Shown in pieces: positions 1 to 64,000 of a stretch of DNA of 64,000 nucleotides; positions within the stretch are counted from its first letter, which is position 1, and every line of letters begins with the position of its first letter. The notes under the pieces were generated by a model. The model did not search any database. It was not told where the DNA came from and saw nothing but the letters and a program-made list of their open reading frames with translations. The DNA comes from Acidobacteriota bacterium. Its GTDB lineage: Bacteria; Acidobacteriota; UBA6911; RPQK01; JAJDTT01. The translations under genes were made by a program, and so were the position numbers. The stretch lies in the NCBI GenBank assembly GCA_965217775.1, contig CBDCJH010000002.1, positions 5,120,001 to 5,184,000 on the forward strand, given 5' to 3'.

Positions 1-1
1 A

Positions 2-649
2 GCGTCCTTGCTCCAGATATTGGAGTCCCAGAGTCGTGGCGCCGAACATCCCCTGGAGAGTTCGAAACCGCTCCATCTCCTGTCGGCCTTCTTCCCCCTG
101 GCCGCTTCGGGTCAGGGCGATGGCCAGATTGTAGTGGGCCGAAGCGTTGTACGGCTCCAAGGAGAGGACTTTCCGAAAGTGGCCGATGGCTTGCTCGTAA
201 CGTCTTGCGCGCGAGCTCAGCAGTCCCAGGTAGTACTGCGTCGAAGGGTCCTGGGGATCCTGCCGGGCGACCCGGCCGAAGGCCTCTGCCGCCTTCGCGG
301 CCTGATCCTGGTTCCGATAGATGAGACCCATCATGTAGTGGGACTGGATCTGCTCCGGATCCAATTCCAAGGCCTTCCGGAAGGATCGGGCCGCCTCCTC
401 GTGGAGTTGCTGATTGAACAGCGCGACTCCCAGGTTCACATGCCCGGGCACGAAATTCGCGTCCAGTTCCAGAAGCCGAGAAAATTCCGAGGCGGCGGCC
501 TTGTAGTCGAGCTGTTCCATGAAGGCCACGCCCCGGCTGTTGAGCCGCAGGAGTTCCCTCACTTCAACCGAATCGCTCCGGGGGGGCAACCCGAAGATGG
601 TCCAAAGGGCGGCAGCGGCGAGGAAGGGAGTCAGAAGCAGACGAACCAT
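2..649 (-). CDS. TPR-repeat protein, secreted/membrane-anchored; runs off the window edge
   Basis: Manual translation from ATG at 649: MVRLLLTPFLAAAALWTIFG...NSRGVAFMEQLDYKAAASEFSRLLELDANFVPGHVNLGVALF (signal-like N-terminus, TPR pattern). The + ORF 8..787 is its antisense shadow. Confidence 0.75.
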   Translation of the reverse strand, partial: MVRLLLTPFLAAAALWTIFGLPPRSDSVEVRELLRLNSRGVAFMEQLDYKAAASEFSRLLELDANFVPGHVNLGVALFNQQLHEEAARSFRKALELDPEQIQSHYMMGLIYRNQDQAAKAAEAFGRVARQDPQDPSTQYYLGLLSSRARRYEQAIGHFRKVLSLEPYNASAHYNLAIALTRSGQGEEGRQEMERFRTLQGMFGATTLGLQYLEQGR

Positions 650-652
650 GGC

Positions 653-1306
653 TCAAGACCGACCGTGGAAGGCAAAGATGTACTCCTTGAAACCGTTTCG
701 AAGCCTGAAGGAACTGAAAAGCCGGAAGTGGGGCATCATCCGGTTCAGGTCCGCCCGGTGGTATCGAGGGGACGTGCGCAGCAATGAGGAGAGGTACTCG
801 TAGCGGAGCCGCTCCGAATCGATGACCTGGAATCGGATCGGTCTCTCCGGAATGTACCGGTTTGTGGAAATCATGGAGAACAGCAGCGTCCCCGGATGGC
901 AAAAGCGGTCCAGGTGTTTGATCAGGCCGGAAATCTCAAGCTTTTCCAGGTAGTTGAACAGATCCCAACCCAGGATCAGGTCGAACCGCATTTCCTCGCT
1001 GTAGGGAAATAGATAGCGGTAGACTGCGTCATAGGAACGGGGCTCACGGGGATCGAAGAAGTCGAAGGAGGACAAGGTCTCGTAGAGGTCTTCGATTTCG
1101 ATGTGCAGGGAGCGAACGCACTGGGACAGCAATTGGAAATTCGAGGCGGAAGCCGACCCCAGGTCCAGAACGCTCAGTTTCCGCCGGCCCCGTACCTGAT
1201 TGTAGGCGATGTTGAAGCCGACGGAGGTATGGACTTCGGCTTCCGGCAGAGTCGGTTCCGGAGCGAGTCTGGGCTCAGGATTGCGGAGAAGGGACCACCG
1301 CATCAC
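653..1306 (-). CDS. class I SAM-dependent methyltransferase-like protein
   Basis: VLDLG motif I, FDLILGWD motif, HPGTLLF; overlaps the bactofilin stop. Confidence 0.65.
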   Translation of the reverse strand: MMRWSLLRNPEPRLAPEPTLPEAEVHTSVGFNIAYNQVRGRRKLSVLDLGSASASNFQLLSQCVRSLHIEIEDLYETLSSFDFFDPREPRSYDAVYRYLFPYSEEMRFDLILGWDLFNYLEKLEISGLIKHLDRFCHPGTLLFSMISTNRYIPERPIRFQVIDSERLRYEYLSSLLRTSPRYHRADLNRMMPHFRLFSSFRLRNGFKEYIFAFHGRS

Positions 1307-1878
1307 GCCTTTGGAAAGGGCGACGTGGTCTGGGCGGAGATGACGGGCTCGGATACGACTCTCGGTGAAGCCGGCGCAGCATCCACCATCGAGTCTGCGC
1401 CGCGGGATTCTCCACCATCTCCTGACGACTCCTGGTAGTCGTCATTGTCGCCCATGTCAATGCTGCCCTTGAACCTGCAGCCCTCTTCGAGAACGACCTG
1501 GGGAGCGATGAGATTTCCCCGGACACTTCCAGTTCCACGCAGGACGATCTTCTCTTCACCCTGAATGGTCCCTTCAACGTAGCCCTCGATGCTGATCAAC
1601 TTGGCGAACATGTCGGCCTTGATCCGTCCTTCCCGGCCCACGGTGAGACTCTGGTTGGCAAGCGACAACTTTCCTTCAATCCGTCCATTGACCAACAGGT
1701 CCTGGGCTCCACTCACCTCCCCGTGGATGACGATGGCCGTCCCGATGACGGCCCGTTCCTTCAGCCGTTCGACGGGATCCCGTTGGATTGGGTTTCGTGG
1801 GACAGTCCCCGGTTGAATCGGGTCCATGGCAGGAATAGAAGGTTCAGGCGAATCTTTTTTCCACATGTTTTGCTCCAC
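1303..1878 (-). CDS. bactofilin (polymer-forming cytoskeletal protein, CcmA family)
   Basis: IGTAIVIHGEVSGAQDLLVNGRIEG...VRGNLIAPQVVLEEGCRFKGSIDM; probable start ATG 1866. Confidence 0.9.
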   Translation of the reverse strand: MEQNMWKKDSPEPSIPAMDPIQPGTVPRNPIQRDPVERLKERAVIGTAIVIHGEVSGAQDLLVNGRIEGKLSLANQSLTVGREGRIKADMFAKLISIEGYVEGTIQGEEKIVLRGTGSVRGNLIAPQVVLEEGCRFKGSIDMGDNDDYQESSGDGGESRGADSMVDAAPASPRVVSEPVISAQTTSPFPKA

Positions 1879-1964
1879 AGATGACTAGCTATCTCTTTTA
1901 TAGGCTATTACCTCGCAAGTCAACAGGGCCGGGGCGGTAGTTCCATCGATCGGAGGGCGTTACA

Positions 1965-2441
1965 ATGCCGAAAAATCGGTCCATGAAGTCGGTTGAAGGA
2001 AGAGTTCGTAATCTGACGGGGGAATTCTTCGCTTATTATCCGGATTATCGGCTGTGCTACACCTTGGCCGTCAACGTCGAGAATGGCGTGACCAGCTACG
2101 GGGATGCGCTGTCCGCCATGTCCGGCAAGGCGCGTGCCGCCGAGTTGAATCGTGAGGCCATCGAAGAGAAGCTGAACCTCCGCAGTGTCGGCGTCCGGGG
2201 TCGAACAGTGCGAATCAGCGAACTTTCCCTGGGGGAGATCCTGCGCCTGGATCTCGACACTTGCCGGACCGTGGTGGACTTCTACTTCAAGCATCCCTAT
2301 GCCCACGGCCGGACCAGAAAGTCGCGATGGTGGCCGAGGTGGTTTCGGACTCTCTTTCTATCGACCATTCTGGGACACGCCAAGAGACATGGAATCGACC
2401 TGGACTACGGAAGCTGCTTCGAGATACTGAAGCTGTTGTGA
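1965..2441 (+). CDS. hypothetical protein
   Basis: 158-aa ORF with GGAGG upstream and protein-like composition. Confidence 0.6.
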   Translation: MPKNRSMKSVEGRVRNLTGEFFAYYPDYRLCYTLAVNVENGVTSYGDALSAMSGKARAAELNREAIEEKLNLRSVGVRGRTVRISELSLGEILRLDLDTCRTVVDFYFKHPYAHGRTRKSRWWPRWFRTLFLSTILGHAKRHGIDLDYGSCFEILKLL

Positions 2442-2460
2442 CGGTTGGGAGTAGAGACAG

Positions 2461-2769
2461 GTGAAGAAGAGTCGAGCGGCCATTCTGCTGCTGCCGTTCA
2501 TCTTTCTGGGGGCACTCTTCGTCCTCAGATCCTACCGGGTGGATCTGGTCCACACCGTAGTTTTGGAGGGCCTCGTGGAACGAGCGCCGGAAGCATATCC
2601 TCGCGAGCGGATCATCGATGCCTTCGAGGAAGCACGCCGCCGGGCTCGGGAAACAGACCAGGCCGAGATCTATCTGGGGCGGTTGTTCAGGATTTCCCAC
2701 CGCCTGGAAAAGGTCCAGCACATAGACGACGAACAGGTGGCTCAGATGTTGCAAATCCTGGAAGAATGA
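2461..2769 (+). CDS. hypothetical membrane-anchored protein
   Basis: N-terminal hydrophobic helix followed by a helical soluble domain. Confidence 0.65.
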   Translation: MKKSRAAILLLPFIFLGALFVLRSYRVDLVHTVVLEGLVERAPEAYPRERIIDAFEEARRRARETDQAEIYLGRLFRISHRLEKVQHIDDEQVAQMLQILEE

Positions 2770-2877
2770 AGGGCTCTCCCCTTGGCCGGTGCCGGGCGAA
2801 GTCCGGTAGAAACTGCCCCTCGATTCAGACTGGTTCGGGCGTACCGGGCAAGATCGTTTTCCGTTTACTTCCTCGCT

Positions 2878-2955
2878 GGGAGGGGACATGCTCGTCCTCC
2901 AGTCCTGCTCGTCCTCCGGCTCCACCGGAGTTCGGCGGCTGGAAACCGCCGCTCC
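2878..2955. repeat. REP-like doublet (GGAG-type palindromes)
   Basis: GGAGTTCGGCGGCTGGAAACCGCCGCTCC at 2927-2955 nearly matches 30673-30702; GGAGGGGACATGCTCGTCCTCC from 2879 resembles the palindrome at 22863-22890. Confidence 0.55.
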
Positions 2956-3004
2956 CCCCACGCACCCCTTTTCGTTCCCCCTCGTCTGCTAGTATCTATA
3001 ACCG

Positions 3005-3807
3005 TGTTGTGTCCACGTTGCCGTACCCGGAGCCGTGGGAACATCTGCTCCAAATGCGGCTGGACCGCCGAAGCGCGACAGCGGTCCATTTTGTTTCAAT
3101 CCGGGTCCGTCCATTCATCCCGGGGCAGGACCACCCGTGACGTGCCCGCCGGCCACGGGACCGGGGGTGGATCCGTCCAGGAAAACCCCCCGGGTTTCCA
3201 GCGTGCAAGAGTCCGCCAGGGCGACAACAGAAGGGTCATTCGAGTCGCGGGGAGGCCGCGAACCGGAAATCCGCCCAGGATCCATCGCCAGCAGAAACTG
3301 AAGCTGGAGACTCTGCCTCCCGCCCCCCGGGCAGTAAAGGCGCCCGAGCCCGCAGTCACGGTGACCAGCCTGCCGAGGGAGATCCTCCTGTCGCGGATTC
3401 TGGCCGCAATTCTGGACCTCTCGTTGGCGGGCTTGATCGGTTTTTTCTTCTGTTTCCTGGCTTATTGGGCCCTGAATCTGGATTTCTTCTCTCTTGAATC
3501 GCTACGACTCGGAGTCGGCTCCACCAGCGGTTTCTATGTCTTCAATTCCTTCTTCTTTCTCCTGGGAGCCGGGCAAACGCCTGGAATGTATTTCACGCGG
3601 CTGAGACTGGAGAGCGAGAAACAGCAGGAGTCCATACCCGTGTGGGCCGTCGCACTGTGGATTTTCCTCTACCCTCTGGCCACGTTGACTCTGGTGGGGC
3701 TCCTTTGGGGTCTGATCGATCCCTGGAGGCGCTGCATACACGATCGTATAAGCGGTATCCGAGTGGTTTCGTTTGTCGATCCGGTCAGCGCTCCGCTTCC
3801 CGAATGA
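3005..3807 (+). CDS. RDD family membrane protein with N-terminal zinc ribbon
   Basis: CPRC...CSKCG; RILAAILD, GQTPG, RRCIHDRISG RDD motifs; start uncertain (ORF open from 2782). Confidence 0.85.
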
Positions 3808-4243
3808 ACTGATTCACCAGCGTCCGCAGGCGGGGACGGCAGCGGTACTCCACATCCGGGTCGGAAAGAAAGACCTCGACAATGACGACCATGGCCGGAA
3901 TCGGATCCTCCGATTCCGCGTCCGAAAACGGTTTGGAAGTCAGAATATCCAAGGCCTGACAGAAGTCGCTCCGTTGTAGAAACCTCTGCAGAGGAAACTG
4001 TTTCAGAACCAGAGCCAGGATTCTGCAGAATGCCGGGAACCGTTTCTCGTAGAGCAGGAGGGGGACCAGGTGATGGCTGTCCTCCAGCGGTTCGCCGGCA
4101 CGGGTGGAATCGAGCAGGCGTTGGAGTTCACCGGATGAAGCGGCGGAACGGCGCCGGCCAATGAAAAGGAAGATTCCCAGCGCGATCAGGGTCAGGGCGA
4201 AGATGAGGAGCAGGACGGGGTAGCTGAGAAGCGCCTGTTGCAC
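3785..4243 (-). CDS. hypothetical membrane protein
   Basis: N-terminal TM helix, 152 aa. Confidence 0.6.
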   Translation of the reverse strand: MQQALLSYPVLLLIFALTLIALGIFLFIGRRRSAASSGELQRLLDSTRAGEPLEDSHHLVPLLLYEKRFPAFCRILALVLKQFPLQRFLQRSDFCQALDILTSKPFSDAESEDPIPAMVVIVEVFLSDPDVEYRCRPRLRTLVNQFIREAER

Positions 4244-4274
4244 GTTTCATCCGCCAAGCCGGCATCGCCCGGTG

Positions 4275-4412
4275 CTAGCCCGCATTTCTCACCAGCGGGC
4301 GCGCGCCCAGCGCAGTCTGTCCCGGAGAAACCTTGGCAAAATCCGCGTAAATGCTCAAAAACAGATTATTTTTCATTCTACGCGTAGCGAGCTGGTGAGA
4401 ATTGCGGGCTAG
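4275..4412. mobile_element. MITE with IS1380-like ends
   Basis: 22-bp inverted termini CTAGCCCGCATTTCTCACCAGC / GCTGGTGAGAATTGCGGGCTAG (1 mismatch), AT-rich interior; family assignment from recalled IS1380 end sequences. Confidence 0.65.
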
Positions 4413-4425
4413 GAGCCTGATGTTC

Positions 4426-6366
4426 TTATTCTACCGGATTGTGGATGAGATGGATTCCCTCGGAGAGGGTGCCGGCGAGAAGCTCTCCCGAAGTGGACAG
4501 ATGCAGGGTCGTGATGCGTGGTCCGGAGCTGCCTCGATCGAAAGTGTGCCAGCTTTGGCCCCCGTCAGGACTGGCATAAAGGTGTCCCAGCAGGGAGTCG
4601 CTGGCGAAGACTCGGGTATTCCGTCCGCGGGCGCCGGCCGAAAGGGCCGCAATGTCCAGAGGCTGAATACCCCCGGCCCGTACCCATTCGTCTCCGTTTT
4701 CGTTGCTGACGAAGACGCCTTTGCCCGTTCCACAAAAAAGGCGCGGTCCTGACCGGCCTACGACGTTCACCCGGACCGCCGGGAGCCCCGGGGGTGGAAG
4801 CAGCCAGATCTCACCGCCGTCGCGCGATCGAAACATTCCAGAGTCGGTCCCGGCAAACAGGGTCGCCGTGGGCAAGTCATACAATACGGTCTGCACTCCG
4901 CCGATATCGCCTGAAATCTCCTTCTTTTCCAGCTCTCCGGTTTCCAGGTCCAAATGGAAGACCCCCTGCGGTGTGGCCAGGAAGAGGCCCGTTTCCTTCC
5001 GGTTCGAAAAGGACAAATCGAGGACGGGCAGCTTGGAGATCTCCCCGACCGGCTGCCATGGAGCCTCGTCGGGAACCCCCACGAACAGGCCTGTCCCTGT
5101 CCCCAGGTACACCTTGGAGGAGAGGCGCGAGGGACGGATCGCCCGGATCGAGTCCGCGCTCCCGTCCAGACCGTCGTTGAACGAACTCCACTTCCAACTT
5201 CTTCCTTTCAGGGTGAAGAATCCGCCGTGACCCCGGTCCAGGACGACGCTGGCGTAATAGACGTGGGAGCGGCGTGGATCGGGCTCCAGAGCGCCGATCT
5301 GGCGGTGGACGAATCCTCGGTTTGAAGGGGAGAAGCTGGCACCCCCATCGTCGGAGCGGAGGATGCCTGCGTCGTCGGAACCGACCAGAATCACCGAAGG
5401 TCGGTTGGGATGCACGACCACGGCGTTCACGACGACCCCGGAGGTCAACTGCTTCCAGGATCTGCCGGCGTCTCTGGTGACGAACAGGCCCTTGGTCGTT
5501 CCGGCGTAAAGGGTTGCCGGGTCGGAGGGATCCATCTGGAGCGCACGGGTTCGCCTCGCCTCCTTGGGCAGTCCGTTCTTCAACCTGGACCACTTCTCAC
5601 CGCCATTGTCCGACTTGTAGATTCCGGAGCAGGCGCCGGCGTAAATCGTGTCCGGCTTGCCGGGTTCCACGACCATGGAAAACAGGTCGCTGTCATCGGC
5701 CATCCCCTTGTGGATCGGGATCCACTTGCGGCCCAGGTTGGCGGTCTTCCACGCCAAGTGGAAGGTTCCCACGTAGAGAGTCGGCGGGTTCTGGTCATCG
5801 AAGGCCAGGGAGTCGACGTTGTAGAGACTCCTGTATCCGCGCGTGATCCGGTCCCAGGTCTTGCCTCGGTCGCGGCTCAGCAGGACACCCTCGGAGATCC
5901 CGATGGCGATGATGGAAGGGTCCGACGGCGCAATGGCCATGGCCCGGATGGTGCTGTCATAACGACCCAGGGCGATAGGCTCCCATCCCGAGCCCCCGCT
6001 GCGGGTTCGGAACAATTGTCCCCGGTCGGCTTTCAGTTCCCAGGTGGCGGCATAGAGGGCGCCCGAATCCGAGGGGTCGAAGGCCAGGTTGTCCACCACG
6101 AGGTCCCTGCGCCCCAATCCGGGATCGATTCGAGACCAGTCCAGTCCCGTGTTCCGAGAGACGTAGATCTGACCGTCGCTGGTGCCCAGATAGAAGGTGT
6201 CAGGTTTTTGGGGATGGACGGCCAGAGAACGCACGTCTCCCCCGAAGGGACCCAGAACCCGGGAATCCGCGTTGGCTGCGAGGGGAAGATCGACCAACAA
6301 CAGGGTGAGCCAGCAGAGTAGAGCCTTCCGGCAGTACTCCCGCCAAATCGTCTTGGCCTCCTTCAT
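4426..6366 (-). CDS. secreted BNR/Asp-box (YCF48/VPS10-like) beta-propeller protein
   Basis: Many SxDGGxxW repeats; signal peptide after MKEAKTIW. Confidence 0.85.
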   Translation of the reverse strand: MKEAKTIWREYCRKALLCWLTLLLVDLPLAANADSRVLGPFGGDVRSLAVHPQKPDTFYLGTSDGQIYVSRNTGLDWSRIDPGLGRRDLVVDNLAFDPSDSGALYAATWELKADRGQLFRTRSGGSGWEPIALGRYDSTIRAMAIAPSDPSIIAIGISEGVLLSRDRGKTWDRITRGYRSLYNVDSLAFDDQNPPTLYVGTFHLAWKTANLGRKWIPIHKGMADDSDLFSMVVEPGKPDTIYAGACSGIYKSDNGGEKWSRLKNGLPKEARRTRALQMDPSDPATLYAGTTKGLFVTRDAGRSWKQLTSGVVVNAVVVHPNRPSVILVGSDDAGILRSDDGGASFSPSNRGFVHRQIGALEPDPRRSHVYYASVVLDRGHGGFFTLKGRSWKWSSFNDGLDGSADSIRAIRPSRLSSKVYLGTGTGLFVGVPDEAPWQPVGEISKLPVLDLSFSNRKETGLFLATPQGVFHLDLETGELEKKEISGDIGGVQTVLYDLPTATLFAGTDSGMFRSRDGGEIWLLPPPGLPAVRVNVVGRSGPRLFCGTGKGVFVSNENGDEWVRAGGIQPLDIAALSAGARGRNTRVFASDSLLGHLYASPDGGQSWHTFDRGSSGPRITTLHLSTSGELLAGTLSEGIHLIHNPVE

Positions 6367-6395
6367 CGTGCGTATTCTACTCCGTTCGTCACCAG

Positions 6396-6427
6396 CAGTC
6401 CGTGGTGAAAGTCCCGCGAGCACCGAG
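6396..6427 (+). repeat. 32-bp left-end fragment of the 158-bp MITE
   Basis: CAGTCCGTGGTGAAAGTCCCGCGAGCACCGAG is identical to 62902-62933. Confidence 0.8.
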
Positions 6428-6481
6428 CAGTCGTCGAGCGGGTCGTGATGGACGGAAACATTGCCCGGACATCCTCTCCGC

Positions 6482-7690
6482 TCAATTCCCACTCCTCAAC
6501 TCTCTCTCCACGCGGATCTCCACCGTACAGGTGGAGGTGCTCTCCGAATCGCTCAGTTCCACAGCGAGGGTGTAGACGCCTTCTTCCAGTCCGGTGGAGT
6601 CGAATCGGGCCGAATCGCCCTGCAGCGATACGGCGCCCCCGCTGGCAATCCAGGCAATACTCAGGACGTTGTCGTCCGGATCCATGGCATGGACCTGTAT
6701 TTTGGCCGATTTCCCTGACTTGACCGTCTGGCGACCCGGACGGCAGCGGATGAAGGGAGGACGGTTGATCTTACTCTGGATGACCCACTGAGCTGTCCAT
6801 CCGTGTCTTCCGGCGTCCGGCACCCCGAGCCGGCCAGGTCCCGCGCGGTTGAGGTTCAGACTGTACCCGGCCGAGAGTTGGAACCAGCGCCGGGAGAGGA
6901 GTGTCATCCCGAGGTGCAGTTCAAGAGGTGACTCGAATCCGGAACCGCCGAAGCGGGTGCCGACCAACTCGGCCACGAAGGTGGTCTCTCGACCCAACGG
7001 AAAGTCCAGACCCAGGCCGTAGTCGAACTGGTGTCCGGGGTTCGATTCCGGTCCGTCGCCGGAGTAGAGGAAGCCTCCGTTGATGGTGAGTCTCAAGGAG
7101 GTGGAGATCTGACGCGAGAGGAGAACATCCAGGCCCAGGCCGGATCGGTCCGGAGTCAGTTCGGGGAAGGCGGATGGGAATCCGGTCGCAGTGGAGACTC
7201 GCACCTTGGGCTGGAGAGCAAGACCTATGGGATGTCCGTGGCTGGGTGACCACAGATTCAGCTTCAGGCCGGCCCGGAGGGCCCCGGAAAACGCCGCGGG
7301 CGAAAGGCCCGGAAGGGTGGAATGGTTGGACAGAATGAACCGGTTGCCGGAGAGCCCGCTCTCGTCGAGGGCTCCCATTCGAGTCGTGCCCAACCAACTC
7401 CGAGCCTCCCAGGAGAGGAAGCCTTCCAAGTAGTCGCGGAGTCCCAACGTGAAGGAGACGGGGAAGTGGGTGATTCTGGCTTGCCCGGACCTTCTGTGAA
7501 ACCGGGCGTGATGGAGCCCCAGGCTGAATTCACCGGTTCGCAGAGTGTCGGGGGTAGCCAGGTTGAAGAGTCCGGTCGACCCCTTCCAACTGGGACGTAA
7601 CTGCTTGATCCTGTTGTGTCCGGCGGCGTCTGCGGTATTGGGAAGCAGGATCACGAAGCCCAAAACTGCCAGCGTGACGCGTCTATCCAT
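6482..7690 (-). CDS. putative outer-membrane beta-barrel protein with C-terminal PKD/Ig-like domain
   Basis: Signal peptide, GSTGLFNL..PDTLR.GEFSLG, amphipathic strands, NRPP...A.DPDD.VL...W.ASGG. Confidence 0.7.
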   Translation of the reverse strand: MDRRVTLAVLGFVILLPNTADAAGHNRIKQLRPSWKGSTGLFNLATPDTLRTGEFSLGLHHARFHRRSGQARITHFPVSFTLGLRDYLEGFLSWEARSWLGTTRMGALDESGLSGNRFILSNHSTLPGLSPAAFSGALRAGLKLNLWSPSHGHPIGLALQPKVRVSTATGFPSAFPELTPDRSGLGLDVLLSRQISTSLRLTINGGFLYSGDGPESNPGHQFDYGLGLDFPLGRETTFVAELVGTRFGGSGFESPLELHLGMTLLSRRWFQLSAGYSLNLNRAGPGRLGVPDAGRHGWTAQWVIQSKINRPPFIRCRPGRQTVKSGKSAKIQVHAMDPDDNVLSIAWIASGGAVSLQGDSARFDSTGLEEGVYTLAVELSDSESTSTCTVEIRVERELRSGN

Positions 7691-7758
7691 GCCTGCAACA
7701 GTCGATCGGGACGCCTCCCTGGCGCTCCGGAATCGGTGGGGCCGACGAGTCCGGGCTG

Positions 7759-7932
7759 CTAGATCCCGGCATCCTCCTGACCGCCGTCTCCGTTGGCGTT
7801 GTTATCGTTCAAGTCGGCGTAGTCGTCGAAGTAGTCCGCCTCGTCTTCGTAGTCTTCAAAGTCGTCGTATTCTTCCTCGTCCTCGAACTCGTCGTACAGA
7901 TCGTCTTCCTGTGCCAAGATGCTAGCAGTCAT
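7759..7932 (-). CDS. very acidic small protein
   Basis: MTASILAQEDDLYDEFEDEEEYDDFEDYEDEADYFDDYAD...; GGAG upstream of ATG 7932; varied synonymous codons. Confidence 0.5.
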   Translation of the reverse strand: MTASILAQEDDLYDEFEDEEEYDDFEDYEDEADYFDDYADLNDNNANGDGGQEDAGI

Positions 7933-7986
7933 CGAATTTGTCTCCGGAGCGATTATCCGCCGCCTTCCCAATCCAGTTCAACCACT

Positions 7987-8065
7987 GTCAGGCGTACCTT
8001 GTGGTCGCCCTCCCCGGGCCGATCAGTACGGCGCGACAGCGGGCACCCACAAGGGGTGCCCCTAC
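7987..8065. repeat. GTAG-type REP inverted doublet
   Basis: GGGCACCCACAAGGGGTGCCCCTAC (8041-8065), a degenerate partner near 7987-8011, and a related copy at 13470. Confidence 0.65.
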
Positions 8066-8088
8066 TTCCGTAGTAGAGTAGTTCCGAA

Positions 8089-8772
8089 GTGAGATCCTTG
8101 GGCGCGCTCTTGGAAGTGGTTGCAGTGGCTGTGGGCGGCTTGGTCCTGGCGCCGGCCGGGATCAGGCTGCTGGGCATTTCAGCCCGGGACATCTATGGAG
8201 ACGTGTCGCATCTCGTCCTCTATCTGACCTTGGAGTCGTCGTTGACGCTGGGCATTATTCTGATCCTGTTGTGGTCGGGAGGCCGGCGTCTCCGAGACCT
8301 GGGGTGGGCCAATCGGGGCTGGTGGAGGGAGTCGTTTGCCGGGGTGTCCGTCGTGCCTCTCCTCTTCGGCGCCACGGTTCTGGTGGGGTTCCTCTTCCGG
8401 ATCTTTCTACCGCAGTATGTCTCGGAAACGAACCCGCTGCTGGAGATGATCCAGGACGGAACCGACCTGGGGTTGCTGCTGTTCAGCAGCATCTTTGTCG
8501 GCGGGATCAAGGAAGAGGTTCAGAGAGCCTTCATTCTGGTCCACTTCCGAAACCACCTCGGAGGCGCGGTTCCGGGATTGATCCTCTGGAGCGCGTTCTT
8601 CGGCGCGGGGCACTCCTTCCAAGGCGTCGATTTCGCCGTGGCCGCGGGTGTCCTGGGCCTGCTCTTCGGTCTCCTCTATCTGTGGAGAGGACATCTGGCG
8701 GCGCCCATCGTGGCCCATGCCCTCTACGACGTCGTCACCCTCTCTATCTTCTGGGGGTGGCTCCGCTCCTGA
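8089..8772 (+). CDS. CPBP (CAAX/Abi) intramembrane metalloprotease
   Basis: EExxxR, FGAGH and HALYD motifs; multiple TM helices. Confidence 0.9.
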   Translation: MRSLGALLEVVAVAVGGLVLAPAGIRLLGISARDIYGDVSHLVLYLTLESSLTLGIILILLWSGGRRLRDLGWANRGWWRESFAGVSVVPLLFGATVLVGFLFRIFLPQYVSETNPLLEMIQDGTDLGLLLFSSIFVGGIKEEVQRAFILVHFRNHLGGAVPGLILWSAFFGAGHSFQGVDFAVAAGVLGLLFGLLYLWRGHLAAPIVAHALYDVVTLSIFWGWLRS

Positions 8773-9539
8773 TCGCGTTCCAGCTCGGCCAGAGCCAGCC
8801 GCGCGGCTTTCTGTTCGGCCCGTTTCTTCGACCTGCCCTGGGCTCGGGCCAAGACCCGATTCAGGCCTCGCACCTCGATCAGGAAGGTCTTGGAATGCTG
8901 CGGACCCGTCTCCCGGATCACCTTGTAGCTCGGTTCCCGTCCTCCCAGCACGTGCAGGCGCTCCTGGAGCCGGGACTTGTAGTTTCCCAACTCGAGTTCG
9001 TCACGGGCGTCCTGTTTCAGATGATCTCGAAACTGGTCCAGAATGAAGGAACGGGCCGCCTCCAGACCGCCATCCAGATAAATGGCGGCGATGACACTTT
9101 CGAAGGCGTCAGCCAGGATGGTCTTTCGGCTTCGCCCTCCTGTCTTCTCTTCATTGCGGCTCAGCCTGAGATACCGACCGAGACCCAGGCGCCCGGACAG
9201 GTTGGCCAACTCGGACTTGGAGACGAGAAAGGAACGGGTCTTGGAGAGCTCTCCCTCGGGCCGGTCCGGGTTGGCGAGGTAAAGGGTCTCACTGATGACC
9301 AGTTCCAGAACCGAGTCCCCGAGAAACTCGAGGGACTCGTAGTGATGTCCCGGCGTTCCCGCTTCGTGAGCGAAAGATCGGTGGGTGAGAGCTCGCTCCA
9401 GAACACGTATCCGGCGAAACCGGTGACCCAAGCGGCTCTCCAGATCCTTGAGATCTTTCCGGCGGGGACCCGACTGAATGCGGCGATGAGATCGGATCCG
9501 GGCCAACAGCCCGGACCATGAAAGAAAGAGTCTTTTCAA
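8724..9539 (-). CDS. rnc: ribonuclease III
   Basis: ALTHRS, ESLEFLGDSVL, ADAFESVIAAIYLDGG, dsRBD G.G.SKK.AEQ.AA. Confidence 0.97.
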   Translation of the reverse strand: MKRLFLSWSGLLARIRSHRRIQSGPRRKDLKDLESRLGHRFRRIRVLERALTHRSFAHEAGTPGHHYESLEFLGDSVLELVISETLYLANPDRPEGELSKTRSFLVSKSELANLSGRLGLGRYLRLSRNEEKTGGRSRKTILADAFESVIAAIYLDGGLEAARSFILDQFRDHLKQDARDELELGNYKSRLQERLHVLGGREPSYKVIRETGPQHSKTFLIEVRGLNRVLARAQGRSKKRAEQKAARLALAELERDQERSHPQKIERVTTS

Positions 9540-9593
9540 GTACCGACCCGGAACACAGTTTCCCTTTTCTGTCCGGAATGAACCGAATTCGTG

Positions 9594-10568
9594 TCAGGGA
9601 GTCTGTGTCTGAGGGGTCTCTCCCACCTCCGGAAGGATGAACTGCTGCATCTCCTGATTCTGGAGTTCCTGAAGCGCCGCTTCCTTGGCCGCCTTTTGTT
9701 GCATCAGGTACTCACGCTGCTGCTCGATGAGTTCCTCGATGCCTTCCGTCTTCTTGTGAACGAAGGTGTAGAGTTGACTGAGTTGCTCCCGAGCGATCTG
9801 AGCCGTCATTCCCCCGGTGGCCACCGCGCGGGCATAGGCTTCGAGGGCCTTCTCCGCATTCCGCTTTCCGAGGTAGGCTCGCCCCATGCGCAGATAGGCT
9901 CGATCATGGTCCGGTTCCAGTTCGACCACCTTGGAGAAATGTTCGACGCAACTGTCCAGGTGCTGGGCCTTGGTCGAGCTGCTCTTCATGGACTGATGCA
10001 GATTCGACAGTCCCAGGGCGTAGTGGCCATCCGCCTCCAGCCGCTCTTTCTGGCGAGTCCATTCAACCAGGCTCAATTGTCCGGGCTGTTGCGCCGCCGT
10101 GGCGCCGTCCAGGCCCTGTTGAGCCCTGGCCAAGGCCTTCTGTATCTCGCCCCTTTCGGCGTATCCCACGGCCAGTTCGATCAGGAGGACGTAACTGGAG
10201 GGTAGCTCCGCGATCGCCTTCTCGCCGTGCTCCACAAACCTCTCGTATTCATTCTGCTGTTGGAAGAAGAGAGCCAAGAGCTGGTGAGCCAGCGGAGTGA
10301 GGCCGCTCTTCGGATGGTTCTCCAGGAAGTCCATGGCCAGTTCGGCCTTCGGCAGCAGCTCTTCGGTCTGATCGATGGCCGTCCAGGCGTCGTACTCTTC
10401 CTTGGTCTGGGCTTGTCCCACGACCCTGACTACCTCGGGTGGAGCCACCAGGGGTTCTTCTTCGTCCAGGAGGAGCCCTTCGTCTTGCTGTCCCGTGTTC
10501 TGAGCAGCCGCCCAGTCCCAGGTGGAGGACAAACCTAGGAGAGCAATAGTGGCGAGTACCTGTTTCAT
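9594..10568 (-). CDS. secreted TPR-repeat protein
   Basis: Signal peptide MKQVLATIALLGL; TPR pattern. Confidence 0.8.
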   Translation of the reverse strand: MKQVLATIALLGLSSTWDWAAAQNTGQQDEGLLLDEEEPLVAPPEVVRVVGQAQTKEEYDAWTAIDQTEELLPKAELAMDFLENHPKSGLTPLAHQLLALFFQQQNEYERFVEHGEKAIAELPSSYVLLIELAVGYAERGEIQKALARAQQGLDGATAAQQPGQLSLVEWTRQKERLEADGHYALGLSNLHQSMKSSSTKAQHLDSCVEHFSKVVELEPDHDRAYLRMGRAYLGKRNAEKALEAYARAVATGGMTAQIAREQLSQLYTFVHKKTEGIEELIEQQREYLMQQKAAKEAALQELQNQEMQQFILPEVGETPQTQTP

Positions 10569-10733
10569 TCTATTTTCTCCGATATCCATGAAAGGAAGGC
10601 CGCCCCGATCAGGCGGCTGGACAAGGGTCATTGTGGCACAAAAAGTCAGCGAAATCACGGAAGAGGAGGAGTGAGAAAAGAGACAAGAGGGAGAGAGAAG
10701 AGGTCGTGTTCTTGCGGCGGGAAAGAGAGCGCC

Positions 10734-12302
10734 TCACTCCTCCTGTCTTTCCGAACTCAGGGCTTCGATCAGTTCGGCGGCTTCTTTCCTGGCCCCCTTC
10801 AGATCTCCTTCCAGGCCCAGGACCTGCTGAAAGCGTTTCCGGGCCTCGGCCATGGAACCCTGGGAGGCCAGGATGCGGCCCATGCGGACCAGGGACAAGC
10901 CCCGGACCCACACGGGGGCGTTCGAATTGGAGACCCTCTCGTAGTACACGAACGCCCGCTGCAAGTCTCCCGTCTGAGACGAGATCTGAGCCATGTAGAA
11001 GAGACCGGTGGAGTTGCCCGGATCTTGCCGGAGGAGCTCTTCCAGGCGCTGCCCGGCCTCTTTAAACTGCTTCTGAGCCATCAGTTTTCCGGCCTCGTTG
11101 AGGAGCGAAATGATGAGGTTTTTCCGCTCCACCCGCTGCCGTTCGCGGTCTTGGGCTTCCTGGAGCTCCCTTGCTTCTTCCGCCAGCGATTCCTCCATGG
11201 CCGCGATGGCGGATTCCGCCTCCTTCAGGCTGTCCTCGTCCAGGTCCTGGAGGAGCAGTTCGGCGTAAGCTGGAAAAGAAAGCAGCCCGCTGCTCTCATA
11301 TTCGACCAAATGGCGGTAAAAGGATGGGAGGGCCACCAGTCCCTGTCGAAAAAACCCGACGATCTCCCGCCTGGGGTCGTCGGGCGGGTGCATCCTCAGA
11401 CTCAGGCTTTCGATCATCGATTCGGCCAGGACAAGCAGAATCCGGTCCCGGTACTCGGGCTTCAGCTGGGGCTGTTTGTTGGCCAGCCGCAAGAGATTCG
11501 AGTCCTCGTCCATCCGGGCCACGTACTTCTCGATCAGAGGATCGATGAGCACGTGGAGGTACTCGTGCTGGAGCGCGACGTAGTTCTCCGCAGGGTCGTC
11601 CGCGGGCCCCACGATGACGTAGTAGACCCGTTCCAGATTCCGTGCATTCACGGTGTCCTTGGCATTGAGGAGGTCCGGAATGAAGATGATGGTTCGATCC
11701 AGGACTCTGCGCGGACCGATGCGGAAGTAGCGGAGCGTCTGATGGATCAATTCTTCGAGCACGGGACGGTAACGTTCGACTTCGAGTTCGTAGCGCTTGA
11801 GGTAGCTGGGCCAGAGCTCGGCGACGCGGGCGGGAGCGTAGAGTTCCCGCACCAGATCGGCGAAGCCTCGCAAGGGAACGATGTCTGCCGGCAGGTGGTC
11901 GGTCTCTTCCGGGAAGGTCAGCTCCGGGACGTCCGACAGGAGCAGCGCCAGGGAGATGTAGTCGGCGCTCTCCCGGCCCTCGTCCCGATACCGGCGGTGG
12001 GATTTGTAGTACGTCTTCAGCCGAAGAATCAGATCGGGATCGACTCCCTCCAGTTGCTGCCGGACCGCCTGCCGCTCCTGCGATAGGGTTTTCCCGGATC
12101 TCTCGTAGTCGAAGCCGGCGGCGTTGAGCGCGGTCATGACGGCGAACACACGGGCGTCGTTCTTGAACGTGATGTTGACCAGATCTTCCAGTGCGAGCTG
12201 CGAATCCTCCGGTGCCGGTTGCGGATCCTCCGCAGGGGTCTCCTCACACCAGACCGGTGTCGAAAACAGCAGAAAGAATGTGAGAAATCGGATTGGCGTC
12301 AT
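10734..12302 (-). CDS. secreted protein with C-terminal TPR repeats
   Basis: Signal MTPIRFLTFFLLF; HEYLH motif; C-terminal TPRs. Confidence 0.75.
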   Translation of the reverse strand: MTPIRFLTFFLLFSTPVWCEETPAEDPQPAPEDSQLALEDLVNITFKNDARVFAVMTALNAAGFDYERSGKTLSQERQAVRQQLEGVDPDLILRLKTYYKSHRRYRDEGRESADYISLALLLSDVPELTFPEETDHLPADIVPLRGFADLVRELYAPARVAELWPSYLKRYELEVERYRPVLEELIHQTLRYFRIGPRRVLDRTIIFIPDLLNAKDTVNARNLERVYYVIVGPADDPAENYVALQHEYLHVLIDPLIEKYVARMDEDSNLLRLANKQPQLKPEYRDRILLVLAESMIESLSLRMHPPDDPRREIVGFFRQGLVALPSFYRHLVEYESSGLLSFPAYAELLLQDLDEDSLKEAESAIAAMEESLAEEARELQEAQDRERQRVERKNLIISLLNEAGKLMAQKQFKEAGQRLEELLRQDPGNSTGLFYMAQISSQTGDLQRAFVYYERVSNSNAPVWVRGLSLVRMGRILASQGSMAEARKRFQQVLGLEGDLKGARKEAAELIEALSSERQEE

Positions 12303-12379
12303 CGTCCGCAGACCATCGTAATGCAGAAGTCGAGGAGTGAGAAGTGAGGAGATAGGAGAAAGAGGGAGCGTCGAGGCGG

Positions 12380-13378
12380 TCAGGGTCGGCGGGCGAAGTG
12401 ATCGAAGCCGTGGGCCGGATCCGTCTCCATGCTCTCGCCCGCGTCCGCCTGGCGGAGGAAGCCGAGGTGGCGCCATGCGGGCAAGTGCTCCGGGTATTCG
12501 GTCCGAAAGCGTTCCAACCGGTCGCCGGGAATCGCGGCCAGGAGAGCGTAGTCCTCTCCGCCGGCCAGTGCGCCCTCTCTGGAGATGGAGGCGGTCAACC
12601 CGGGTTCGAGCGGGATCCTGGGACCGGGCTCGAAGCGCAGACGGCTGTCGCCGGCCAGGCGCTGGAGGTCGATGGTCAATCCGTCGCTCACGTCGATCAT
12701 GGCGCTGGCAAAGCCGTTGCGGCGAAGCCAGTCTCCCGCCTGGATCTGCGGGGCGGGAAGGAAATGGGCTTTCAGACAGCGCCAGCGGAAGGAATCGCCG
12801 GCCCAGGCGGCCAACTCCTCCTCCTTCCGGATGTCCGCCAGCTCCGTCGGGTCCTCGCGCTCCAGGAGATTCAATCCGGCCGCGGAGAGGCCGACGTCTC
12901 CCACCAGAACGATGGCGTCACCCTCGGCGGCCGTGGACCGGTACACGGGTTCTCCAACTTCCACGTGGCCCCAGACGGTGACACCGGCGTGGACGGAGGA
13001 ACCCCGGGAAAGGTCTCCCCCCACCAGAGGGATCTTCCAACGCCGGACCTCCTCCAGAAAGCCGTCCATGAACGAGCGAAAGAAGCCGCCGGTCAGATCA
13101 GGTGGAAGAGTCAGGGTGAGCAGACAGGCGGACGGCAGAGCCCCCATGGCCGCCAGATCGCTCAGATTGACCAGCAACGCCTTGCGCCCCAGGAAGTAGG
13201 GATTCATCCAGCGCCGCCGGAAGTGAACTCCTTCCACCAGGACGTCGGTGCTCACCACCAGCCGGGATTGCAGTGCGGGATCCAAGACGGCGCAATCGTC
13301 TCCCACGCCCTTGAGGACGAAGGGAGACTCATCCTGTTTCTGATTCCGAATCCAACGGATCAACTCAGATTCGGTCAT
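12380..13378 (-). CDS. thiL: thiamine-monophosphate kinase
   Basis: GVGDDCAV, EGVHF, NLSDLAAMGA, GGDLS, DVSDGL, GGEDYAL. Confidence 0.97.
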   Translation of the reverse strand: MTESELIRWIRNQKQDESPFVLKGVGDDCAVLDPALQSRLVVSTDVLVEGVHFRRRWMNPYFLGRKALLVNLSDLAAMGALPSACLLTLTLPPDLTGGFFRSFMDGFLEEVRRWKIPLVGGDLSRGSSVHAGVTVWGHVEVGEPVYRSTAAEGDAIVLVGDVGLSAAGLNLLEREDPTELADIRKEEELAAWAGDSFRWRCLKAHFLPAPQIQAGDWLRRNGFASAMIDVSDGLTIDLQRLAGDSRLRFEPGPRIPLEPGLTASISREGALAGGEDYALLAAIPGDRLERFRTEYPEHLPAWRHLGFLRQADAGESMETDPAHGFDHFARRP

Positions 13379-13469
13379 GGCAAGCTCTCCAGAGGTCCGC
13401 GGTGCTGACGTTGGGATTATATTGGTTCCTTAATCTCGAATTCTTGTGCAAATTGACGAACAATATCCG

Positions 13470-13495
13470 GTAGGGGCGCCCCTTGTGGGCGCCCT
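13470..13495 (+). repeat. GTAG-type REP
   Basis: GTAGGGGCGCCCCTTGTGGGCGCCCT. Confidence 0.7.
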
Positions 13496-13651
13496 CTTCG
13501 GTCCAAAGCGGAGCAAGACGGGGCCAGACGAAGAGTCGGCGGCTGGGGGCCAGGTGACCCCTCTGGTGACTGGCCTGGGAATGAACAGGATGCGAGCTAC
13601 ACTTGAATCCTCGCCGGTCGCTGCGATCGTTCCCCGTGGAGGAGCCTATCG

Positions 13652-14023
13652 ATGACCAATCCCATACCCCCAACCTTCACGCTCGGCGGTGAAGAATATG
13701 CCGTCGTCCCGCGCGCTGAATACGAGGCGTTGCGAAATGCCGTTGACGAGGACGCCATGGACGCCGCAATCCTTCAGCGTTTTCTGGAAGAGCCCGATCA
13801 AGAAGTCATCCCTTTCGAACTGGTCCGGCGCATTGTGAGCGGAGACCACCCGGTGCGGGTTTGGCGCGAATATCGGGGGATGAAGGCGAGTGAGCTAGCT
13901 GCGGCTGCCGGGATCGTGGCCTCCTACCTTTCGAATATCGAGACGGGGAAGAAGACGGGTTCAGTCAAAGCCATGAAGCGCATCGCCGACGCGCTCGATG
14001 TCACCGTGGATGATCTCCTCTAA
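13652..14023 (+). CDS. XRE-family HTH protein (HigA-like antitoxin; cognate toxin deleted)
   Basis: GEEYAVVPRAEYEAL; VRVWREYRGM...LA...GI..SYLSNIETGKK. Confidence 0.85.
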   Translation: MTNPIPPTFTLGGEEYAVVPRAEYEALRNAVDEDAMDAAILQRFLEEPDQEVIPFELVRRIVSGDHPVRVWREYRGMKASELAAAAGIVASYLSNIETGKKTGSVKAMKRIADALDVTVDDLL

Positions 14024-14181
14024 CAGCCCGTGGCAAAAGTCGTCACGGCATTCGACCGTCCCTGCATCCCGGCGGACTGCGTTGCGACTCGGTCACATAC
14101 TCCCGGTATGCTCCCTCATCGCGCCTTGTCCGGCGGGCGCAGGAACGGTCTCGGTGCTCGCGAGACTTTCACCACGGGCTG
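14024..14181 (-). mobile_element. 158-bp MITE, copy 1 (target duplication CTAA)
   Basis: Inverted termini CAGCCCGTGGCAAAAGTC / GACTTTCACCACGGGCTG; CTAA at 14020-14023 and 14182-14185; homologous to 31463 and 62902. Confidence 0.9.
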
Positions 14182-14400
14182 CTAAGAGTATCTCGGAATT
14201 CGTGCGCAGTTTGTGGGTTTCTGGTCCCCACTACATCCTCCTCTCCACCCGCCAGCGACTGCGCGCCCAGAGGCAGTGAACCTTCAAGGGCTTTGACGCT
14301 GGTGTTCAGACGGCGTAGAAGTTCTGGTCCCGGTTATGCTGGGTTGGGAGGCCCCCCGGGCTTCACGAGATCATTGGGGAAGTGGAGGAAATGAAAGCCT

Positions 14401-15054
14401 ATGGGAGAATGTGTCGTTGCCTGTGCCATGAAGAAGGAGTCCAGGATCCTTCAGGACCGGTTGGAGACCAGGTGCACCCACCTGGTGACCGGCCTGGGAA
14501 TGAACAGAACGCGAGCTACGCTTGAATCCTACCTCCGGGCGCAGCGCCCCTCGATACTGGTCTTTACCGGCACCGCAGGGCAGTTGGATCCCGGGTTGAA
14601 GATGGGCGACGTCGTCTTCCCGAGGCGCTGGTGTCTGCAAACGGGAGGATGCTTCGAATCGGATCCGGCACTGGTGGCCTTCCTCAGGAAGCACCGGGTA
14701 CGAATCTCCGGCGCCGGAGTCACGGTCCGAGTTCCGGTCATCAAGAAGCAGGATCGGGAACGCTTGCATCGGAGTCAGGGCGCTTCCATCTGCGACATGG
14801 AGAGCGCCGCGGTTCTGGAGGTCGCCCGGGTCCACGGAGTGCCCGCCGTGGCTCCCAAAGTCGTTTCCGACACGGCGGAGACGGGAATCCTGGGATTTCG
14901 GAGGGAATTCGAAGCCAACCTGATTCGGCTGAGCCACTATTTGGACGGCCTGCTCCGGATCGCCACCGAGTTCAATCCGGATGCCGGCGGAGATGAAAGA
15001 AGGTTTCCCGATTCCCCTTCCGGCCCCGGACCGGGGAGGGATACTCCGCCTTAA
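14401..15054 (+). CDS. nucleoside phosphorylase / MTA-SAH nucleosidase family protein (HpnG-like)
   Basis: VTGLG, FTGTAGQLDPGLKMGDVV, CDMESAAV, KVVSD. Confidence 0.8.
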   Translation: MGECVVACAMKKESRILQDRLETRCTHLVTGLGMNRTRATLESYLRAQRPSILVFTGTAGQLDPGLKMGDVVFPRRWCLQTGGCFESDPALVAFLRKHRVRISGAGVTVRVPVIKKQDRERLHRSQGASICDMESAAVLEVARVHGVPAVAPKVVSDTAETGILGFRREFEANLIRLSHYLDGLLRIATEFNPDAGGDERRFPDSPSGPGPGRDTPP

Positions 15055-15709
15055 GCTGATATTCGGAGGAGGAAACGAAGTCTTTGAAGCGGTTCAGGAT
15101 CTCGCGCCGTTTCTCCGGACTCCGGATCACGCCGCCCGCCTCGACTTCGCCTTGGAAAGCTTCGAACTGGGGCTTGACCAGAAGCAGGAGCTCCAGTTCC
15201 GGAAAGAGCTCCAAGCGGGGGAGAATGAGGCGGAGTGAAATGAAGGACAGGTCTGCCGTTGCCAGTTCCGGCGATCGAGGCAGATGGCCGGGGGACAGGA
15301 AGCGGGCGTTGATTCCTTCCAGGACCACCACCCGGGGATCCTGCCTCAGCTTCCACTCCAACTGACCCTTGCCCACATCCAGGGCGAGCACTTCCCGGGC
15401 TCCGTGCTGGAGCAGGCAGTCGGTAAAACCGCCCGTCGAGGCGCCCAGGTCCAGGCAGACGCGGTTCCGGACCCGGACCTGAAGGGCGGCCAGCGCGGCC
15501 TCCAACTTGAAGCCGCCCCGGGACACGTAACGGGGTGGAGCATTCCGCAATTGGATCCGTTCTCCGGCCGCCACCAGCGTCCCGGGTTTGTCCAGCCGTT
15601 GCTCGCCCAGGAAGACCCGGCCGCTCAGGACCAGAGCGACAGCCGTTCTGACATCGGGCGTCATGCCTCTGGACACGAGCAGCTCGTCGAGTCGGATTTT
15701 TCTCGTCAT
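14972..15709 (-). CDS. tlyA: TlyA family rRNA methyltransferase
   Basis: S4 domain RLDELL, YVSRGGFKL, DLGASTGGFTD, DLSFISL, KPQFE. Confidence 0.95.
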   Translation of the reverse strand: MTRKIRLDELLVSRGMTPDVRTAVALVLSGRVFLGEQRLDKPGTLVAAGERIQLRNAPPRYVSRGGFKLEAALAALQVRVRNRVCLDLGASTGGFTDCLLQHGAREVLALDVGKGQLEWKLRQDPRVVVLEGINARFLSPGHLPRSPELATADLSFISLRLILPRLELFPELELLLLVKPQFEAFQGEVEAGGVIRSPEKRREILNRFKDFVSSSEYQLKAEYPSPVRGRKGNRETFFHLRRHPD

Positions 15710-15755
15710 GCGCTGAGCGACCCGGTGAGAAACGCGGAGTGGCCCCAGTTCGCTG

Positions 15756-16682
15756 TCAATAGCGCCGGCTTGAGATGAAGGCCGCGATTCCAATCAGCAT
15801 CCTGGCCCTGGAGCCCAGGAAGGAGACTTCCCGCGTCGCCTGATGCATCAGGCGATCCGCAATCTCATGGCTCCGGGGGACCCCCAGCAGGGCGGGGTAG
15901 GTGGCCTTCTCCAACAGGACGTCCTTTTGGGAGCCCTTCCCCAATTCCTCTTGGGAGCCTTCCACATCCAGAAGGTCGTCCACGATCTGAAAGCAGAGAC
16001 CGACCTGCCGGGCGTAGCAACTCAAGCTCTGACGGGCGCTGCGGGGGGCTCCGCAGAGGAGGGCGGCGGTCGTGACGGAGGCCTCGATCAGGGCTCCGGT
16101 CTTGCAAGAGTGGATGTACCGGACCTCCTCTTCCGTATAGGCCTTGCCCTGTGAGACCAGATCCATGACCTGGCCGCCGATCAGGCCGGTGGCGGTGCCG
16201 ATGGATCGGCACAGATGGGTGATGACTTGCAATCTTACCGAATCCGGAACTGCTGCTCCCGGCAGCTCCGCCAAGAGTCGGAAGGCCAGGGTCATCAGGC
16301 CGTTCCCGGCCAGAATCGCGATTCCCTCCCCGAACTTCCTGTGGGCCGTGGGAAGCCCCCGGCGGTAGTCGTCGTCGTCCATGGCGGGAAGGTCGTCGTG
16401 GATCAGGGAGTAGGTGTGGATCAGCTCCAGGGCGCAAGCCAGTTGCAAAGAGGTTTCTGCGTCCCCGTCCAAGGCTTCCGCCGTGGCCAGAGCGAGAGCC
16501 GGACGAACCCGCTTGCCCCCGGCGAAGAGGCTGTAGCGCATGGCCTCGTGGACGACCTTGGGATAGGTGTCCGGAGGCGGCATCAGGTTCTCCAGCTTGC
16601 CGTCGACCCTTCGCTGCTGCAGCCGGAGATAGGTCTTGACCTCCGCCGAGTCCGCCTCGGCTGCCGCCGGGCGCGGCATCAC
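15756..16682 (-). CDS. ispA: farnesyl/geranyl diphosphate synthase
   Basis: GGKRVRP, HDDLPAMDDDDYRRG, FQIVDDLLD. Confidence 0.95.
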   Translation of the reverse strand: MMPRPAAAEADSAEVKTYLRLQQRRVDGKLENLMPPPDTYPKVVHEAMRYSLFAGGKRVRPALALATAEALDGDAETSLQLACALELIHTYSLIHDDLPAMDDDDYRRGLPTAHRKFGEGIAILAGNGLMTLAFRLLAELPGAAVPDSVRLQVITHLCRSIGTATGLIGGQVMDLVSQGKAYTEEEVRYIHSCKTGALIEASVTTAALLCGAPRSARQSLSCYARQVGLCFQIVDDLLDVEGSQEELGKGSQKDVLLEKATYPALLGVPRSHEIADRLMHQATREVSFLGSRARMLIGIAAFISSRRY

Positions 16683-16918
16683 TCCTCCTTCTGCCCGGAG
16701 AGTTGGAAGGGACCCGTTTCCAGCTCACCCTCCTGGTTCCTGGTCAAGATTTCCACTTTGCGCTCCGCCTCCTTCAAGACACGCGCACAGTAACGGGAGA
16801 CCTGAACTCCCTCCTCGAAGAGCTTCAGAGCCTCTTCCAACGAGAGGTCTCCCTCCTCCAGGTCTCCGACGATCTTTTCCAAGCGGGACAGCGCCCCTTC
16901 GAATTCCCTATATTTCAC
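16679..16918 (-). CDS. xseB: exodeoxyribonuclease VII small subunit
   Basis: FEGALSRLEKIV..LE.G.LSLEEAL..FEEG. Confidence 0.95.
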   Translation of the reverse strand: MKYREFEGALSRLEKIVGDLEEGDLSLEEALKLFEEGVQVSRYCARVLKEAERKVEILTRNQEGELETGPFQLSGQKEE

Positions 16919-18212
16919 GTTCGTCCTCGCGTCTGGCCATGAAGCTGCCGCGTCCGGTTCGGACCCGAACCAGCTCGTGATCGGAAACCTGGGCGGCTTC
17001 TCGAACCACCTGCCCGCTGCCGGTCGTGATTATAGCGTAGCCTCGTTCCAGGACCGCCAGCGGTGAGTAGGCCTGAAGGCGTCCCGCGGTTTTCCCCAGT
17101 CGGTGCTTCAACTCCTTCAGGTAAAGGTCCATCCGATGTCCGAGGGCGATGGTCGATTGCTCCAGCCGGGTCGCGATGGGCGCCAGGAAAGCGGGGAGCG
17201 CCTTGTGGAATCTCCCGTGGAGCTCGTCGAGGCGTTGCAGGAAAAATTTGAGACGAGTCTCGGCGTCCACGAATCCGCGGCTGGCGGTGAGTGTACGCAG
17301 CCGCTCCTGTTTTCTGTGGAGAACCAGCGACATGGCCTGCAGGGCACGTTTCTCCAGATGCGCCGTCCGTTGAACCAGTTCCTCCCGGGCCGCGGAGACG
17401 GTTTCAGCCGCGGCGGACGGGGTTGCCGCCCTCACGTCGGCGACGAAGTCCGCGATGGTGAAGTCGGTCTCGTGACCGACGGCCGAGATCACCGGGACGC
17501 GAGATTCGAAAATGGTTCTGGCCAGGGCCTCGTCGTTGAATGCCCACAGGTCTTCCGTCGATCCTCCTCCGCGCGCGATGATGATGGCGTCCACGTCACC
17601 ACGCCGGGCCAGCTCCCGGATGCCTTCGGCGATTTGCGGGGGGGCCGTGGGTCCCTGGACCGTGGCCGGGTAGATCAGGACGCCGACCCGGTCGTTCCGC
17701 TCCTGGAGGACCCGGAGAATGTCCCGCACGGCCGCGCCGCTGGGGGAAGTCACCACCCCGACCTTGGCGGGAAACAACGGGAGCTTCAGCTTGTGGGCGG
17801 GGTCGAACAGACTCTCCTTGGAGAGCCGCTCCTTGAGTTGTTCGAAAGCCACCTGGAGCGCGCCGCGGCCCAATGGCTCCAGGTGACTCACCATCAGTTG
17901 GACCTGTCCTCTCGGCGCATAGACCGAGATCGAACCCCGGGCCAGAAGCTCCATGCCGTCCTCGGGCAGAAACTTCAAATAGCGGCGCCGCATCCGGAAA
18001 CAGACGGCCGGGATCTGCGCCGCCGAGTCCTTGAGGGTGAAGTAGAGGTGGCCGGACGGGGGAATTCGCAGGTTGGAGACCTCGCCCTGGACCCAGACGT
18101 CGCGGAATCCGGTCTCCAATCGGGACTTGATCTGATAGACGATCTGCGAAACGGACAGGATCCGGCGTTCTCCCAACTGTCCGAACTTCCCCATCATGTC
18201 GAGCTGCTTCAT
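16908..18212 (-). CDS. xseA: exodeoxyribonuclease VII large subunit
   Basis: GEVSN..SGHLYFTLKD, RGGGS.EDLWAFN, SAVGHETD, P..VLERGYA. Confidence 0.97.
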   Translation of the reverse strand: MKQLDMMGKFGQLGERRILSVSQIVYQIKSRLETGFRDVWVQGEVSNLRIPPSGHLYFTLKDSAAQIPAVCFRMRRRYLKFLPEDGMELLARGSISVYAPRGQVQLMVSHLEPLGRGALQVAFEQLKERLSKESLFDPAHKLKLPLFPAKVGVVTSPSGAAVRDILRVLQERNDRVGVLIYPATVQGPTAPPQIAEGIRELARRGDVDAIIIARGGGSTEDLWAFNDEALARTIFESRVPVISAVGHETDFTIADFVADVRAATPSAAAETVSAAREELVQRTAHLEKRALQAMSLVLHRKQERLRTLTASRGFVDAETRLKFFLQRLDELHGRFHKALPAFLAPIATRLEQSTIALGHRMDLYLKELKHRLGKTAGRLQAYSPLAVLERGYAIITTGSGQVVREAAQVSDHELVRVRTGRGSFMARREDEREI

Positions 18213-18386
18213 CGGAATTCCGAGCTGTTCCTGAACACTAGCACCCCGCCGGCTTCCCATTTAAGGCGAATGCAGTGTCTTTGTCATTCGCGTCCGGCGG
18301 GCCGACTCGGAACTGATGGTAGAGATTCCTCCGACGCTCTGAGGGTAATAAAGGACGGCGAGTCATAACTGTCGCCACCCTCTACA

Positions 18387-19325
18387 TCAGACTGAGTTCC
18401 ACGACGAATCGAGGGTGATCGTTTTGGATGTCATGGCCTTCATGGTGAAGATTAGAACCAGAATATTGTAGGTCGTGTCGAACGCCTCAGCGACGCACTC
18501 ATGCGGCACATTATTCCTGTCGAGGAATGGGATCAAGACAGGTCGAGTCATCCTGCAACCGATTGGCAACACTGGCCAAAGGAAATGATCGGGGGTAATC
18601 GTGGTGTCGTTGGGTAGACCAAACTGAGTAATGAAGGAGGGTGATGCCTCAATGCGCCGAACCGAGGCCCACATTGCGTTATCTCCAAATCCATCAGTCT
18701 CAACGGGATTCAGGACATAGACGACGCACGCGCTGTGGTTGGTCCGGGCGTATTCTCGGATTGAGGCATAGATGGAGGCCCCGAACTTCTTCGCAAGGCC
18801 GATCGGGGTTTTGATTCCTAATTCGCAGTCTGCAGCGTGGTCCGAAAAGGTGTTTCCCTTGAAGATCGCAAAGCGGGCGAAATTATTCGCCTCGCGCTCG
18901 AACTGATCTGTGATCTCCGGTGCAAGGGTCTTACGACAATCTTGGAAGAACCGGAACAACTTGCGATGCGTTGGCATCTCATGATGGGCAATTTCATGGA
19001 GTTTCAAGAAAGTCTGTTTAGCAAGTACGACACTGCCGTCGACGTGGATGAGTTTTTCACCGGCATCGTACAGGGCCAATACTTTGGCAATCGCTGACTT
19101 GATAAGGGCCCCCGTTCTGGTCGCCTTATCGTTGACATAGGAGAGAAGGGCGCGGCGATCAAAAGCGCTGGTGGGCGCAACCTGAACCTTGGCAGCCGCA
19201 AGAATGTCAGCTATGGGGATCGGGTATTTGTTCCAAGCATCGGCTCGGTCGAGGAGCCTTCTTGATCGCTCCTCGACCGCGCGCAGGTCTCCGGGATCAA
19301 GGCTGCTGTCGTCAGGTTTTATCAC
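18387..19325 (-). CDS. ImmA/IrrE-family metallopeptidase (CapP-like)
   Basis: HEIAHH (HExxH) and EREANNFA; overlaps the HTH gene. Confidence 0.85.
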   Translation of the reverse strand: MIKPDDSSLDPGDLRAVEERSRRLLDRADAWNKYPIPIADILAAAKVQVAPTSAFDRRALLSYVNDKATRTGALIKSAIAKVLALYDAGEKLIHVDGSVVLAKQTFLKLHEIAHHEMPTHRKLFRFFQDCRKTLAPEITDQFEREANNFARFAIFKGNTFSDHAADCELGIKTPIGLAKKFGASIYASIREYARTNHSACVVYVLNPVETDGFGDNAMWASVRRIEASPSFITQFGLPNDTTITPDHFLWPVLPIGCRMTRPVLIPFLDRNNVPHECVAEAFDTTYNILVLIFTMKAMTSKTITLDSSWNSV

Positions 19326-19677
19326 GGGGTAATTTCCTGTGAGATCGAAGGAATTGGAGATACCGTATCAATTCAGATTCTTCCTCAGATGTCAGTTGAT
19401 GCTCGGAAAAAGCCGCAACTCTGCCACGTCTTTCTTCGCTCCGTTTGGTTACTGCCGCGACGTATCCAGCCAGTTCCATGAGCCTTTCGAAGCTGATGCC
19501 GTAGGTCTCCGCCAGTGCATACAGGATATTGGGCGAAGGCTTCTGGATTCGGTCATTCTCAATCTGGCTGAGATAGGCGTTTGATACTCGCCTATTCGTT
19601 GCATCTTCGACCGCGCGCAGTGTCATTTTTCGGTCTGTCCGAATCGATATGAGATATTCTCCCAGCGTTGTCTCCAT
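19312..19677 (-). CDS. XRE-family HTH repressor (CapH-like)
   Basis: LGEYL..IR....MTLR.VE......VSNAYLSQIEND. Confidence 0.88.
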   Translation of the reverse strand: METTLGEYLISIRTDRKMTLRAVEDATNRRVSNAYLSQIENDRIQKPSPNILYALAETYGISFERLMELAGYVAAVTKRSEERRGRVAAFSEHQLTSEEESELIRYLQFLRSHRKLPRDKT

Positions 19678-19758
19678 GACCCCCCTTTCGATGGCTTCCT
19701 TGGTCAAGCGGACGTTTCTTCTCTAAACATCTTGGCGTCACCCTTCAGGAAAAATCAA

Positions 19759-19805
19759 GCGTGCGTATTTTTTGCTTGACATACTTAGCATGCGTATCTT
19801 AATAT
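19759..19805 (+). promoter_or_regulatory. putative sigma70 promoter/operator of the Ubl operon
   Basis: TTGACA at 19776-19781, TAATAT at 19800-19805; TGCGTAT direct repeats at 19762 and 19791. Confidence 0.55.
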
Positions 19806-19847
19806 GCAGATGACGGCGGGACGCGGTGTCCCGCAGAGCGAAGATCA

Positions 19848-20546
19848 ATGACCGGAGAAGTCAACATGCAGATTGTGAGGGCTTTCGATGAATGTCTTTT
19901 CGGCGTGGCAGTGGCCAAAGCCGACTTCGATTTCCAGGCTTTCAAAGTAGCCGACCCCAAGCCCACGGGTCGACAGCTACTCGAAGTGGCAGGTTTCAGG
20001 CCGGCGGAAGAGCATCTGCTTTTCCAGTTGCTCCAAGACGGGGCGCTTGAGGAGCGGCGCCTTGAAGAGACCGTTGAGCTACGTAAGAAAGGAGCGGAGC
20101 GCTTCATAGCATTCCGAAGTGATCGGTCTTTCCGCGTCGAGATTGACCAACGGCGTTTCGAATGGGGCGCAACCCAGCTGACCGGGCTGACCGCGAAGCG
20201 GATGGTCGGCGCAGACCCTTCGTGCACTGGAGTCTGGCTGGAGCGGCGAGACGGTCCCGATCTCTTCATCAAGGACTCCGACATTGTGAAGCTCACGGCA
20301 GCAGGGGTCGAGAAGCTCCGCACTGGTCCGTCATTCGCGCTCTCGATCGAGGGTAAGGAGTTCCAGTGGTCTGAGCCGACCATCTCCACGGAGCAGATCG
20401 CCCAGCTCGGAGGCTGGGATCCGTCGCAGGGCGTTCAGCAGATCGACCTGGACACAAACGAAGCCCGTACTCTCAAGCTGGATGAAATCGTCGATCTGAG
20501 GAAAATCAAGACCTTTGCGAAAAAGATCGGGTGGCAACGTGGCTGA
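19848..20546 (+). CDS. multi-ubiquitin-domain protein (3 beta-grasp units, C-terminal Gly)
   Basis: Three similar units (PTGRQLL..AG / LTG...KRMVG / ISTEQIAQLGG, each followed by a V.L motif); ends KIGWQRG-stop. Confidence 0.85.
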   Translation: MTGEVNMQIVRAFDECLFGVAVAKADFDFQAFKVADPKPTGRQLLEVAGFRPAEEHLLFQLLQDGALEERRLEETVELRKKGAERFIAFRSDRSFRVEIDQRRFEWGATQLTGLTAKRMVGADPSCTGVWLERRDGPDLFIKDSDIVKLTAAGVEKLRTGPSFALSIEGKEFQWSEPTISTEQIAQLGGWDPSQGVQQIDLDTNEARTLKLDEIVDLRKIKTFAKKIGWQRG

Positions 20547-20949
20547 GCGCGAACACCGCCTTGAGGAAGAATACAATCTCATCGCCACGATCTTTCGGAG
20601 TGTCGTTCGCTCGGGGGATTGGTTTCTTATTCCGGATGACGTTCGAGCGACACGACTCGGCTGGACTCCAGATCCGTTTCCGGTTGCGTTTCACGCGCAG
20701 GCACGACACCCAGGTCAGGTGCCGTACGGAATCTATGTGTCATCGTCCGCCCGGATCGGCGGCCAAATTCCGAACAATTTCAGCGCCAACGTGAACCATC
20801 GGCCGCCGTTCGAGGGGCCGTGGGGTGTTCTTTCTTGGCAAGGCGATGGCCATGGCATTCCCTGGATCCCGGCACAACGGATCCGCAAGGGGGCCAACCT
20901 GCTGAACTTTGTCATCACGTTCGAAGAAAGGTTCAAAGAAGGTGTCTGA
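20539..20949 (+). CDS. prokaryotic E2/UBC-fold protein
   Basis: Lies between the Ubl and JAB-E1 genes; W.LI, GW.P, HP...PYGIYV, W..LSW, L..F....EERF; GTG start overlaps the Ubl stop. Confidence 0.7.
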   Translation: MAEREHRLEEEYNLIATIFRSVVRSGDWFLIPDDVRATRLGWTPDPFPVAFHAQARHPGQVPYGIYVSSSARIGGQIPNNFSANVNHRPPFEGPWGVLSWQGDGHGIPWIPAQRIRKGANLLNFVITFEERFKEGV

Positions 20950-22327
20950 GGCCTCCAGAGAATGGAGACTCCGTTTTGGGACCGAGGCGCAGTACCAAGC
21001 ACTTCGGGCCGCGCTCCTACCTGAAGGATATGCGAAAGATCGCGAGCACGGCGCCTTTCTCTTCGCCTCTCCAGCCGACGATGCGGGACTGGACATCGTT
21101 GATGTCGTCGTGCTCAAGCCAGCCGATTTTGTTGTGCAGTCGAGCTGCTACTTGGAGCTGCACGAAAATGTGCTCCAGAAGATGATCGTCCATGCGCACA
21201 GGACAAATACTACACTAGTCGAGGTCCACTCACATCCCCATGCGGACGGGCCACTAGTGCGTTTCTCTCCCTTTGATTGTAAGGGCTTAGCCGAAATCGG
21301 ACCGCAGGTGTCGTGGCGACTTCCTGGGCGACCTTATGTCGCCGTGGTCTTCGGTCGGGATGGGTTCGATTCCCTCTACTGGGAGGGTCGAGAGCGGCGG
21401 CCGCAAGGCGCCGTGGACCTCGTCGTCGCGGGACAGTTGTTACTCGCGAGCCGTGAATCCGAGCGCTCTTGGAGGAGAAAAATCGTGGATAGATTTGATA
21501 GGCAACGGATGATCTTCGGAGACAATGGGCAGAGGCGCCTGCGCGCCACGTCAGTCGGTATCGTCGGTGGGGGAGGGCTAGGTTCATTCATGGTACTGGA
21601 ACTTGCCTATTTGGGGATTGGGAAGATCGTGATCATCGACGATGATCTGCTGGAGATCCCGAACCGGAACCGATTGGTGGGCGCTTGGGCGTCGCACGCG
21701 GTAGGAAAACCCAAAGTCCAGCTACTTCGCGACCTAGTTATGCTCATCGACCCTGATATCGAGATCGAGGTGGTGCAGGCCCGGGTCGAAAAACCCGAAG
21801 CAGAGGCTGCCCTTGCAAATGTGGATATTGTTGTGGGGTGCGTCGACAACGATGGCCCCCGTTTCGTGCTGAATGAATTATGCTGCCAACAAGGTCTGCC
21901 GTTAATCGATGCTGCAAGCGATACTATTCCCGAGAAGGACAGTGTTCTTTTCGGAGGAAGGGTTTGCGTTGCAACGCCGGAGACAGGCTGCCTCATGTGT
22001 TTCAATGTATTGGACCAAAATGAAATTCAAGACTACTTCGCTTCTCCGGAGCAACGGGCTGACCAGCTCGCGGTCTACGGCGTACCCGAGAGATCCTTAG
22101 GTGATGGAGGTCCATCGGTGATCACGGTCAACGGAGTGGTAGCGTCGATCGCAGCGACCGAGATGATGGTCCTGGTGACCGAGATCCGAACTCCGATAGC
22201 ACACCAAGAATGGCGTGGTGATGAGGGACGCCTGATTCCTGTCGTCGACCGTGAGGAAGACTGCTATTACTGCGGCTTGCGCCCCATCAACAGTCAGAAG
22301 GACTTGGCCGGCGGCGTGGCACAGTAA
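20942..22327 (+). CDS. JAB/JAMM peptidase - ThiF/E1 adenylyltransferase fusion
   Basis: EHGAFL, HSHP...FSPFD (JAMM); GIVGGGGLGS, DDD....N.NR, GCVD, CLMC/CYYC (E1). Confidence 0.88.
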   Translation: MSEASREWRLRFGTEAQYQALRAALLPEGYAKDREHGAFLFASPADDAGLDIVDVVVLKPADFVVQSSCYLELHENVLQKMIVHAHRTNTTLVEVHSHPHADGPLVRFSPFDCKGLAEIGPQVSWRLPGRPYVAVVFGRDGFDSLYWEGRERRPQGAVDLVVAGQLLLASRESERSWRRKIVDRFDRQRMIFGDNGQRRLRATSVGIVGGGGLGSFMVLELAYLGIGKIVIIDDDLLEIPNRNRLVGAWASHAVGKPKVQLLRDLVMLIDPDIEIEVVQARVEKPEAEAALANVDIVVGCVDNDGPRFVLNELCCQQGLPLIDAASDTIPEKDSVLFGGRVCVATPETGCLMCFNVLDQNEIQDYFASPEQRADQLAVYGVPERSLGDGGPSVITVNGVVASIAATEMMVLVTEIRTPIAHQEWRGDEGRLIPVVDREEDCYYCGLRPINSQKDLAGGVAQ

Positions 22328-22349
22328 GCCGAGACAGTCGCGTTTCCGC

Positions 22350-22790
22350 TCGAACCATTTCAAAAGGCGTTCCTCAACCGTCCCATTGTTCTGCGCGTCG
22401 ACGACCTCCTGCCGCTATCGGGCCGGCCCAATTGAGATCGTCGCCCGACATGCGCATCTCGTCCATAGAAGCACCTCTCCCGGATGTAGCGGATCGCCCG
22501 CTCCACTTTCCACTTCGTCTGGGCGCAATTGGGTTGGAAGGCTTGCAGCTCAATCCCCCAGTGACGGCTGAACCACAGAAACTCCCGGTGTCGGTTGACC
22601 GACCGCCATCCGAGAGCTTGTCCCCGATGATGATTGCTTTCATCTTGTCGAACAGAAGTTCCCTCGGCACACCCCCGAAGTAGCCATACGGTGCCTCCAA
22701 GCCTCGCATCACCAACGGCATAGTCTGACGAAATTAGTACCGTACCGCAGCTGAAAGAGCCGGAACTACGCGAAGTTCAGTTTCCCTGGG
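22350..22790 (-). pseudogene. IS21-family transposase (IstA) remnant
   Basis: YFGGVPRELLFDKMK; broken CKP...GK.ERPIRYIR motif; frameshifted. Confidence 0.7.
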
Positions 22791-22862
22791 TACCGCGGAG
22801 GAGTTTCGAATCATTGCACGGGTTTCGTGGGAGTCTGCCTCAGCGAGTGGCGCACCCCCCCC

Positions 22863-22890
22863 GGAGCGGGGACAGGAATGTCCCCGCTCC
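22863..22890. repeat. REP-like perfect palindrome
   Basis: GGAGCGGGGACA-GGAA-TGTCCCCGCTCC. Confidence 0.7.
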
Positions 22891-22932
22891 CATCCGGCGA
22901 CAAGAAAGTCGCCGCTCCGTTATGATTGCGCC

Positions 22933-23793
22933 ATGGCTTGGTTCAAGCGGGAAAAGAGGCCATTGCGGGCTCTGCCGGAAGAAGATCGCCGAGTTCGAGC
23001 CGAGGGGGTATTCACCAAGTGTCCCGGTTGCGGCAGCATCATCTGGAACAAGGAGTTGGCAGAGAACCTCCTGGTCTGCCCCCGCTGCAGCCACCATTTC
23101 AAGATCGGCGCCCGGAAGCGTCTGGAAGTGCTTCTGGACGATTCGGAATATGAAGAATTCGCTGCCGAGATTCGTTCTTCCGACCCGCTCGATTTCGAGG
23201 ACAAGAAGAACTACCGCGATCGAATCGAGGCGTCCCGCCGATCGACCGGACTCAACGAGGCCGTGATCTGTGCGGAAGGCGTCCTGCGCGGTCATCGAGT
23301 CGTGTGCGCCGCCATGGAATACAGCTTCATCGGCGGATCCATGGGGTCCGTCGTCGGTGAGAAGATCACCTTGGCGGTGGAGCGTTCCCTGGAGCGAAAG
23401 ATCCCCCTGATCATCGTTTCCGCCAGCGGCGGCGCCCGCATGATGGAAGGGGTGCTCTCGCTGATGCAGATGGCCAAGATCAGCTCCGCCCTCTCCCGCC
23501 TGGACCGTGAAGGGACTCCCTATGTCTCGCTTCTGACGGATCCCACCACCGGCGGTGTCACCGCCAGTTTCGCCATGCTGGGAGACCTGAATCTGGCCGA
23601 GCCCAAGGCTCTGATCGGATTCGCCGGCCCCCGGGTCATCGAGCAGACCATCCGCCAGCGGCTGCCCGAGGGGTTCCAGAGAAGCGAATTCCTCCTGGAG
23701 CATGGAATGTTGGATGCCGTGGTCCAAAGGAAGGACCTGAGAGCGTTCATCGGAGACTGGCTCGTCTTCATGGACCATGCTCCGAGCCAGTGA
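22933..23793 (+). CDS. accD: acetyl-CoA carboxylase carboxyltransferase beta subunit
   Basis: KCPGC..CPRC zinc finger, GGSMGSVVGE, SGGARMMEG, GFAGPRVIEQT. Confidence 0.98.
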   Translation: MAWFKREKRPLRALPEEDRRVRAEGVFTKCPGCGSIIWNKELAENLLVCPRCSHHFKIGARKRLEVLLDDSEYEEFAAEIRSSDPLDFEDKKNYRDRIEASRRSTGLNEAVICAEGVLRGHRVVCAAMEYSFIGGSMGSVVGEKITLAVERSLERKIPLIIVSASGGARMMEGVLSLMQMAKISSALSRLDREGTPYVSLLTDPTTGGVTASFAMLGDLNLAEPKALIGFAGPRVIEQTIRQRLPEGFQRSEFLLEHGMLDAVVQRKDLRAFIGDWLVFMDHAPSQ

Positions 23794-23837
23794 CGACCGG
23801 CCGCGGGACGCACTTCCCGTTCACTGACGTCGACAAC

Positions 23838-25139
23838 ATGGATCACGCCGAGTGCCTCGCCTACCTCCGGAGGCTGGGGGACGAAGTGCTCACCATGCGC
23901 CTCGGCCTGGAGCCCTTTCGAGCCCTTCTGGGGCAGTTGGATCACCCTCATCTCAGATTTCCCTCGGTCGTGATCGCCGGGACCAACGGCAAGGGGTCGG
24001 TCACCCGGTTCCTGGGATCCATCATGTCCTCCTGTGGTTTCCGGACCGCCGTCTACACGTCGCCTCATGTCATCCGGCTGGAGGAGCGGTTCGTGGTGGA
24101 CGGGAAACCGATATCCCGGCGGGAGTTCGCCGTCTGCTTCAGCCAGGTGGCAGAGGCCATCCGGCAGGCGGAGCTGCGATTCCATCCCACCTATTTCGAG
24201 ACTGTGACCGCGACGGCATTCGAATACTTCGCCCGCCGCCAGGTCGATCTGGCGATCCTGGAAGTGGGGATGGGCGGCCGGCTGGACAGCACCAACGTCG
24301 TGGACCCCCGACTCTCCATCATCACCCGGATCGGACTGGATCATCAGGCGCAGCTCGGGGAGACGGTGGAGAAGATTGCCGTCGAGAAGGCGGGGGTGCT
24401 CAGGCCCGGATCGCCGGTCCTCCTTGCTCCCCAGAGGGAGGAAGTGAGGCGGGTGTTGGGAGAGCGGGCGGCCCATGTGGGAGCCTCGGTTCATGATCTG
24501 GATCTGCCCGCATTGCGTGCAATGGAGGAACGGCAGGGCAGGTATTCCTTCTCGTTCCGAGGGACGAATTTCCGTCTGGGAGTGCACGGCAGGCATCAGA
24601 TCGAGAATGCGGGGGTGGCGATCCAGGCATCGGAGATCCTGGAGCGGATGGGGTTCTCACGGCACGGAACGGGGGTCCGGAAGGGAATCGAGAAGGCGAG
24701 TTCCCTGGGAGTGCTGCAGAAGATCGAGGGTCGTCCGGAGGTTTACCTGGACGGAGGTCACAATCGAGACGCCGTGGCCAAACTGGCGGCATTTCTTCAA
24801 AGACACACGACGACGCCCCGATCACTGGTCTTCGGGATCATGCGGGACAAGGAGATCGAGGTCGTGCTTCGGCTTCTGGAGCCGCTCTTCACACGGATCT
24901 ATCTGACTTCCTTCACGTCGGCCCGGGTGGCGGCTCCGGAGAGGTTGAAGGAGGTCTGTCCCCGGGGTGTCGTGGAGCCGGATCCCGTACGCGCGTTGAG
25001 CCGGGCTCTGGAGGCGGGAGCGACGACGGTGGTGGCCGGATCCTTCTACCTGGTGGGCGAGATCCTGGCGGCAATCGAAGAGGGGCGAGTCAGTTGGAAT
25101 CGTCGAGCTCCAACTCGAAGAGGAGATCTCCCGTCGTGA
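23838..25139 (+). CDS. folC: folylpolyglutamate synthase/dihydrofolate synthase
   Basis: AGTNGKGS, YTSPH, EVGMGGRLDSTN, DGGHN, GSFYLVG. Confidence 0.97.
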   Translation: MDHAECLAYLRRLGDEVLTMRLGLEPFRALLGQLDHPHLRFPSVVIAGTNGKGSVTRFLGSIMSSCGFRTAVYTSPHVIRLEERFVVDGKPISRREFAVCFSQVAEAIRQAELRFHPTYFETVTATAFEYFARRQVDLAILEVGMGGRLDSTNVVDPRLSIITRIGLDHQAQLGETVEKIAVEKAGVLRPGSPVLLAPQREEVRRVLGERAAHVGASVHDLDLPALRAMEERQGRYSFSFRGTNFRLGVHGRHQIENAGVAIQASEILERMGFSRHGTGVRKGIEKASSLGVLQKIEGRPEVYLDGGHNRDAVAKLAAFLQRHTTTPRSLVFGIMRDKEIEVVLRLLEPLFTRIYLTSFTSARVAAPERLKEVCPRGVVEPDPVRALSRALEAGATTVVAGSFYLVGEILAAIEEGRVSWNRRAPTRRGDLPS

Positions 25140-25629
25140 CGCTCGTGTCCTCGCGGACGTGGCAAGCCTGAATCGTCCCGGCTCCCGGGGCGGCGATCTG
25201 ATTTTGCATCTTCATGGCTTCGATCACCACCAGCCCGTCGCCGGCCTCGACCCGGTCACCCGGACGCCGCAGGATTCGGATCACTTTACCCGGCATCTTG
25301 GCCCTCAGGGTCGAATCCCCGGATCGGCCGCCGCCGGAGCCTCCGCGCCGGAGCCGGTCCCTCGGGTCCAGGGCCTGCACCGGGACGGTCCGCCCCAGCC
25401 AGGACACGAGAATCTCTCCGCCCCGCCGCCACGAGGAAATTTCCTGGATCCGGCCGTCCAATTCCAGAAGCCAACCTGACGCGGTTCGCCCCAGCAGCCG
25501 CGCCGTCAGTGCTCGGGAGAATTCACCGGGTCCTTGTAGCCGGATCCTGAATTCGGGAACCGAACCGCTCCGGACACGATCGATCTCGGCCCGGAATGAT
25601 TCTTCCTGGTATTGGAGATCCAGCTTCAC
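25090..25629 (-). CDS. biotin carboxyl carrier protein
   Basis: MPGKV...EAMKM biotinylation motif. Confidence 0.9.
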   Translation of the reverse strand: MKLDLQYQEESFRAEIDRVRSGSVPEFRIRLQGPGEFSRALTARLLGRTASGWLLELDGRIQEISSWRRGGEILVSWLGRTVPVQALDPRDRLRRGGSGGGRSGDSTLRAKMPGKVIRILRRPGDRVEAGDGLVVIEAMKMQNQIAAPGAGTIQACHVREDTSVTTGDLLFELELDDSN

Positions 25630-27146
25630 GTCCGAGACCAACCCCCTCGCAGGCCGGAAAAGGGTCCCCGAGACTTCCAGGCGCTGCCGGCGGTGGTTTC
25701 CGGCGCCCTCTTCTCCCCCTCTTCCAGTATTCGGTGAATCGCGGCGGCCACCAGAGGAACGGCTGGCTCCGCGCTTTCTTTCTGATGGCCGGGGTGGGCC
25801 ATCATTTCCTCCACCAGACCCGTATCCAGGTCTCCCCGAACGAAGCGGGGGTTCTCCAGCAGGGATCTGAAGAAGGGAATGGTGGTGGTCACGCCGGCGA
25901 TCCGGTATTCGTCCAGAGCGCGCCTCATTCGGCGCAGAGCTTCCTGGCGGTCTTGTCCGTAGCTGGTCAGCTTGCTGATGAGCGGGTCATAGTGGACGGG
26001 AACCTCAACCCCCGCGTAGACGCCGGAGTCCACTCGGACCCCGGGACCGCCCGGTTCCAGCAGGTCCCGGATGCGCCCGGGCGCCGGCAGAAAATCGTTG
26101 CCGGGATCCTCCGCGTAGATGCGGCATTCGAGGGCGTGTCCCTGCATCCGAATCTCCTCCTGTTTCCGTCCCAGCGGTTCCCCGGCGGCGATTCGAATCT
26201 GCTCCCGGACCAGATCGATCCCGGTGACCAGCTCGGTCACGGGATGCTCGACCTGAAGGCGCGTGTTCATCTCCAGAAAATAGAAGCGCCACCCGTGCCC
26301 GCCGTCCGGTTCCACCAGGAACTCCACGGTCCCCGCGTTGTAGTATCCCGAGGCGCGGGCGACCGCCACGGCGGCCCTCCCCAGCTCGGCCCTCAAATCG
26401 GGTGTGACCACCGGCGAGGGGGCCTCCTCGACCAGCTTCTGGTGGCGGCGCTGGGTCGAGCACTCTCTTTCTCCAAGCTGGATGAGGTCGCCGTTCCGAT
26501 CCCCCAGGACCTGCACTTCCACGTGGCGCGGCTGTTCGAGGTACTTCTCGAGGAACACCCGGGAGTCCTGGAAGGACGCATGGGCCTCACTGCCGGCAAT
26601 GCGGAGGGCGGGCTCCAGGTCCTCCTCGCGAGGGACCACACGGAGTCCCTTGCCACCGCCCCCCCCGCTGGCCTTGACCATGACGGGAAACCCGATCCGC
26701 CGGGCCGCCCGAACCGCTTCTTCCGGGGATCGAACCGGGTCCGGCGTTCCCGGAATCACCGGAACCTCGACCTCCTCCGCGATTCGGCGGCTCGCGATCT
26801 TGTCTCCCATGAGACGCAGGGACGAAACCGAGGGTCCTATGAAAACCAGGCCGGCGTCCTCGCAGGCGCGTGCGAAACCGGCGTTTTCCGAGAGGAAGCC
26901 GTAACCGGGATGGATGGCGTCGGCCCCGGCCGCCTTGGCCGCGGCCAGCACCCTTTCCACCGAAAGGTAGCTCTGGTCGGCCCGGGCCTCTCCGATGAAG
27001 TGCGCCTCGTCGGCCAATCGGACGTGGAGCGAGTCGAGATCCGCCTCCGAGTAGACGACGGCCGCCGGAAGCCCCAGGTCGCGGCAGGTCCGCAGGATTC
27101 GTACCGCAATCTCGCCCCGGTTGGCGATCAGGACCTTCTTGAACAT
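25626..27146 (-). CDS. accC: biotin carboxylase (acyl-CoA carboxylase alpha)
   Basis: ANRGEIA, HPGYGFLSEN, GGGGKG, EMNTRLQVEHPVTE. Confidence 0.95.
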   Translation of the reverse strand: MFKKVLIANRGEIAVRILRTCRDLGLPAAVVYSEADLDSLHVRLADEAHFIGEARADQSYLSVERVLAAAKAAGADAIHPGYGFLSENAGFARACEDAGLVFIGPSVSSLRLMGDKIASRRIAEEVEVPVIPGTPDPVRSPEEAVRAARRIGFPVMVKASGGGGGKGLRVVPREEDLEPALRIAGSEAHASFQDSRVFLEKYLEQPRHVEVQVLGDRNGDLIQLGERECSTQRRHQKLVEEAPSPVVTPDLRAELGRAAVAVARASGYYNAGTVEFLVEPDGGHGWRFYFLEMNTRLQVEHPVTELVTGIDLVREQIRIAAGEPLGRKQEEIRMQGHALECRIYAEDPGNDFLPAPGRIRDLLEPGGPGVRVDSGVYAGVEVPVHYDPLISKLTSYGQDRQEALRRMRRALDEYRIAGVTTTIPFFRSLLENPRFVRGDLDTGLVEEMMAHPGHQKESAEPAVPLVAAAIHRILEEGEKRAPETTAGSAWKSRGPFSGLRGGWSRT

Positions 27147-27153
27147 GACCAGG

Positions 27154-28704
27154 TCAGAGAGGGATGTTGCCGTGTTTTCTGGGCGGATTGGTGTCGCGCT
27201 TGTTGGCGCTCATCTCCAGGGCCCGGATCAGTTTGGGCCGGGTCTGGCTGGGCTCGATGATCTCGTCCACGTAGCCTCGCTCGGCGGCCACGTAAGGGTT
27301 TGCGAACTTGTTTCGAAATTCCCGGGTTTTCCGCGACTTGAAGTCTTGAGGCTGCGATTCGTCCCGGAGCTCCCGCCGATAGAGGATCTCGACGGCCCCC
27401 TCCGGACCCATGACGGCGATCTCGGCCGTGGGGTAGGCGAAGTTCAGATCGGCCCGGATCTGTTTGGATGCCATGACGCAGTAGGCGCCGCCGTAAGCTT
27501 TCCGCGTGATGACCGTGATCTTGGGTACGGTCGCCTCCGCGAACGCGTACAAGAGCTTGGCGCCGTGACGGATGATCCCCCCGTGTTCCTGGTCCACGCC
27601 CGGAAGAAACCCGGGCACGTCCTCGAAGACCACCAGCGGCAGGTTGAAGGCGTCGCAGAAACGGACGAACCGGGCTCCCTTGACCGACGAATCGATGTCC
27701 AGGGTTCCGGCCAGGATGGCAGGCTGATTGGCCACGATGCCGACGGGACGGCCGTCGAAGCGAGCGAAGCCCACGACCAGATTGGGGGCGAAGCCGGCCT
27801 GGACTTCGAAGAAGTAGCGGTCGTCCGCCACGGTCTGAATCAGATCCTTGATGTCGTAGGCCTGGTTCGGTTCGGCCGGGATCAGGTGATTCAATTCCTC
27901 CGAGGTCCGGTCGGCCGGGTCCGACGTCTCGAGCCGGGGAGGATCGTCGACGTTGTTGGAGGGCAGGAAGGAGATCAGCTCCCGAATCTGAGCCAGGCAT
28001 TCCTCCTCCGTGGGACTGGCGAAGTGGGCGACGCCGCTCACGTTGTTGTGCGCCGTCGCTCCCCCCAATTCGGATTTGGTCACCTCTTCATGAGTTACCG
28101 CCCGGATCACGTCGGGACCGGTGATGAACATGTAGCTGGTCTTGTTCACCATGAAGATGAAGTCGGTGATGGCGGGGGAATAGACGGCCCCGCCCGCACA
28201 GGGACCCAGAATGGCGGAAATCTGCGGGATGACGCCGCTGGCCAAGGTGTTGCGGAGGAAGATGTCGGCGTAGCCCGCCAAACTGACCACGCCCTCCTGG
28301 ATCCGGGCGCCGCCGCTGTCGTTGAGGCCGATGACCGGCGCCCCCATCTTCATGGCCAGACCCATGATCTTGCAGATCTTGGCCGCGTAGGTTTCGGAGA
28401 GGCTGCCGCCGAAGACGGTGAAATCCTGAGAAAAGACGTAGACTAGCCTGCCGTCGATCCGGCCGTGACCGGTGATCACCCCGTCTCCCGGGATCCGGCG
28501 CTGGTCCATGGAGAAATCGGTGCAACGATGGACGACGAACTTGTCCAACTCCTGGAACGAGCCCTCGTCCAGAAGCAAGGCGAGCCGTTCCCGGGCGGTC
28601 AGCTTTCCCGCGTCGTGCTGGCGTTGGATTCGAGCCGCGTCGTGACCCTTCTCGGCCTCCCGGTTTCGCCGTCTCAGCTCCTCAAACTGTTCCCGGGTGT
28701 CCAT
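27154..28704 (-). CDS. pccB: propionyl/methylmalonyl-CoA carboxyltransferase beta subunit
   Basis: [36 protein letters not shown]. Confidence 0.93.
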
Positions 28705-28746
28705 GGCGGCAGGCGCTTCCGCGGGTATCTCTCCGGTTTCGGAGCC

Positions 28747-29397
28747 TCAGGCCGGAGTCTTGCGTTTATTCCAGTCGGCCAGGAACTTCTCCAGGCCGAT
28801 GTCGGTCAAGGGATGCTTCATGAGTTGCTCCAGCACCTTGGCCGGCAGGGTGGCGATCTCGGCGCCCATCTTGGCCGCCTCCACCACGTGGACCGGGTTT
28901 CGAACCGAGGCCACCAGGACCTCAGTGCCGAAGTCGTAGTTCTCGTACATGAGCAGGATTTCGGAGATGAGTCCCATTCCTTCCTGGGAGATGTCGTCGA
29001 GCCGGCCGATGAACGGGCTCACGATGGCCGCGCCGTTCTTGGCCGCCAACAGCGCCTGACCCGGACTGAAGATCAAGGTGACGTTGACGGAAATGCCTTC
29101 CTGGGCGACCACGTGGAGCGCCTTCAGCCCCTCGCGGATCATGGGAAGCTTCACATAGACATTCTTGTGGAGGCCGGCGAGGTAGCGAGCCTCGTGGATC
29201 ATGTCGACCGCGTCGGTGGAGACGACTTCCAGGTTGACGGGTCCGTCCACCAGTTCACAGATCTCCAGGGCCAACTCCTCGAGATCCCGGCCTTCCTTGG
29301 CGATCAGGCTGGGATTGGTGGTGACCCCGTCGACCAGGCCCAGTTCAACTCCCCTTCGGATCTCTTCTACGTTGGCGGTGTCGAGGAAAAACTTCAT
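28747..29397 (-). CDS. fsa: transaldolase / fructose-6-phosphate aldolase
   Basis: [34 protein letters not shown]. Confidence 0.93.
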
Positions 29398-29412
29398 GAG
29401 ACCTCCTTCCCC

Positions 29413-30423
29413 TCAATTTCGGATGGTAACGCCGGCCTCCCGCGAGCGCGGGCTTTCATTGTCTGACTTGTCCACGGCGGAGACCCGGTACCGATAGGCT
29501 TCGCCTTCCTTGACCGTGGTGTCCTTGAACATTCGACCCTGCAACAGAGGCGAAATCCTGCGGACCGTTTCGCCTTCCGATTCCCGGTACACGAAATAGC
29601 CTGCCAGATCCGCCTCGCGGTTCGGGTCCCAGTAGACTCGGACCTCACCCTCCCAGTAGACCGCCGTGACATTCTGGGGAGTCCCCGGAGCGAACGAGTC
29701 TTCGGGGACGATGGTCAAAGTATCACCGGCCCGGCTCAGAATCAAAGGATCGGCAGCGCGGCTGATGGTCTGAACACTGTACCGCTGGGGATGACCGAAG
29801 CGGAATTCCGGGTCCCGAAACACTTCGGTGGCAACACGATGCCGGGAATTGACCAGGTATCCGGCGACGTTGGCCGGACGGCTCCCGTCGAAGTTCGACT
29901 GGGGGCGGTCCCACTCCAGCCGCAGGTGGTCCGGGTTGACTTCACAGCGCAGATTCCGGGGCGCTGCCGCCGCTTTGACAGAGGATGCCCGGACCAGGTT
30001 GGAAGGCGGAGAAAGACGGTCGTCCGAGTCCAGGAATCGCAGGTAGTAGCCGCAGGGGTCTTCATCATCCGGCAGCTTCCGCTCCACCAGGTACTCGGCG
30101 CCGTCATTCCGTCTTCGAAGCTGACCTCTGTCCAGCAGCATCTCAGGCTCCGTGGAGGCCTCGCCTCCGGGACACTGGCGGTAGATTTGAACTTGAATGA
30201 CGTCCTGGGACGCCAGAGGAAAGTGCAGTTGAGCCCTGTCGTCCACCTGGACCAGCTTCAGGCTCCGAGTGGTGGGAGGCGGTTGGGAGAGCGGCGGCAG
30301 CGGGTCTCCCACCTTGGCGCAACCCGGGCCGGGGATCTGCACGATGAGCGAGATCAGGACGACGGGACGCACCCAGTTACGACTGGACTGAAGCTCCTGT
30401 TCCAACGGCATGGAGGGCCTCAT
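29413..30423 (-). CDS. fibronectin type III domain lipoprotein-like protein
   Basis: GCAKVGDPLPP; W....E.DLAGY.VYR; Y.Y.VSAVD...NES. Confidence 0.8.
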   Translation of the reverse strand: MRPSMPLEQELQSSRNWVRPVVLISLIVQIPGPGCAKVGDPLPPLSQPPPTTRSLKLVQVDDRAQLHFPLASQDVIQVQIYRQCPGGEASTEPEMLLDRGQLRRRNDGAEYLVERKLPDDEDPCGYYLRFLDSDDRLSPPSNLVRASSVKAAAAPRNLRCEVNPDHLRLEWDRPQSNFDGSRPANVAGYLVNSRHRVATEVFRDPEFRFGHPQRYSVQTISRAADPLILSRAGDTLTIVPEDSFAPGTPQNVTAVYWEGEVRVYWDPNREADLAGYFVYRESEGETVRRISPLLQGRMFKDTTVKEGEAYRYRVSAVDKSDNESPRSREAGVTIRN

Positions 30424-30592
30424 CCTACACGATCTTCCGCGCCGTAAGAGCGGGTCGCCGGGCGTGCCATGAAAAGTTCTTAAAACCTTTTCCGGTGTAA
30501 CGGCATCAAACTATGCAGGGAGTGGGATCAGGGGTATTCTCCCCTCCTTACAAGTCCCGACAGGACACGCCAACCCTGGTTCCACTCCCGAT

Positions 30593-30702
30593 GGAGGGGC
30601 GATTTCCAGTCGCCCATTCCTCTTTTCGCTCGTACGCCGGTTCCCCAAGCTCTCTTGGTGTGTTGATACTCGGGAGTTCGGCGGTTAGGAAACCGCCGCT
30701 CC
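30593..30702. repeat. REP-like inverted doublet
   Basis: GGAGGGGCGATTTCCAGTCGCCC (30593-30615) and CGGCGGTTAGGAAACCGCCGCTCC (30679-30702). Confidence 0.6.
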
Positions 30703-30719
30703 GCTTCGCGGGCGATCTC

Positions 30720-30938
30720 TTACTTGCAGTCTTGCAGAAGCGCAATGCGGATAAACCGATACGCGTCCAGGCAGGTGGGACACTCGAAGAAATGGTCGAT
30801 GGTCTGGATGATTTCCAGGTTGGAGAGCTGATGCGTCGCAAGAGAGTGCATCTTGCGTGCAGAGACGTGACCCCGCCGTTGGTACCGGACGGGAAACGTC
30901 ACGGTAAAGGCGATTTTGCATACAATCGGCGCAGCCAT
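30720..30938 (-). CDS. possible small zf-HC2-like protein
   Basis: HFFECPTC fits HxxxCxxC; otherwise unsupported. Confidence 0.35.
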   Translation of the reverse strand: MAAPIVCKIAFTVTFPVRYQRRGHVSARKMHSLATHQLSNLEIIQTIDHFFECPTCLDAYRFIRIALLQDCK

Positions 30939-31149
30939 CGACTCGCTCGCATCATAGCAGATAGGCGGAACTTGGGAAACGGGCTTGTCGTTAGTACGTC
31001 AAGTGTGCGGTCCAAGAGGCGGGAGGTAAGTACAATCTCATTCTGCCCCCGGGAAGGAGTGAGACATGGCACTGGATCCGCCCGTGCAGGCCGCACTCGA
31101 GCTATCAGATGATCCAGTGAACGCTGTCTCCGTCCGCCCGATTGAAGGA

Positions 31150-31169
31150 ATATAGCGGAGGCGCTATAT
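31150..31169. promoter_or_regulatory. TA operator palindrome
   Basis: ATATAGCG-GAGG-CGCTATAT just upstream of the toxin start. Confidence 0.7.
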
Positions 31170-31176
31170 ATGTGGC

Positions 31177-31657
31177 ATGAGATGGACGGTGGAAACTGTC
31201 TCTGCCGTCGATGTGAAATAGAGTCCCTGCCGGTGAAACTGCGCGCGCGGCTGTTCCGGCTACTGGAGGCGGTGGAGAACGTCGGTCTGGAGGCGCTTCG
31301 CGAACCGCATGTCAAGCATCTCCAAGGCAAGCTGTGGGAACTGCGGGTTAGGGCCGAAGGGGGAATCGCCCGGGGCATCTACGTGACGGCGGCGCAGCGG
31401 CGGGTCGTGGTCCTGCATGTCTTTGTGAAGAAGTCGCGCAGGACACCGCGGCGAGCGCTTGACAGCCCGTGGTGAAAGTCCCGCGAGCACCGAGACCGTT
31501 CCTGCGCCCGCCGGACAAGGCGCGATTCGGGTGCATACCGGGAGTATGTGCCCGAATCGCAACGCAGTCCGCCGGGATGCAGGGACGGTCGAATGCCGTG
31601 ACGACTTTTGCCACGGGCTGTTGAGACCGCCAGAAAACGTATGCGGCAGGTGACACC

Positions 31658-31661
<4 letters not shown>
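31177..31661 (+). pseudogene. RelE/HigB (Gp49-like) toxin, frameshifted and MITE-interrupted
   Basis: MRWTVETVSAVD, then a frameshift near 31212; KLWELRV, LHVFVKKS..TP; removing the MITE restores ...RALETARKRMRQVTP* with an ATGA overlap to the antitoxin. Confidence 0.85.
31463..31620 (+). mobile_element. 158-bp MITE, copy 2 (target duplication TTGA)
   Basis: Inverted termini; TTGA at 31459-31462 and 31621-31624. Confidence 0.92.
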
Positions 31662-34067
<2,406 letters not shown>

Positions 34068-34146
34068 CGGCGGGAAACCTCGCCGGTCCGACACCCCCGC
34101 CGCTGCCGGCAGGAGCGTCCGGGCAATATTGAATCGGCTGGGATTT

Positions 34147-34377
34147 ATGGTGGAACCTGATCGCAAGTCTGCGCATCATTCTCCGGAGGCCTGTCCGGAG
34201 TGCCGGTATACCTTGAGCCGGCGCAGCACGTGGTGTCCCTACTGCGGGGTTCAACTCACCCACCCACCCTGGAAGAAGGTGGGGGCCTGGATTCTGCTGG
34301 TGTTGATCGTCTACGGTCTGGTCCAGTGCCATTTGCGTTTGCTGGACGGCCCCGACGGTTTGAATTCGTTGCCTTGA
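34147..34377 (+). CDS. small zinc-ribbon membrane protein
   Basis: CPEC...CPYCG plus a TM helix. Confidence 0.65.
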   Translation: MVEPDRKSAHHSPEACPECRYTLSRRSTWCPYCGVQLTHPPWKKVGAWILLVLIVYGLVQCHLRLLDGPDGLNSLP

Positions 34378-35117
34378 GAGTTCCTGATTTGAAGACTCCC
34401 GGCTACCGGCACCACTGCGTGACCCACGTGGGCTGGGTGCGCCCCGTGAACGAAGACACGCTGATCGAGTCTCCGGAACATCATTTGTTTGGAGTGTGCG
34501 ACGGCATGGGAGGGCATGCCGCCGGAGAAGTGGCCAGTGCTCTGGCGGCTACGGTCTTCCGGCGCGTGATGGCAGCAGGTGTCCTGCCCCCGGCAGCGGC
34601 GCTGGGCGAGGCCATCCGCCAAGCGGACGAGGCGGTTTACCGGGACCAGATGGTCCACCCGGCGCACAAGGGAATGGGAACGACTCTCAGCGCGCTCCTT
34701 CTCTCCGGTTCGGCGCCGGATGAGGCCTGGATCGGACACGTGGGCGATAGTCGGGTATATCGGTGCCGGAATCAGAGATTGGACCAACTGACGACGGATC
34801 ACTCGCCGGTATTCCGCCTCTATCGGAAGGGTCTTCTCTCCAAGGAGCAGGCTCGCCGGCACCCGCACAAGCATATCGTGGAACAGGCGCTGGGGCTGAG
34901 CCCTCCGGTCGAGGCGGATATTTTTGCCGTGGACGTCCGACCCGGAGATCTCTTTCTGCTCTGCACCGATGGTTTGAGCGATCAGGTCGGAGATGTTGAG
35001 ATCGAAGACGTTTGCCGATCCGGATCCGTGCGCGCCAGGGCCCGTCACCTGGTGCAAGCCGCCAATTTCAAGGGTGGATTGGACAATGTTTCCGTGGTCG
35101 TCGTGCAGATCCTGTAA
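34374..35117 (+). CDS. PP2C-family Ser/Thr phosphatase
   Basis: G.VR..NED, DGMGGHAAGEVAS, GMGTT, VGDSR, CTDGL, GG.DN. Confidence 0.95.
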   Translation: MRVPDLKTPGYRHHCVTHVGWVRPVNEDTLIESPEHHLFGVCDGMGGHAAGEVASALAATVFRRVMAAGVLPPAAALGEAIRQADEAVYRDQMVHPAHKGMGTTLSALLLSGSAPDEAWIGHVGDSRVYRCRNQRLDQLTTDHSPVFRLYRKGLLSKEQARRHPHKHIVEQALGLSPPVEADIFAVDVRPGDLFLLCTDGLSDQVGDVEIEDVCRSGSVRARARHLVQAANFKGGLDNVSVVVVQIL

Positions 35118-35310
35118 TGGATAGGAATGCTCCGCCACCGGCCCGGTCCGGCGGACGCATAGGAGAAATAGGCATCGAGTTCATCCGGCTCCGGCGTCCT
35201 CGACGAGACCATTTCCCCTGCCGGGCCCGCTGGGCGAAAACGACCCGCCTGTCTTCACTCTTTCCTATTTCCTCTTTCCTATTTCCTCTGTTTCTCAGAA
35301 GGGGAGTGCC

Positions 35311-36225
35311 ATGAAACCGAATGACGCGCATTGCCATTTCTTCTCCCGGAACTTTATCCGGACGCTGGCTGGTGAGAGGGGACTCCGGGGGGACGACCCC
35401 GCGGGCGACGCCTGCCGAATCCTGGCATGGGATCCGCCCGGCTCCAACGGAGAGTTGGCGGACCGTTGGGTTGCGGAGTTGGATCGCCACCAGGTCGGCC
35501 GGGCGGCGATCATCGCCAGCGTCCCGGAAGATGAAGAGTCGGTGGCGGAAGCCTTGGGCCGGCATCCTGGGCGCTTTGTCGGATTCTTCATGGTGGACCC
35601 GACGCGGCAGGCGGCCGCGGAACGGGTGACCCGGGCGGTCACCGAGCTGGGGCTCCGCTGCGCCTGCCTGTTTCCCGGGATGCACGGATATGAACTCTCG
35701 GACCCGCGGGTGCTTGGCCTGGTCGAGCGGCTGGCGTCCGTGCCCGGCACGGCGCTATTCGTTCATTGTGGTGTACTGACCGTCGGCGCCAGGAAGAAGC
35801 TGGGATTGCCGGCCCGATTCGACCTCAGGTATTCCAATCCCTTGAATGTACATCCATTGGCGCTGGCCTATCCCGAACTGCCGTTCATTCTCCCTCACTT
35901 CGGCGCCGGGATGTTCCGCGAGGCCCTCATGCTGGGAGACCTGTGTCCCAACGTCCACCTGGACACGTCCAGCTCCAATTCCTGGATTCGATACTCCGGG
36001 TTGACCCTGGAGCAGGTCTTCGCCCGCTCCCTCGAGATCCTGGGTCCGGACCGGATTCTGTTTGGAACCGACTCTTCATTCTTTCCGCGGGGCTGGCAAA
36101 GCCCGCTCTGGGAAGAGCAGTCCCGGATCTTGAAGCAAGTTGGCTTGGACCGGGAGGGCCGCCGCAAGATTCAGTCCGCCAACTTCGAGCGGCTCTTCCC
36201 CGTCAAAGGTTCCCCAGCAGTCTGA
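35311..36225 (+). CDS. amidohydrolase family 2 protein
   Basis: DAHCH, HCG, PHFGAG, LFGTDS. Confidence 0.88.
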   Translation: MKPNDAHCHFFSRNFIRTLAGERGLRGDDPAGDACRILAWDPPGSNGELADRWVAELDRHQVGRAAIIASVPEDEESVAEALGRHPGRFVGFFMVDPTRQAAAERVTRAVTELGLRCACLFPGMHGYELSDPRVLGLVERLASVPGTALFVHCGVLTVGARKKLGLPARFDLRYSNPLNVHPLALAYPELPFILPHFGAGMFREALMLGDLCPNVHLDTSSSNSWIRYSGLTLEQVFARSLEILGPDRILFGTDSSFFPRGWQSPLWEEQSRILKQVGLDREGRRKIQSANFERLFPVKGSPAV

Positions 36226-36667
36226 GTAGAAACGCCCTGGCCCGGTCGTAGACGCGAGGACTGGAGCTCTCCCGGGGACCCGCCACGTTCAGAACCCGGA
36301 TCCGGTGACGCCGGATCCATTCCAGAACCGGTTCGGTTCCGGGGTCCAGGTCCAGGTCCACCCGCCGGCATGGCCGCCCTCGGCGCCGGGCTCGGACCCA
36401 GGTGAGCCGGGTGCCGCCGTCCACTCGGGTCCGGAACAGGATGAGGGTCCCGTTCGAATCTCGAACGTTCCAGTCGGTTCTCTGGTGGTACCGGCGGAGA
36501 GGCGTCTCCCGGAGCGGATAGCGGGGATCGAGAGGACCGTCCTCGGCGCGGCGGCCCCTCGGGCACCAGCCGCCGCAATCGAGCGATAGCTCCAGAGCCA
36601 CGTCCAGAGCCGCGCGGTCGACTCCCGTTTGTCCTCCCGAGACGATGCGATTCGGTCGGCCTTCCAC
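36203..36667 (-). CDS. putative molybdenum cofactor carrier (SLOG/YpsA-like)
   Basis: IVSGGQTGVDRAALD, GGWCPRGRRAEDG, LNVAGPRES. Confidence 0.9.
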   Translation of the reverse strand: MEGRPNRIVSGGQTGVDRAALDVALELSLDCGGWCPRGRRAEDGPLDPRYPLRETPLRRYHQRTDWNVRDSNGTLILFRTRVDGGTRLTWVRARRRGRPCRRVDLDLDPGTEPVLEWIRRHRIRVLNVAGPRESSSPRVYDRARAFLLRLLGNL

Positions 36668-37014
36668 GTTGCGCCTGCGCTCTCGTACAGCGGGTTACGC
36701 ACCGGTTCGAATGGATCGACGATACTATCCGCCACGCATCAACCCGCCATCCGCCCCGGGGTTCCCCGGATACCACCAGAAGATGTCGAGTATACTCACG
36801 AGCGTCCGCCAGCCCGCCGATATCGAATCCGCGATGTTTCCCGGACTCCATTTCGTACGTGAGGCGTGTCTGGAAATGGCATCGTCAATTTTTTGTCAGG
36901 GGTCCAGGAAGAAAAAGTCGGAATTTAAAACAACCATATCGGTATAATGTTGTCTTGAACAGATGTCCCTGGAAAAAACTGCGAGGATGGGTTTGGGGGG
37001 CGATTTCAAAGGCA

Positions 37015-37100
37015 TGTGGACAAGGTGTGGATAAATTGTGACTGTATGAACCATAAGTGAAGTTGCTATTGCGGATAGGGTCTTGCAGCCGAAATCCACA
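37015..37100. promoter_or_regulatory. DnaA-box cluster in an AT-rich non-coding region
   Basis: TGTGGATAA at 37026-37034 (perfect), TGTGGACAA at 37015-37023, weaker boxes at 37070 and 37092. Confidence 0.45.
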
Positions 37101-37762
37101 AGAAAAAGGCTCAATTTCTTGGTGAAATTTCTGGTTGCGCGGTTCGGAGAAAGGCATAGAATCTCCCTTGTCCCAAGGGGTAAACGCAAGTTGGCCCCGA
37201 GGCGGCGCCGGTCGCAAGCGGTCGATCCGGCTCCAGGGTTTCGGCCTTGAAGGTGGGGAGGCGGCCAGTGGCGGGCGGGCGAGTTCCTCAGCCGGTTTTG
37301 ATCGATTGAGGGGCAAGCGCCGAAGAGGCGCGCCGGATCTGCCGGAGCCTTCGGGCGAGGGTAGCGAAGGCGAGTGTTCAGAGGCTGCTTTCGGGGGTGC
37401 GGCTCCAGGGCGGCGGGTTGCTTCGGATTGGCGTGAACCGGTTGTTACCGGGGAACCTCAATGAAGGACGGCCCCCCTGGAGAGGAGCGGAAGTCGTCAG
37501 GGGCAAGGGCAGGTTCCTTCGGGACTTGGTCGAACACGGCGGCAGATGCTCCACTTGGGGGCACGGAAACTGGCCCCATTCGGGTCGGCAGAGAGTGCCT
37601 TTCGAGGCCGTGCAACTCGCGAATATCACTTGGGACACTTTTTTTCTTCCGGGCGCTCGTTCCCAGGCATCATCGGTTCCTTCCCGTGCAGTGAGTGTTG
37701 ACTTGCTGCGATCCATTTCGTTCTTTTTCCGTCGTCGCCGTTAGAGTAATCGTTGGATCTCC

Positions 37763-37792
37763 CGCGGGGTATATTACGCGGGGTATATTACG
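37763..37792 (+). repeat. 14-bp tandem duplication in the lysC promoter region
   Basis: CGCGGGGTATATTA x2. Confidence 0.85.
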
Positions 37793-37820
37793 GTTTCTCG
37801 AAATCGCGTGAGATGAAGCT

Positions 37821-39203
37821 GTGATCGTTCTCAAATTCGGTGGGACGTCAGTTCAAGGCACGGACGCGGTGACGCGGGCCGTCCAGGTGATTCGGCGCCA
37901 ATTGTCCCGGGGCGAGGTCGTGGTCCTGTCCGCCATGGGCAAGACCACCAATGGACTGTTGGAGATGGCACGAACCGCCTCGTCCGGGGACATCGATTCC
38001 GCGTGGGCGATACGGGACGACCTGAGCGCGTTGCACGAGGCGGTGGCGCGTGAGCTCCTCTCGGGCCGCCGCTGGAAGAGTGTGGAAACGTCGCTGGCGG
38101 CCCTCTTCCGGGAGATGACCGATATCGTGCAGGGACTCTATCTGCTGGGTGAGACCAGTCCCCGGAGCATGGACCGTGTCGGGTCCTTCGGCGAACGCTT
38201 GAGCACGCTGATTTTCTCTGAAGTCCTCAGGGAAAACGGAATCCCTGCCGAGTTGGTGGACTCACGAGATCTGATCCGAACCGACGACCACTTCACCCAG
38301 GCTGCCGTCTTGCAGGAACTCACCCGGAACTGCGTCCGGGAACAGCTCCTGCCTCGGCTGCGCGCCGGAAAGGTGATCGTCGCGCCGGGCTTCATCGGCT
38401 CCACGGTAGACGGGGTCACGACCACCATCGGGCGCGGAGGGTCCGATTACACGGCCGCCCTGATCGGAGCCGCACTGGATGCCGAGGACATCCAGATCTG
38501 GACCGATGTTCCGGGCGTTCTCACCGCGGATCCCCGGATTGTTCCGGGCGTCTACAAGATTCACGCCATCTCCTTCGCCGAAGCAGCCGAGTTGGCCTAT
38601 TTCGGGGCCAAGGTGCTCCATCCCAGCACGCTGACACCGGCCATCGATCGGGACATCCCCGTGCATGTCTGCAACTCCAGGCAGATCGACGAGCGGGGAA
38701 CCTTCATTTCCGCGGCCCCCGTCTCCTCCTCCAGTCCCATCAAGTCCATTGCCTGCAAGCGGGGCATCACCATCGTCAACATTCTGTCCACCCAGATGCT
38801 GCTCTCTTACGGCTTCCTGCGCCGGATCTTCGAGGTGTTCGAGACTCACGAAACGGTGGTGGACGTGGTGGCCACTTCCGAGGTCAACGTCTCCCTGACC
38901 GTCGATTCCTCGCAGGAGCTGGAGGCGATCGGCAGCGATCTGGCGGAGTTCGGCGAGGTCCGGGTGGCCCCCGACATGGCCATCATCTGCACCGTGGGCG
39001 AGGACGTGAAGAAAACCCCCGGGATCGCGGCGCGGATCTTCGGGGCTCTGGAGGGGATCAACGTGCAAATGATCTCCCAGGGGGCGTCCCGTATCAACAT
39101 GACATTTCTGGTTGCGGAAGACACAATGGAGGAGGCCGTCCGGCTGCTCCACAACGAGTTCTTCCGGCAGCCGGACCCGGAGTTGTTCGAGCCCGTCGAG
39201 TAA
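37821..39203 (+). CDS. lysC: aspartate kinase
   Basis: KFGGTSV, GRGGSD, WTDV.G...DPR, ACT domains. Confidence 0.97.
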   Translation: MIVLKFGGTSVQGTDAVTRAVQVIRRQLSRGEVVVLSAMGKTTNGLLEMARTASSGDIDSAWAIRDDLSALHEAVARELLSGRRWKSVETSLAALFREMTDIVQGLYLLGETSPRSMDRVGSFGERLSTLIFSEVLRENGIPAELVDSRDLIRTDDHFTQAAVLQELTRNCVREQLLPRLRAGKVIVAPGFIGSTVDGVTTTIGRGGSDYTAALIGAALDAEDIQIWTDVPGVLTADPRIVPGVYKIHAISFAEAAELAYFGAKVLHPSTLTPAIDRDIPVHVCNSRQIDERGTFISAAPVSSSSPIKSIACKRGITIVNILSTQMLLSYGFLRRIFEVFETHETVVDVVATSEVNVSLTVDSSQELEAIGSDLAEFGEVRVAPDMAIICTVGEDVKKTPGIAARIFGALEGINVQMISQGASRINMTFLVAEDTMEEAVRLLHNEFFRQPDPELFEPVE

Positions 39204-39256
39204 GGGCGGATCGCGGCTCCGGCGTCCTTCGATTTTCGAGAAAGTCCGGGGTGGAC

Positions 39257-39955
39257 ATGAACATCACGTTGATCGGCTACGGAAAGATGGGGAGGGCCAT
39301 CGAGGCGGCCGCACAAGAGGCGGGAGACGAGATCGTCTCTTGGATGGATATCGACGAGAACCCGTTGGAGGCGGGTTTCTCGGGCGATTGGGTCGCCCGG
39401 ACGGACGTCATCATGGATTTCTCGACGGCGCACATCGTTCCGGTGAACGTGGCGAATGCCGTCCGTTGCGGGATTCCCATCGTCGTCGGGACGACCGGGT
39501 GGTACGACCAGATCGACAAGGTCCGGGACTCGGTGATCCGGGGCGGCGGCGCGTGCGTCTACGCGGGCAACTTCAGCCTGGGCGTGCAGATCTTCTTTCG
39601 GTTGACTCGCCGCGCGGGTGAGATGTTCTCCAGGTTCGAGGAATACCACCCCTACCTGGTGGAGACCCACCACGTCCGGAAGCTCGACGCGCCGTCGGGC
39701 ACCGCCTTCACCATGGAGAAGATCCTGGGTGAGTGTTACGGTCGCGCCGTCAACGCCGTCAGCGTCCGGGCGGGACATTTCCCCGGAATTCACGTCGCCG
39801 GTTTCGACTCGGCGGTGGATACCATCACGCTGGAGCACCAGGCCCGCAGCCGCGGCGGTTTCGCCCGTGGCGCTCTCTTTGCCGGCCGGTGGATCCAGGG
39901 CAAGCAGGGCTTCCACGCATTCGAGGATGCCGTTTTCGGAGAGCAAAATGATTGA
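39257..39955 (+). CDS. dapB: 4-hydroxy-tetrahydrodipicolinate reductase
   Basis: GYGKMG, GTTGW, NFSLG, ETHH..K.DAPSGTA. Confidence 0.95.
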   Translation: MNITLIGYGKMGRAIEAAAQEAGDEIVSWMDIDENPLEAGFSGDWVARTDVIMDFSTAHIVPVNVANAVRCGIPIVVGTTGWYDQIDKVRDSVIRGGGACVYAGNFSLGVQIFFRLTRRAGEMFSRFEEYHPYLVETHHVRKLDAPSGTAFTMEKILGECYGRAVNAVSVRAGHFPGIHVAGFDSAVDTITLEHQARSRGGFARGALFAGRWIQGKQGFHAFEDAVFGEQND

Positions 39956-40844
39956 ACTGAAAGGCTGTGGAACCGCCCTGGTCACCCCCTTCACGTCTCA
40001 CCGTGACGTGGATGTGGACGCGTACCGCAAGTTGGTGGAGTGGCAGATCGAATCGGGAATCGACTTTCTGGTGCCCTGCGGGACCACCGGCGAGAGCGTC
40101 ACCCTGACTGAGGAGGAGTATGCATACGTCATTCAGATCTGTGTGGAGACGGCCTCGGGAGCGGTTCCGGTGGTGGCCGGAGCGGGGTCCAACGACACCC
40201 TTTACGCTCGCCAACTGGCGCAGGGCGCTGAGCATGAAGGCGCGGACGCCATCCTCTCGGTGACTCCCTATTACAACAAGCCGACCCCCGAGGGAACTTT
40301 CCGGCATTTTTCCGAAGTCGTCCGTTACCTGGACATCCCCCTGGTGTTCTACAACGTCCCGGGAAGGACCGGCACCAACATTCCGGTGGATACCCAGCTC
40401 CGCCTGGCCGGAGTGGACAACATCGTGGGAGTCAAGGAAGCCAGCGGGAATCTGGATCAGATCATGGAACTGCTGAGGCGCCGGCCCGAAGGGTTCCTGG
40501 TCTTCTCGGGCGATGACAGCCTGGCCTTTCCCATGGCCTGCCTGGGCGCGGAAGGAGTCATCTCCGTGGCCAGCAACGTGATCCCGGCGGAGATGTCCCG
40601 GATGATGGCCCTGGTCCGGGAGGGAGAGCTGGCCGAGGCGCGCGCCTTGCACCACCGTTATCTCCACCTCATGAACCTCAATTTTGTGGAGTCCAACCCC
40701 ATCCCGGTCAAGTACGCCTTGTCCCGAATGGGCCGCCTGACCGAGTCCTATCGACTGCCCCTCTGCCCCATGGAGGCGGGGAACAAGGAGAAGCTGGACC
40801 GGGAGCTGGACCGACTCGAGTTGTGCCATGTCCCAAGCCATTGA
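39948..40844 (+). CDS. dapA: 4-hydroxy-tetrahydrodipicolinate synthase
   Basis: GTTGES, PYYNKP, YNVPGRT, KEASG, NPIPVK. Confidence 0.97.
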
Positions 40845-41646
40845 GCACCTTTTCGAAGCTGAGGAATTCACTCCGCAGGATCGGGTCACCCTGGACGCCT
40901 TCCTGGACGACCTGGATTTGGGACGGGTCCGGGCGGCCGAGAAGGTGGACGGGGAGTGGAGAGTCAACGGTTGGGTCAAGAAGGGCATTCTCGCCGGTTT
41001 TCGGATGGGGGTTATCAGCGACGTCTCCATCAACGACGGGTTCCGATACTTCGACAAGGACACGTTTCCCCTGAAGCGGTTCTCGCTCTCCTCAGGTGTG
41101 CGCATCGTGCCGGGGGGCTCGTCGATCCGCCGCGGTTGCCATGTGGCCGCGGGCGTGACCTGCATGCCTCCCATGTACATCAACGCCGGCGCCTATGTGG
41201 ACGAGGGGACCATGGTCGATTCCCATGCCCTGGTCGGATCGTGCGCCCAGATCGGGAAGCGGGTGCACCTCAGCGCCGGATGCCAGATCGGCGGCGTCCT
41301 GGAGCCGGTGGGGGCTCTGCCGGTGATCGTGGAGGACGACGCCCTGGTGGGGGGCAACACCGGAGTCTACGAGGGAACCATCGTTGGCCGGGAGGCGGTC
41401 CTGGCCGCGGGTGTCATTCTGACGGGCTCGACGCCGGTTTACGATCTGGTCCATGAGACCGTATACCGGTCCGCGCCCGGTGCTCCTCTCAAGATTCCTC
41501 CCGGCGCCGTCGTGGTGCCCGGATCCCGGCCCGTACAAAAAGGCTTCGGGAAACAACACGGCCTGTCCCTTTATGCTCCGGTGATCGTCAAATACCGGGA
41601 TCCGAAAACCGAGGGGTCGGTCCAACTCGAAGACCTGCTCCGATAG
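40828..41646 (+). CDS. dapD: tetrahydrodipicolinate N-succinyltransferase
   Basis: [26 protein letters not shown]. Confidence 0.95.
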
Positions 41647-41702
41647 ACCGTGGCGACAGTCGGCGAGGTTCGCCTGGTTCGCCCCTTTCCCGCCGGTTCC
41701 TC

Positions 41703-42851
41703 ATGAGTCCCAGATTTGCCCGACGCCTGGACGGCATTGAGATCTCGATGATCCGCCAGATCATGTCCCGGGCCGCGGGTTGCGTGAACCTGGGACTGGG
41801 CGAGCCGGAGTTCGCGGATCCTCCGCGGGTCCGGGAACAGGCGCGCCGCGTGTTGGAGGGTGGGCGGATCGGCTACTCTCCCAACGCCGGGGTCCCCGAG
41901 CTTTGCCGCCGGATCCACGAGTACCACGGCGGCCGCGACGGTCATTCGGTCTGCGTGACCAACGGGAGCCAGGAGGCTCTGTTTGACGTGGTGTTCGCCC
42001 TGGCGGGGCCGGGAGACGAGGTGCTGGTTCCCAATCCGGGATACGTCACCTACCCGACGGCGGTCCGTTTGGCCGGGGCAACCCCGGTCTCGTACCCCTT
42101 GGGGGCCGGCGACGGATTCCAGTTGGATCTGGAGGAGCTCGAAGCCCTGGTCTCCTCTCGAACCCGGGCCTTGATTCTCAACACGCCTTCCAATCCGACG
42201 GGCCGAAGCCTCACATTGGAGCAACTCCAGGGTGCGGCGCGTCTGGCCGAAGAGAAGGATCTGGTGCTCGTCAGCGACGAGATCTACCGGGAGATCTACT
42301 ACGGTTCGCCGCCTGCGTCGGCACTGGACGCGACGGACGCCGCCGTCGTCATCTGCGGGTTCTCCAAGGCAGCCGCCATGACCGGATGGCGCCTGGGCTG
42401 GGCCTGCGGACCCCAAGCCATCATCGACAAGGTGACGGTGCTCCACCAGAACACCTCCATCTGTGCGTCCACGTTGACCCAGAGGGCGGCTCTGGCGTTG
42501 TTCACGCCGGAGGGTAGGGACGAAATCGAGCGTATGCGGCAGCGTATGGCACGGAATTGCCGATTCACCTGCCGGTGGCTCGGCCGGCGGATGGGACAGG
42601 CGTTCGTTCCGCCCGACGGGGCGTTCTACGTCATGGTCTCGGTTGAGGAAACGGGTCTCGACAGCCTCTCGGCGAGTCTGGAACTGCTCCAGGACAAGGT
42701 GGCCACCATTCCCGGCGCCGCCTTCGGGTCCGAGGGAGAAGGCTACCTGAGGCTTTCGTTTGCCTGCCTGCCTGAATCGCTTAAGAAAGGGCTCCGGCGG
42801 TTCGAGACGGGCATCAAGCGGCTCGCGCGGAACCGGAAACAGCGCAGGTGA
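41703..42851 (+). CDS. PLP-dependent aminotransferase class I/II (candidate DapC)
   Basis: NLGLGEP, PSNPTG, SDEIY, FSK...MTGWRLG. Confidence 0.88.
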   Translation: MSPRFARRLDGIEISMIRQIMSRAAGCVNLGLGEPEFADPPRVREQARRVLEGGRIGYSPNAGVPELCRRIHEYHGGRDGHSVCVTNGSQEALFDVVFALAGPGDEVLVPNPGYVTYPTAVRLAGATPVSYPLGAGDGFQLDLEELEALVSSRTRALILNTPSNPTGRSLTLEQLQGAARLAEEKDLVLVSDEIYREIYYGSPPASALDATDAAVVICGFSKAAAMTGWRLGWACGPQAIIDKVTVLHQNTSICASTLTQRAALALFTPEGRDEIERMRQRMARNCRFTCRWLGRRMGQAFVPPDGAFYVMVSVEETGLDSLSASLELLQDKVATIPGAAFGSEGEGYLRLSFACLPESLKKGLRRFETGIKRLARNRKQRR

Positions 42852-42855
42852 TCTC

Positions 42856-43659
42856 ATGGCCTCCCCACCCATCATCACCTTCAGCACCGATTTCGGGAGC
42901 AGCGGTTCGTACGTCGGCGCGGTCAAGGGAGCCATCCTGCAGATCTGTCCGCAGGCCCGGATCGTAGACATCAGCCACGAGATCTCCTCCCACAACATTC
43001 TCGAGGCCGCATTCAATCTGGCTTGCAGCTATTCCTACTTCCCGGCCGGAACCGTTCATCTGGCGGTGGTGGATCCGGGGGTGGGGTCCGAGCGGCGAGG
43101 CATCGTCGTCTCCACGGACCGGTATCGCTTCGTGGGCCCGGACAACGGCCTCTTCACGCTGATCTATCGCCGGGAGAAGGTGAAACAGGTCATCTCCATC
43201 GAGTCGGCGAGGCATTGCCGAGAGACGGTGTCGGCCACCTTTCACGGCCGGGACGTCTTCGGCCCCGCCGCGGCTTGGCTGGCCTGTGGTTTGGAACCGG
43301 AGCAGTTGGGGCCGGAGGTGACGGATTGGCGCCAACTGCCGCTGACCCTCCTGCAACGGCAGGAGTCGGGCCGAATCCGCGGAGTCGTGCTTCAGGTCGA
43401 CCGGTTCGGCAACGTCATCACCAGCGTCCACGATCGCGAACTCCGAGATCTCCTGGGTTATCAGCCACAATTGGTGGAGTTTTCGGCCGGGGGCCGAAGA
43501 ATCGGCCGGCGTTGCCGCACCTATGCCGAGGCGCCGCCGGGAGAGCTCGTCTACCTGAAGGGGAGCAGCGGGTACTACGAGATCGCGGTCTCCGAGCGGT
43601 CGGCAGCCGGGATCTTGGGCCTGAAGGTGGGAGACCCGGTCCAGGTCACGGTTCGTTAG
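42856..43659 (+). CDS. SAM hydroxide adenosyltransferase (DUF62, fluorinase/chlorinase family)
   Basis: TDFG, VVDPGVGSER, GPDNG, TFHGRDVF, DRFGN. Confidence 0.93.
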   Translation: MASPPIITFSTDFGSSGSYVGAVKGAILQICPQARIVDISHEISSHNILEAAFNLACSYSYFPAGTVHLAVVDPGVGSERRGIVVSTDRYRFVGPDNGLFTLIYRREKVKQVISIESARHCRETVSATFHGRDVFGPAAAWLACGLEPEQLGPEVTDWRQLPLTLLQRQESGRIRGVVLQVDRFGNVITSVHDRELRDLLGYQPQLVEFSAGGRRIGRRCRTYAEAPPGELVYLKGSSGYYEIAVSERSAAGILGLKVGDPVQVTVR

Positions 43660-44006
43660 CCCCGCAAAGCTTTGCGGAGAACATCCACGGCCAGATCCGC
43701 AGCATGCAGCTTGTGGGAAGGCAGCCCTCCCAGGTAGTCCAGGATCGATTCGGCCGTGATTTCCCGGCACTCCCAGCTCCGGCGATTCCGGCACATTTGG
43801 GTGACGGCAGCGGAGGCGGCGATGGCGGCCGGGCAGCCATAGGTCTCGAAGCGGCTGTCCACAACGATGTCCTGCTGCAGCTTCAGGTAGAGATGGGTGA
43901 TGTCGCCGCAGATCGGGTTCTCGGCCCGGGCCGTATGGGTCGCGCCGGCGAGGCTTCCCCGGTTGGGAAGCTCACGAATGAGCTCTCTGGCCTTTTCGCT
44001 GTACAC
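43656..44006 (-). CDS. iscU: IscU/NifU-like Fe-S scaffold
   Basis: NPICGD, GC.AAIA. Confidence 0.85.
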   Translation of the reverse strand: MYSEKARELIRELPNRGSLAGATHTARAENPICGDITHLYLKLQQDIVVDSRFETYGCPAAIAASAAVTQMCRNRRSWECREITAESILDYLGGLPSHKLHAADLAVDVLRKALRG

Positions 44007-45174
44007 GGTTTCGACTTTCCCGATAGAGAGGGGAGAGTTCCCGCATCCTCCGGATGGTTCGCGGGAGCACGTCCAGAGCTGTCGTGATCTCTTCTTCAGC
44101 GGTCATCCGGCTGAGACTGAGCCGAAGCGCACTCTCGACCCGGCGGTTCTCGAACCCCATGGCCTTCAGGACGTGGGACGGCTCCAGCGATCCGGAAGAG
44201 CAGGCCGCGCCGGTAGAGACTGCGATCCCCTGAAGGTCCAATGAAATGAGAAGAGCTTCCCCCTCGACGCCTCGAAAACTCAAGTTGGTGGTGTGAGGCA
44301 TCCTTCGGAGCGTCGATCCATTGATCCGGGTCTGGGGAATACGCTCCAGGAGTCCCGTCTCGATCCGGTCGCGAAGGGATCGGACCCGGAGGTCGAAATC
44401 CGCCAGGCCTTCCCTAGCCAGGGCGACCGCCTTGCCCAGGGCGACGATACCCGGCACGTTCTCGGTGCCTCCCCGGCGTCCCCGTTCGTGAGAGCCGCCC
44501 AGGAGCAGAGATTTCATCTCCACACCGTGGCGAAGGTAGAGGGCCCCGACTCCCTTGGGCCCGTGGATCTTGTGACCCGATAGTGAAAGCAGGTCCACCC
44601 CCAGGTCGTTCACGTCCACGGGGATCTTGCCGGCCGACTGGACCGCGTCGGTGTGGAAGAGGATTCCCTTTTCCCGCGCAAACCGTCCCACCGCGCGCAA
44701 GTCTTGAATCGCACCGGTCTCGTTGTTGGCATGCATGATCGAGATCAGGATCGTGTCCTCACGAACCGCCGCGTGCAGGTCCTTAAGCCGGATCAACCCC
44801 TGACGGTCCACCGGCAGGTAGGTCACCTGGAATCCTTCCTCCTCCAACTGCTCCATGGTCCGCAGGACCGCGGGATGCTCGATGGTGGTGGTGATGAGAT
44901 GCCGTCCGTGTCCGGAATGGCTGGCGGCGATTCCCCGGATGGCGGTGTTGTCGGACTCGGTCCCCCCGCTGGTGAAGATGATCTCCTTGGGAAGACTGCC
45001 GATGAGATCGGAGACCGCCTGCCGGGCGGTCTCCACCGCCTCGCGGGCCTGCTGGCCGAATTCGTGAATCGATGAGGCGTTGCCGAAGTCCTGGAGAAAA
45101 TGAGGCGACATGACCTCCAGCACCCGTGGATCCACTCGTGTCGTGGCGTTGTTGTCCAGGTAGACTCGCCTCAC
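43972..45174 (-). CDS. iscS: cysteine desulfurase
   Basis: YLDNNATT, FTSGGTE, SGHKIHGPKG, STGAAC. Confidence 0.95.
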   Translation of the reverse strand: MRRVYLDNNATTRVDPRVLEVMSPHFLQDFGNASSIHEFGQQAREAVETARQAVSDLIGSLPKEIIFTSGGTESDNTAIRGIAASHSGHGRHLITTTIEHPAVLRTMEQLEEEGFQVTYLPVDRQGLIRLKDLHAAVREDTILISIMHANNETGAIQDLRAVGRFAREKGILFHTDAVQSAGKIPVDVNDLGVDLLSLSGHKIHGPKGVGALYLRHGVEMKSLLLGGSHERGRRGGTENVPGIVALGKAVALAREGLADFDLRVRSLRDRIETGLLERIPQTRINGSTLRRMPHTTNLSFRGVEGEALLISLDLQGIAVSTGAACSSGSLEPSHVLKAMGFENRRVESALRLSLSRMTAEEEITTALDVLPRTIRRMRELSPLYRESRNRVQRKGQRAHS

Positions 45175-45338
45175 TGCCGTCCCTTCTCCCGTTCCGCGCT
45201 ACGTATTTCCCAAGACTCGGAGGCGTTCACGCCGCTTCTGGCCATCGACCTTGACAGCCCCTGGAACCGATCTTACTAGAACAATGGCTAGCCAAGAAGG
45301 AACAAACGACAACGATTGATATGACGAGGAGGTCAACA

Positions 45339-45782
45339 ATGAGTCTCATCAGAGTAACGCCATTCGCAGGCATCAACGGATTGCACCGGTTGATGGATCA
45401 TTTCTGGCGCGACAGCCGTTTCCTGGCTCCCACCGACAGTGAGGAGGTCCAACCGGTGCGCCGGCCCATCTCGGACGTGTACGAGACCGGAGACAGCCTG
45501 GTCTTCACCATGGACCTGCCCGGATTCGACAAGAGCGAGATCGAGGTCAACGTCAACAACGGCTGTCTGGAAGTCAAGGGCGAGCGCAAGACCCAGGAGA
45601 AGGAGGATCGAACCTACCGCCAAGTCCAAAGGTGGCACGGGCGTTTCCAACGGTCCTTCCGGCTCCCCCGCGGACTGGATCGGGATAAGGTCTCGGCCGA
45701 ACTGAGGAACGGAGTCCTCAGCATCTCGATCCCCAAGCTGCAAGCGGCGAAACCCAAGCAGATCGCGGTCCGAGTCAGCTGA
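45339..45782 (+). CDS. Hsp20/alpha-crystallin small heat-shock protein
   Basis: DLPG, G.F.RSF.LP, A.L.NGVL.I..PK. Confidence 0.93.
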   Translation: MSLIRVTPFAGINGLHRLMDHFWRDSRFLAPTDSEEVQPVRRPISDVYETGDSLVFTMDLPGFDKSEIEVNVNNGCLEVKGERKTQEKEDRTYRQVQRWHGRFQRSFRLPRGLDRDKVSAELRNGVLSISIPKLQAAKPKQIAVRVS

Positions 45783-45795
45783 AGCTCCCTGCCCG

Positions 45796-45828
45796 AGGGC
45801 CCCGGAACCTCCCCCCTCCGGGGCCCTG
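45796..45828 (+). terminator. GC hairpin after hsp20
   Basis: AGGGCCCCGGA...TCCGGGGCCCT; no clear U-tract. Confidence 0.5.
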
Positions 45829-45873
45829 TCCACTTCGTTGAAAAACCTAGGGAGCAACCTGGGAGAGGCGACT

Positions 45874-47790
45874 GTGCGCCAGGCTAACTGGCACAAGATA
45901 GGCGGTGGAAGTCCGCCGAAACGAAGGACTAACCATCCACGTTTCTCCGCGAGCCGTGCGTGGGCACCCGTGAGGGTGTCGGCGAAGCGTCGGTAGCGGT
46001 GCGTATGGGCAGGCTATTGAGCATCGAAAGCTCCCTGATCGGAAGTGCCGAGGCTGTAGTCGCGGTCGAAGGCAACACCGGCTGGACCGCCCAGGTGAGG
46101 GACGGTCGGGCTCCGCGGTGTCAAAGAACCCAGGCACGTACGCAAATCTTGTTCCGGGACCTGGGAGGGCTTCATTTCACCCCGGGGGGTCGCCCCGGGG
46201 TCGCATGAGAAAGGAGTAACCCGAAACTCATGATGGACGGAACGAAGCAATCGGATTCATCCATAGTAGCGATGAAGCGGGCGAACAAAGAGGGGCGACC
46301 CTCGGCGGAGCCGGTGGAGCGAAGGGATGGAACCAAGGGGAATTCGGTGAGCCAAAGCACGCGCCGGACGCAGAGTCGGGGGAGCGTGTCCCAAGCGGTG
46401 GACCGGATACGGCGAGCGATCGCGAGAAACCCCAAGGAGCGACTGACCGCGCTGCTGCACCATATCACTGTGGAGGCCCTGCGCCGCGCCTACCTCGGAC
46501 TGAGGAAGGATGCTGCGCCGGGAATCGATGGGGTACGGTGGGAGGAGTACGGGGCGAAGCTGGAAGAGCGACTGCTGGACCTGCATCGCCGCGTGCACCG
46601 GGGCGCGTACCGAGCGCCTCCCGTCCGGCGGGTGAACATCCCCAAGCCGGATGGAAGGACACGACCGCTCGGCGTGGCCGCGCTGGAGGACAAGATCCTC
46701 CAGAAGGCAGTCGTGGACGAGCTCCTGACGCCGATTTACGAGGCGGAGTTTCTCGGGCTCAGCTACGGGTTCCGGCCCGGACGGAAGGCGCATGACGCGC
46801 TGGATGCACTGGCCTACGGGATCGAACGGCGGAAAGTCAACTGGATCGTGGACGCGGACATTCGGACGTTTTTCGATGCCATCGACCGGGACCGGCTGCT
46901 GCGGTTCGTGGAACGGCGGATCGGAGACCGGCGGGTGCTGCGGCTGCTGCGCAAGTGGCTGAACGCCGGCGTGATGGAAGAAGGGACCTGGTCGGACTCG
47001 GGGAGAGGGACGCCTCAGGGCGCCAACGTCTCGCCGGTCATGGCCAACGTGTACCTGCACTACGTGCTGGACCAATGGTTCCATCGGACGTGGCGTCCAC
47101 GAGTCCCCAATGGCGAAGCGATCCTGGTGCGATATGCGGACGACTTCGTGGCCGGATTCCAGAGACGGGCGGACGCGAAACGGTTTCTCCGAGACCTGGG
47201 GGAACGGTGCGCCGAGTTCGGGCTGGAACTGCACCCGGAAAAGACGCGACTGGTGGAGTTCGGACGATTTGCGGCAGCGGATCGGCGACGACGCGGGGAG
47301 CGGAAACCGGAGACGTTCGACTTTCTGGGGTTCACGCACTACTGTGCGAAGACCCGGAAGGGACGCTTCCGGCTGGGGCGGAAGCCAAGCGCGAAACGGA
47401 TGAACCGGACCCTGCAACGGTTGGGGGAGAGGCTGTGGAGACAACGGCACGCGGATCACTGGGAGGTCGGGAAATGGTTGAGCCGGGTCCTGAACGGCTG
47501 GCTGAACTATTTTGCGGTTCCGGGGAGTACGCGCTGGCTGCGAGGTTTCTGCTATCTGCTGCAACGGCGGTGGCTGCGAGCCTTGCGCCGCCGGTCTCAG
47601 CGCGACCGCTTCAGTTGGAGACGGTTGCGACGGATGACGGAATTGCTCTGGCCATCCGTGAAGATCCGTCACCCGTGGCCGGGGCAGCGGTTCCGCTGGC
47701 CGTCCACACCCAAGGTAGGAGCCGGATGCCTTAACGGGCACGTCCGGATCTGTGCGGGGGGCGGCAGGAAACTGCCGTTCCTACCGTGAC
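45874..47790 (+). mobile_element. group II intron (full length)
   Basis: 5' GTGCG at 45874; domain V GAGCCGGATGCC...GCACGTCCGGATC; domain VI ending AC at 47790. Confidence 0.9.
46230..47789 (+). CDS. ltrA: group II intron reverse transcriptase/maturase, no endonuclease domain
   Basis: APGIDG, IPK.DG..RPLG, SYGFRPGR, GTPQG, RYADD, FDFLGF. Confidence 0.96.
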   Translation: MMDGTKQSDSSIVAMKRANKEGRPSAEPVERRDGTKGNSVSQSTRRTQSRGSVSQAVDRIRRAIARNPKERLTALLHHITVEALRRAYLGLRKDAAPGIDGVRWEEYGAKLEERLLDLHRRVHRGAYRAPPVRRVNIPKPDGRTRPLGVAALEDKILQKAVVDELLTPIYEAEFLGLSYGFRPGRKAHDALDALAYGIERRKVNWIVDADIRTFFDAIDRDRLLRFVERRIGDRRVLRLLRKWLNAGVMEEGTWSDSGRGTPQGANVSPVMANVYLHYVLDQWFHRTWRPRVPNGEAILVRYADDFVAGFQRRADAKRFLRDLGERCAEFGLELHPEKTRLVEFGRFAAADRRRRGERKPETFDFLGFTHYCAKTRKGRFRLGRKPSAKRMNRTLQRLGERLWRQRHADHWEVGKWLSRVLNGWLNYFAVPGSTRWLRGFCYLLQRRWLRALRRRSQRDRFSWRRLRRMTELLWPSVKIRHPWPGQRFRWPSTPKVGAGCLNGHVRICAGGGRKLPFLP

Positions 47791-47901
47791 TTCTTGCCGC
47801 CCTCTTAATCGCCGACCCGAAACCGCCGGCTGCAAAGCCTGCGTTCCCACGCCCCTTTTTTCTGCGCGGATTGCACGGCTCCACAGTTGGTCGGGCCTAT
47901 C

Positions 47902-47929
47902 TTGCAGGGGGACCGGGTTCTGGTAGAAT
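47902..47929 (+). promoter_or_regulatory. tRNA promoter
   Basis: TTGCAG, 16-nt spacer, TAGAAT with TG extension. Confidence 0.6.
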
Positions 47930-47945
47930 ACAACCCTTTTCGAGA

Positions 47946-48018
47946 GCCGGGGTAGCTCAGTCGGTAGAGCAGGGGACTGAAAATCCCCGTGTCGGCGGTT
48001 CGATTCCGTCCCCCGGCA
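47946..48018 (+). tRNA. tRNA-Phe (GAA)
   Basis: Acceptor stem GCCGGGG/CCCCGGC, D arm TAGCTCAGTCGGTAGAGC, anticodon loop CTGAAAA, GGTTCGATTCC; CCA not encoded. Confidence 0.97.
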
Positions 48019-48267
48019 CCCCTCTACGGAATCGCCTTCTTCCACTTCCTTCTACCGTCCGCAGACGGAGCATTCGGTCCCCTGCGCCCCCGTCAACCCG
48101 CAAAATCGCGAAGCGCATCTCGATGTGAAGGCGGCGCGCGCGCCTGCTGCTCGCGGAAGAGGCATCGAGCCGGCTCAGCAGAAAATAATCTCCATCCCGT
48201 CCAGTCGCCCCTTGCAGCATGATCTCGAATAAACCAAGTTTATTGGACTAAGTGTCAGGAGGATTGC

Positions 48268-48507
48268 ATGCGGACCGTCAGTATGGACGAAGCCAAGACG
48301 CACCTTTCGCGTCTCGTACAGGCCGCCGCCAATGGCGAGCCGTTCATCATCGCCCGTGCCGGCAGGCCGATGGTCAAAGTCGTCGCGGTAGACGCGCCGG
48401 ATCCCGGAACAATGTGCCGAATCGGGTTTCTGGCCGGCAGAATCTCGGTGCCGCCCGACTTCGACCGCATGGGCGCTGACGAGATCGAGACATTGTTCGA
48501 AGGTTGA
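48268..48507 (+). CDS. Phd/YefM antitoxin
   Basis: EAKTHLSRLV...GE..II.R.G.P. Confidence 0.93.
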   Translation: MRTVSMDEAKTHLSRLVQAAANGEPFIIARAGRPMVKVVAVDAPDPGTMCRIGFLAGRISVPPDFDRMGADEIETLFEG

Positions 48508-48509
48508 GC

Positions 48510-48896
48510 GTGAGTTTCCTCCTCGACACTCATGTCCTGCTTTGGGCCGCGGGTGTGCCGGATCGGTTGCCGGCCGATGCGCGCACGCTGATCGAAAACC
48601 CTGCGACGGAGTTGATCTACAGTGCGGCATCGCTCTGGGAGGTGGCCATCAAGAACGGGTTGGGGCGCGCGGATTTCAGCGTCGATCCAAGCCTGCTGCG
48701 CCGGGGGTTGCTGGAGAATGGTTACACGGAATTGGCCGTGACCGGCGCCCATGCAGTGGTTGTGCATGGGCTGCCGCCGATCCACAAGGATCCATTCGAC
48801 CGCCTCCTGGTCGCACAGGCTCTGATTGAAGGGGTGACGCTGGTGACGGTGGATGAAGTCGTGGGGCGCTACTCGGGGCCGATCCGGGTACTTTGA
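48510..48896 (+). CDS. vapC: VapC PIN-domain toxin
   Basis: LLDTH..LW, SLWE..IK, HKDPFDR, VT.D. Confidence 0.93.
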   Translation: MSFLLDTHVLLWAAGVPDRLPADARTLIENPATELIYSAASLWEVAIKNGLGRADFSVDPSLLRRGLLENGYTELAVTGAHAVVVHGLPPIHKDPFDRLLVAQALIEGVTLVTVDEVVGRYSGPIRVL

Positions 48897-48906
48897 TGGC
48901 CATCGT

Positions 48907-48948
48907 GAAAGAAAGTGACTGTCCCCTTCTCGTGACTGTCCCCTTCTC
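48907..48948 (+). repeat. junction motif, copies 1-2 (tandem)
   Basis: GAAAGAAA(GTGACTGTCCCCTTCTC)x2. Confidence 0.85.
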
Positions 48949-49071
48949 GCGGGGCGAAGCGCGCGATAGCTTTAGCCGCGACGTGCTGGCGCACGGGTTG
49001 CGGTTGACGGCGGGTAAGGCGAGAGGGGAACATGAACCCGTGTCGCGGAGTTGAATCGACTATGGACTGGC

Positions 49072-49289
49072 ATGAGTACATATCCGTCGATCCGAATGTC
49101 TGTCACGGCCAAGCGTGCATTGCTGGCACTCGTGTGATGGTAACGGTCATCCTGGACAATTTCGCTGCCGGATTGACCGTCGAGGAGATTGCCGAGAGCT
49201 ATCCTTCCGTTTCCACCGATGCGGTCAGGGCCACTCTGCACTACGCCGCCGAATTGGCCAAGGAACGAGTAGTGCCCCTGGGAGCATAG
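49072..49289 (+). CDS. DUF433 family protein (antitoxin-like)
   Basis: I.VDP.VCHG..CI.GTRV.V..IL..YP. Confidence 0.92.
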
Positions 49290-49298
49290 AGACTCCCC

Positions 49299-49520
49299 AT
49301 GCGACTAAAACTCGATGAGAACCTGCCCGGCGAGTTGGCGAGGCTTTTCATCGAGGCGGGGCATGATGCAGTGACGATCCTCGACCAGGAAATCGGCGGT
49401 GCGACGGATGCAATCGTCGCATCCGCTTGTCTTAGTGAGGGTCGTGCCATTGTGACGATGGATACGCATTTTGCTGATATCCGAGGGTATCCCCCACATC
49501 TCTACCCCGGAATAACGGTC
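49299..49520 (+). pseudogene. DUF5615 PIN-like toxin, C-terminally truncated
   Basis: KLDENL, GHD, GA.D, EGR.IVT.D..F; runs into antisense mazF sequence. Confidence 0.8.
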
Positions 49521-49735
49521 CCGTCTGGCCTGCCGATCCAGGCTCTTGATCTGGTCGGCCAGAACGACGCCGGTGAAGGTTCCGGCGGCAGGAAGGGCGA
49601 CCTCGAAGGGATAGCCCTTGGCTCGGGAGGTGATGGGGCAGAACAGGGCGAGGCCGGTTTTCCGATTGTAGTTTCTCGGGCTCAGCGCCAGGGTCGGGAA
49701 GCGTCCCGCTTGTTCATGGCCGGCTTTAAGATTGA
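49515..49735 (-). pseudogene. mazF internal fragment
   Basis: AGHEQAG..P.L.LSP..YN.KTGL...CPITS..KGYPFEV; paralogous to 51308..51655. Confidence 0.85.
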
Positions 49736-49741
49736 GAAGCG

Positions 49742-49767
49742 GAAAGAAAGTGACTGTCAACCTTCTC
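49742..49767 (+). repeat. junction motif, copy 3
   Basis: GAAAGAAAGTGACTGTCAACCTTCTC. Confidence 0.8.
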
Positions 49768-49771
49768 GCGG

Positions 49772-49905
49772 ATGGGTCTGGCGGGGGCGAAGCTGGCGCG
49801 GGCGCAGAACTGTACCCTGCTCGGGACATTGTTGAAGGTCGGAACTCAGGGCCGGGCCACCACGCGCGAGGTCTGGCTGTCGTTTTCCGAGAGCTACCCG
49901 TTGAC
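49772..49905 (+). pseudogene. IS1380-family transposase C-terminal remnant
   Basis: GLAG..LARAQ..TL...LLKVG......REVWLSFSESYP resembles IS1380 C-termini as recalled. Confidence 0.55.
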
Positions 49906-50408
49906 TAGATTACCCGGTTTCCCCAGGCAGAAATTACGTTCTCGCTTTCGTTTTGGAGCCGTCTGATTCCTGGCACGCTGAGCTTCGGAGTAGCTGGCAC
50001 AAAATCAAACTCCCAATCAACCCACTGGACCGGAAAGCCGACAGTCTGGGCATATTCGTATGCGGCCGTACAGTGATGCTGGTAGCTTTCCCATCCGTTT
50101 TGCATCAACTGGCAAATGCCTTTTACAGCGACTCCTTCAATACCTACGACTAGAGCACCGGATCTCAAGCTCAACAAGTCCCACATGATACGAGATGCTT
50201 GACTACTATACTCTTCACCGTACGCAATCAAATGTAGGTCCTTGACCGTGCGAATGAACGTGTCTTTATACCCCTTTTCAACCAAAGTGCAGAGTGTTCT
50301 CAGGTCTCCCAGTTTCGGCCATCCCTGGGCTACCACTTTTCGATGTTTCAACTCTTCGTAAGAAGCATTTCTCTGATTCCGATCAATGGCAAGCCACCAT
50401 GTATTCAC
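49905..50408 (-). CDS. hypothetical protein resembling the N-terminal domain of Mrr/McrB-type restriction proteins
   Basis: VAQGWPKLGDL...LRSGALVV...Y...V.W; low GC; GGAG before the GTG start. Confidence 0.55.
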   Translation of the reverse strand: MNTWWLAIDRNQRNASYEELKHRKVVAQGWPKLGDLRTLCTLVEKGYKDTFIRTVKDLHLIAYGEEYSSQASRIMWDLLSLRSGALVVGIEGVAVKGICQLMQNGWESYQHHCTAAYEYAQTVGFPVQWVDWEFDFVPATPKLSVPGIRRLQNESENVISAWGNRVI

Positions 50409-50488
50409 GGCTCCTCCCCCCTTTTCTTGAGTGACGTCCATTCTGAAGGTTTCGCCATATTGTACCCCTTGTTCGGATCAAGGCGGGA

Positions 50489-50514
50489 GAAAGAAAGTGA
50501 CTGTCCCCTTCTTC
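50489..50514 (+). repeat. junction motif, copy 4
   Basis: GAAAGAAAGTGACTGTCCCCTTCTTC. Confidence 0.85.
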
Positions 50515-51250
50515 CTGGTCCGCGACCCGTTGACTTCGCCAAACCGCGATCACGCAACCCCGCCAAGGCTCGCTTGATCTGCCGCTCGCTGGCATCAGCT
50601 ACCAAACCAGCAACAATCTCGCGCAAGGCCAAGCCATCCTCCGCGTCATCAAGCAGCGCCAAAATTGCATCTTACCGCTTGATCACGTCATCCCCGCTGC
50701 CTCTGGGCGGAACGTAGTCGGCGCGTCGAAAGCGCAACGTCACGCAATCGCCGCGTTCCTCGATCTCGGGCCGGGGCAGTCCGGCGGAGGTCGCCAGTTC
50801 CGCCATCCTGAGCGTACCGCGGCCCCACTCCTCGATAATGCCGCGCCGGTAGAAGGTGCGAGCGATCAGCGGATTCCAGGGCCGCGACTCGTGCGGCCCG
50901 AACAAATCATCCGGAGTCAGCCCGAAGTGCAGCGGGCCGGTCGAAGTCACCTCCAGGCGATCGTCGTACACCGCGAGCCCGATGGAGCCGCCGCCCATCG
51001 CGTAATCGCCGTGGCACAGAGCGTTCGCCAGCGCCTCGGGAGTGGCCAAGGGCGGGTAGAGCGGTTCGTCGATGCGCGCCATGCGTCCCGATTCGAACCG
51101 GCTGGCGATGGGCAGCGTTTCACGCAGGAAACGTTCCGCGTTCGCAAGGACCACGAAGGCGTTGCCGTTGAATTGCCGGTTGTCCAGGAAGTCGGAGCGG
51201 TTGGTGCCCCGAAAACGGGCCACGCGCAGCAGGCACTGCGGCATTTCGCG
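50515..51250 (-). pseudogene. AlbA/RecG-C (HATPase_c_4 + wHTH) protein fragment
   Basis: EALANALCH.DY, DRLEV.S.G, NPLIA..F...G.IE.WGRG; N-terminus missing, frameshift near 50670. Confidence 0.8.
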
Positions 51251-51258
51251 TGACTCGT

Positions 51259-51283
51259 GAAAGTAGGTGACTGTCCCCTTTTC
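51259..51283 (+). repeat. junction motif, copy 5
   Basis: GAAAGTAGGTGACTGTCCCCTTTTC. Confidence 0.85.
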
Positions 51284-51307
51284 GGTTCAACCCGTTTACG
51301 GCGCGGG

Positions 51308-51655
51308 TCAGGATTCGTTTTGATTCACGAGAACAGCCAGCTTCTCAAAAACTTCGCTCACTACCCGGGGCGGCGCCTTCGATTCGAAACGGACCCGTTT
51401 GGCCAGGCAATCCAGGCTCTTGATCTGGTCGGGCAAAATGACCCCGGCGCCGGCAGCAGGAAGGGCGACCTCGAAGGGATAGCCTTTGGCTCGGGAGGTG
51501 ATGGGGCAGAACAGGGCGAGGCCGGGTTTCTGATTGTAGCTTCTCGGGCACAGCGCCAGGGCCGGGAAGCGTCCGGCTTGTTCATGGCCGGCTTTAAGAT
51601 TGAAGGTCAGCCACACGATTTCCCCGTCTCCGGGGACGTAGGACCTCTTTACCAT
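51308..51655 (-). CDS. mazF: MazF/PemK toxin (possibly inactive)
   Basis: YVP..GEIVW..F...AGHEQAG, CPITS..KGYPFEV, DQIKSLD. Confidence 0.88.
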   Translation of the reverse strand: MVKRSYVPGDGEIVWLTFNLKAGHEQAGRFPALALCPRSYNQKPGLALFCPITSRAKGYPFEVALPAAGAGVILPDQIKSLDCLAKRVRFESKAPPRVVSEVFEKLAVLVNQNES

Positions 51656-51888
51656 GCCTCATTGCCTTGGGCGGGCCCGGTGTCCACCTCGGGATGCAGA
51701 TTCTCGTCCGTCACGGACGCCAGCATATCGGCCAAGCTGTAGGTCATCTTGCACAGTACGACTTGGTTGCCGCGCGAGACCATCTCGACGGTGGAGCCCT
51801 CATGCACCCCCCACTGCTCGGCGATGGGCTCGGGGATACGCACGGCCAAGCCGGACCCTCATTTGCAGATCTTTGATTTCGTACCCAA
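51649..51888 (-). pseudogene. mazE: MazE antitoxin with a nonsense codon
   Basis: AGGAGA RBS, TTG start: MGTKSKICK*GSGLAVRIP, TGA at 51859-51861 replacing the W of KWGNSL; operator TTTGTATCTACAAA at 51901-51914. Confidence 0.8.
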
Positions 51889-51979
51889 GGATAGTCTCCT
51901 TTTGTATCTACAAAAAATATCTTTTCCCGTGGTGTGATCAAGGCTCATCCGTGGAACGTTGAAGGGCCGGATCGCCCCC

Positions 51980-53494
51980 TCACTTGAACCGGAAGGAATA
52001 GATATCCGCATCCTTCATGACGAAGCGGAGCCGGATCGGCCTTTCCGCCAGACGGTCGAATCTCATGGGGTCGGTGGGGAGAAAACCCGGGCGGCTCCAC
52101 CGGATCCTTCTCTGAATGTGATCGCCGAAGATGACCGGCGATTCCTCCAGCGTGAAACCCGGAATGGGCTGCCCGTCCGCGTCCTGGACCTCGATTCGGA
52201 TGCTGCCCACGGCCGACGTCGAGAAGTTGAGGACCAGATCCCGGCCCTCGAATCGGAATGGCTTGGTGACGAATTCACCCCCGGAGTAGGGCGCTTTGAT
52301 GGAAGTAAAGCCGTCGGTGCGCAAGACGAAACGTTCCAGGTATGTGGACGGATAGGTGTAGTTGCGGGACGTGTAGATCGAAATCTCATCCGGGGCGGTG
52401 GGAACCACGCCCACGGCCGTGCTGTTGGTTCGGTGGATCCAGTTTCGTTCCTGCCGTCCCGGCCGGATGAAGGCCTCCGGAAAGGGGTTCCAGTCGATCC
52501 CGTCACGGCTGATCATGAAAACGGTCTCCGAAATGCCGGGCCGGGGAGCATCGTCGTGGATCTGCCGCAAGGGCTGGAAGCGCTTGGGAAAACCCAAGTA
52601 GATGTGAGGGGCCCGAAAATAGGGCGTGGCCGCGTTGGTGTAGAGGTGGTCCACGGGCCGGGCCTTGCCGTTGAAGGTGCAGGGGACCGGCTCGGTCCAG
52701 TTGAGAAGGTCCTTGGATGTGGTCCGGGCGAAGGTGCGCACGTCCTGGAGCATGTACCGGAAGTAGAAGACGTACTGTTGCTCCCACTCGGACCAGAAGA
52801 GGACGTTGACGGAGTCGAAGGCGTTGGGCAACGAGGTGACGAAGAGGGGGTCCTCCCGCCACTTCTTCCAGTGGAGCCCGTCGGGCGAGACCCAGAGCAC
52901 CAGGCCGATGGAGCGTTCGTTGGCCTGACCGAATCGGGGATTGATGCCCACTCCGCCCGGTGACTTGAAGCGGATCGCCGGGTCGACTCCCGGCCGGGTA
53001 TCCAGCAGGGGCGCTCCCCCAGCGTGGTCGGTGACGATGTTGTTTTCGGTGGATCCGTTGAACTCGTAGAGGCCCAGATTGGGCCGCGTCCACTGGATTC
53101 CGTCCCGGCTCTCGGCATAGCAGAGGAAGTTGGGATGCGGAGGCGTGAGTTTCTCGTCCGGTCTCAGTCCGGCCTTCCTGGCGTAGGTCGGATCGGTGCG
53201 ACCCATGTAGTACATCCGGAAGAGGTCGCCGTCCTTGAAGACGCTCAATTGCCAACTGGTGTTCCCCTCCCAGGGACGATCGAATTCCATGACTGTGCCG
53301 CCGGACCAGGGTGAGTGAGGGCGGATCTCCACACCCTTCATCTCGGCGATCAGATAGTCGTCCGCGAACAGCTCCAGTCGGGAACCGATGTCAACGGCTT
53401 CCATGGAAGTGGCCTCCGCCCCCGAAAGCAGGTGACCGGTCCAGGCCGTGGAACCGGCCAGCAGCATCAAGACTCGAAACCAGGATACGCGCAT
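51980..53494 (-). CDS. secreted glycoside-hydrolase-like beta-propeller protein
   Basis: Signal peptide, ELFADD, YAESRDGI.W.RP.LG, SRDG..W, LRTDGF. Confidence 0.75.
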   Translation of the reverse strand: MRVSWFRVLMLLAGSTAWTGHLLSGAEATSMEAVDIGSRLELFADDYLIAEMKGVEIRPHSPWSGGTVMEFDRPWEGNTSWQLSVFKDGDLFRMYYMGRTDPTYARKAGLRPDEKLTPPHPNFLCYAESRDGIQWTRPNLGLYEFNGSTENNIVTDHAGGAPLLDTRPGVDPAIRFKSPGGVGINPRFGQANERSIGLVLWVSPDGLHWKKWREDPLFVTSLPNAFDSVNVLFWSEWEQQYVFYFRYMLQDVRTFARTTSKDLLNWTEPVPCTFNGKARPVDHLYTNAATPYFRAPHIYLGFPKRFQPLRQIHDDAPRPGISETVFMISRDGIDWNPFPEAFIRPGRQERNWIHRTNSTAVGVVPTAPDEISIYTSRNYTYPSTYLERFVLRTDGFTSIKAPYSGGEFVTKPFRFEGRDLVLNFSTSAVGSIRIEVQDADGQPIPGFTLEESPVIFGDHIQRRIRWSRPGFLPTDPMRFDRLAERPIRLRFVMKDADIYSFRFK

Positions 53495-53646
53495 GATTCA
53501 CTCCTCGGTCGCAATTAGAACCGGTGTCTCGCAGGTTGTCACGTGGATGCGAAGAAATCCGATCGTGTTCGTATTGAAAACTCAATCGAGTGAGGATACG
53601 TTTCCTAACGATTCTCGCCAAGGGCTGCCAATAGGAGGGGTCGTGA

Positions 53647-54711
53647 ATGAGTCGGCATAAGGAATTCGATTTCGACAGCTTGCCCGAGGGCAGCAAGGAC
53701 TTCTACGAGCTGCGGTTGAAGGCACCGGATCTGACCCGTCTGACCGACGTCGTTCGGATGACCTGCGGCGACACGATTTCCCCGAACGCGATTTCTGACG
53801 CCATTGCGGCGCGGTTGGATGCCGGTTCGCTGTTGATCCCAGTCCTGGCGGTGAAAGGCGCCGGCCAGGGAAAGACTCTGGTGGCGACGGCCGGAGTTCA
53901 TGGGGACGAATACGAGGGCATGGAAGCCATCTTTCGCATCTTCGAAGCCCTCGACCCTTCCAACCTGTCCGGGACCTTCGTCGCGGTGCCGGTAGTGACG
54001 CTTCCGGCGTTCTGGCAGGCGACGCGGGCGAATCCTGTAGACGGCCTCAACATGGCCCGTATCTTTCCCGGGTCCCCTTCGGGGAGCATGAGCGAGCGGC
54101 TGGCCGCTCTGATGCTGGAGAAGGTCTTCCGGCATGCCGACCTCTACATCGACCTGCACAGCGCGGGCCGGAACAACGCCATGATGACTCTGGTCGGCTA
54201 CGCGGCCCTGGGCCGGCAGGCCGAGACGGCCCGGGCGGCGGCGGAGTGCTTCGGAGCCCCCATGATCTGGGAGCATCCCAAGGTCTCTCCCGGCCGCACG
54301 TTGACGGAGACCCTGAAATTGGAGATTCCGTCCCTCTACACCGAGGCGCGGGGAGGGGGCCGTGCCCATCCCGACGACGTGGATTGCTACACTCGGGGGC
54401 TTGCCAATCTGCTGGCGTTTCTCGATATGGCGCAACTCCCCGCTGCCGGCCTGGAAGCGGACTACGAGCCGCTGCGGCTCTGCGGCGACGGCGACGTGGA
54501 CGTCTCCATGAAGTCTCAGAGCAGCGGGCTCTTCTTCTCAGGCGCCCGTGTGGGGATGCGGGTTCGCGAAGGGGATCTGCTGGGAATGATCCGGGACCTG
54601 GACGGAACGCCGTTGGAGGAAGTCCGGAGTCCTCAGGACGGGGTCCTGGTGATGATCCGGACCAATCCCCGCATCTTCGCCGGTGAGGTCCTCCTGGTCA
54701 TCAACGCCTGA
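53647..54711 (+). CDS. succinylglutamate desuccinylase/aspartoacylase (M14) family protein
   Basis: AGVHGDEYEG, NMARIFPG, DLHS, C-terminal barrel-sandwich domain. Confidence 0.9.
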   Translation: MSRHKEFDFDSLPEGSKDFYELRLKAPDLTRLTDVVRMTCGDTISPNAISDAIAARLDAGSLLIPVLAVKGAGQGKTLVATAGVHGDEYEGMEAIFRIFEALDPSNLSGTFVAVPVVTLPAFWQATRANPVDGLNMARIFPGSPSGSMSERLAALMLEKVFRHADLYIDLHSAGRNNAMMTLVGYAALGRQAETARAAAECFGAPMIWEHPKVSPGRTLTETLKLEIPSLYTEARGGGRAHPDDVDCYTRGLANLLAFLDMAQLPAAGLEADYEPLRLCGDGDVDVSMKSQSSGLFFSGARVGMRVREGDLLGMIRDLDGTPLEEVRSPQDGVLVMIRTNPRIFAGEVLLVINA

Positions 54712-55029
54712 GCCGGCTCCATCACCGCATCCGTTCCTCTTAATGTCCGGTGGGACGGTTCAGTCCAGCCTCTTGATCTTGAGATTCCGGAACCAGACCG
54801 GATCGCTGTGGTCCTGAAGGACGATGTGGCCCACGTCGGCGAGCCCATAGTGGGGGAAATCCTTGAACTTGCTGGCGGCCACCCTCTGTTTCCAGTCCTC
54901 GCTGCGCAGTTCGTACTCCACGATCTTCTCGCCGTTCATCCAGTGCTCCACGTGGTTGCCGTGGGCGACGATTCCCACCTGGTTCCACTCGCCGGCCTTT
55001 CGAGCCACGTCCTTCGAGGGAGGATGAAG
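54481..55029 (+). repeat. ~550-bp direct repeat, copy A (astE-like 3' end + DUF1080 3' fragment)
   Basis: Colinear with 56136..56685. Confidence 0.9.
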
Positions 55030-55031
55030 CA

Positions 55032-55055
55032 GAAAAAAGTGACTGCCCCCTTCTC
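55032..55055 (+). repeat. junction motif, copy 6
   Basis: GAAAAAAGTGACTGCCCCCTTCTC. Confidence 0.8.
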
Positions 55056-55140
55056 GAAGCCAGAGCGCCACCAAACATATGACTTGGGGATAGATCCTTG
55101 TAGGATGGGCGCCGATTTTCCGTTAATCTGATAAAGGTCA

Positions 55141-55530
55141 ATGTCGCTAGGCGTGGTCGTCAAGGGCCCCGAGGCGTTAGTACTGGCAGCGGATACTCGA
55201 GTGACTGTTACTGGTCGACATCGTAATGGTCCTGAGATACCTGTCAACTTCGACGATTTGACCCTAACCTGCTTGAATTGCTGCGTCAGCGATTCAATCT
55301 GTCAGATTCTCAGACTCGGGAGTTTGCGAACGCTCTCAGACTAAATCTGGAGTACGCGATACCCTATAGCGTACTTCCGCTTCAGGCCTGCGTCGATCTC
55401 GCGACCTTCCTGATCAGAACCACGATGACTGCCCAAAGTCTTGCCGTTGGATTACGAGGTGTCGGTGGTGCCATCAACGTAGCGACGATAACCTGAAGAG
55501 ACGGCCTGAAGTGGGTCCAGAAAAAAAGAA
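55141..55530 (+). pseudogene. proteasome-beta/Ntn-hydrolase-like protein, internally deleted
   Basis: MSLGVVVKGPEALVLAADTRVT; C-terminal GVGGAINVATIT*RDGLKWVQKK in another frame. Confidence 0.6.
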
Positions 55531-55575
55531 TACGCGGAGAGAATCGCCATGTCAGACCAAACTTCGACCACTAGC

Positions 55576-55866
55576 ATGAAAAGCTGGATGCGTTCTGGGT
55601 GGAGGATTCTTCCTGGTAACGTCCTCGCAGAAAGTGAAGCGTTGATACCCCCTGCGCCTGCGGCGACCATGGACATATTCGATGAACGAGATAAATCGGA
55701 AAATCCGCTGCAAGAGAAACACGACTCCAATTGCGATTGGGAACTCTTGGAAGATCTGGCCGATGCACAAAAAGCGTTGGAAGAGTACGAAGCTGTAGGT
55801 ATAGAGGGCACTATCCCTTACAGCGAGTACCGAGCAAAGCGACTTGGTTCGAAATACCGAGTATGA
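55576..55866 (+). CDS. putative antitoxin
   Basis: Acidic ELLEDLAD...GTIPYSEY; directly upstream of the RelE gene; start uncertain. Confidence 0.55.
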   Translation: MKSWMRSGWRILPGNVLAESEALIPPAPAATMDIFDERDKSENPLQEKHDSNCDWELLEDLADAQKALEEYEAVGIEGTIPYSEYRAKRLGSKYRV

Positions 55867-56111
55867 CGTTCGCCTAACCCCTCATGCCGAGCGCGATCTT
55901 CAGCGCCTGTCCGCTACGGACTTTCGTCGAGTCGATGAGCGCATCGTATCCTTGGCGCAAGACCCGCGTCCCCACGGTGTTCGAAAACTTTGGAAAAAGG
56001 CCCATCGGTTACGCGTCGGTCCGTGGAGAATCATCTGCATCATCGATGACTCCAATGGGGATCGTTCTGGTAAACAAGGTCGTCCGCCGAGAGAAAAATA
56101 CCTACCGCTGA
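55844..56111 (+). pseudogene. RelE/ParE toxin, frameshifted
   Basis: Y.V.LT..AERDL..L, I..L..DPRP.G..KL, RLRVG.WRII; tail IVLVNKVVRREKNTYR* in another frame. Confidence 0.8.
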
Positions 56112-56135
56112 ATTGACCACGTAAAGGCGGGGCTT

Positions 56136-56685
56136 TGCGGCGACGGCGACGTGGATGTCTCCATGCGGTCCGGATGCAGCGGACTTTTCTTCTCGGCCGC
56201 CCGCCTGGGCATGCGGGTCCGGCGCGGGCAGGTGCTGGGAATGATTCGGGATCTGGACGGTACGCCCTTGCAGGAAGTCCGGAGTTCTCAGGATGGGGTG
56301 CTGGTGATGTTCCGAACCAATCCCCGCATCTTCGCCGGCGAGGTTCTGCTGGTCGTCAACGCCTGATCCGGCGCCTCGACCGCGGCCGTTCCTCTTTTGT
56401 GTTCGAAGGGACGGTTCAGTCCAACTTTCTGATCTTGATGTTCCGGAACCAGACCGGATCGCTGTGGTCCTGCAGGACGATGTGACCCACGTCGGCGAGC
56501 CCGTAGTGGGGGAGATCCTTGAACTTGCTGGCGGCCACCTTCTGTTTCCAGTCCTCGCTGCGCAGTTCGTACTCAACGATCTTCTCGCCGTTCATCCAGT
56601 GCTCCACGTGGTTGCCGTTGGCGACGATTCCCACCTGGTTCCACTCGCCGGCCTTTCGAACCACATCCTTCGAGGGGGGATGAAG
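56136..56685 (+). repeat. ~550-bp direct repeat, copy B
   Basis: Orphan astE-like 3' fragment plus the 3' end of the intact DUF1080 gene. Confidence 0.9.
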
Positions 56686-57150
56686 AGCGTAGTTGGCGCC
56701 GGCGCTGGTCTCCCGCTTGGCACCGTCGCGGTGGCCGGCATCGTCCAGAACCTGCATCTCCGGTCCCGTGAACCAGAGGCTTTCGAACTCCTCGCTGGCC
56801 CGAAAGAAAATGCCGCTGTTGCCGGCCTCCAGGACCTTCCATTCCAGCCGCAAATCGAAGTTGCCGTACTCTTCCCGGGTGATGATGTCCCCGGCCCGGA
56901 CCTTTCCGGTGTAGTGGATGGAGTCGTCGTTGACTTCCCACCCTTTCGGAACCTCCTGGCTCCTGAAACCTCGCCACTGATCCAGGTTCTTGCCGTCGAA
57001 GAGCAACGTCCAACCTTCGGCACGCTCCTCGTCGGTCAGGGTGTTCAACATCGGGGCCGCCTCCTCCTCCATCGCCGGCTCGGAGTCGGGTACGGCGCAG
57101 GAGGCGAAGCAGACCAATATTCCCGATAGCAGGGTTTTCGTTCTTGTCAT
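56416..57150 (-). CDS. DUF1080 (3-keto-disaccharide hydrolase) lipoprotein
   Basis: Lipobox FASC, GW.LLFDG, NSGIF, EMQVLD, GHIVLQDH, FRNIKIR. Confidence 0.92.
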   Translation of the reverse strand: MTRTKTLLSGILVCFASCAVPDSEPAMEEEAAPMLNTLTDEERAEGWTLLFDGKNLDQWRGFRSQEVPKGWEVNDDSIHYTGKVRAGDIITREEYGNFDLRLEWKVLEAGNSGIFFRASEEFESLWFTGPEMQVLDDAGHRDGAKRETSAGANYALHPPSKDVVRKAGEWNQVGIVANGNHVEHWMNGEKIVEYELRSEDWKQKVAASKFKDLPHYGLADVGHIVLQDHSDPVWFRNIKIRKLD

Positions 57151-57185
57151 GATGGTCTCCATCAAGGTCCGGAATGAAAGGGACT

Positions 57186-58037
57186 TCACACCCGGACGAA
57201 TTTGGTCAGGCCGCCGTTGACGCCCACCTCGCCGACGTAGATGTCGCCGCGGCTGTCCCCCCAAATGGCGTGGGGAGAGCCTGGGAATTGCCCTGGACCG
57301 TCCCCCTTTTCGCCCCAACGGGAGAGCAGTCGGCCGTCCCGGTCGAGGACGCTGACGCGCTGACGGAGTTCGGCAACGAAAACGGTCTCGTCCGGATCGA
57401 ACCAGACGAAGTCGGGCCCATATGGATCGGCCCACTCCCTCAGGTAGATTCCCTCGCCGTCGAAGATCTGAATCCGGTTGTTGGAGCGGTCGCAGACATA
57501 GACCAGGTATTCGGAATCGACCCAGACGTCATGAACCAGGTCGAATTGCCCGGGTCCCGTGCCCGGCTCGCCCCAACTCTTCAGGAGCACGCCGTCCGGT
57601 GAGAACTTGTGCACTTTGGCGTTGCCGTATCCGTCGCTGACGAACAGGCAACCGTCGGGGGCGATGGCCAGATTCGTGGGCAGGTTGAAAGGCACGCCTG
57701 GAGGACGGGGTACGCCAGGGGTGCCCAGGGTCCACTGCAACTCTCCGTCTGAGGTGAGTTTGTGGACACAGTGGCCTTGCCACTCGGTGCAGTAGAGGTT
57801 GTCTGCCGCATCGATGCGGAGGCCGTGAGCGTTGTGCAACAGATCCTCCCCCCAGGAGGTGAGGAAGTTTCCGTCCCGGTCGAAGACGACCATGGGGTGC
57901 TCGCTTCGGCTGTACACGTAGACTCGGTCCCGGCTGTCGACGGCGATGGCGGGAATCCAGCCGAAGGTCCAACCCGGCGGGAGCTTGGCCCAATCGCGCA
58001 CCGGTTCGTACTGATAGTCACCCTGTCCCACTCGCAT
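57186..58037 (-). CDS. NHL-repeat protein (PAL-like)
   Basis: VSDGYGN, WG..G.GPGQF..H, DRSNNRIQIFD. Confidence 0.88.
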   Translation of the reverse strand: MRVGQGDYQYEPVRDWAKLPPGWTFGWIPAIAVDSRDRVYVYSRSEHPMVVFDRDGNFLTSWGEDLLHNAHGLRIDAADNLYCTEWQGHCVHKLTSDGELQWTLGTPGVPRPPGVPFNLPTNLAIAPDGCLFVSDGYGNAKVHKFSPDGVLLKSWGEPGTGPGQFDLVHDVWVDSEYLVYVCDRSNNRIQIFDGEGIYLREWADPYGPDFVWFDPDETVFVAELRQRVSVLDRDGRLLSRWGEKGDGPGQFPGSPHAIWGDSRGDIYVGEVGVNGGLTKFVRV

Positions 58038-58453
58038 CCGGTCTCCTTACTGATTGGAGTGGAATTGGAACACCCGGACCTACCCCTGTCAACCGGCGGG
58101 CGTTCCGTATTTCCCACGTTGCTCTGAAAGTCAAAGGCGACTCCGCCTGGATCTTCTCGGAGCATTTCCTTGAAGGTGGAGATCAGCTACGGGTCGGCCA
58201 GCAGCCGCAGGAGAACGTCCCTGGAAATCAGAGCCATGTCCTGTCTCCGTTCCAGAAATGGCGAAACGTCCCGAAGAGCCTGTTCCCAGTCAATTTACTG
58301 CAACGAAATACGATCAGAGACAAATACGTTGAAGTTTCTCCCAATTGATATTAACCTTTGTTGTCGGCGGCCGGATCTGATGAATCGACCGTCGAGAGAA
58401 GCACTTCGGAGACCAAGGCGCAACCGAGCGCCAAAGCTCAGAAAGGATGAATC

Positions 58454-58780
58454 ATGAGAAAACCCGTATTCGCAATCGCCTATGTCGTCGTTCTGTTGGC
58501 TGGAGCGGGACTTGTCCTGGGCGCCCACCACGTCAAGACCCTCAAGGGTGAAGGCACCTGCGCCAAGTGCGGCTTGGGCGAAACGGCTTCCTGTCAGAAT
58601 GCCATCCAGGTGAAGAAGGATGGGAAGACCGTCACCTATTACATGGTCCACAACGACGTTGCCAAGAAGTTTCATGGCAACGTCTGCCAGGGCAGCAAGA
58701 GCATCAAGGCCAAGGGCACCGTGGCCAAAGAGGGCGGAAAGATGATGCTGACCGCCTCCTCGATCAAGGTGGTCGAATAG
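58454..58780 (+). CDS. secreted CxxC protein (DUF6370-like)
   Basis: Signal peptide, GEGTCAKC, C..A, H..VC. Confidence 0.7.
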   Translation: MRKPVFAIAYVVVLLAGAGLVLGAHHVKTLKGEGTCAKCGLGETASCQNAIQVKKDGKTVTYYMVHNDVAKKFHGNVCQGSKSIKAKGTVAKEGGKMMLTASSIKVVE

Positions 58781-58820
58781 AGGGGTTCACCCTCCACGGC
58801 TCGCAATCTCGCATTCTCAC

Positions 58821-58853
58821 GTCAGTCCGACACTCTACCGGAGTCGGACTGGC
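58821..58853 (+). terminator. hairpin after the CxxC gene
   Basis: GTCAGTCCGAC...GTCGGACTGGC. Confidence 0.45.
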
Positions 58854-58961
58854 GTGGATCGTGCGGGCTCTTGAGCCTCGTTCCCTATCTTTCAGGCGAC
58901 GCAGGAATCGGGCGGCTTTTGCCAGTCGCCCGAATGAGCCGTAGCCGAAGGCTCATCTCCC

Positions 58962-59228
58962 ATGTCTGCCCCTGCCAAGCTCCTGGTCCTGCTTGGTGTA
59001 GCTCTTTTTGTGGGCTACCTCCTGTATTCCAGTCTGAGTCTCCGCAAGTTCAGTTGCGAGGTCTGTGTCGAATTCCGAGGCCGGACCGTTTGCCGCACGG
59101 CGGCCGGGGCGACTCGGGAAGAAGCCCAGAGAACGGCTGTAGAGCTCGCCTGCGCCGTCTTGGCCTCGGGCCGGACGGAGAGCATGCGCTGTAACGAGAC
59201 GCCACCGAAGAGCATTCGCTGGAAGTGA
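58962..59228 (+). CDS. small Cys-rich membrane-anchored protein
   Basis: TM helix plus CEVC...C...C...C. Confidence 0.65.
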   Translation: MSAPAKLLVLLGVALFVGYLLYSSLSLRKFSCEVCVEFRGRTVCRTAAGATREEAQRTAVELACAVLASGRTESMRCNETPPKSIRWK

Positions 59229-59275
59229 GGTCCAATCTCTAATTTCCCTCGGCTTTCGAATCTGGCGGGAACACA

Positions 59276-59662
59276 ATGCACGTAGAAGTCCGAAACCTGG
59301 AGGATGTCATCCTCGTCGACATGGAAGGCCGCTTGGTGGCAGGCGTCGGGGATCAGATGCTTCGGGAGGTCATGGATGAGTTGATCGCCGAGGGGTGGCA
59401 GAAGATCCTGTTGAATCTCTCCGGCGTCTCCTGGATCGACAGTTCCGGCATCGGCGAACTGGTTGCAGGAATCAGGCTGGCCAAGCGTTTCAACTGCTCG
59501 GTGAAGCTGCTGAGAGCGGGCGACCGGGTCAAGCACGTCCTCTCTCTCAGCCAGCTCCTGCCCCTGCTGGAAATCTACGAAACCGAGGAGGAGGCCCTGG
59601 ACCGGTTTCGCGCTGAAAACCCGTCTCCTCCGCCGGAAGGGACCGGTTCAGACCGGCAGTGA
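59276..59662 (+). CDS. STAS anti-sigma-factor antagonist
   Basis: LNLSGV.WIDSSGIGEL. Confidence 0.92.
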   Translation: MHVEVRNLEDVILVDMEGRLVAGVGDQMLREVMDELIAEGWQKILLNLSGVSWIDSSGIGELVAGIRLAKRFNCSVKLLRAGDRVKHVLSLSQLLPLLEIYETEEEALDRFRAENPSPPPEGTGSDRQ

Positions 59663-60850
59663 GTCGCCGGGTGCCAGGATGGGAGGGGAGCAGGACACGG
59701 ACTCGGGGTATTTGAGTCCGGATCCGGTGTTGAGAAGAAGCACCCTCTCGCCGGGCCGGATCCAACCCGATTGACTCAGTTTCCGCGCCGCGGCCAGAGT
59801 GGCCGCCCCCTCCGGACAGATGAATGTTCCCTCGCTGCGGGCCAGCAGCCGTTGTGCCTGAAGGATCTCCTCGTCCGAGGTCTCGACGGCGCAGCCGCCG
59901 GTGTCGTACAGAGCGTCCAGAACCAGGAAGTCTCCCAGGGCTTTCGGGACCGTGATTCCGAAGGCCACGGTCCGGGCGTCCGCCCAGAACTCCGATTCCC
60001 GGCGGCCCGACTCCCAGGCGCGGACGATGGGAGCGCATCCGCTGGACTGGACCGACACCATTCGAGGAAAAGGCTGATCCAGCCATCCCAGCTCCCGTAG
60101 TTCCCGGAAGACTTTGTGGATGCCGATGAGCCCCACGCCGCCCCCGGTGGGGTAGACGATCACGTCCGGGAGCTGCCACTGGAACTGCTCTGCCAACTCC
60201 AGTCCCATGGTCTTCTTGCCCTCGATCCGGTAGGGCTCCTTCAGGGTCGAGGCGTCATACCAGCCGTGCCGCTCCACCCCGCCGGCCACCTGCTTCCCTG
60301 CGTCGCTGATCAGGCCGTCCACCAGGTAGAAGGTGGCGCCCGTCACGGCGCACTCCTTGCGGTGGATCAAGGGAGCGTCCGTGGGCATGACGATGACGCA
60401 TTCGATGCCGGCGGCAGCGCTGTAGGCCGCCCATGCGGCGCCGGCGTTGCCGTTGGTGGGCATGGCCAGGGCTTCGACCCCAAGCTCCCGGGCTCGAGAG
60501 ACGCCGACGGCGGCGCCCCGGGCCTTGAAGGTCCCGGTCGGCAGCAGGCCTTCATCCTTCATGTAGAGCCTGGAAAGCCCGACCCGGGCACCGGCCCGGT
60601 GCAATCTCAACAGCGGTGTCATCTGCTCTCCCAGGGAAACCCGCGCGTCGGGTTCGCGGAGGGGAAGCAGTTCCCGATACCGCCAGAGGCTCTGCTCACG
60701 TCCTCCGAATTCCGCCGGGTGCACCGTCTCCCGAACCCGATTCAGGTCGTAGCGAACCAGGAGCGGTCCGCCGCAGCCGCAGAGATGGGCCGGCTTCTCG
60801 CAATCGTGGGTGGCCTCGCAGCGTGCGCACTCCAAATGGGTAAAGAACAT
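59648..60850 (-). CDS. thrC: threonine synthase
   Basis: LWRYRELLP, PTGTFKARG, EGKKTMG, PTGGG, NTGSGLKY. Confidence 0.9.
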   Translation of the reverse strand: MFFTHLECARCEATHDCEKPAHLCGCGGPLLVRYDLNRVRETVHPAEFGGREQSLWRYRELLPLREPDARVSLGEQMTPLLRLHRAGARVGLSRLYMKDEGLLPTGTFKARGAAVGVSRARELGVEALAMPTNGNAGAAWAAYSAAAGIECVIVMPTDAPLIHRKECAVTGATFYLVDGLISDAGKQVAGGVERHGWYDASTLKEPYRIEGKKTMGLELAEQFQWQLPDVIVYPTGGGVGLIGIHKVFRELRELGWLDQPFPRMVSVQSSGCAPIVRAWESGRRESEFWADARTVAFGITVPKALGDFLVLDALYDTGGCAVETSDEEILQAQRLLARSEGTFICPEGAATLAAARKLSQSGWIRPGERVLLLNTGSGLKYPESVSCSPPILAPGDSLPV

Positions 60851-60986
60851 GGATCTCTTCTACCTCCACGAGCCAGGGACCCCGGCCCCGGCCCCGAGAC
60901 ATTATAATTGGACTCTATGGCTGGCGATTCCAGTTCCCTCGATAATCGTAGATCGCTCTGGTCGCCGCCCGTAAGGAGCAGGTGAG

Positions 60987-62105
60987 ATGTTGGTTCCCAA
61001 GGACGACTTCATCGGTCTTGACGACGTGGTCCATCTCTGCGCCGGGGGTGAGACTCCCAGTCTGAGAAGTCATCAGGACGCCGTGGCCCGTTTCTTCCGC
61101 GACAAGGCCAGGGGAGACGATGGCCGGCAACGGTTCGAAGAGACCTATCTGGAATGCAAGGAGAAGGCGGGGAAGCTCCTTAACGTCTCCCCGGAAGAAA
61201 TCGCGTTTCTCTCCTCCACTTCGGAAGGGGTCAACCTGTTGGCTCACGCTCTGGATTGGGAGTCGGGCGACAATGTGGTGGTGGCCGATCTGGAATTCCC
61301 TTCCGACGTCCTTCCCTGGACTCGCCTGGAGCGTCTGGGAGTGGAACTTCGCTTGGTGCGGCACCGCAATTGGCGGGTTTCCGTGTCCGATCTGGAATCG
61401 CGCATCGACTCCAGGACCCGTGTGGTCGCGGTCAGCCTGGTGAGCTTTCTGACCGGGCAGCGGCAGCTGCTCAGTGAGCTCTCGCAACGGGTCCGGTCCG
61501 CCGGGGCGCTTCTCAGCGTGGACGCGACCCACGCGGCGGGCGTCGTCCCGGTGGAAGCGGGCCTCGCCGACATCCTCATGAGCAGTTGCTACAAGTGGCT
61601 GCTGGGAACCCACGGGGTCTCCGTCTTCTACTGGAATCGAAGTCGACTGCCCGACCTGGAGCCTCCCTTCCTGGGTTGGCACACTCCGGCCAGTCTCACC
61701 GGTTGGCGCCATCCGACCCGTTACGAGCCGCGGCCAGGCGCCGCCCGCTTTGAGGCGGGGAATCCGTCGTATATCTCGGTCTACATTCTGGACAACGCGC
61801 TGGACTACCTCTCCCGCGTGGGTGTTCCCGAGATCGAAAGCTATGTCTTGGGTCTGAGCGAAAGGGTGTTGCGTGGACTCACCGAACTCGGCTTGGAGAT
61901 CATGACTCCGTCCCGGCCCCAGGAACGCGCCGGCAATGTCTGCTTCGTCGCCCCCCGGGAGCGGGCCGTGATGCAATGGTTTGAACAGCGCGGAATCGTG
62001 ATCTGGGGAGATTCCCGGCGGATTCGGGTGTCCACTCATCTCTACAATACCGCGGACGACGTGGAGAGTTTGCTCGAAACTTTGAAGGACTGTCCTCTGG
62101 TCTGA
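60987..62105 (+). CDS. class V aminotransferase / cysteine desulfurase-like protein
   Basis: STSEG, EFPS, VDATH, YKWLLG..G, RVSTHLYN. Confidence 0.88.
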   Translation: MLVPKDDFIGLDDVVHLCAGGETPSLRSHQDAVARFFRDKARGDDGRQRFEETYLECKEKAGKLLNVSPEEIAFLSSTSEGVNLLAHALDWESGDNVVVADLEFPSDVLPWTRLERLGVELRLVRHRNWRVSVSDLESRIDSRTRVVAVSLVSFLTGQRQLLSELSQRVRSAGALLSVDATHAAGVVPVEAGLADILMSSCYKWLLGTHGVSVFYWNRSRLPDLEPPFLGWHTPASLTGWRHPTRYEPRPGAARFEAGNPSYISVYILDNALDYLSRVGVPEIESYVLGLSERVLRGLTELGLEIMTPSRPQERAGNVCFVAPRERAVMQWFEQRGIVIWGDSRRIRVSTHLYNTADDVESLLETLKDCPLV

Positions 62106-62108
62106 ACC

Positions 62109-63125
62109 ATGGCTGCTCGTCCCCTGAATCTGCGTCCTCAGGAATTGGGAACGGGTGCCGGTTCCTCCCGGCCCGTCTCCCGCTGTCTCATGCTCCGGAC
62201 GGAACATCCGCAGCTTGTGCGCGCCGCTGTGGAAAAGCTGAGGAAATCGAACCTGGTTCCCGGCCGCCGCCGGCTGATCTTCGATGCGCGGGCTCAGCCC
62301 TACCCGTTGCGACTCGGGAATATCGCCGCGATCCGCCGCAGGAGCCGTTACGAGGAAGAAACCCCCGCCACGGAGGCGACGATTCTGTATCTGCCCACCG
62401 AAGAGGATTCGATTGCTCTGGAGGTCCTGAGGAGGCTGCAAGACCGGAAGATCGTGGGTCCCGGCCGGATTCTGGTGTTCTGCTCAGACGTGAAGAAAAC
62501 TCTCTACGAGTCGCGACCGGAAGTGAGCGAAGTGGTCGCCTATGGACTCAGGCAGAGCCTGAGAAACCTGCGAACCGTCCTGAGACTGGCCAGGATGAAG
62601 GTCGACGTCGTCGTGGCCATCCTATCGGGACGGCCCATATTCCGGGCCCACAAACGGCTGTTTTTTCTGCTCCCGGCTCGATCCCGACTCGTGTTCAACG
62701 AACACGGGGACTGCCATTATGTCAAGCGGAGCCTGGGCGACCTGCTCGGTCTCTGGCGCACCCCGTCCCTTCCCAAGATCGAACCCTATCGGCGCCTTTC
62801 GGGAAGAGAGTTCCGTTTCAGCGCTTTGATCCTGATCAAGGCAGTCCTGTTTCTTCCCCGTTATCTGTTCTTGATCCTGTGGCTGCGCCTGGGCAGCTTG
62901 ACAGTCCGTGGTGAAAGTCCCGCGAGCACCGAGACCGTTCCTGCGCCCGCCGGACAAGGCGCGATTCGGGTGCATACCGGGAGTATGTGCCCGAATCGCA
63001 ACGCCGTCCGCCGGGATGCAGGGACGGTCGAATGCCGTGATGACTTTTGCCACGGGCTGTTGAGGAAGGGCGGGTCGAAGCGTCTCACCGTTTTCAGAAA
63101 GGGGAGCTTCGGAGCGCGCGACTAG
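62109..63125 (+). CDS. hypothetical protein with a 54-codon in-frame MITE insert
   Basis: ORF reads through the MITE; C-terminal hydrophobic segment. Confidence 0.6.
   Translation: MAARPLNLRPQELGTGAGSSRPVSRCLMLRTEHPQLVRAAVEKLRKSNLVPGRRRLIFDARAQPYPLRLGNIAAIRRRSRYEEETPATEATILYLPTEEDSIALEVLRRLQDRKIVGPGRILVFCSDVKKTLYESRPEVSEVVAYGLRQSLRNLRTVLRLARMKVDVVVAILSGRPIFRAHKRLFFLLPARSRLVFNEHGDCHYVKRSLGDLLGLWRTPSLPKIEPYRRLSGREFRFSALILIKAVLFLPRYLFLILWLRLGSLTVRGESPASTETVPAPAGQGAIRVHTGSMCPNRNAVRRDAGTVECRDDFCHGLLRKGGSKRLTVFRKGSFGARD
62902..63059 (+). mobile_element. 158-bp MITE, copy 3 (target duplication TTGA)
   Basis: TTGA at 62898-62901 and 63060-63063; near-identical to copy 2. Confidence 0.92.
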
Positions 63126-63144
63126 TCAAGAGCCAATCAAGAAC

Positions 63145-63753
63145 TCAGGAACCGAAACGCGCCGCCACGGCATCCCAGTTCACGACGTTCCACCAGGCCT
63201 TGATGTAGTCGGGCCGCCGGTTCTGATAGCGGAGGTAGTAGGCGTGTTCCCAGACGTCGACACCCAGAAGAGGAACCTGTCCGGCCATGATGGGCGAGTC
63301 CTGATTGGCGGTGGAGAGGACCTCCAGCGATCCCGACCCGTTCTTCACCAGCCAGGCCCAGCCCGATCCGAACCGGCCCACGCCGGCGGCGGCGACGGCC
63401 TGCTGGAACTGGGCAAGGCTGCCGAAAGTGGAATTGATGGCGTCGGCCAGGGCGCCGCCCGGTTCGCCTCCGCCTCCGGGTCCCATCAGGGTCCAGAACA
63501 GGGAGTGATTGGCGTGGCCGCCGCCGTTGTTCCTGACCGCAGTCCGAATGCTCTCGGGAACCGCGGCGCAGTTGTCGGCCAACAATTCATCCAGGCTGAG
63601 GCCGGCCAACTCCGGATGCGAGGAAAGAGCATTGTTCAGGTTGCCCACGTAGGCCGCGTGGTGCTTGTCGTGATGGATTCCCATGGTGGTGGCGTCGATA
63701 TGGGGCTCCAAGGCGTCATTGGCGTAGGGAAGGGACGGCAATTCGAACGGCAT
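63145..63753 (-). CDS. sodA: superoxide dismutase (Mn-type signature)
   Basis: [34 protein letters not shown]. Confidence 0.96.
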
Positions 63754-64000
63754 GAGATCTCCTTTCGATGTTCTTGGGTGAGCGGGGCGCCCGCTCGGCA
63801 GAAAAGATACCAGTCCGGGTCGGAGACGGCAAGGGATCTCGTCGGCTTGGGAAGTGTCATCGTAGTAGACTGGAGCGGGAGTCGATCGGGAGCTTGGCAT
63901 GCAATTTCCTGAAAGCCGGTGGCTGTTTACGCCCGGGTTCGTGGTCATTTTTCTGCTCGCCGAAATCTGCGCACAGGTTCCTAAGGCTTCCGATTCGGAG

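Follow-up and report, generated by a model that had tools for sequence, protein, structure and literature searches.

Between xseA and accD, the 64,000-nucleotide stretch of Acidobacteriota DNA analysed here (the window) holds an island of ~4.6 kb that is probably a mobile, Bub-type ubiquitin-like conjugation operon under a CapH/CapP-type switch. The system is Bub-like (Iyer's "6e") rather than Bil-like, because neither its E2 nor the crossover loop of its E1 has a cysteine and because the best structural matches of its enzymes are BubB and BubCD; conjugation most likely proceeds via Tyr and Ser oxyesters. An earlier, sequence-only reading had called the layout Bub/Bil-type, and the first half of that label stands while the second does not. 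What sets the island apart is that BubE is missing, that the Ubl is made ready-cut, and that the partners of the E2 serine are Tyr63 and Gln101.

Table 1. Features of the island, in window coordinates.
Feature	Position	Strand	Evidence
Inserted island	18261..22855	.	low G+C, absence in 8/8 same-genus genomes, G007 alignment
CapP-like ImmA/IrrE Zn-metallopeptidase, 312 aa	18387..19325	-	PADLOC capP E 6.8e-10
CapH/DdrO-like XRE HTH repressor, 131 aa	19312..19707	-	HTH_3 E 4.8e-10; PADLOC capH E 1.7e-7
Promoter-like TTGACA-18-TAATAT	19776-19805 (feature 19758..19805)	+	10/12 matches
Ubl3 (BubA-like), three beta-grasp repeats, 232 aa	19848..20546	+	Pfam Multi_ubiq E 1.6e-36, 3 stretches
Stand-alone cysteine-free UBC-fold E2 (BubB-like), 136 aa	20539..20949	+	AF2 model, fold comparison
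JAB/JAMM peptidase fused to E1 adenylation domain (BubCD-like)	20942..22327	+	ThiF E 1.1e-41
IS21-family transposase fragment, right edge of island	22374..22721	-	NCBIfam transpos_IS21 E 3.1e-5

The island had been proposed as a lower-G+C insert, and both properties are borne out. G+C is 0.51-0.60 across approximately 18250-22750 and 0.61-0.68 in the flanks, and the insert is a true one, since xseA and accD are only 111-651 bp apart in all eight same-genus genomes, which therefore lack it; the matches to these genes lie 4,624 bp apart in the window. The borders come from an alignment with one of the related genomes (G007), and no target-site duplication was seen in the alignment of the borders. 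All five ORFs described earlier are present and intact, with every conserved motif kept, and the island additionally ends in a fragment of an IS21 transposase, matching profile positions 163-226 of 294 only. Copies of this fragment at 68-76% identity occur elsewhere in five same-genus genomes (G001, G002, G004, G006 and G007). A plasmid search gave one match, and no relatives were found in viral contigs or phage records.

That the 232-aa protein has a beta-grasp fold had been set beforehand as a test, and in addition to the three Multi_ubiq stretches it matches solved Ubl3 proteins from Bub and Bil systems alike in a PDB sequence search (9cd2, E 7e-27; 9d59, E 2.6e-23; 8u38, E 3.2e-20). Its C-terminus reads ...WQRG, with the stop codon directly after the Gly, and 17 of 19 relatives share the RG-stop ending; because Ubl3 is translated already ending in Gly, no processing by the JAB is needed. 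An ATG at 19866 is a possible alternative start. Ubl and E2 occupy two ORFs, each in its own frame, and are not joined in a BubAB-type fusion, as is also the case in 17 of 19 relatives. The Ubl stop shares bases with the GTG start of the E2 (GTGGCTGA), as does the E2 stop with a GTG at 20942 (GTGTCTGA), in line with the earlier description of three translationally coupled genes.

The JAMM-ThiF fusion was likewise recognised correctly. It is 461 aa long if read from GTG 20942, or 472 aa from TTG 20909, and the top eight Foldseek matches of its AF2 model (pLDDT 92.1) are all BubCD chains (E 4.5e-30 to 1.2e-27), followed by ThiF, UBA5 and MoeB; BubCD was not recovered when the PDB was searched with the JAB part and the E1 tail one at a time. 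The JAB domain keeps its conserved E..HSH..S..D motif, and the Pfam Prok-JAB match is weak (17.2 bits; cut-off 25). The E1 part is a single adenylation domain of ~275 aa whose crossover loop has no conserved Cys and carries a Tyr (22076-22078; Y379 of the 461-aa protein). This Tyr, in a YG[VIL] motif, is also found in all eight readable E1s of the nine related loci (L005 was left out), and in every E1-bearing row among the half of alignment A5 that was listed.

The E2 was placed solely by family profile and fold comparison: direct sequence searches gave no match in Pfam (up to E 10), NCBIfam, PADLOC or the PDB, and its family profile matches BubB at E 6.6e-7. The AF2 model (pLDDT 93.5) has the UBC fold that had been claimed for it, with BubB (9eav_D) as the closest chain (VIA Z 12.3, rmsd 2.5 A over 117 residues), followed by ~45 E2, UEV and RWD chains at Z 6-8.5, including Tsg101 (Z 7.8) and the GCN2 RWD (Z 6.2). 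Foldseek returned nothing for this model at E <= 0.001, with BubB ranked fourth amid spurious Fab chains. Judging from its 77 homologues of near-equal length, of which 60 have exactly 136 aa, the protein family is real. The window protein contains no Cys; among 116 family representatives, Cys is absent from 55 and no Cys column exceeds 15/116, and Ser99 (20833-20835) is kept in 114. We regard Ser99 as the likely counterpart of Citrobacter S333, a mapping that rests on motif covariation: Asp63 and His101 occur together in only nine of the 116 representatives, Asp63 goes with S99-x-H101 in 9/9, Tyr63 goes with a residue other than His at position 101 in 103/104, and five further relatives, of the D/S/H type, read PDMF/LDM...(W/F)S(R/W)H. 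A HMMER pairwise alignment sets S99 opposite Citrobacter S337, not S333; the conclusion drawn from it, that the catalytic Ser is not conserved, was dropped given the D63/H101 covariation and the five D/S/H-type relatives. In the window E2, Tyr63 (20725-20727) and Gln101 replace Asp299 and His335 of Citrobacter BubB, and without these partners the reactivity of the Ser may be reduced, or the whole E2 inert.

An inert E2 would make this protein an RWD/UEV-type adaptor that binds the Ubl or the E1, a role proposed for 6e operons by Iyer et al. (PMC1779556), with the E1 Tyr passing the Ubl straight to targets; as a variant, Ubl3 could form a non-covalent, Ca2+-dependent filament. We consider this alternative unlikely, although the UEV and RWD chains among the fold matches and the loss of the Asp and His partners both speak for an adaptor. 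Ubl3 also keeps an 'SDR' Asp and a 'VE(K/R)L' Glu, aligned with the E. coli Ubl3, which would suit a filament, as we take them, assuming a two-residue numbering offset, to be the Ca2+ ligands D73 and E136 (PMC11601603). However, the near-invariant Ser99 sits in the S-x-H register of a proven catalytic Ser, and Citrobacter BubB, which has the same UBC fold and a Ser nucleophile, has been proven catalytic. The predicted E1-E2 complex also argues against an inert adaptor, as its interface (E1 residues 352-379; E2 residues 63, 97-99 and 101) includes, on the E2 side, Y63 and positions 97-99 and, on the E1 side, the crossover loop as far as Y379. The predict_complex score was 0.72, against 0.00 for the best control, and may reflect likeness to, or memorisation of, the solved BubCD-BubB complex (9eae/9eav). 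A score at this level was obtained for 58 of 80 solved complexes and for 2 of 110 mismatched pairs; at least 93% of contacts recur across the three runs, and the pLDDT of the partners does not fall below 91.

BubE is said to be present in all Bub operons. No BubE/DUF6527 (PF20137) is encoded within the island or in any of 21 related loci, for which 176 flanking ORFs were examined (a locus scan used alignment A1, as A3 was too diverse). DUF6527 is absent genome-wide from eight of nine host genomes, and the sole copy in the window genome belongs to a Type II operon (L002) at a distance of ~720 kb. The sequence-only reading had missed the absence of this standard Bub protease. JAB and E1 are separate genes in the relatives, where the order is Ubl-E2-JAB-E1 as four genes, and the fusion in the window comes down to an A-rich stretch that differs in length by 2 nt. 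The same fusion is found in three other clusters at 72-73% identity, and the fused frame reads without difference in contigs of four runs, all from one study that is possibly the source of the assembly; a homopolymer sequencing error is an unlikely origin, as these contigs agree. Fused as well as split forms of both Ubl|E2 and JAB|E1 occur among close relatives, and the family thus shows gene fusion in progress.

[quoted passage not shown] The transposase fragment directly downstream, the missing BubE, the small length difference that joins JAB to E1 and a visibly degraded relative beside an IS200 (L008) all fit such a history. We nonetheless judge it very improbable, because no ORF is broken and no conserved motif lost, BubE is missing subfamily-wide, and the JAB-E1 fusion recurs in other clusters and is identical in all four runs. 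Least credible, to the point of being nearly negligible, is a Type II Bil thioester ubiquitination system with a Ubl3, which could draw on the match to Methylobacterium brachiatum BilA (8u38) and on the Bil gene order of the relatives, but is already contradicted by the sequence: Bil systems (Type I/II) have a catalytic Cys in E2 and E1 and an IAD-AAD-CYS E1, whereas the window has a Cys-free E2, a single-domain E1 and structural matches led by BubB and BubCD.

For the two genes facing away from the Bub-like operon, the prediction of CapH/CapP regulators agrees with the sequence matches, which point to a CapH/DdrO-like HTH protein and an ImmA/IrrE/CapP-like peptidase. The peptidase has H110-E111-x-x-H114 (HExxH, residues 110-114) and E143, and ImmA/IrrE clusters in the Atlas score 0.98 for it. 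Its match to CapP itself is weak: the PADLOC capP match covers residues 86-203 only and so leaves out the C-terminal 100 aa, Pfam Peptidase_M78 scores 16.6 bits, under the cut-off of 22, and there was no match among PDB sequences. PDB matches of the HTH protein include ClgR (8.2e-6) and 7t5u (5.1e-5), and DdrOC aligns with residues 15-130. The two adjacent regulator genes are divergent from the Ubl, E2 and JAB-E1 genes, and the 140-bp gap between regulators and operon contains the promoter-like site (three such sites occur in the region, against 2.1 expected). A direct repeat, AGCRTGCGTATYTT, lies at 19758-19771 and 19787-19800, and we infer that repeat and promoter-like site together are a candidate CapH operator. 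The HTH+M78 pair adjoins seven of nine related genome loci and three of the four metagenome loci with enough flank. The CapH/CapP link to Bub operons is already published, with both regulators in 168 of 544 Bub operons (31%; PMC11601596), and by analogy the island is probably switched by DNA damage.

From homology, we propose that CapH would repress the promoter at 19776-19805, and that ssDNA arising from damage or infection would activate CapP to cleave CapH, allowing expression of the three overlapping genes. The E1 domain would adenylate the Gly with which Ubl3 is made and load the Ubl, without processing, onto the invariant crossover-loop Tyr, Y379, as an oxyester. The Ubl would then pass to Ser99 of the Cys-free E2 and, from it, to a lysine on some target whose gene lies elsewhere. 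With no other peptidase in the system, the JAB presumably takes conjugates off again, a task assigned to BubE where the operon is canonical. In the cell, the system could serve in phage defence or in a general response to stress. The earlier description of the island as probably anti-phage goes beyond the evidence; indeed, the Discussion of PMC11601596, from the Bub authors, states that E. coli has so far not been protected against phage by any Bub operon.

To our knowledge, no ubiquitin-like cascade other than the Bub pathways uses oxyester chemistry. With no BubE, no Ubl processing and a changed E2 active site, this subfamily is a minimal, three- or four-protein version, in which one can ask what residues a reactive Ser oxyester depends on, what purpose BubE serves, and what the JAB does when there is nothing to process. 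We suggest tentatively, with more doubt than confidence, that it represents a third class of Bub pathway, with a mature Ubl, an E2 Ser paired with Tyr63 instead of Asp+His or Lys+His, a dispensable BubE with JAB as the only deconjugase, and a far tighter association with CapH/CapP-type switches (in 10 of 13 loci, where the published share is 31%); in such a class, Tyr63 itself might carry the Ubl, making a Tyr-to-Tyr relay. A literature search for further Bub classes found only the two 2024 preprints. The gain is incremental, given that both the general architecture and the link to the regulators have been published.

Among known systems, the regulators resemble CapH/CapP of the E. coli MS115-1 CBASS and DdrO/IrrE of Deinococcus (Lau et al. 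2022 preprint), which also place an XRE HTH and an HExxH protein side by side at the promoter of an operon of defence type. In the window peptidase, H and E are 29 residues apart, as are H100 and E129 in Thauera CapP, and DdrO aligns along the whole length of the HTH protein, but CapP is built of peptidase, HTH-like linker and GAF, and only part of the window protein matches it. Type II Bub (6E.2; BubA/BubBD/BubE of E. coli ZDHYS365) gives the best Ubl3 sequence match (9cd2) and would share oxyester chemistry via Tyr and Ser, but it has E2 fused to E1, no JAB, and a BubE, and the window differs in all three. The '6e' polyUbl operons (Iyer, Burroughs, Aravind 2006; PMC1779556, Table 1) share the polyUbl, the Cys-free E2/RWD-like protein, encoded apart from the Ubl in most species, and the JAB-E1 fusion, but their metal-binding protein 'Y', presumably DUF6527/BubE, is absent from the window. 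The closest system is Type I Bub (6E.1; BubAB/BubCD/BubE of Citrobacter sp. RHBSTW-00271; Ye et al., PMC11601596). There, Ubl and E2 are fused and cut by the JAB, BubE is present and the E2 has Asp299 and His335, whereas the window has two genes with a stop after the Gly, no BubE, and Tyr63 and Gln101; the window E2 and JAB-E1 are only 14-18% identical to BubB and BubCD. Nevertheless, both systems have a Ubl of three beta-grasp domains ending in Gly, a Cys-free UBC-fold E2 with an invariant or near-invariant Ser nucleophile (predicted in the window), a JAB-E1 fusion that carries a Tyr in the crossover loop and lacks a catalytic Cys, and CapH+CapP regulators, which are frequent in Type I Bub, and the Type I enzymes BubB and BubCD are the best structural matches of both window enzymes.

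The sequence-only reading had described five genes in a lower-GC insert between xseA and accD. The ORF list and the sequence bear out all five genes at the positions it gave, and the G+C content is 0.51-0.60 in the island versus 0.61-0.68 in the flanks, one of which is xseA (Exonuc_VII_L, E 9.1e-93) and the other accD. In all eight same-genus genomes, xseA and accD are 111-651 bp apart, versus 4,624 bp in the window (our claims exclude the unpublished genome G014); we therefore conclude that the island is an insertion of ~4.6 kb. Its right end contains an IS21-family transposase fragment, with copies (68-76% identity) elsewhere in five same-genus genomes. The right border is marked by a palindromic element of ~60 bp with a GGAGCGGGGACAGGAATGTCCCCGCTCC core; it looks like a REP-type repeat, with many further copies in the window's genome and same-genus relatives. 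Operon-bearing Logan contigs of 4,765 nt, from runs X1 and X3, have ends that coincide almost exactly with the island borders. The explanation is either an assembly break caused by the flanking repeat or a population only part of which carries the island.

Coordinates of the island, associated features and compared operons
Feature	Location	Coordinates	Strand	Basis or remark
Inserted island	window	roughly 18261-22855	.	borders by alignment with same-genus genome G007
E2 gene	window	20539-20949		
IS21-family transposase fragment	window, right end of island	22374-22721	-	only profile positions 163-226 of 294 covered
Palindromic element	window	22857-22918		
Operon-bearing Logan contigs	window	18149-22913		
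123-aa ORF	window	13652-14023	+	
L002	window's genome (G000), contig 2, ~720 kb from window	8197-10068 and 11149-12587	- and +	complete Type II Bub operon
L034	CP013100.1, Candidatus Tenderia electrophaga mobilizable plasmid	3350-5797		related operon
L003	related-operon neighbourhood	9968-13461		
L004	related-operon neighbourhood	172-3165, 7323-11237		
L011	related-operon neighbourhood	3264-6153, 9771-13389		

The 232-aa Ubl has three Multi_ubiq repeats and a C-terminal Arg-Gly directly followed by the stop codon. Its matches among solved Ubl3 proteins come from Type II Bub of E. coli (E 7e-27), Type I Bub of Citrobacter (E 2.6e-23) and Type II Bil of M. brachiatum (E 3.2e-20). The C-terminus of the Ubl could be read at 19 related loci: 17 share the Arg-Gly-stop ending, one Ubl has two extra residues and one continues into the E2. 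A ready-cut Ubl is therefore a design of the family and not the product of a frameshift.

The 136-aa E2 has no cysteines, and has no sequence match in Pfam, NCBIfam, PADLOC or PDB. Its near-length homologues number 77, of which 60 likewise have exactly 136 aa, and there are 145 representative clusters at E <= 0.001. In 20 of these clusters the E2 domain is at the C-terminus of a 206-367 aa protein, and all 17 of these long proteins that were aligned are Ubl-E2 fusions with a KRG motif at the junction. A UBC fold, without which the sequence-only reading would have failed, is confirmed by the structural matches and the family profile: the best match of the AlphaFold model (pLDDT 93.5) is Citrobacter BubB, the E2 of a Bub operon (Z 12.3, rmsd 2.5 A, 117 residues; Foldseek TM-score 0.63-0.66), followed by a long series of E2, UEV, UFC1 and RWD domains (Z 6-8.5), and the family profile matches BubB with an E-value of 6.6e-7.

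The HMMER alignment places Tyr63 opposite Citrobacter D299, and Ser99 opposite S337 rather than the catalytic S333. Judging from the sequences, we believe that the pairing of Ser99 with S337 is shifted by four residues. Among 116 E2 representatives, 105 have Tyr and nine have Asp at position 63, a ratio that is not a population frequency because the representatives were collected with a Tyr-type profile; position 99 is Ser in 114, and position 101 is His in ten. Asp63 occurs with His101 in nine of nine representatives, and Tyr63 with a residue other than His in 103 of 104. Moreover, the Asp-type motif, PDNF...FSWH, has the same spacing as Citrobacter D299...S333-x-H335, and, within the same phylum, five more divergent E2s have PDMF/LDM...(W/F)S(R/W)H followed by a conserved Trp. 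Together, the covariation, the motif spacing and the five distant E2s argue that Ser99 corresponds to S333, Tyr63 to D299, and Gln101 to H335. By our mapping, the window E2 would thus have kept the nucleophilic Ser, with the published helper residues replaced.

The JAB-E1 protein has a ThiF domain (E 1.1e-41), and the top eight Foldseek matches of its model (pLDDT 92.1) are full-length chains of Citrobacter BubCD, the JAB-E1 of a Bub operon (E 4.5e-30 to 1.2e-27), with ThiF, UBA5, MccB and MoeB below them. The JAMM residues E35, H96, H98, S109 and D112 (461-aa numbering) are conserved. The E1 crossover loop has no conserved Cys; the Tyr of a 'YG[VIL]' motif is present in every E1 that was readable or displayed. 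Complex prediction for the E2 and the E1 domain gave 0.72 (best control, 0.00), a mark that 58 of 80 solved complexes but only two of 110 mismatched pairs reached; contacts agree by at least 93% between runs, partner pLDDT is at least 91, and the predicted interface involves E1 residues 352-379 and E2 residues 63, 97-99 and 101. The BubCD-BubB complex is already solved, so the score may reflect no more than resemblance to it.

JAB and E1 are encoded by separate, overlapping genes in different frames at all nine related genome loci. Seven metagenome loci contain both JAB and E1, and six of them have the same arrangement, the seventh (L024) being ambiguous. A 2-nt difference in AGGAGAAAAATCG joins the frames in the window. 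The fused frame is carried without difference by contigs of four runs, all from a single study and perhaps the very data behind the assembly. The 120 best homologues include full-length fusions in three clusters at 72-73% identity plus two distant ones; the 114 others are E1-only (258-333 aa). Given the agreement of the four runs and the existence of other fused homologues, we consider the fusion to be real.

The 131-aa protein is an XRE HTH protein (HTH_3, E 4.8e-10; PADLOC capH, E 1.7e-7) to which Deinococcus DdrO aligns along the full length; 7t5u also matches. The 312-aa protein contains H110-E-x-x-H114 and E143, and matches PADLOC capP (E 6.8e-10, over residues 86-203, short of the C-terminal third) and ImmA/IrrE clusters (0.98); its Pfam M78 score is under the cut-off, and no sequence match was found in PDB. 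The divergent 140 bp gap contains a TTGACA-18-TAATAT site flanked and overlapped by a 14-nt direct repeat, which is a candidate operator. The HTH+M78 pair adjoins seven of nine related genome loci, with IS elements disrupting the other two. In three of the four metagenome loci having an upstream stretch of 1.2 kb or more, the M78 gene, if not the whole pair, is likewise adjacent. A link of CapH/CapP to 6a and 6e.2 systems has already been made by Lau et al. (2022 preprint), and CapH plus CapP were counted in 168 of 544 Bub operons (Ye et al., PMC11601596). Elsewhere in the window, a 123-aa ORF has a C-terminal half that, by eye, resembles an XRE-type HTH; it may encode an antitoxin or small regulator.

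The Bub preprint (PMC11601596) states that bubE is present in all Bub operons. The island contains no BubE, the DUF6527 protease. The sole DUF6527 protein of the window's genome (149 aa) is encoded in L002, together with an 85-aa single-domain Ubl, a 397-aa DUF6791+ThiF protein, and a separate pair of an HTH protein (161 aa) and a Peptidase_M78 protein (311 aa), which is only 27% identical to the pair in the window; a DDE transposase adjoins this operon. DUF6527 was not matched among 176 ORFs flanking related loci, and a six-frame search of nine host genomes gave no match in eight and matches >2.7 Mb from the operon in the ninth. By comparison, DUF6527 is directly downstream of the fused JAB-E1 in three of five Asp/Ser/His-type operons from the same phylum, although these numbers are small and the related genomes are not independent. 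Two Asp/Ser/His-type Bub operons, L030 (genome G368) and L031 (G403), combine a fused JAB-E1 with an E2 that stands alone. Neither host genome has a DUF6527 match, so that lack of BubE may extend beyond the Tyr-type subfamily.

On the L034 plasmid, judged by position and length only, a Ubl3 fused to E2 (347 aa) accompanies separate JAB-sized (177 aa) and E1-sized (295 aa) genes. Public records give the family no name, and each of these genes is listed as 'hypothetical protein'. The surroundings of L003, L004 and L011 contain defence-type or mobile genes, including phage integrases, a Type ISP restriction enzyme, a 531-aa deaminase-domain protein with DUF429, a TCAD9 kinase with an AAA_21 ATPase, and HEPN and DUF4238 proteins.

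Row 6e of Iyer 2006 already combines a polyUbl with an 'inactive E2/RWD-like' protein, a JAB-E1 fusion and a metal-binding protein. Our literature search found nothing further on a Type III Bub; Table S1 of PMC11601596 may list similar operons. The sequence-only reading of a conjugation system was right in substance, and the system is of the Bub/6e kind. It differs from Type I Bub, as defined by published criteria, in three respects: Type I operons include BubE, absent here; their E2 Ser has Asp and His partners, at positions that we map to Tyr63 and Gln101; and their Ubl and E2 are fused as BubAB, whereas those of the window are separate proteins.

Follow-up and report, generated by a model that had tools for sequence, protein, structure and literature searches.

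A genus-wide repeat paired with Y1 HUH proteins seems to act as a joint between DNA modules in co-oriented arrays of an Acidobacteriota genome

Genes and motif copies at the tRNA-Phe locus

The window analysed here is a stretch of 64,000 nucleotides from an Acidobacteriota bacterium (GCA_965217775.1, CBDCJH010000002.1:5120001-5184000), in which toxin-antitoxin genes and pieces of other genes follow a tRNA-Phe gene and alternate with copies of a short motif. The features of this locus, counted from the first letter of the window, are:

47946-48020, plus: tRNA-Phe (ARAGORN), conserved anchor at the left end of the variable array
48268-48896, plus: phd/yefM antitoxin and PIN (vapC) toxin pair, first module (Pfam PhdYeFM_antitox 2.2e-10, PIN 1.2e-9)
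48907-48931, plus: motif copy 1 (GAAAGAAAGTGACTGTCCCCTTCTC), 0 mismatches to the 25-mer
48932-48948, plus: tandem partial copy (GTGACTGTCCCCTTCTC), exact repeat with a 17-nt period, core match at 48930
49032-49289, plus: DUF433 gene (Pfam 3.4e-22)
49299-49513, plus: DUF5615 (PIN-like) gene, truncated fusion partner of the mazF fragment (Pfam match covers 1-77 of 110 profile positions)
49514-49735, minus: PemK/MazF fragment (Pfam), 89% identical to window 51388-51603
49742-49767, plus: motif copy 2, right half degenerate (GTCAACCTTCTC), core match
49905-50441, minus: 178-aa ORF, paralog at C2:815421-815954 (85%)
50489-50513, plus: motif copy 3, 1 mismatch to the 25-mer
50514-51247, minus: HATPase_c_4 ("RecG C-terminal") fragment, both ends cut (Pfam 3.4e-19)
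51259-51283, plus: motif copy 4, 1 mismatch to the 25-mer
51308-51849, minus: mazF (PemK) and mazE pair (Pfam 1.1e-17, 8e-8)
54476-55029, no strand assigned: 554-bp duplicated segment, first copy (AstE 3' end and 3' part of the 3-keto-disaccharide hydrolase gene), ending at motif copy 5
55031-55055, plus: motif copy 5 (AGAAAAAAGTGACTGCCCCCTTCTC), core with 1 mismatch
55056-56130, plus: 1.1-kb insert between the 554-bp copies, present or absent across genomes
55844-56116: ParE-like toxin ORF in the 1.1-kb insert (Pfam ParE_toxin 5e-6)
56131-56685, no strand assigned: 554-bp duplicated segment, second copy, running into the intact hydrolase gene
56416-57435, minus: intact 3-keto-disaccharide hydrolase gene

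A first-pass annotation had described a ~25-bp site repeated on one strand at module boundaries, and the repetition is well beyond chance. With up to 3 mismatches, the 25-mer matches at 48907, 50489 and 51259, all on the plus strand (0.00 expected in the window), and the 16-mer core AAGTGACTGTCCCCTT at 48913, 48930, 49748, 50495, 51265 and 55037, likewise all on the plus strand; these six co-oriented matches compare with 0.48 expected by chance and a shuffle maximum of 3. Two of the six copies between 48907 and 55055 are degenerate: the one at 49742, whose right half carries ~5 differences from the consensus as counted on the sequence, and the last one, which has 4 mismatches to the 25-mer and 1 to the core and starts at 55031 rather than 55032. 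Spacings in the main array are 835, 747 and 770 bp, the same values as reported before.

The boundary role was borne out at 48907, 49742, 50489, 51259 and 55031, since every copy in the window coincides with a homology break in the comparison with paralogous or orthologous DNA. Copy 1 lies 10 nt 3' of the PIN (vapC) stop codon, where the homology partner switches (contig C1; genomes G006, G007 and G008), and metagenome contigs join 48931/48932 to 50493-50516. Copy 2 adjoins the PemK/MazF fragment and, with its right flank, matches C2:2122551-2122707 at 80%. The HATPase_c_4 fragment is bracketed by the copies at 50489 and 51259; the same 734-bp piece occurs in G003 (97%) and G008 (93%), with homology to both beginning at 50514, directly 3' of copy 3, and has no adjoining motif in either of them. 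Copy 4 together with mazEF is common to the window and C1:123786-123054. Copy 5 marks where the hydrolase gene fragment stops and forms the left edge of the 1.1-kb insert, which is missing in C1 and seven genus genomes and found in G006; the duplicated segments (54476-55029 and 56131-56685) are 88% identical. The DUF5615/mazF joint at 49513/49514 has no motif. At this joint G007 carries ~257 bp extra; in C1 the DUF5615 gene is interrupted at 49353 by a motif copy, and contigs of runs X13 and X2 connect 49311 to a motif. The 178-aa ORF had no Pfam match and fits no known family. At the orthologous locus, the tRNA-Phe anchor is present in 10 haplotypes, which carry 2-8 co-oriented motif copies and differing modules.

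A genome-wide repeat family in co-oriented arrays

Across the genome, when up to 1 mismatch is allowed, the 14-mer GTGACTGTCCCCTT is found 108 times (59+49) and its reversed control once (0+1). The 12-nt core occurs 236 times (20 in the control), and the core between a purine-rich left and a pyrimidine-rich right flank 279 times (11 in the control), 98 of which are type c. The window motif is this "type c" subfamily, which has the consensus GAGAAG-GTGACT|GTCCCCTTCTC and ~100 copies; the repeat family to which it belongs has the core GACTGTCCCC and spans a genus of uncultured Acidobacteriota. The scan of relatives that had been suggested found 30-87 occurrences in all eight other genus genomes.

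The copies are co-oriented within arrays. Among 162 copies, 139 are grouped, and neighbouring pairs lie on the same strand in 93 cases and on opposite strands in 18, with a median spacing of 916 bp; neighbours are mostly direct and 0.03-5.7 kb apart. Such arrays number ~20; that in the window, at 48907-55055, lies at a tRNA-Phe hot spot whose array content is different in every genome of the genus. In the arrays, fragments of ordinary genes (DUF1501, PSCyt2, sulfatase) stand beside toxin-antitoxin and defence genes. The copies themselves sit outside long reading frames, with a frame open for at least 100 codons on both sides at 8% of copies and at 64% of 1000 random places. Motif copies in the genome have no replichore strand bias.

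The site had also been called an imperfect palindrome. The inverted arms are indeed present, with modest arm covariation (Watson-Crick 0.60-0.64 vs 0.52-0.53 shuffled, three offsets), but the predicted hairpin is weak (MFE -0.2 to -2.8 kcal/mol, z -0.7 to +0.9, in six folds of five window copies). Because the palindrome folds poorly in silico, a REP-like hairpin is not established, and a GTAG guide is absent at the site.

Homology breaks and footprints at the motif

Motif copies coincide with homology breaks throughout the genome, including breaks that leave gene fragments. Among the 324 flanks of the 162 copies, 98 have a paralog that is homologous right up to the motif, and in 59 of those 98 at least one paralog lacks the motif at the corresponding place; at the junctions listed, homology ends either 7-16 nt before GTGAC (5' side) or 4-13 nt after CCCCTT (3' side). 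The gene-fragment breaks fall outside the conserved arms, away from the putative nick, and therefore exchange at the site centre alone cannot produce the gene fragments.

Smaller footprints were found at the site centre. Tandem duplications near the site start at GACT|GTCC in 7 of 37 events, any other offset accounting for at most 2, and at least 13 cases of such duplications are among those listed; at the loci of other genomes, a duplication start at +4 ties with +7 (8 each, n=106). In the arrays of G023, a genome of another family, modules of 15-334 bp prove to be the same ones reordered when they are split at ACT|GTCC. Mapped cleavage by those TnpA-REP enzymes that have been studied is at CT or CA dinucleotides, according to the available part of PMC8266576. 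Imperfect duplications flank two insertions (88 bp at one, 554 bp at the other), and homologous recombination is therefore indicated for them over site-specific insertion.

The alternative joins and circles that the first-pass annotation had proposed to look for fared differently. In Logan contigs (4 runs, 4 studies), joints end at a motif edge in 5 of the 15 listed, and those listed with inserted letters do so in 12 of 12. One joint, which goes back 773, has a shorter side of only 34 letters. No circles were demonstrated in these assembled contigs, where the motif is itself a repeat, and the haplotypes C1 and C2 yielded no pairs of filled and empty sites.

A multi-copy Y1 HUH protein paired with the repeat

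The genome encodes a 311-aa Y1/HUH protein in 11 full-length paralogs (tblastn), 10 of them intact, all with HFH and YVELNA and with protein identities of 83-99.7% (median pairwise 87.5%). It matches Pfam Y1_Tnp at 37.3 bits (cut-off 23), and its top NCBIfam match is REP_Tyr_transpos (E 1.7e-13), with a score (50.7) short of the equivalog cut-off (80). Its AF2 model (pLDDT 91.5) is matched best in the PDB by the REP-associated tyrosine transposase 4er8_A (E 1.1e-6, TM 0.76 on target length). Motif variants were found beside these genes, where the earlier annotation had proposed to search: an inverted variant lies 128-297 bp upstream of 11/11 full-length copies, and downstream there is a direct motif at 158-317 bp in 10/11 and an inverted one at 208 bp in 1/11. 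Among the 48 homolog loci with full flanks in other MAGs, the upstream inverted copy is present at 48 and the downstream direct copy at 37. In this genome no Y1 gene has a type c copy directly beside it; all the flanking copies belong to types a and b.

Type c is linked to the Y1 protein by the 10-nt core that the window motif shares with the Y1-flanking repeats, by co-occurrence and by G023, where a type-c-like copy lies directly beside a Y1 gene. Co-occurrence was scored in 41 genomes, comprising the 9 genus genomes, G023 and 31 other relatives. Motif counts are 30-108 in the genus genomes, 60 in G023 and no more than 11 in any of the 31 others, and Y1 homologs of at least 73% identity (3-12 matches) occur in only 10/41 genomes, the same 10 motif-rich ones. 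More distant homologs (54-58% identity) have inverted flanking repeats GAAGGGGACAG...CTGTCCC, which agree with the GGGGWSAS signature (PMC3733652); the family consensus motifs are NHYH and YVELNP, and those of this genome NHFH and YVELNA. Flanking arrangement, co-occurrence and fold together establish the pairing of enzyme and repeat, and the motif family is the cognate DNA site of multi-copy Y1 HUH single-stranded DNA transposases of the RAYT/TIRYT type.

Proposed mechanism and alternative explanations

The repeat seems to serve as a joint for the swapping of DNA modules, and we consider it probable that this reading, with a Y1-cognate repeat at its centre, is correct as a whole. We infer that Y1 would nick one strand at the site centre, after CT of GACT|GTCC, and that the nicked strand would be rejoined to another motif copy. 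A module of DNA between two direct copies could in this way be lost, gained or given a new place in the order, as happens with integron cassettes but through HUH chemistry. A nick followed by short displacement synthesis and religation would leave the right-half duplications, and homologous recombination through motif-adjacent fragments would add insertions with long imperfect flanking duplications. The earlier suggestion of a trans-acting enzyme working regardless of gene borders is supported in its TnpA-REP-like form by the Y1-flanking repeats, the 10/41 co-occurrence and the homology breaks; its other form, a tyrosine recombinase, was not supported.

It is possible, although we think it rather unlikely, that the repeat is passive: spread by Y1 like REP and accumulating in dispensable, fast-turnover DNA; RecA-type or illegitimate recombination, between identical 14-25-bp copies as well as between duplicated fragments, would then make the joints, and the enzyme would shuffle nothing. 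The 88-bp and 554-bp imperfect duplications do resemble single-crossover integration through homology, the arrays contain a junkyard of ordinary gene fragments (DUF1501, PSCyt2, sulfatase), and the break at 49513/49514 lacks a motif. However, homology at the listed junctions of the 98 flanks ends 4-16 nt from the motif, G023 modules of 15-40 nt are permuted at ACT|GTCC, far under any homology requirement, right-half duplications begin at one fixed phosphodiester bond, and neighbours favour the same strand (93 vs 18). An assembler joining sequences at a short repeat is practically negligible as an explanation. Contig C1 repeats a 150-kb stretch of C2 at 92-97% identity and estimated contamination is 7.47%, and the assembly therefore mixes haplotypes; nevertheless, like arrays occupy the same locus in 8 other genus genomes, six of them single contigs, and the window joints are also covered by contigs from 4 runs that are independent of one another.

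The site might also be the core site of a tyrosine recombinase (integron-, Xer/dif- or shufflon-like), with 8-nt inverted arms GAGAAGGT / GAGAAGGG around the 7-nt spacer GACTGTC, an option that we regard as very improbable. Chromosomal integron arrays consist of co-oriented modules rich in toxin-antitoxin genes, and the co-oriented, toxin-antitoxin-rich modules of 0.3-2 kb resemble them; the site geometry would fit, and one array contains a Phage_integrase fragment (C2:2115579-2115773). Apart from that fragment, by coordinate comparison, the 26 Phage_integrase matches in the genome lie outside the listed arrays; none is in the window, as had been stated, and the best integron integrase match in the genome reaches 80.6 bits, far below the family cut-off of 265. 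The Y1 gene co-occurs with the motif in 10/10 genomes (co-occurrence was scored for Y1 alone), and half-site duplications, which tyrosine recombinases are not known to make, would not be expected. Less probable still is a terminator, insulator, operator or other regulatory or structural element at module ends with no role in recombination. Copies are extragenic, copy 1 is just past the vapC stop codon, and such roles have been attributed to REPs (PMC6006769, in the part available); yet orientation tracks the array, with all window copies on the plus strand and neighbouring genes on both, the hairpin is weak, and motif-cut gene fragments would be left unexplained.

Relation to known systems

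The module-joint reading places the repeat beside systems that are partly described, and the comparisons below rely on the available parts of the papers cited. TIRYT genes (TIRtrons) are RAYT-like genes with flanking GGGGWSAS repeats and include an Acidobacteria-specific group (Di Nocera et al., 2013; PMC3733652); they have been classed as TnpA-Y1 subclass 2.1 (Quentin et al., 2018; PMC6006769) and also equated with RAYT Group 1 (Bertels et al., 2017; PMC5581495). The 4ER8-like fold, the inverted flanking repeats and their fit to GGGGWSAS, GGGGACAG being the reverse complement of CTGTCCCC here, make the enzyme-repeat pair one of this known kind, and the claim of an undescribed system was not upheld for it. 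Further likenesses are the HuH and Tyr motifs (NH[YF]H and Y[IV]ELNP, respectively, in TIRYT; NHFH/YVELNA here, NHYH/YVELNP in the family consensus), a C-terminal extension and repeats able to form families as dimers or clusters. By contrast, 16-mers flanking Group 1 genes average ~12 occurrences (PMC5581495), as against ~100 for type c and ~280 for all types here, and subclass 2.1 has a mean of 1.9 gene copies (PMC6006769, Table 1), as against 11 full-length ones. In the available text of PMC6006769, Quentin et al. report that subclass 2.1 genes have no REP-like sequence beside them, and the Y1 protein here has no HTH or DnaA_C tail in Pfam. The ~20 co-oriented arrays, kilobase modules, motif-cut fragments and GACT|GTCC nick footprints were not found in the available parts of published TIRYT, RAYT and REP descriptions.

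REP/RAYT REPtrons (E. coli TnpA-REP, PDB 4ER8; Pseudomonas REPINs) provide the best structural match and the NCBIfam family, and likewise have a gene between inverted copies of a short repeat that is extragenic and occurs tens to hundreds of times; the putative break after CT is at a TnpA-REP cleavage dinucleotide (PMC8266576). Unlike in REPtrons, there is neither a GTAG guide nor a stable hairpin here, the Y1 gene is multi-copy rather than single-copy, copies are mostly direct neighbours rather than inverted doublets, and the break would lie within the site, not beside a hairpin.

IS200/IS605 elements and their palindrome-associated derivatives (IS608, ISDra2) share the Y1 HUH fold (PDB ranks 2-30) and, presumptively, cleavage of one specific strand on the 3' side of a short target word. 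A scheme like theirs, in which the right end of a module is the target word GACT, could give head-to-tail arrays. However, IS608 has a replichore strand bias that is lacking here, the flanking sites are inverted rather than direct, and the 311-aa protein had no match to NF033573 (IS200/IS605 transposase). The identity of the Y1 copies (83-99.7%, median 87.5%) also compares with ~99% for subclass 1.1 in Table 1 of PMC6006769, as far as available.

Integron arrays resemble the arrays described here in having co-oriented modules that measure from several hundred to several thousand bp, a fixed chromosomal place, many toxin-antitoxin genes and a content that varies among close relatives. The attC site is a single-strand substrate, as the motif may be, and measures roughly 55-140 bp, longer than the 25-bp site here. 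An HUH enzyme would act instead of a tyrosine recombinase, with no IntI in the genome, and the modules here carry genes on either strand as well as gene fragments.

Motif Copies and Modules in the Window

The motif, a repeat of about 25 nt that lies at module edges, was searched in the window as a 25-mer with up to 3 mismatches, which returned positions 48907, 50489, and 51259, all on the plus strand, where 0 were expected (100 shuffles). The 16-nt core AAGTGACTGTCCCCTT gave 6 matches, again all plus, versus 0.48 expected, adding 48930 (the tandem partner of the first copy), 49748 (degenerate), and 55037. The motif array described in the first-pass annotation is thus real, and the spacings it gave for the main array (835, 747, and 770 bp) are correct. 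The right half of the copy at 49742 is altered and reads GTCAACCTTCTC, and the last copy starts at 55031, with 4 differences from the 25-mer. Pfam and self-comparison confirmed the modules.

Modules at and to the right of the tRNA-Phe gene (window positions; minus strand where stated)
47946–48020: tRNA-Phe gene
48268–48896: Phd + PIN (Pfam)
49032–49289: DUF433 (Pfam)
from 49299: DUF5615, shortened (Pfam)
49514–49735, minus: PemK fragment
49905–50441, minus: ORF without known family
50514–51247, minus: HATPase_c_4 fragment
51308–51849, minus: PemK + MazE
end at 55031: 3-keto-disaccharide hydrolase fragment, part of a 554-bp segment repeated at 56131–56685

Several other features adjoin this array. 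A group II intron reverse transcriptase (RVT_1, 1.8e-35; 46230–47789, and ~47790–47800) lies directly before the tRNA-Phe gene; the last 300 bp of this element recur at 10 other genome places with 98% identity, and the whole 1.9 kb is missing from the C1 haplotype, carried by the 144-kb contig C1 of the assembly. Next to the second motif copy is a repeat of 130–400 bp (window 49770–49900), the window piece being 80–85% identical to other loci on the same contig (C2:1952672–1953067, 2805968–2806287, 1813287–1813632, and 6057374–6057480). Three tyrosine recombinase genes in a row stand ~850 bp from one of these loci, and the four such trios in the genome (at ~1689–1691, 2397–2399, 2807–2809, and 3539–3542 kb) resemble “recombinase in trio” elements. 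At 55254/55255, all four public metagenome runs carry 388 extra letters, and the genus relative G006 also has ~380 bp more, so that the window has a deletion inside a 1.1-kb insert.

A Genome-Wide Repeat Family

Across the whole assembly (2 contigs, 6.43 Mb), GTGACTGTCCCCTT with at most 1 mismatch occurs 59 + 49 times (108), versus 0 + 1 for the reversed word, and the 12-nt core gives 236 matches versus 20 for its control. When the core was required together with a purine-rich left and a pyrimidine-rich right flank, 279 copies were found versus 11 for the control, and these fall into three main subfamilies.

Main subfamilies of the repeat
Type a: GGAAAAA(T/C)A-GACTGTCCCC-TT
Type b: GGAATCGA-GACTGTCCCT-TTCC
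Type c: GAGAGAAG-GTGACTGTCCCC-TTCTC; 98 copies; the kind present in the window

Most c-like copies (139 of 162) are in groups, at most 6 kb apart, with a median spacing of 916 bp (interquartile range 282–1757), and neighbors share a strand in 93 cases and lie on opposite strands in 18. Copies are depleted in long reading frames: at only 8% of them is a frame open for at least 100 codons on both sides, compared with 64% of 1000 random places.

A Multi-Copy Y1 Enzyme Flanked by the Repeat

A Pfam scan for Y1_Tnp marked three places in the genome. One of them, an ORF of 311 aa at C2:2626206–2627141, has two inverted motif copies on each side, and tblastn identified 11 full-length paralogs of its protein, 10 of them intact, one of which (C2:5113913–5114845) is ~5 kb ahead of the window start. 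HFH and YVELNA are present in all 11, with a median pairwise protein identity of 87.5% and nucleotide identities of 86–99% (median 91%). Upstream of every paralog, 128–297 bp away, is a minus-strand (inverted) motif copy; downstream, 10 of the 11 have a plus-strand copy at 158–317 bp, and the 11th has an inverted copy at 208 bp. No type c copy flanks any of these 11 genes.

The 311-aa protein matches Pfam Y1_Tnp above the cut-off, with nothing else in Pfam at E ≤ 0.01. Its best NCBIfam match is REP_Tyr_transpos (NF047646; E 1.7e-13, profile positions 3–144 of 146), at 50.7 bits below the equivalog cut-off of 80, and the IS200-type transposase model NF033573 gave no match. A sequence search of the PDB returned no match, and a fold search was therefore needed. 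The AlphaFold model, built from 50 sequences (pLDDT 91.5), predicts with confidence a helical C-terminal part, and the top Foldseek match in the PDB is 4er8_A, a REP-associated tyrosine transposase in complex with a REP hairpin (E 1.1e-6, TM 0.76 on target), followed by the IS608 and ISDra2 transposases.

The distribution of repeat and gene was compared in 41 genomes: the present genome with 8 others from its genus, 6 from a sister genus, and 26 from the same order (G016 is unpublished and was counted in tallies only). Copies of the 14-mer number 30–108 in all nine genus genomes and 60 in G023, a genome of another family, versus at most 11 in the other 31. Homologs at least 73% identical to the 311-aa protein occur in exactly the 10 motif-rich genomes, with 3–12 matches each, and the sister genus has homologs of 44–54% identity without motif excess. 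Among homolog loci with full flanks in other MAGs (titled Acidobacteriota), 48 of 48 have an inverted copy upstream and 37 of 48 a direct copy downstream; in G023, the downstream copy is type-c-like at both Y1 loci. Homologs of 54–58% identity are flanked by inverted repeats GAAGGGGACAG...CTGTCCC. At E ≤ 1e-30, homologs of the 311-aa family make up 87 clusters. The motif-type repeat is very probably the cognate site of this Y1 family, and the first-pass suggestion of a Y1 TnpA-REP-like HUH enzyme proved right, given the flanking repeats at 11 of 11 paralogs, the co-occurrence in 10 genomes, and the 4er8_A fold.

Two classical RAYT-like genes (C2:5635223–5635942 and C2:4665591–4666265) were considered as partners of the motif and rejected, the 1.5 kb around each being free of motif copies. 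Another palindromic repeat family, GGGGGACAAGAATGTCCCCC (window 22868), occurs at 54 places genome-wide with at most 2 mismatches (reversed control 0). Its copies are mostly solitary, none is near the two classical RAYT-like genes, and 1 of 53 is within 2 kb of a 311-aa Y1 gene.

Relation to Known Systems

RAYT-like genes located between inverted repeats that share GGGGWSAS were named TIRYT, or TIRtrons, by Di Nocera et al. (2013; PMC3733652), excerpts of which note a sharply defined Acidobacteria group and state that the repeats can build moderately abundant families as dimers or clusters. Quentin et al. (2018; PMC6006769) equated most TIRYTs with TnpA-Y1 subclass 2.1, which, according to their Table 1 and accompanying text, has the HuH motif NHVH or NH[YF]H and the tyrosine motif YIELNP, Y[IV]HLNP, or Y[IV]ELNP, and to which the same excerpts ascribe a C-terminal tail, 1.9 copies per genome on average, and no REP detected close by. 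In excerpts of Bertels et al. (2017; PMC5581495), the 16-mers flanking RAYT Group 1 genes have ~12 occurrences. In our literature search, the terms TIRYT and TIRtron were found only in PMC3733652 and PMC6006769, and nothing dealing with arrays or junctions of repeats of this type turned up. The nearest work, seen in excerpt, is a preprint linking TnpA-REP genes with lanthipeptide gene expansion, a causal link later judged unproven by its authors (10.1101/2020.03.09.984088). No biochemistry on subclass 2.1 was met in the literature excerpts covered.

The reverse complement of the motif core (GGGGACAGTC / GGGGACAG) fits the GGGGWSAS given for TIRYT repeats in the excerpted text (PMC3733652), and an inverted copy stands upstream of the Y1 gene at all 11 paralogs and at 48 of 48 loci in other MAGs. 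The enzyme-repeat pair therefore belongs to a described kind (TIRYT, RAYT Group 1). The family consensus is NHYH, FW..RF, and YVELNP, the copies in the present genome reading NHFH and YVELNA. By contrast with subclass 2.1, whose W motif is W[EQ], this family has FW(S/G)(D/E)RF, and the HTH tail of that subclass (Bac_DnaA_C, HTH_23, or HTH_28-like) was not found by Pfam in the 311-aa protein; subclass 2.3 (NHYH, YVDLNP, 325 aa, multi-copy) is an alternative class for it. What is new relative to TIRYT is the scale (~100–280 copies and 11 genes), the co-oriented hot-spot arrays, the truncation of gene fragments at the site, and the footprints in its centre.

Other mobile systems share some of these features. 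As in REPtrons, the enzyme has a Y1 HUH fold with a catalytic Tyr (HFH and Y kept in 11 of 11 copies), and the repeat is extragenic and multi-copy; however, the motif consensus lacks a 5′ GTAG guide, and the five window copies, folded as ssDNA, gave minimum free energies of −0.2 to −2.8 kcal/mol, no better than shuffles, so that a stable-hairpin reading of the motif was rejected. Hairpin-type pairs (right half, then left half) were also sought and none was found in the genome; arm covariation is modest. Unlike IS200/IS605 elements, which have direct subterminal hairpins, the 311-aa protein has no NF033573 match, its gene copies are not near-identical, and their flanking sites are inverted. As for integrons, the best match to the integrase IntI (TIGR02249) in the genome scored 80.6 bits versus a cut-off of 265, and the site is 25 bp.

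Motif Copies at Break Points

The 324 flanks of the 162 c-like copies comprise 110 without a paralog, 116 in which homology stops short of the motif, and 98 in which it runs up to the motif. Among these 98, a motif is likewise present in one or more paralogs in 45 cases, and one or more paralogs without a motif were seen in 59, the check for a motif in the paralog being crude and missing some. In the junctions printed, homology ends 7–16 nt before GTGAC or starts 4–13 nt after CCCCTT; examples are the hydrolase fragment (window 55029) versus the intact gene at 56685, and C2:1822150–1822730 versus its source at C2:1812132–1812698.

The 144-kb contig C1, reversed, is collinear with C2:5150334–5303614 (including window 30334–64000) at 92–97% identity. 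Either the assembly, whose contamination estimate is 7.47%, includes two strain haplotypes, or C1 is a large duplication; we used it as a natural comparison for motif sites. Collinearity is interrupted at motif arrays, and most genuine C1 copies are at a homology edge; as we read the alignment rows, only a few copies (18698, 67423, 128590, and 68353, the last with many gaps) lie inside continuous alignment. Simple insertion, with a filled versus an empty site, was also considered and no case was found between the two contigs, genuine copies being either shared or at a break.

At the orthologous locus, from tRNA-Phe to a glycosyl-hydrolase-like gene, all 10 haplotypes have 2–8 co-oriented copies with differing modules. 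The 734-bp HATPase_c_4 piece is found again in the genus relatives G003 (97%) and G008 (93%), there without an adjoining motif, and DUF5615 is cut at 49353 by a motif in C1, at 49311 in contigs from two runs, and at 49513 in the window, where no motif is present. In Logan contigs of 4 public metagenome runs from 4 studies, aligned at 90% likeness, a joint has an end at a motif edge in 5 of the 15 listed and in 12 of the 12 listed with inserted letters. Position 48931/48932 is joined to 50493–50516 in three runs. Given the shortness of the contigs and the repeated nature of the motif, some of these may come from other loci. Depth values, which derive from contigs, and the habitat labels of the runs, which account for small shares, were left aside. 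One joint (51288 to 50516, run X12) would fit either a circular module or a tandem duplicate; since its shorter side consists of 34 letters of repeated motif, we draw no conclusion from it. Neither a circle nor an empty site was found in the C1–C2 comparison or in the Logan contigs of the 4 runs. In practical terms, the motif provides a ready marker of variable regions in these genomes.

Array contents, from a scan of 150 of 172 selected ORFs that followed GC3 filtering, include the toxin-antitoxin and defense families PIN, MazE, PemK, BrnT/CopG, AbiE, Fic, GmrSD, SLFN_AlbA_2, and a DruA-Tn5 fusion, as well as genes of metabolism and pieces of DUF1501, PSCyt2, and sulfatase genes. The fusion is a 783-aa ORF on C1 (locus L120, 8646–10997, minus) with a Druantia DruA domain and Tn5-type domains (DDE_Tnp_1, Tnp_DNA_bind, and Dimer_Tnp_Tn5), and it splits the DUF433 gene of the array in C1.

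Footprints at the Site Centre and a Possible Mechanism

Exact tandem duplications near motif copies start at GACT|GTCC in 7 of 37 events in the present genome, with every other offset at most 2, and 13 right-half duplications of 11–22 nt are listed. In loci of other genomes, this offset and +7 tie at 8 each of 106 events. Copies of the right half GTCCCCTTCTC number 84 versus 5 for the control, with GACT preceding 49 of them and AACT preceding 7. The orthologous site in the genus relative G002 contains a 27-nt mini-module and a ~17-nt duplication of the right half, and arrays in G023, when divided at ACT|GTCC, resolve into modules of 15–334 bp, the same ones recurring in changed order (one array reads A B C D E F G A F H D F G I J G A F F J F). 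Read from sequence, these footprints point to the middle of the site as the break, which would follow a CT dinucleotide; in excerpts of one study (PMC8266576), cleavage by the TnpA-REP enzymes studied is mapped to CT or CA, and the 3′-OH that it leaves can serve as a primer for synthesis or attack a further covalent complex.

In the mechanism that we propose, Y1 would nick one strand at the site centre (GACT|GTCC), and the left half of one copy would be joined to the right half of another direct copy, which would remove, insert, or reorder the intervening DNA; a short stretch of displacement synthesis ahead of religation would duplicate the right half. This mechanism would explain the co-orientation of copies, which is independent of gene direction and replichore. 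A replication-strand bias was rejected, with no consistent copy strand per replichore (origin ~4.95 Mb and terminus ~1.65 Mb by GC skew). How a complete site comes to abut a gene fragment is not explained by this mechanism, since such breaks lie outside the arms. Two insertions with imperfect duplications are also left unaccounted for, one of 554 bp around the window insertion, common to G006 and 162 bp shorter there, and one of 88 bp around a Y1 unit, and both suggest integration through homology. That Y1 unit (gene plus flanking repeats, 1.66 kb, C2:5250100–5251760) is whole in C2 and missing from C1. It is bordered by an 88-bp duplication, 91% identical, of the 3′ end of an upstream gene, an ankyrin-repeat gene as judged by eye, and the right junction of the unit comes directly after ...CCCCTTCTCA.

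Overall, a repeat family that is the cognate site of a multi-copy Y1 family, with arrays of exchanged modules, is a likely explanation and the best as a whole. Exchange of modules catalysed by Y1 itself is possible, at somewhat less than even chances. We put forward more tentatively that this RAYT/TIRYT HUH family might act as an ssDNA “cassette recombinase”, nicking its 24–25-nt site at GACT|GTCC, exchanging strands between direct copies, and so assembling, permuting, and deleting modules (among them toxin-antitoxin and defense genes and fragments of ordinary genes) in co-oriented arrays at chromosomal hot spots. If so, this would be an integron-like function that relies on HUH chemistry, and Group 1, a large and enigmatic set of domesticated Y1 transposases, would gain its first proposed cellular role; if module exchange is right, the toxin-antitoxin and defense islands of these Acidobacteriota would be built by a mechanism parallel but unrelated to integrons. 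RAYT-type Y1 transposases are reported, in excerpt, from about a quarter of bacterial species (PMC6006769), and their largest group (Group 1, subclass 2.1) has been reported without an abundant cognate repeat. This genus supplies a multi-copy member with a defined 25-nt site, ~100 copies that mark break points of variable regions, and footprints that predict the cut bond, and rearrangement of host DNA by such enzymes thereby becomes testable.

In the 3.4-Mb genome G023, two loci (L124, G023:C1:1486000–1491500, and L123, 1100–2900) contain dense arrays of 16–21 motif-bounded mini-modules of 15–211 bp, permuted and without long ORFs, which resemble a graveyard, or a playground, for this same kind of recombination.
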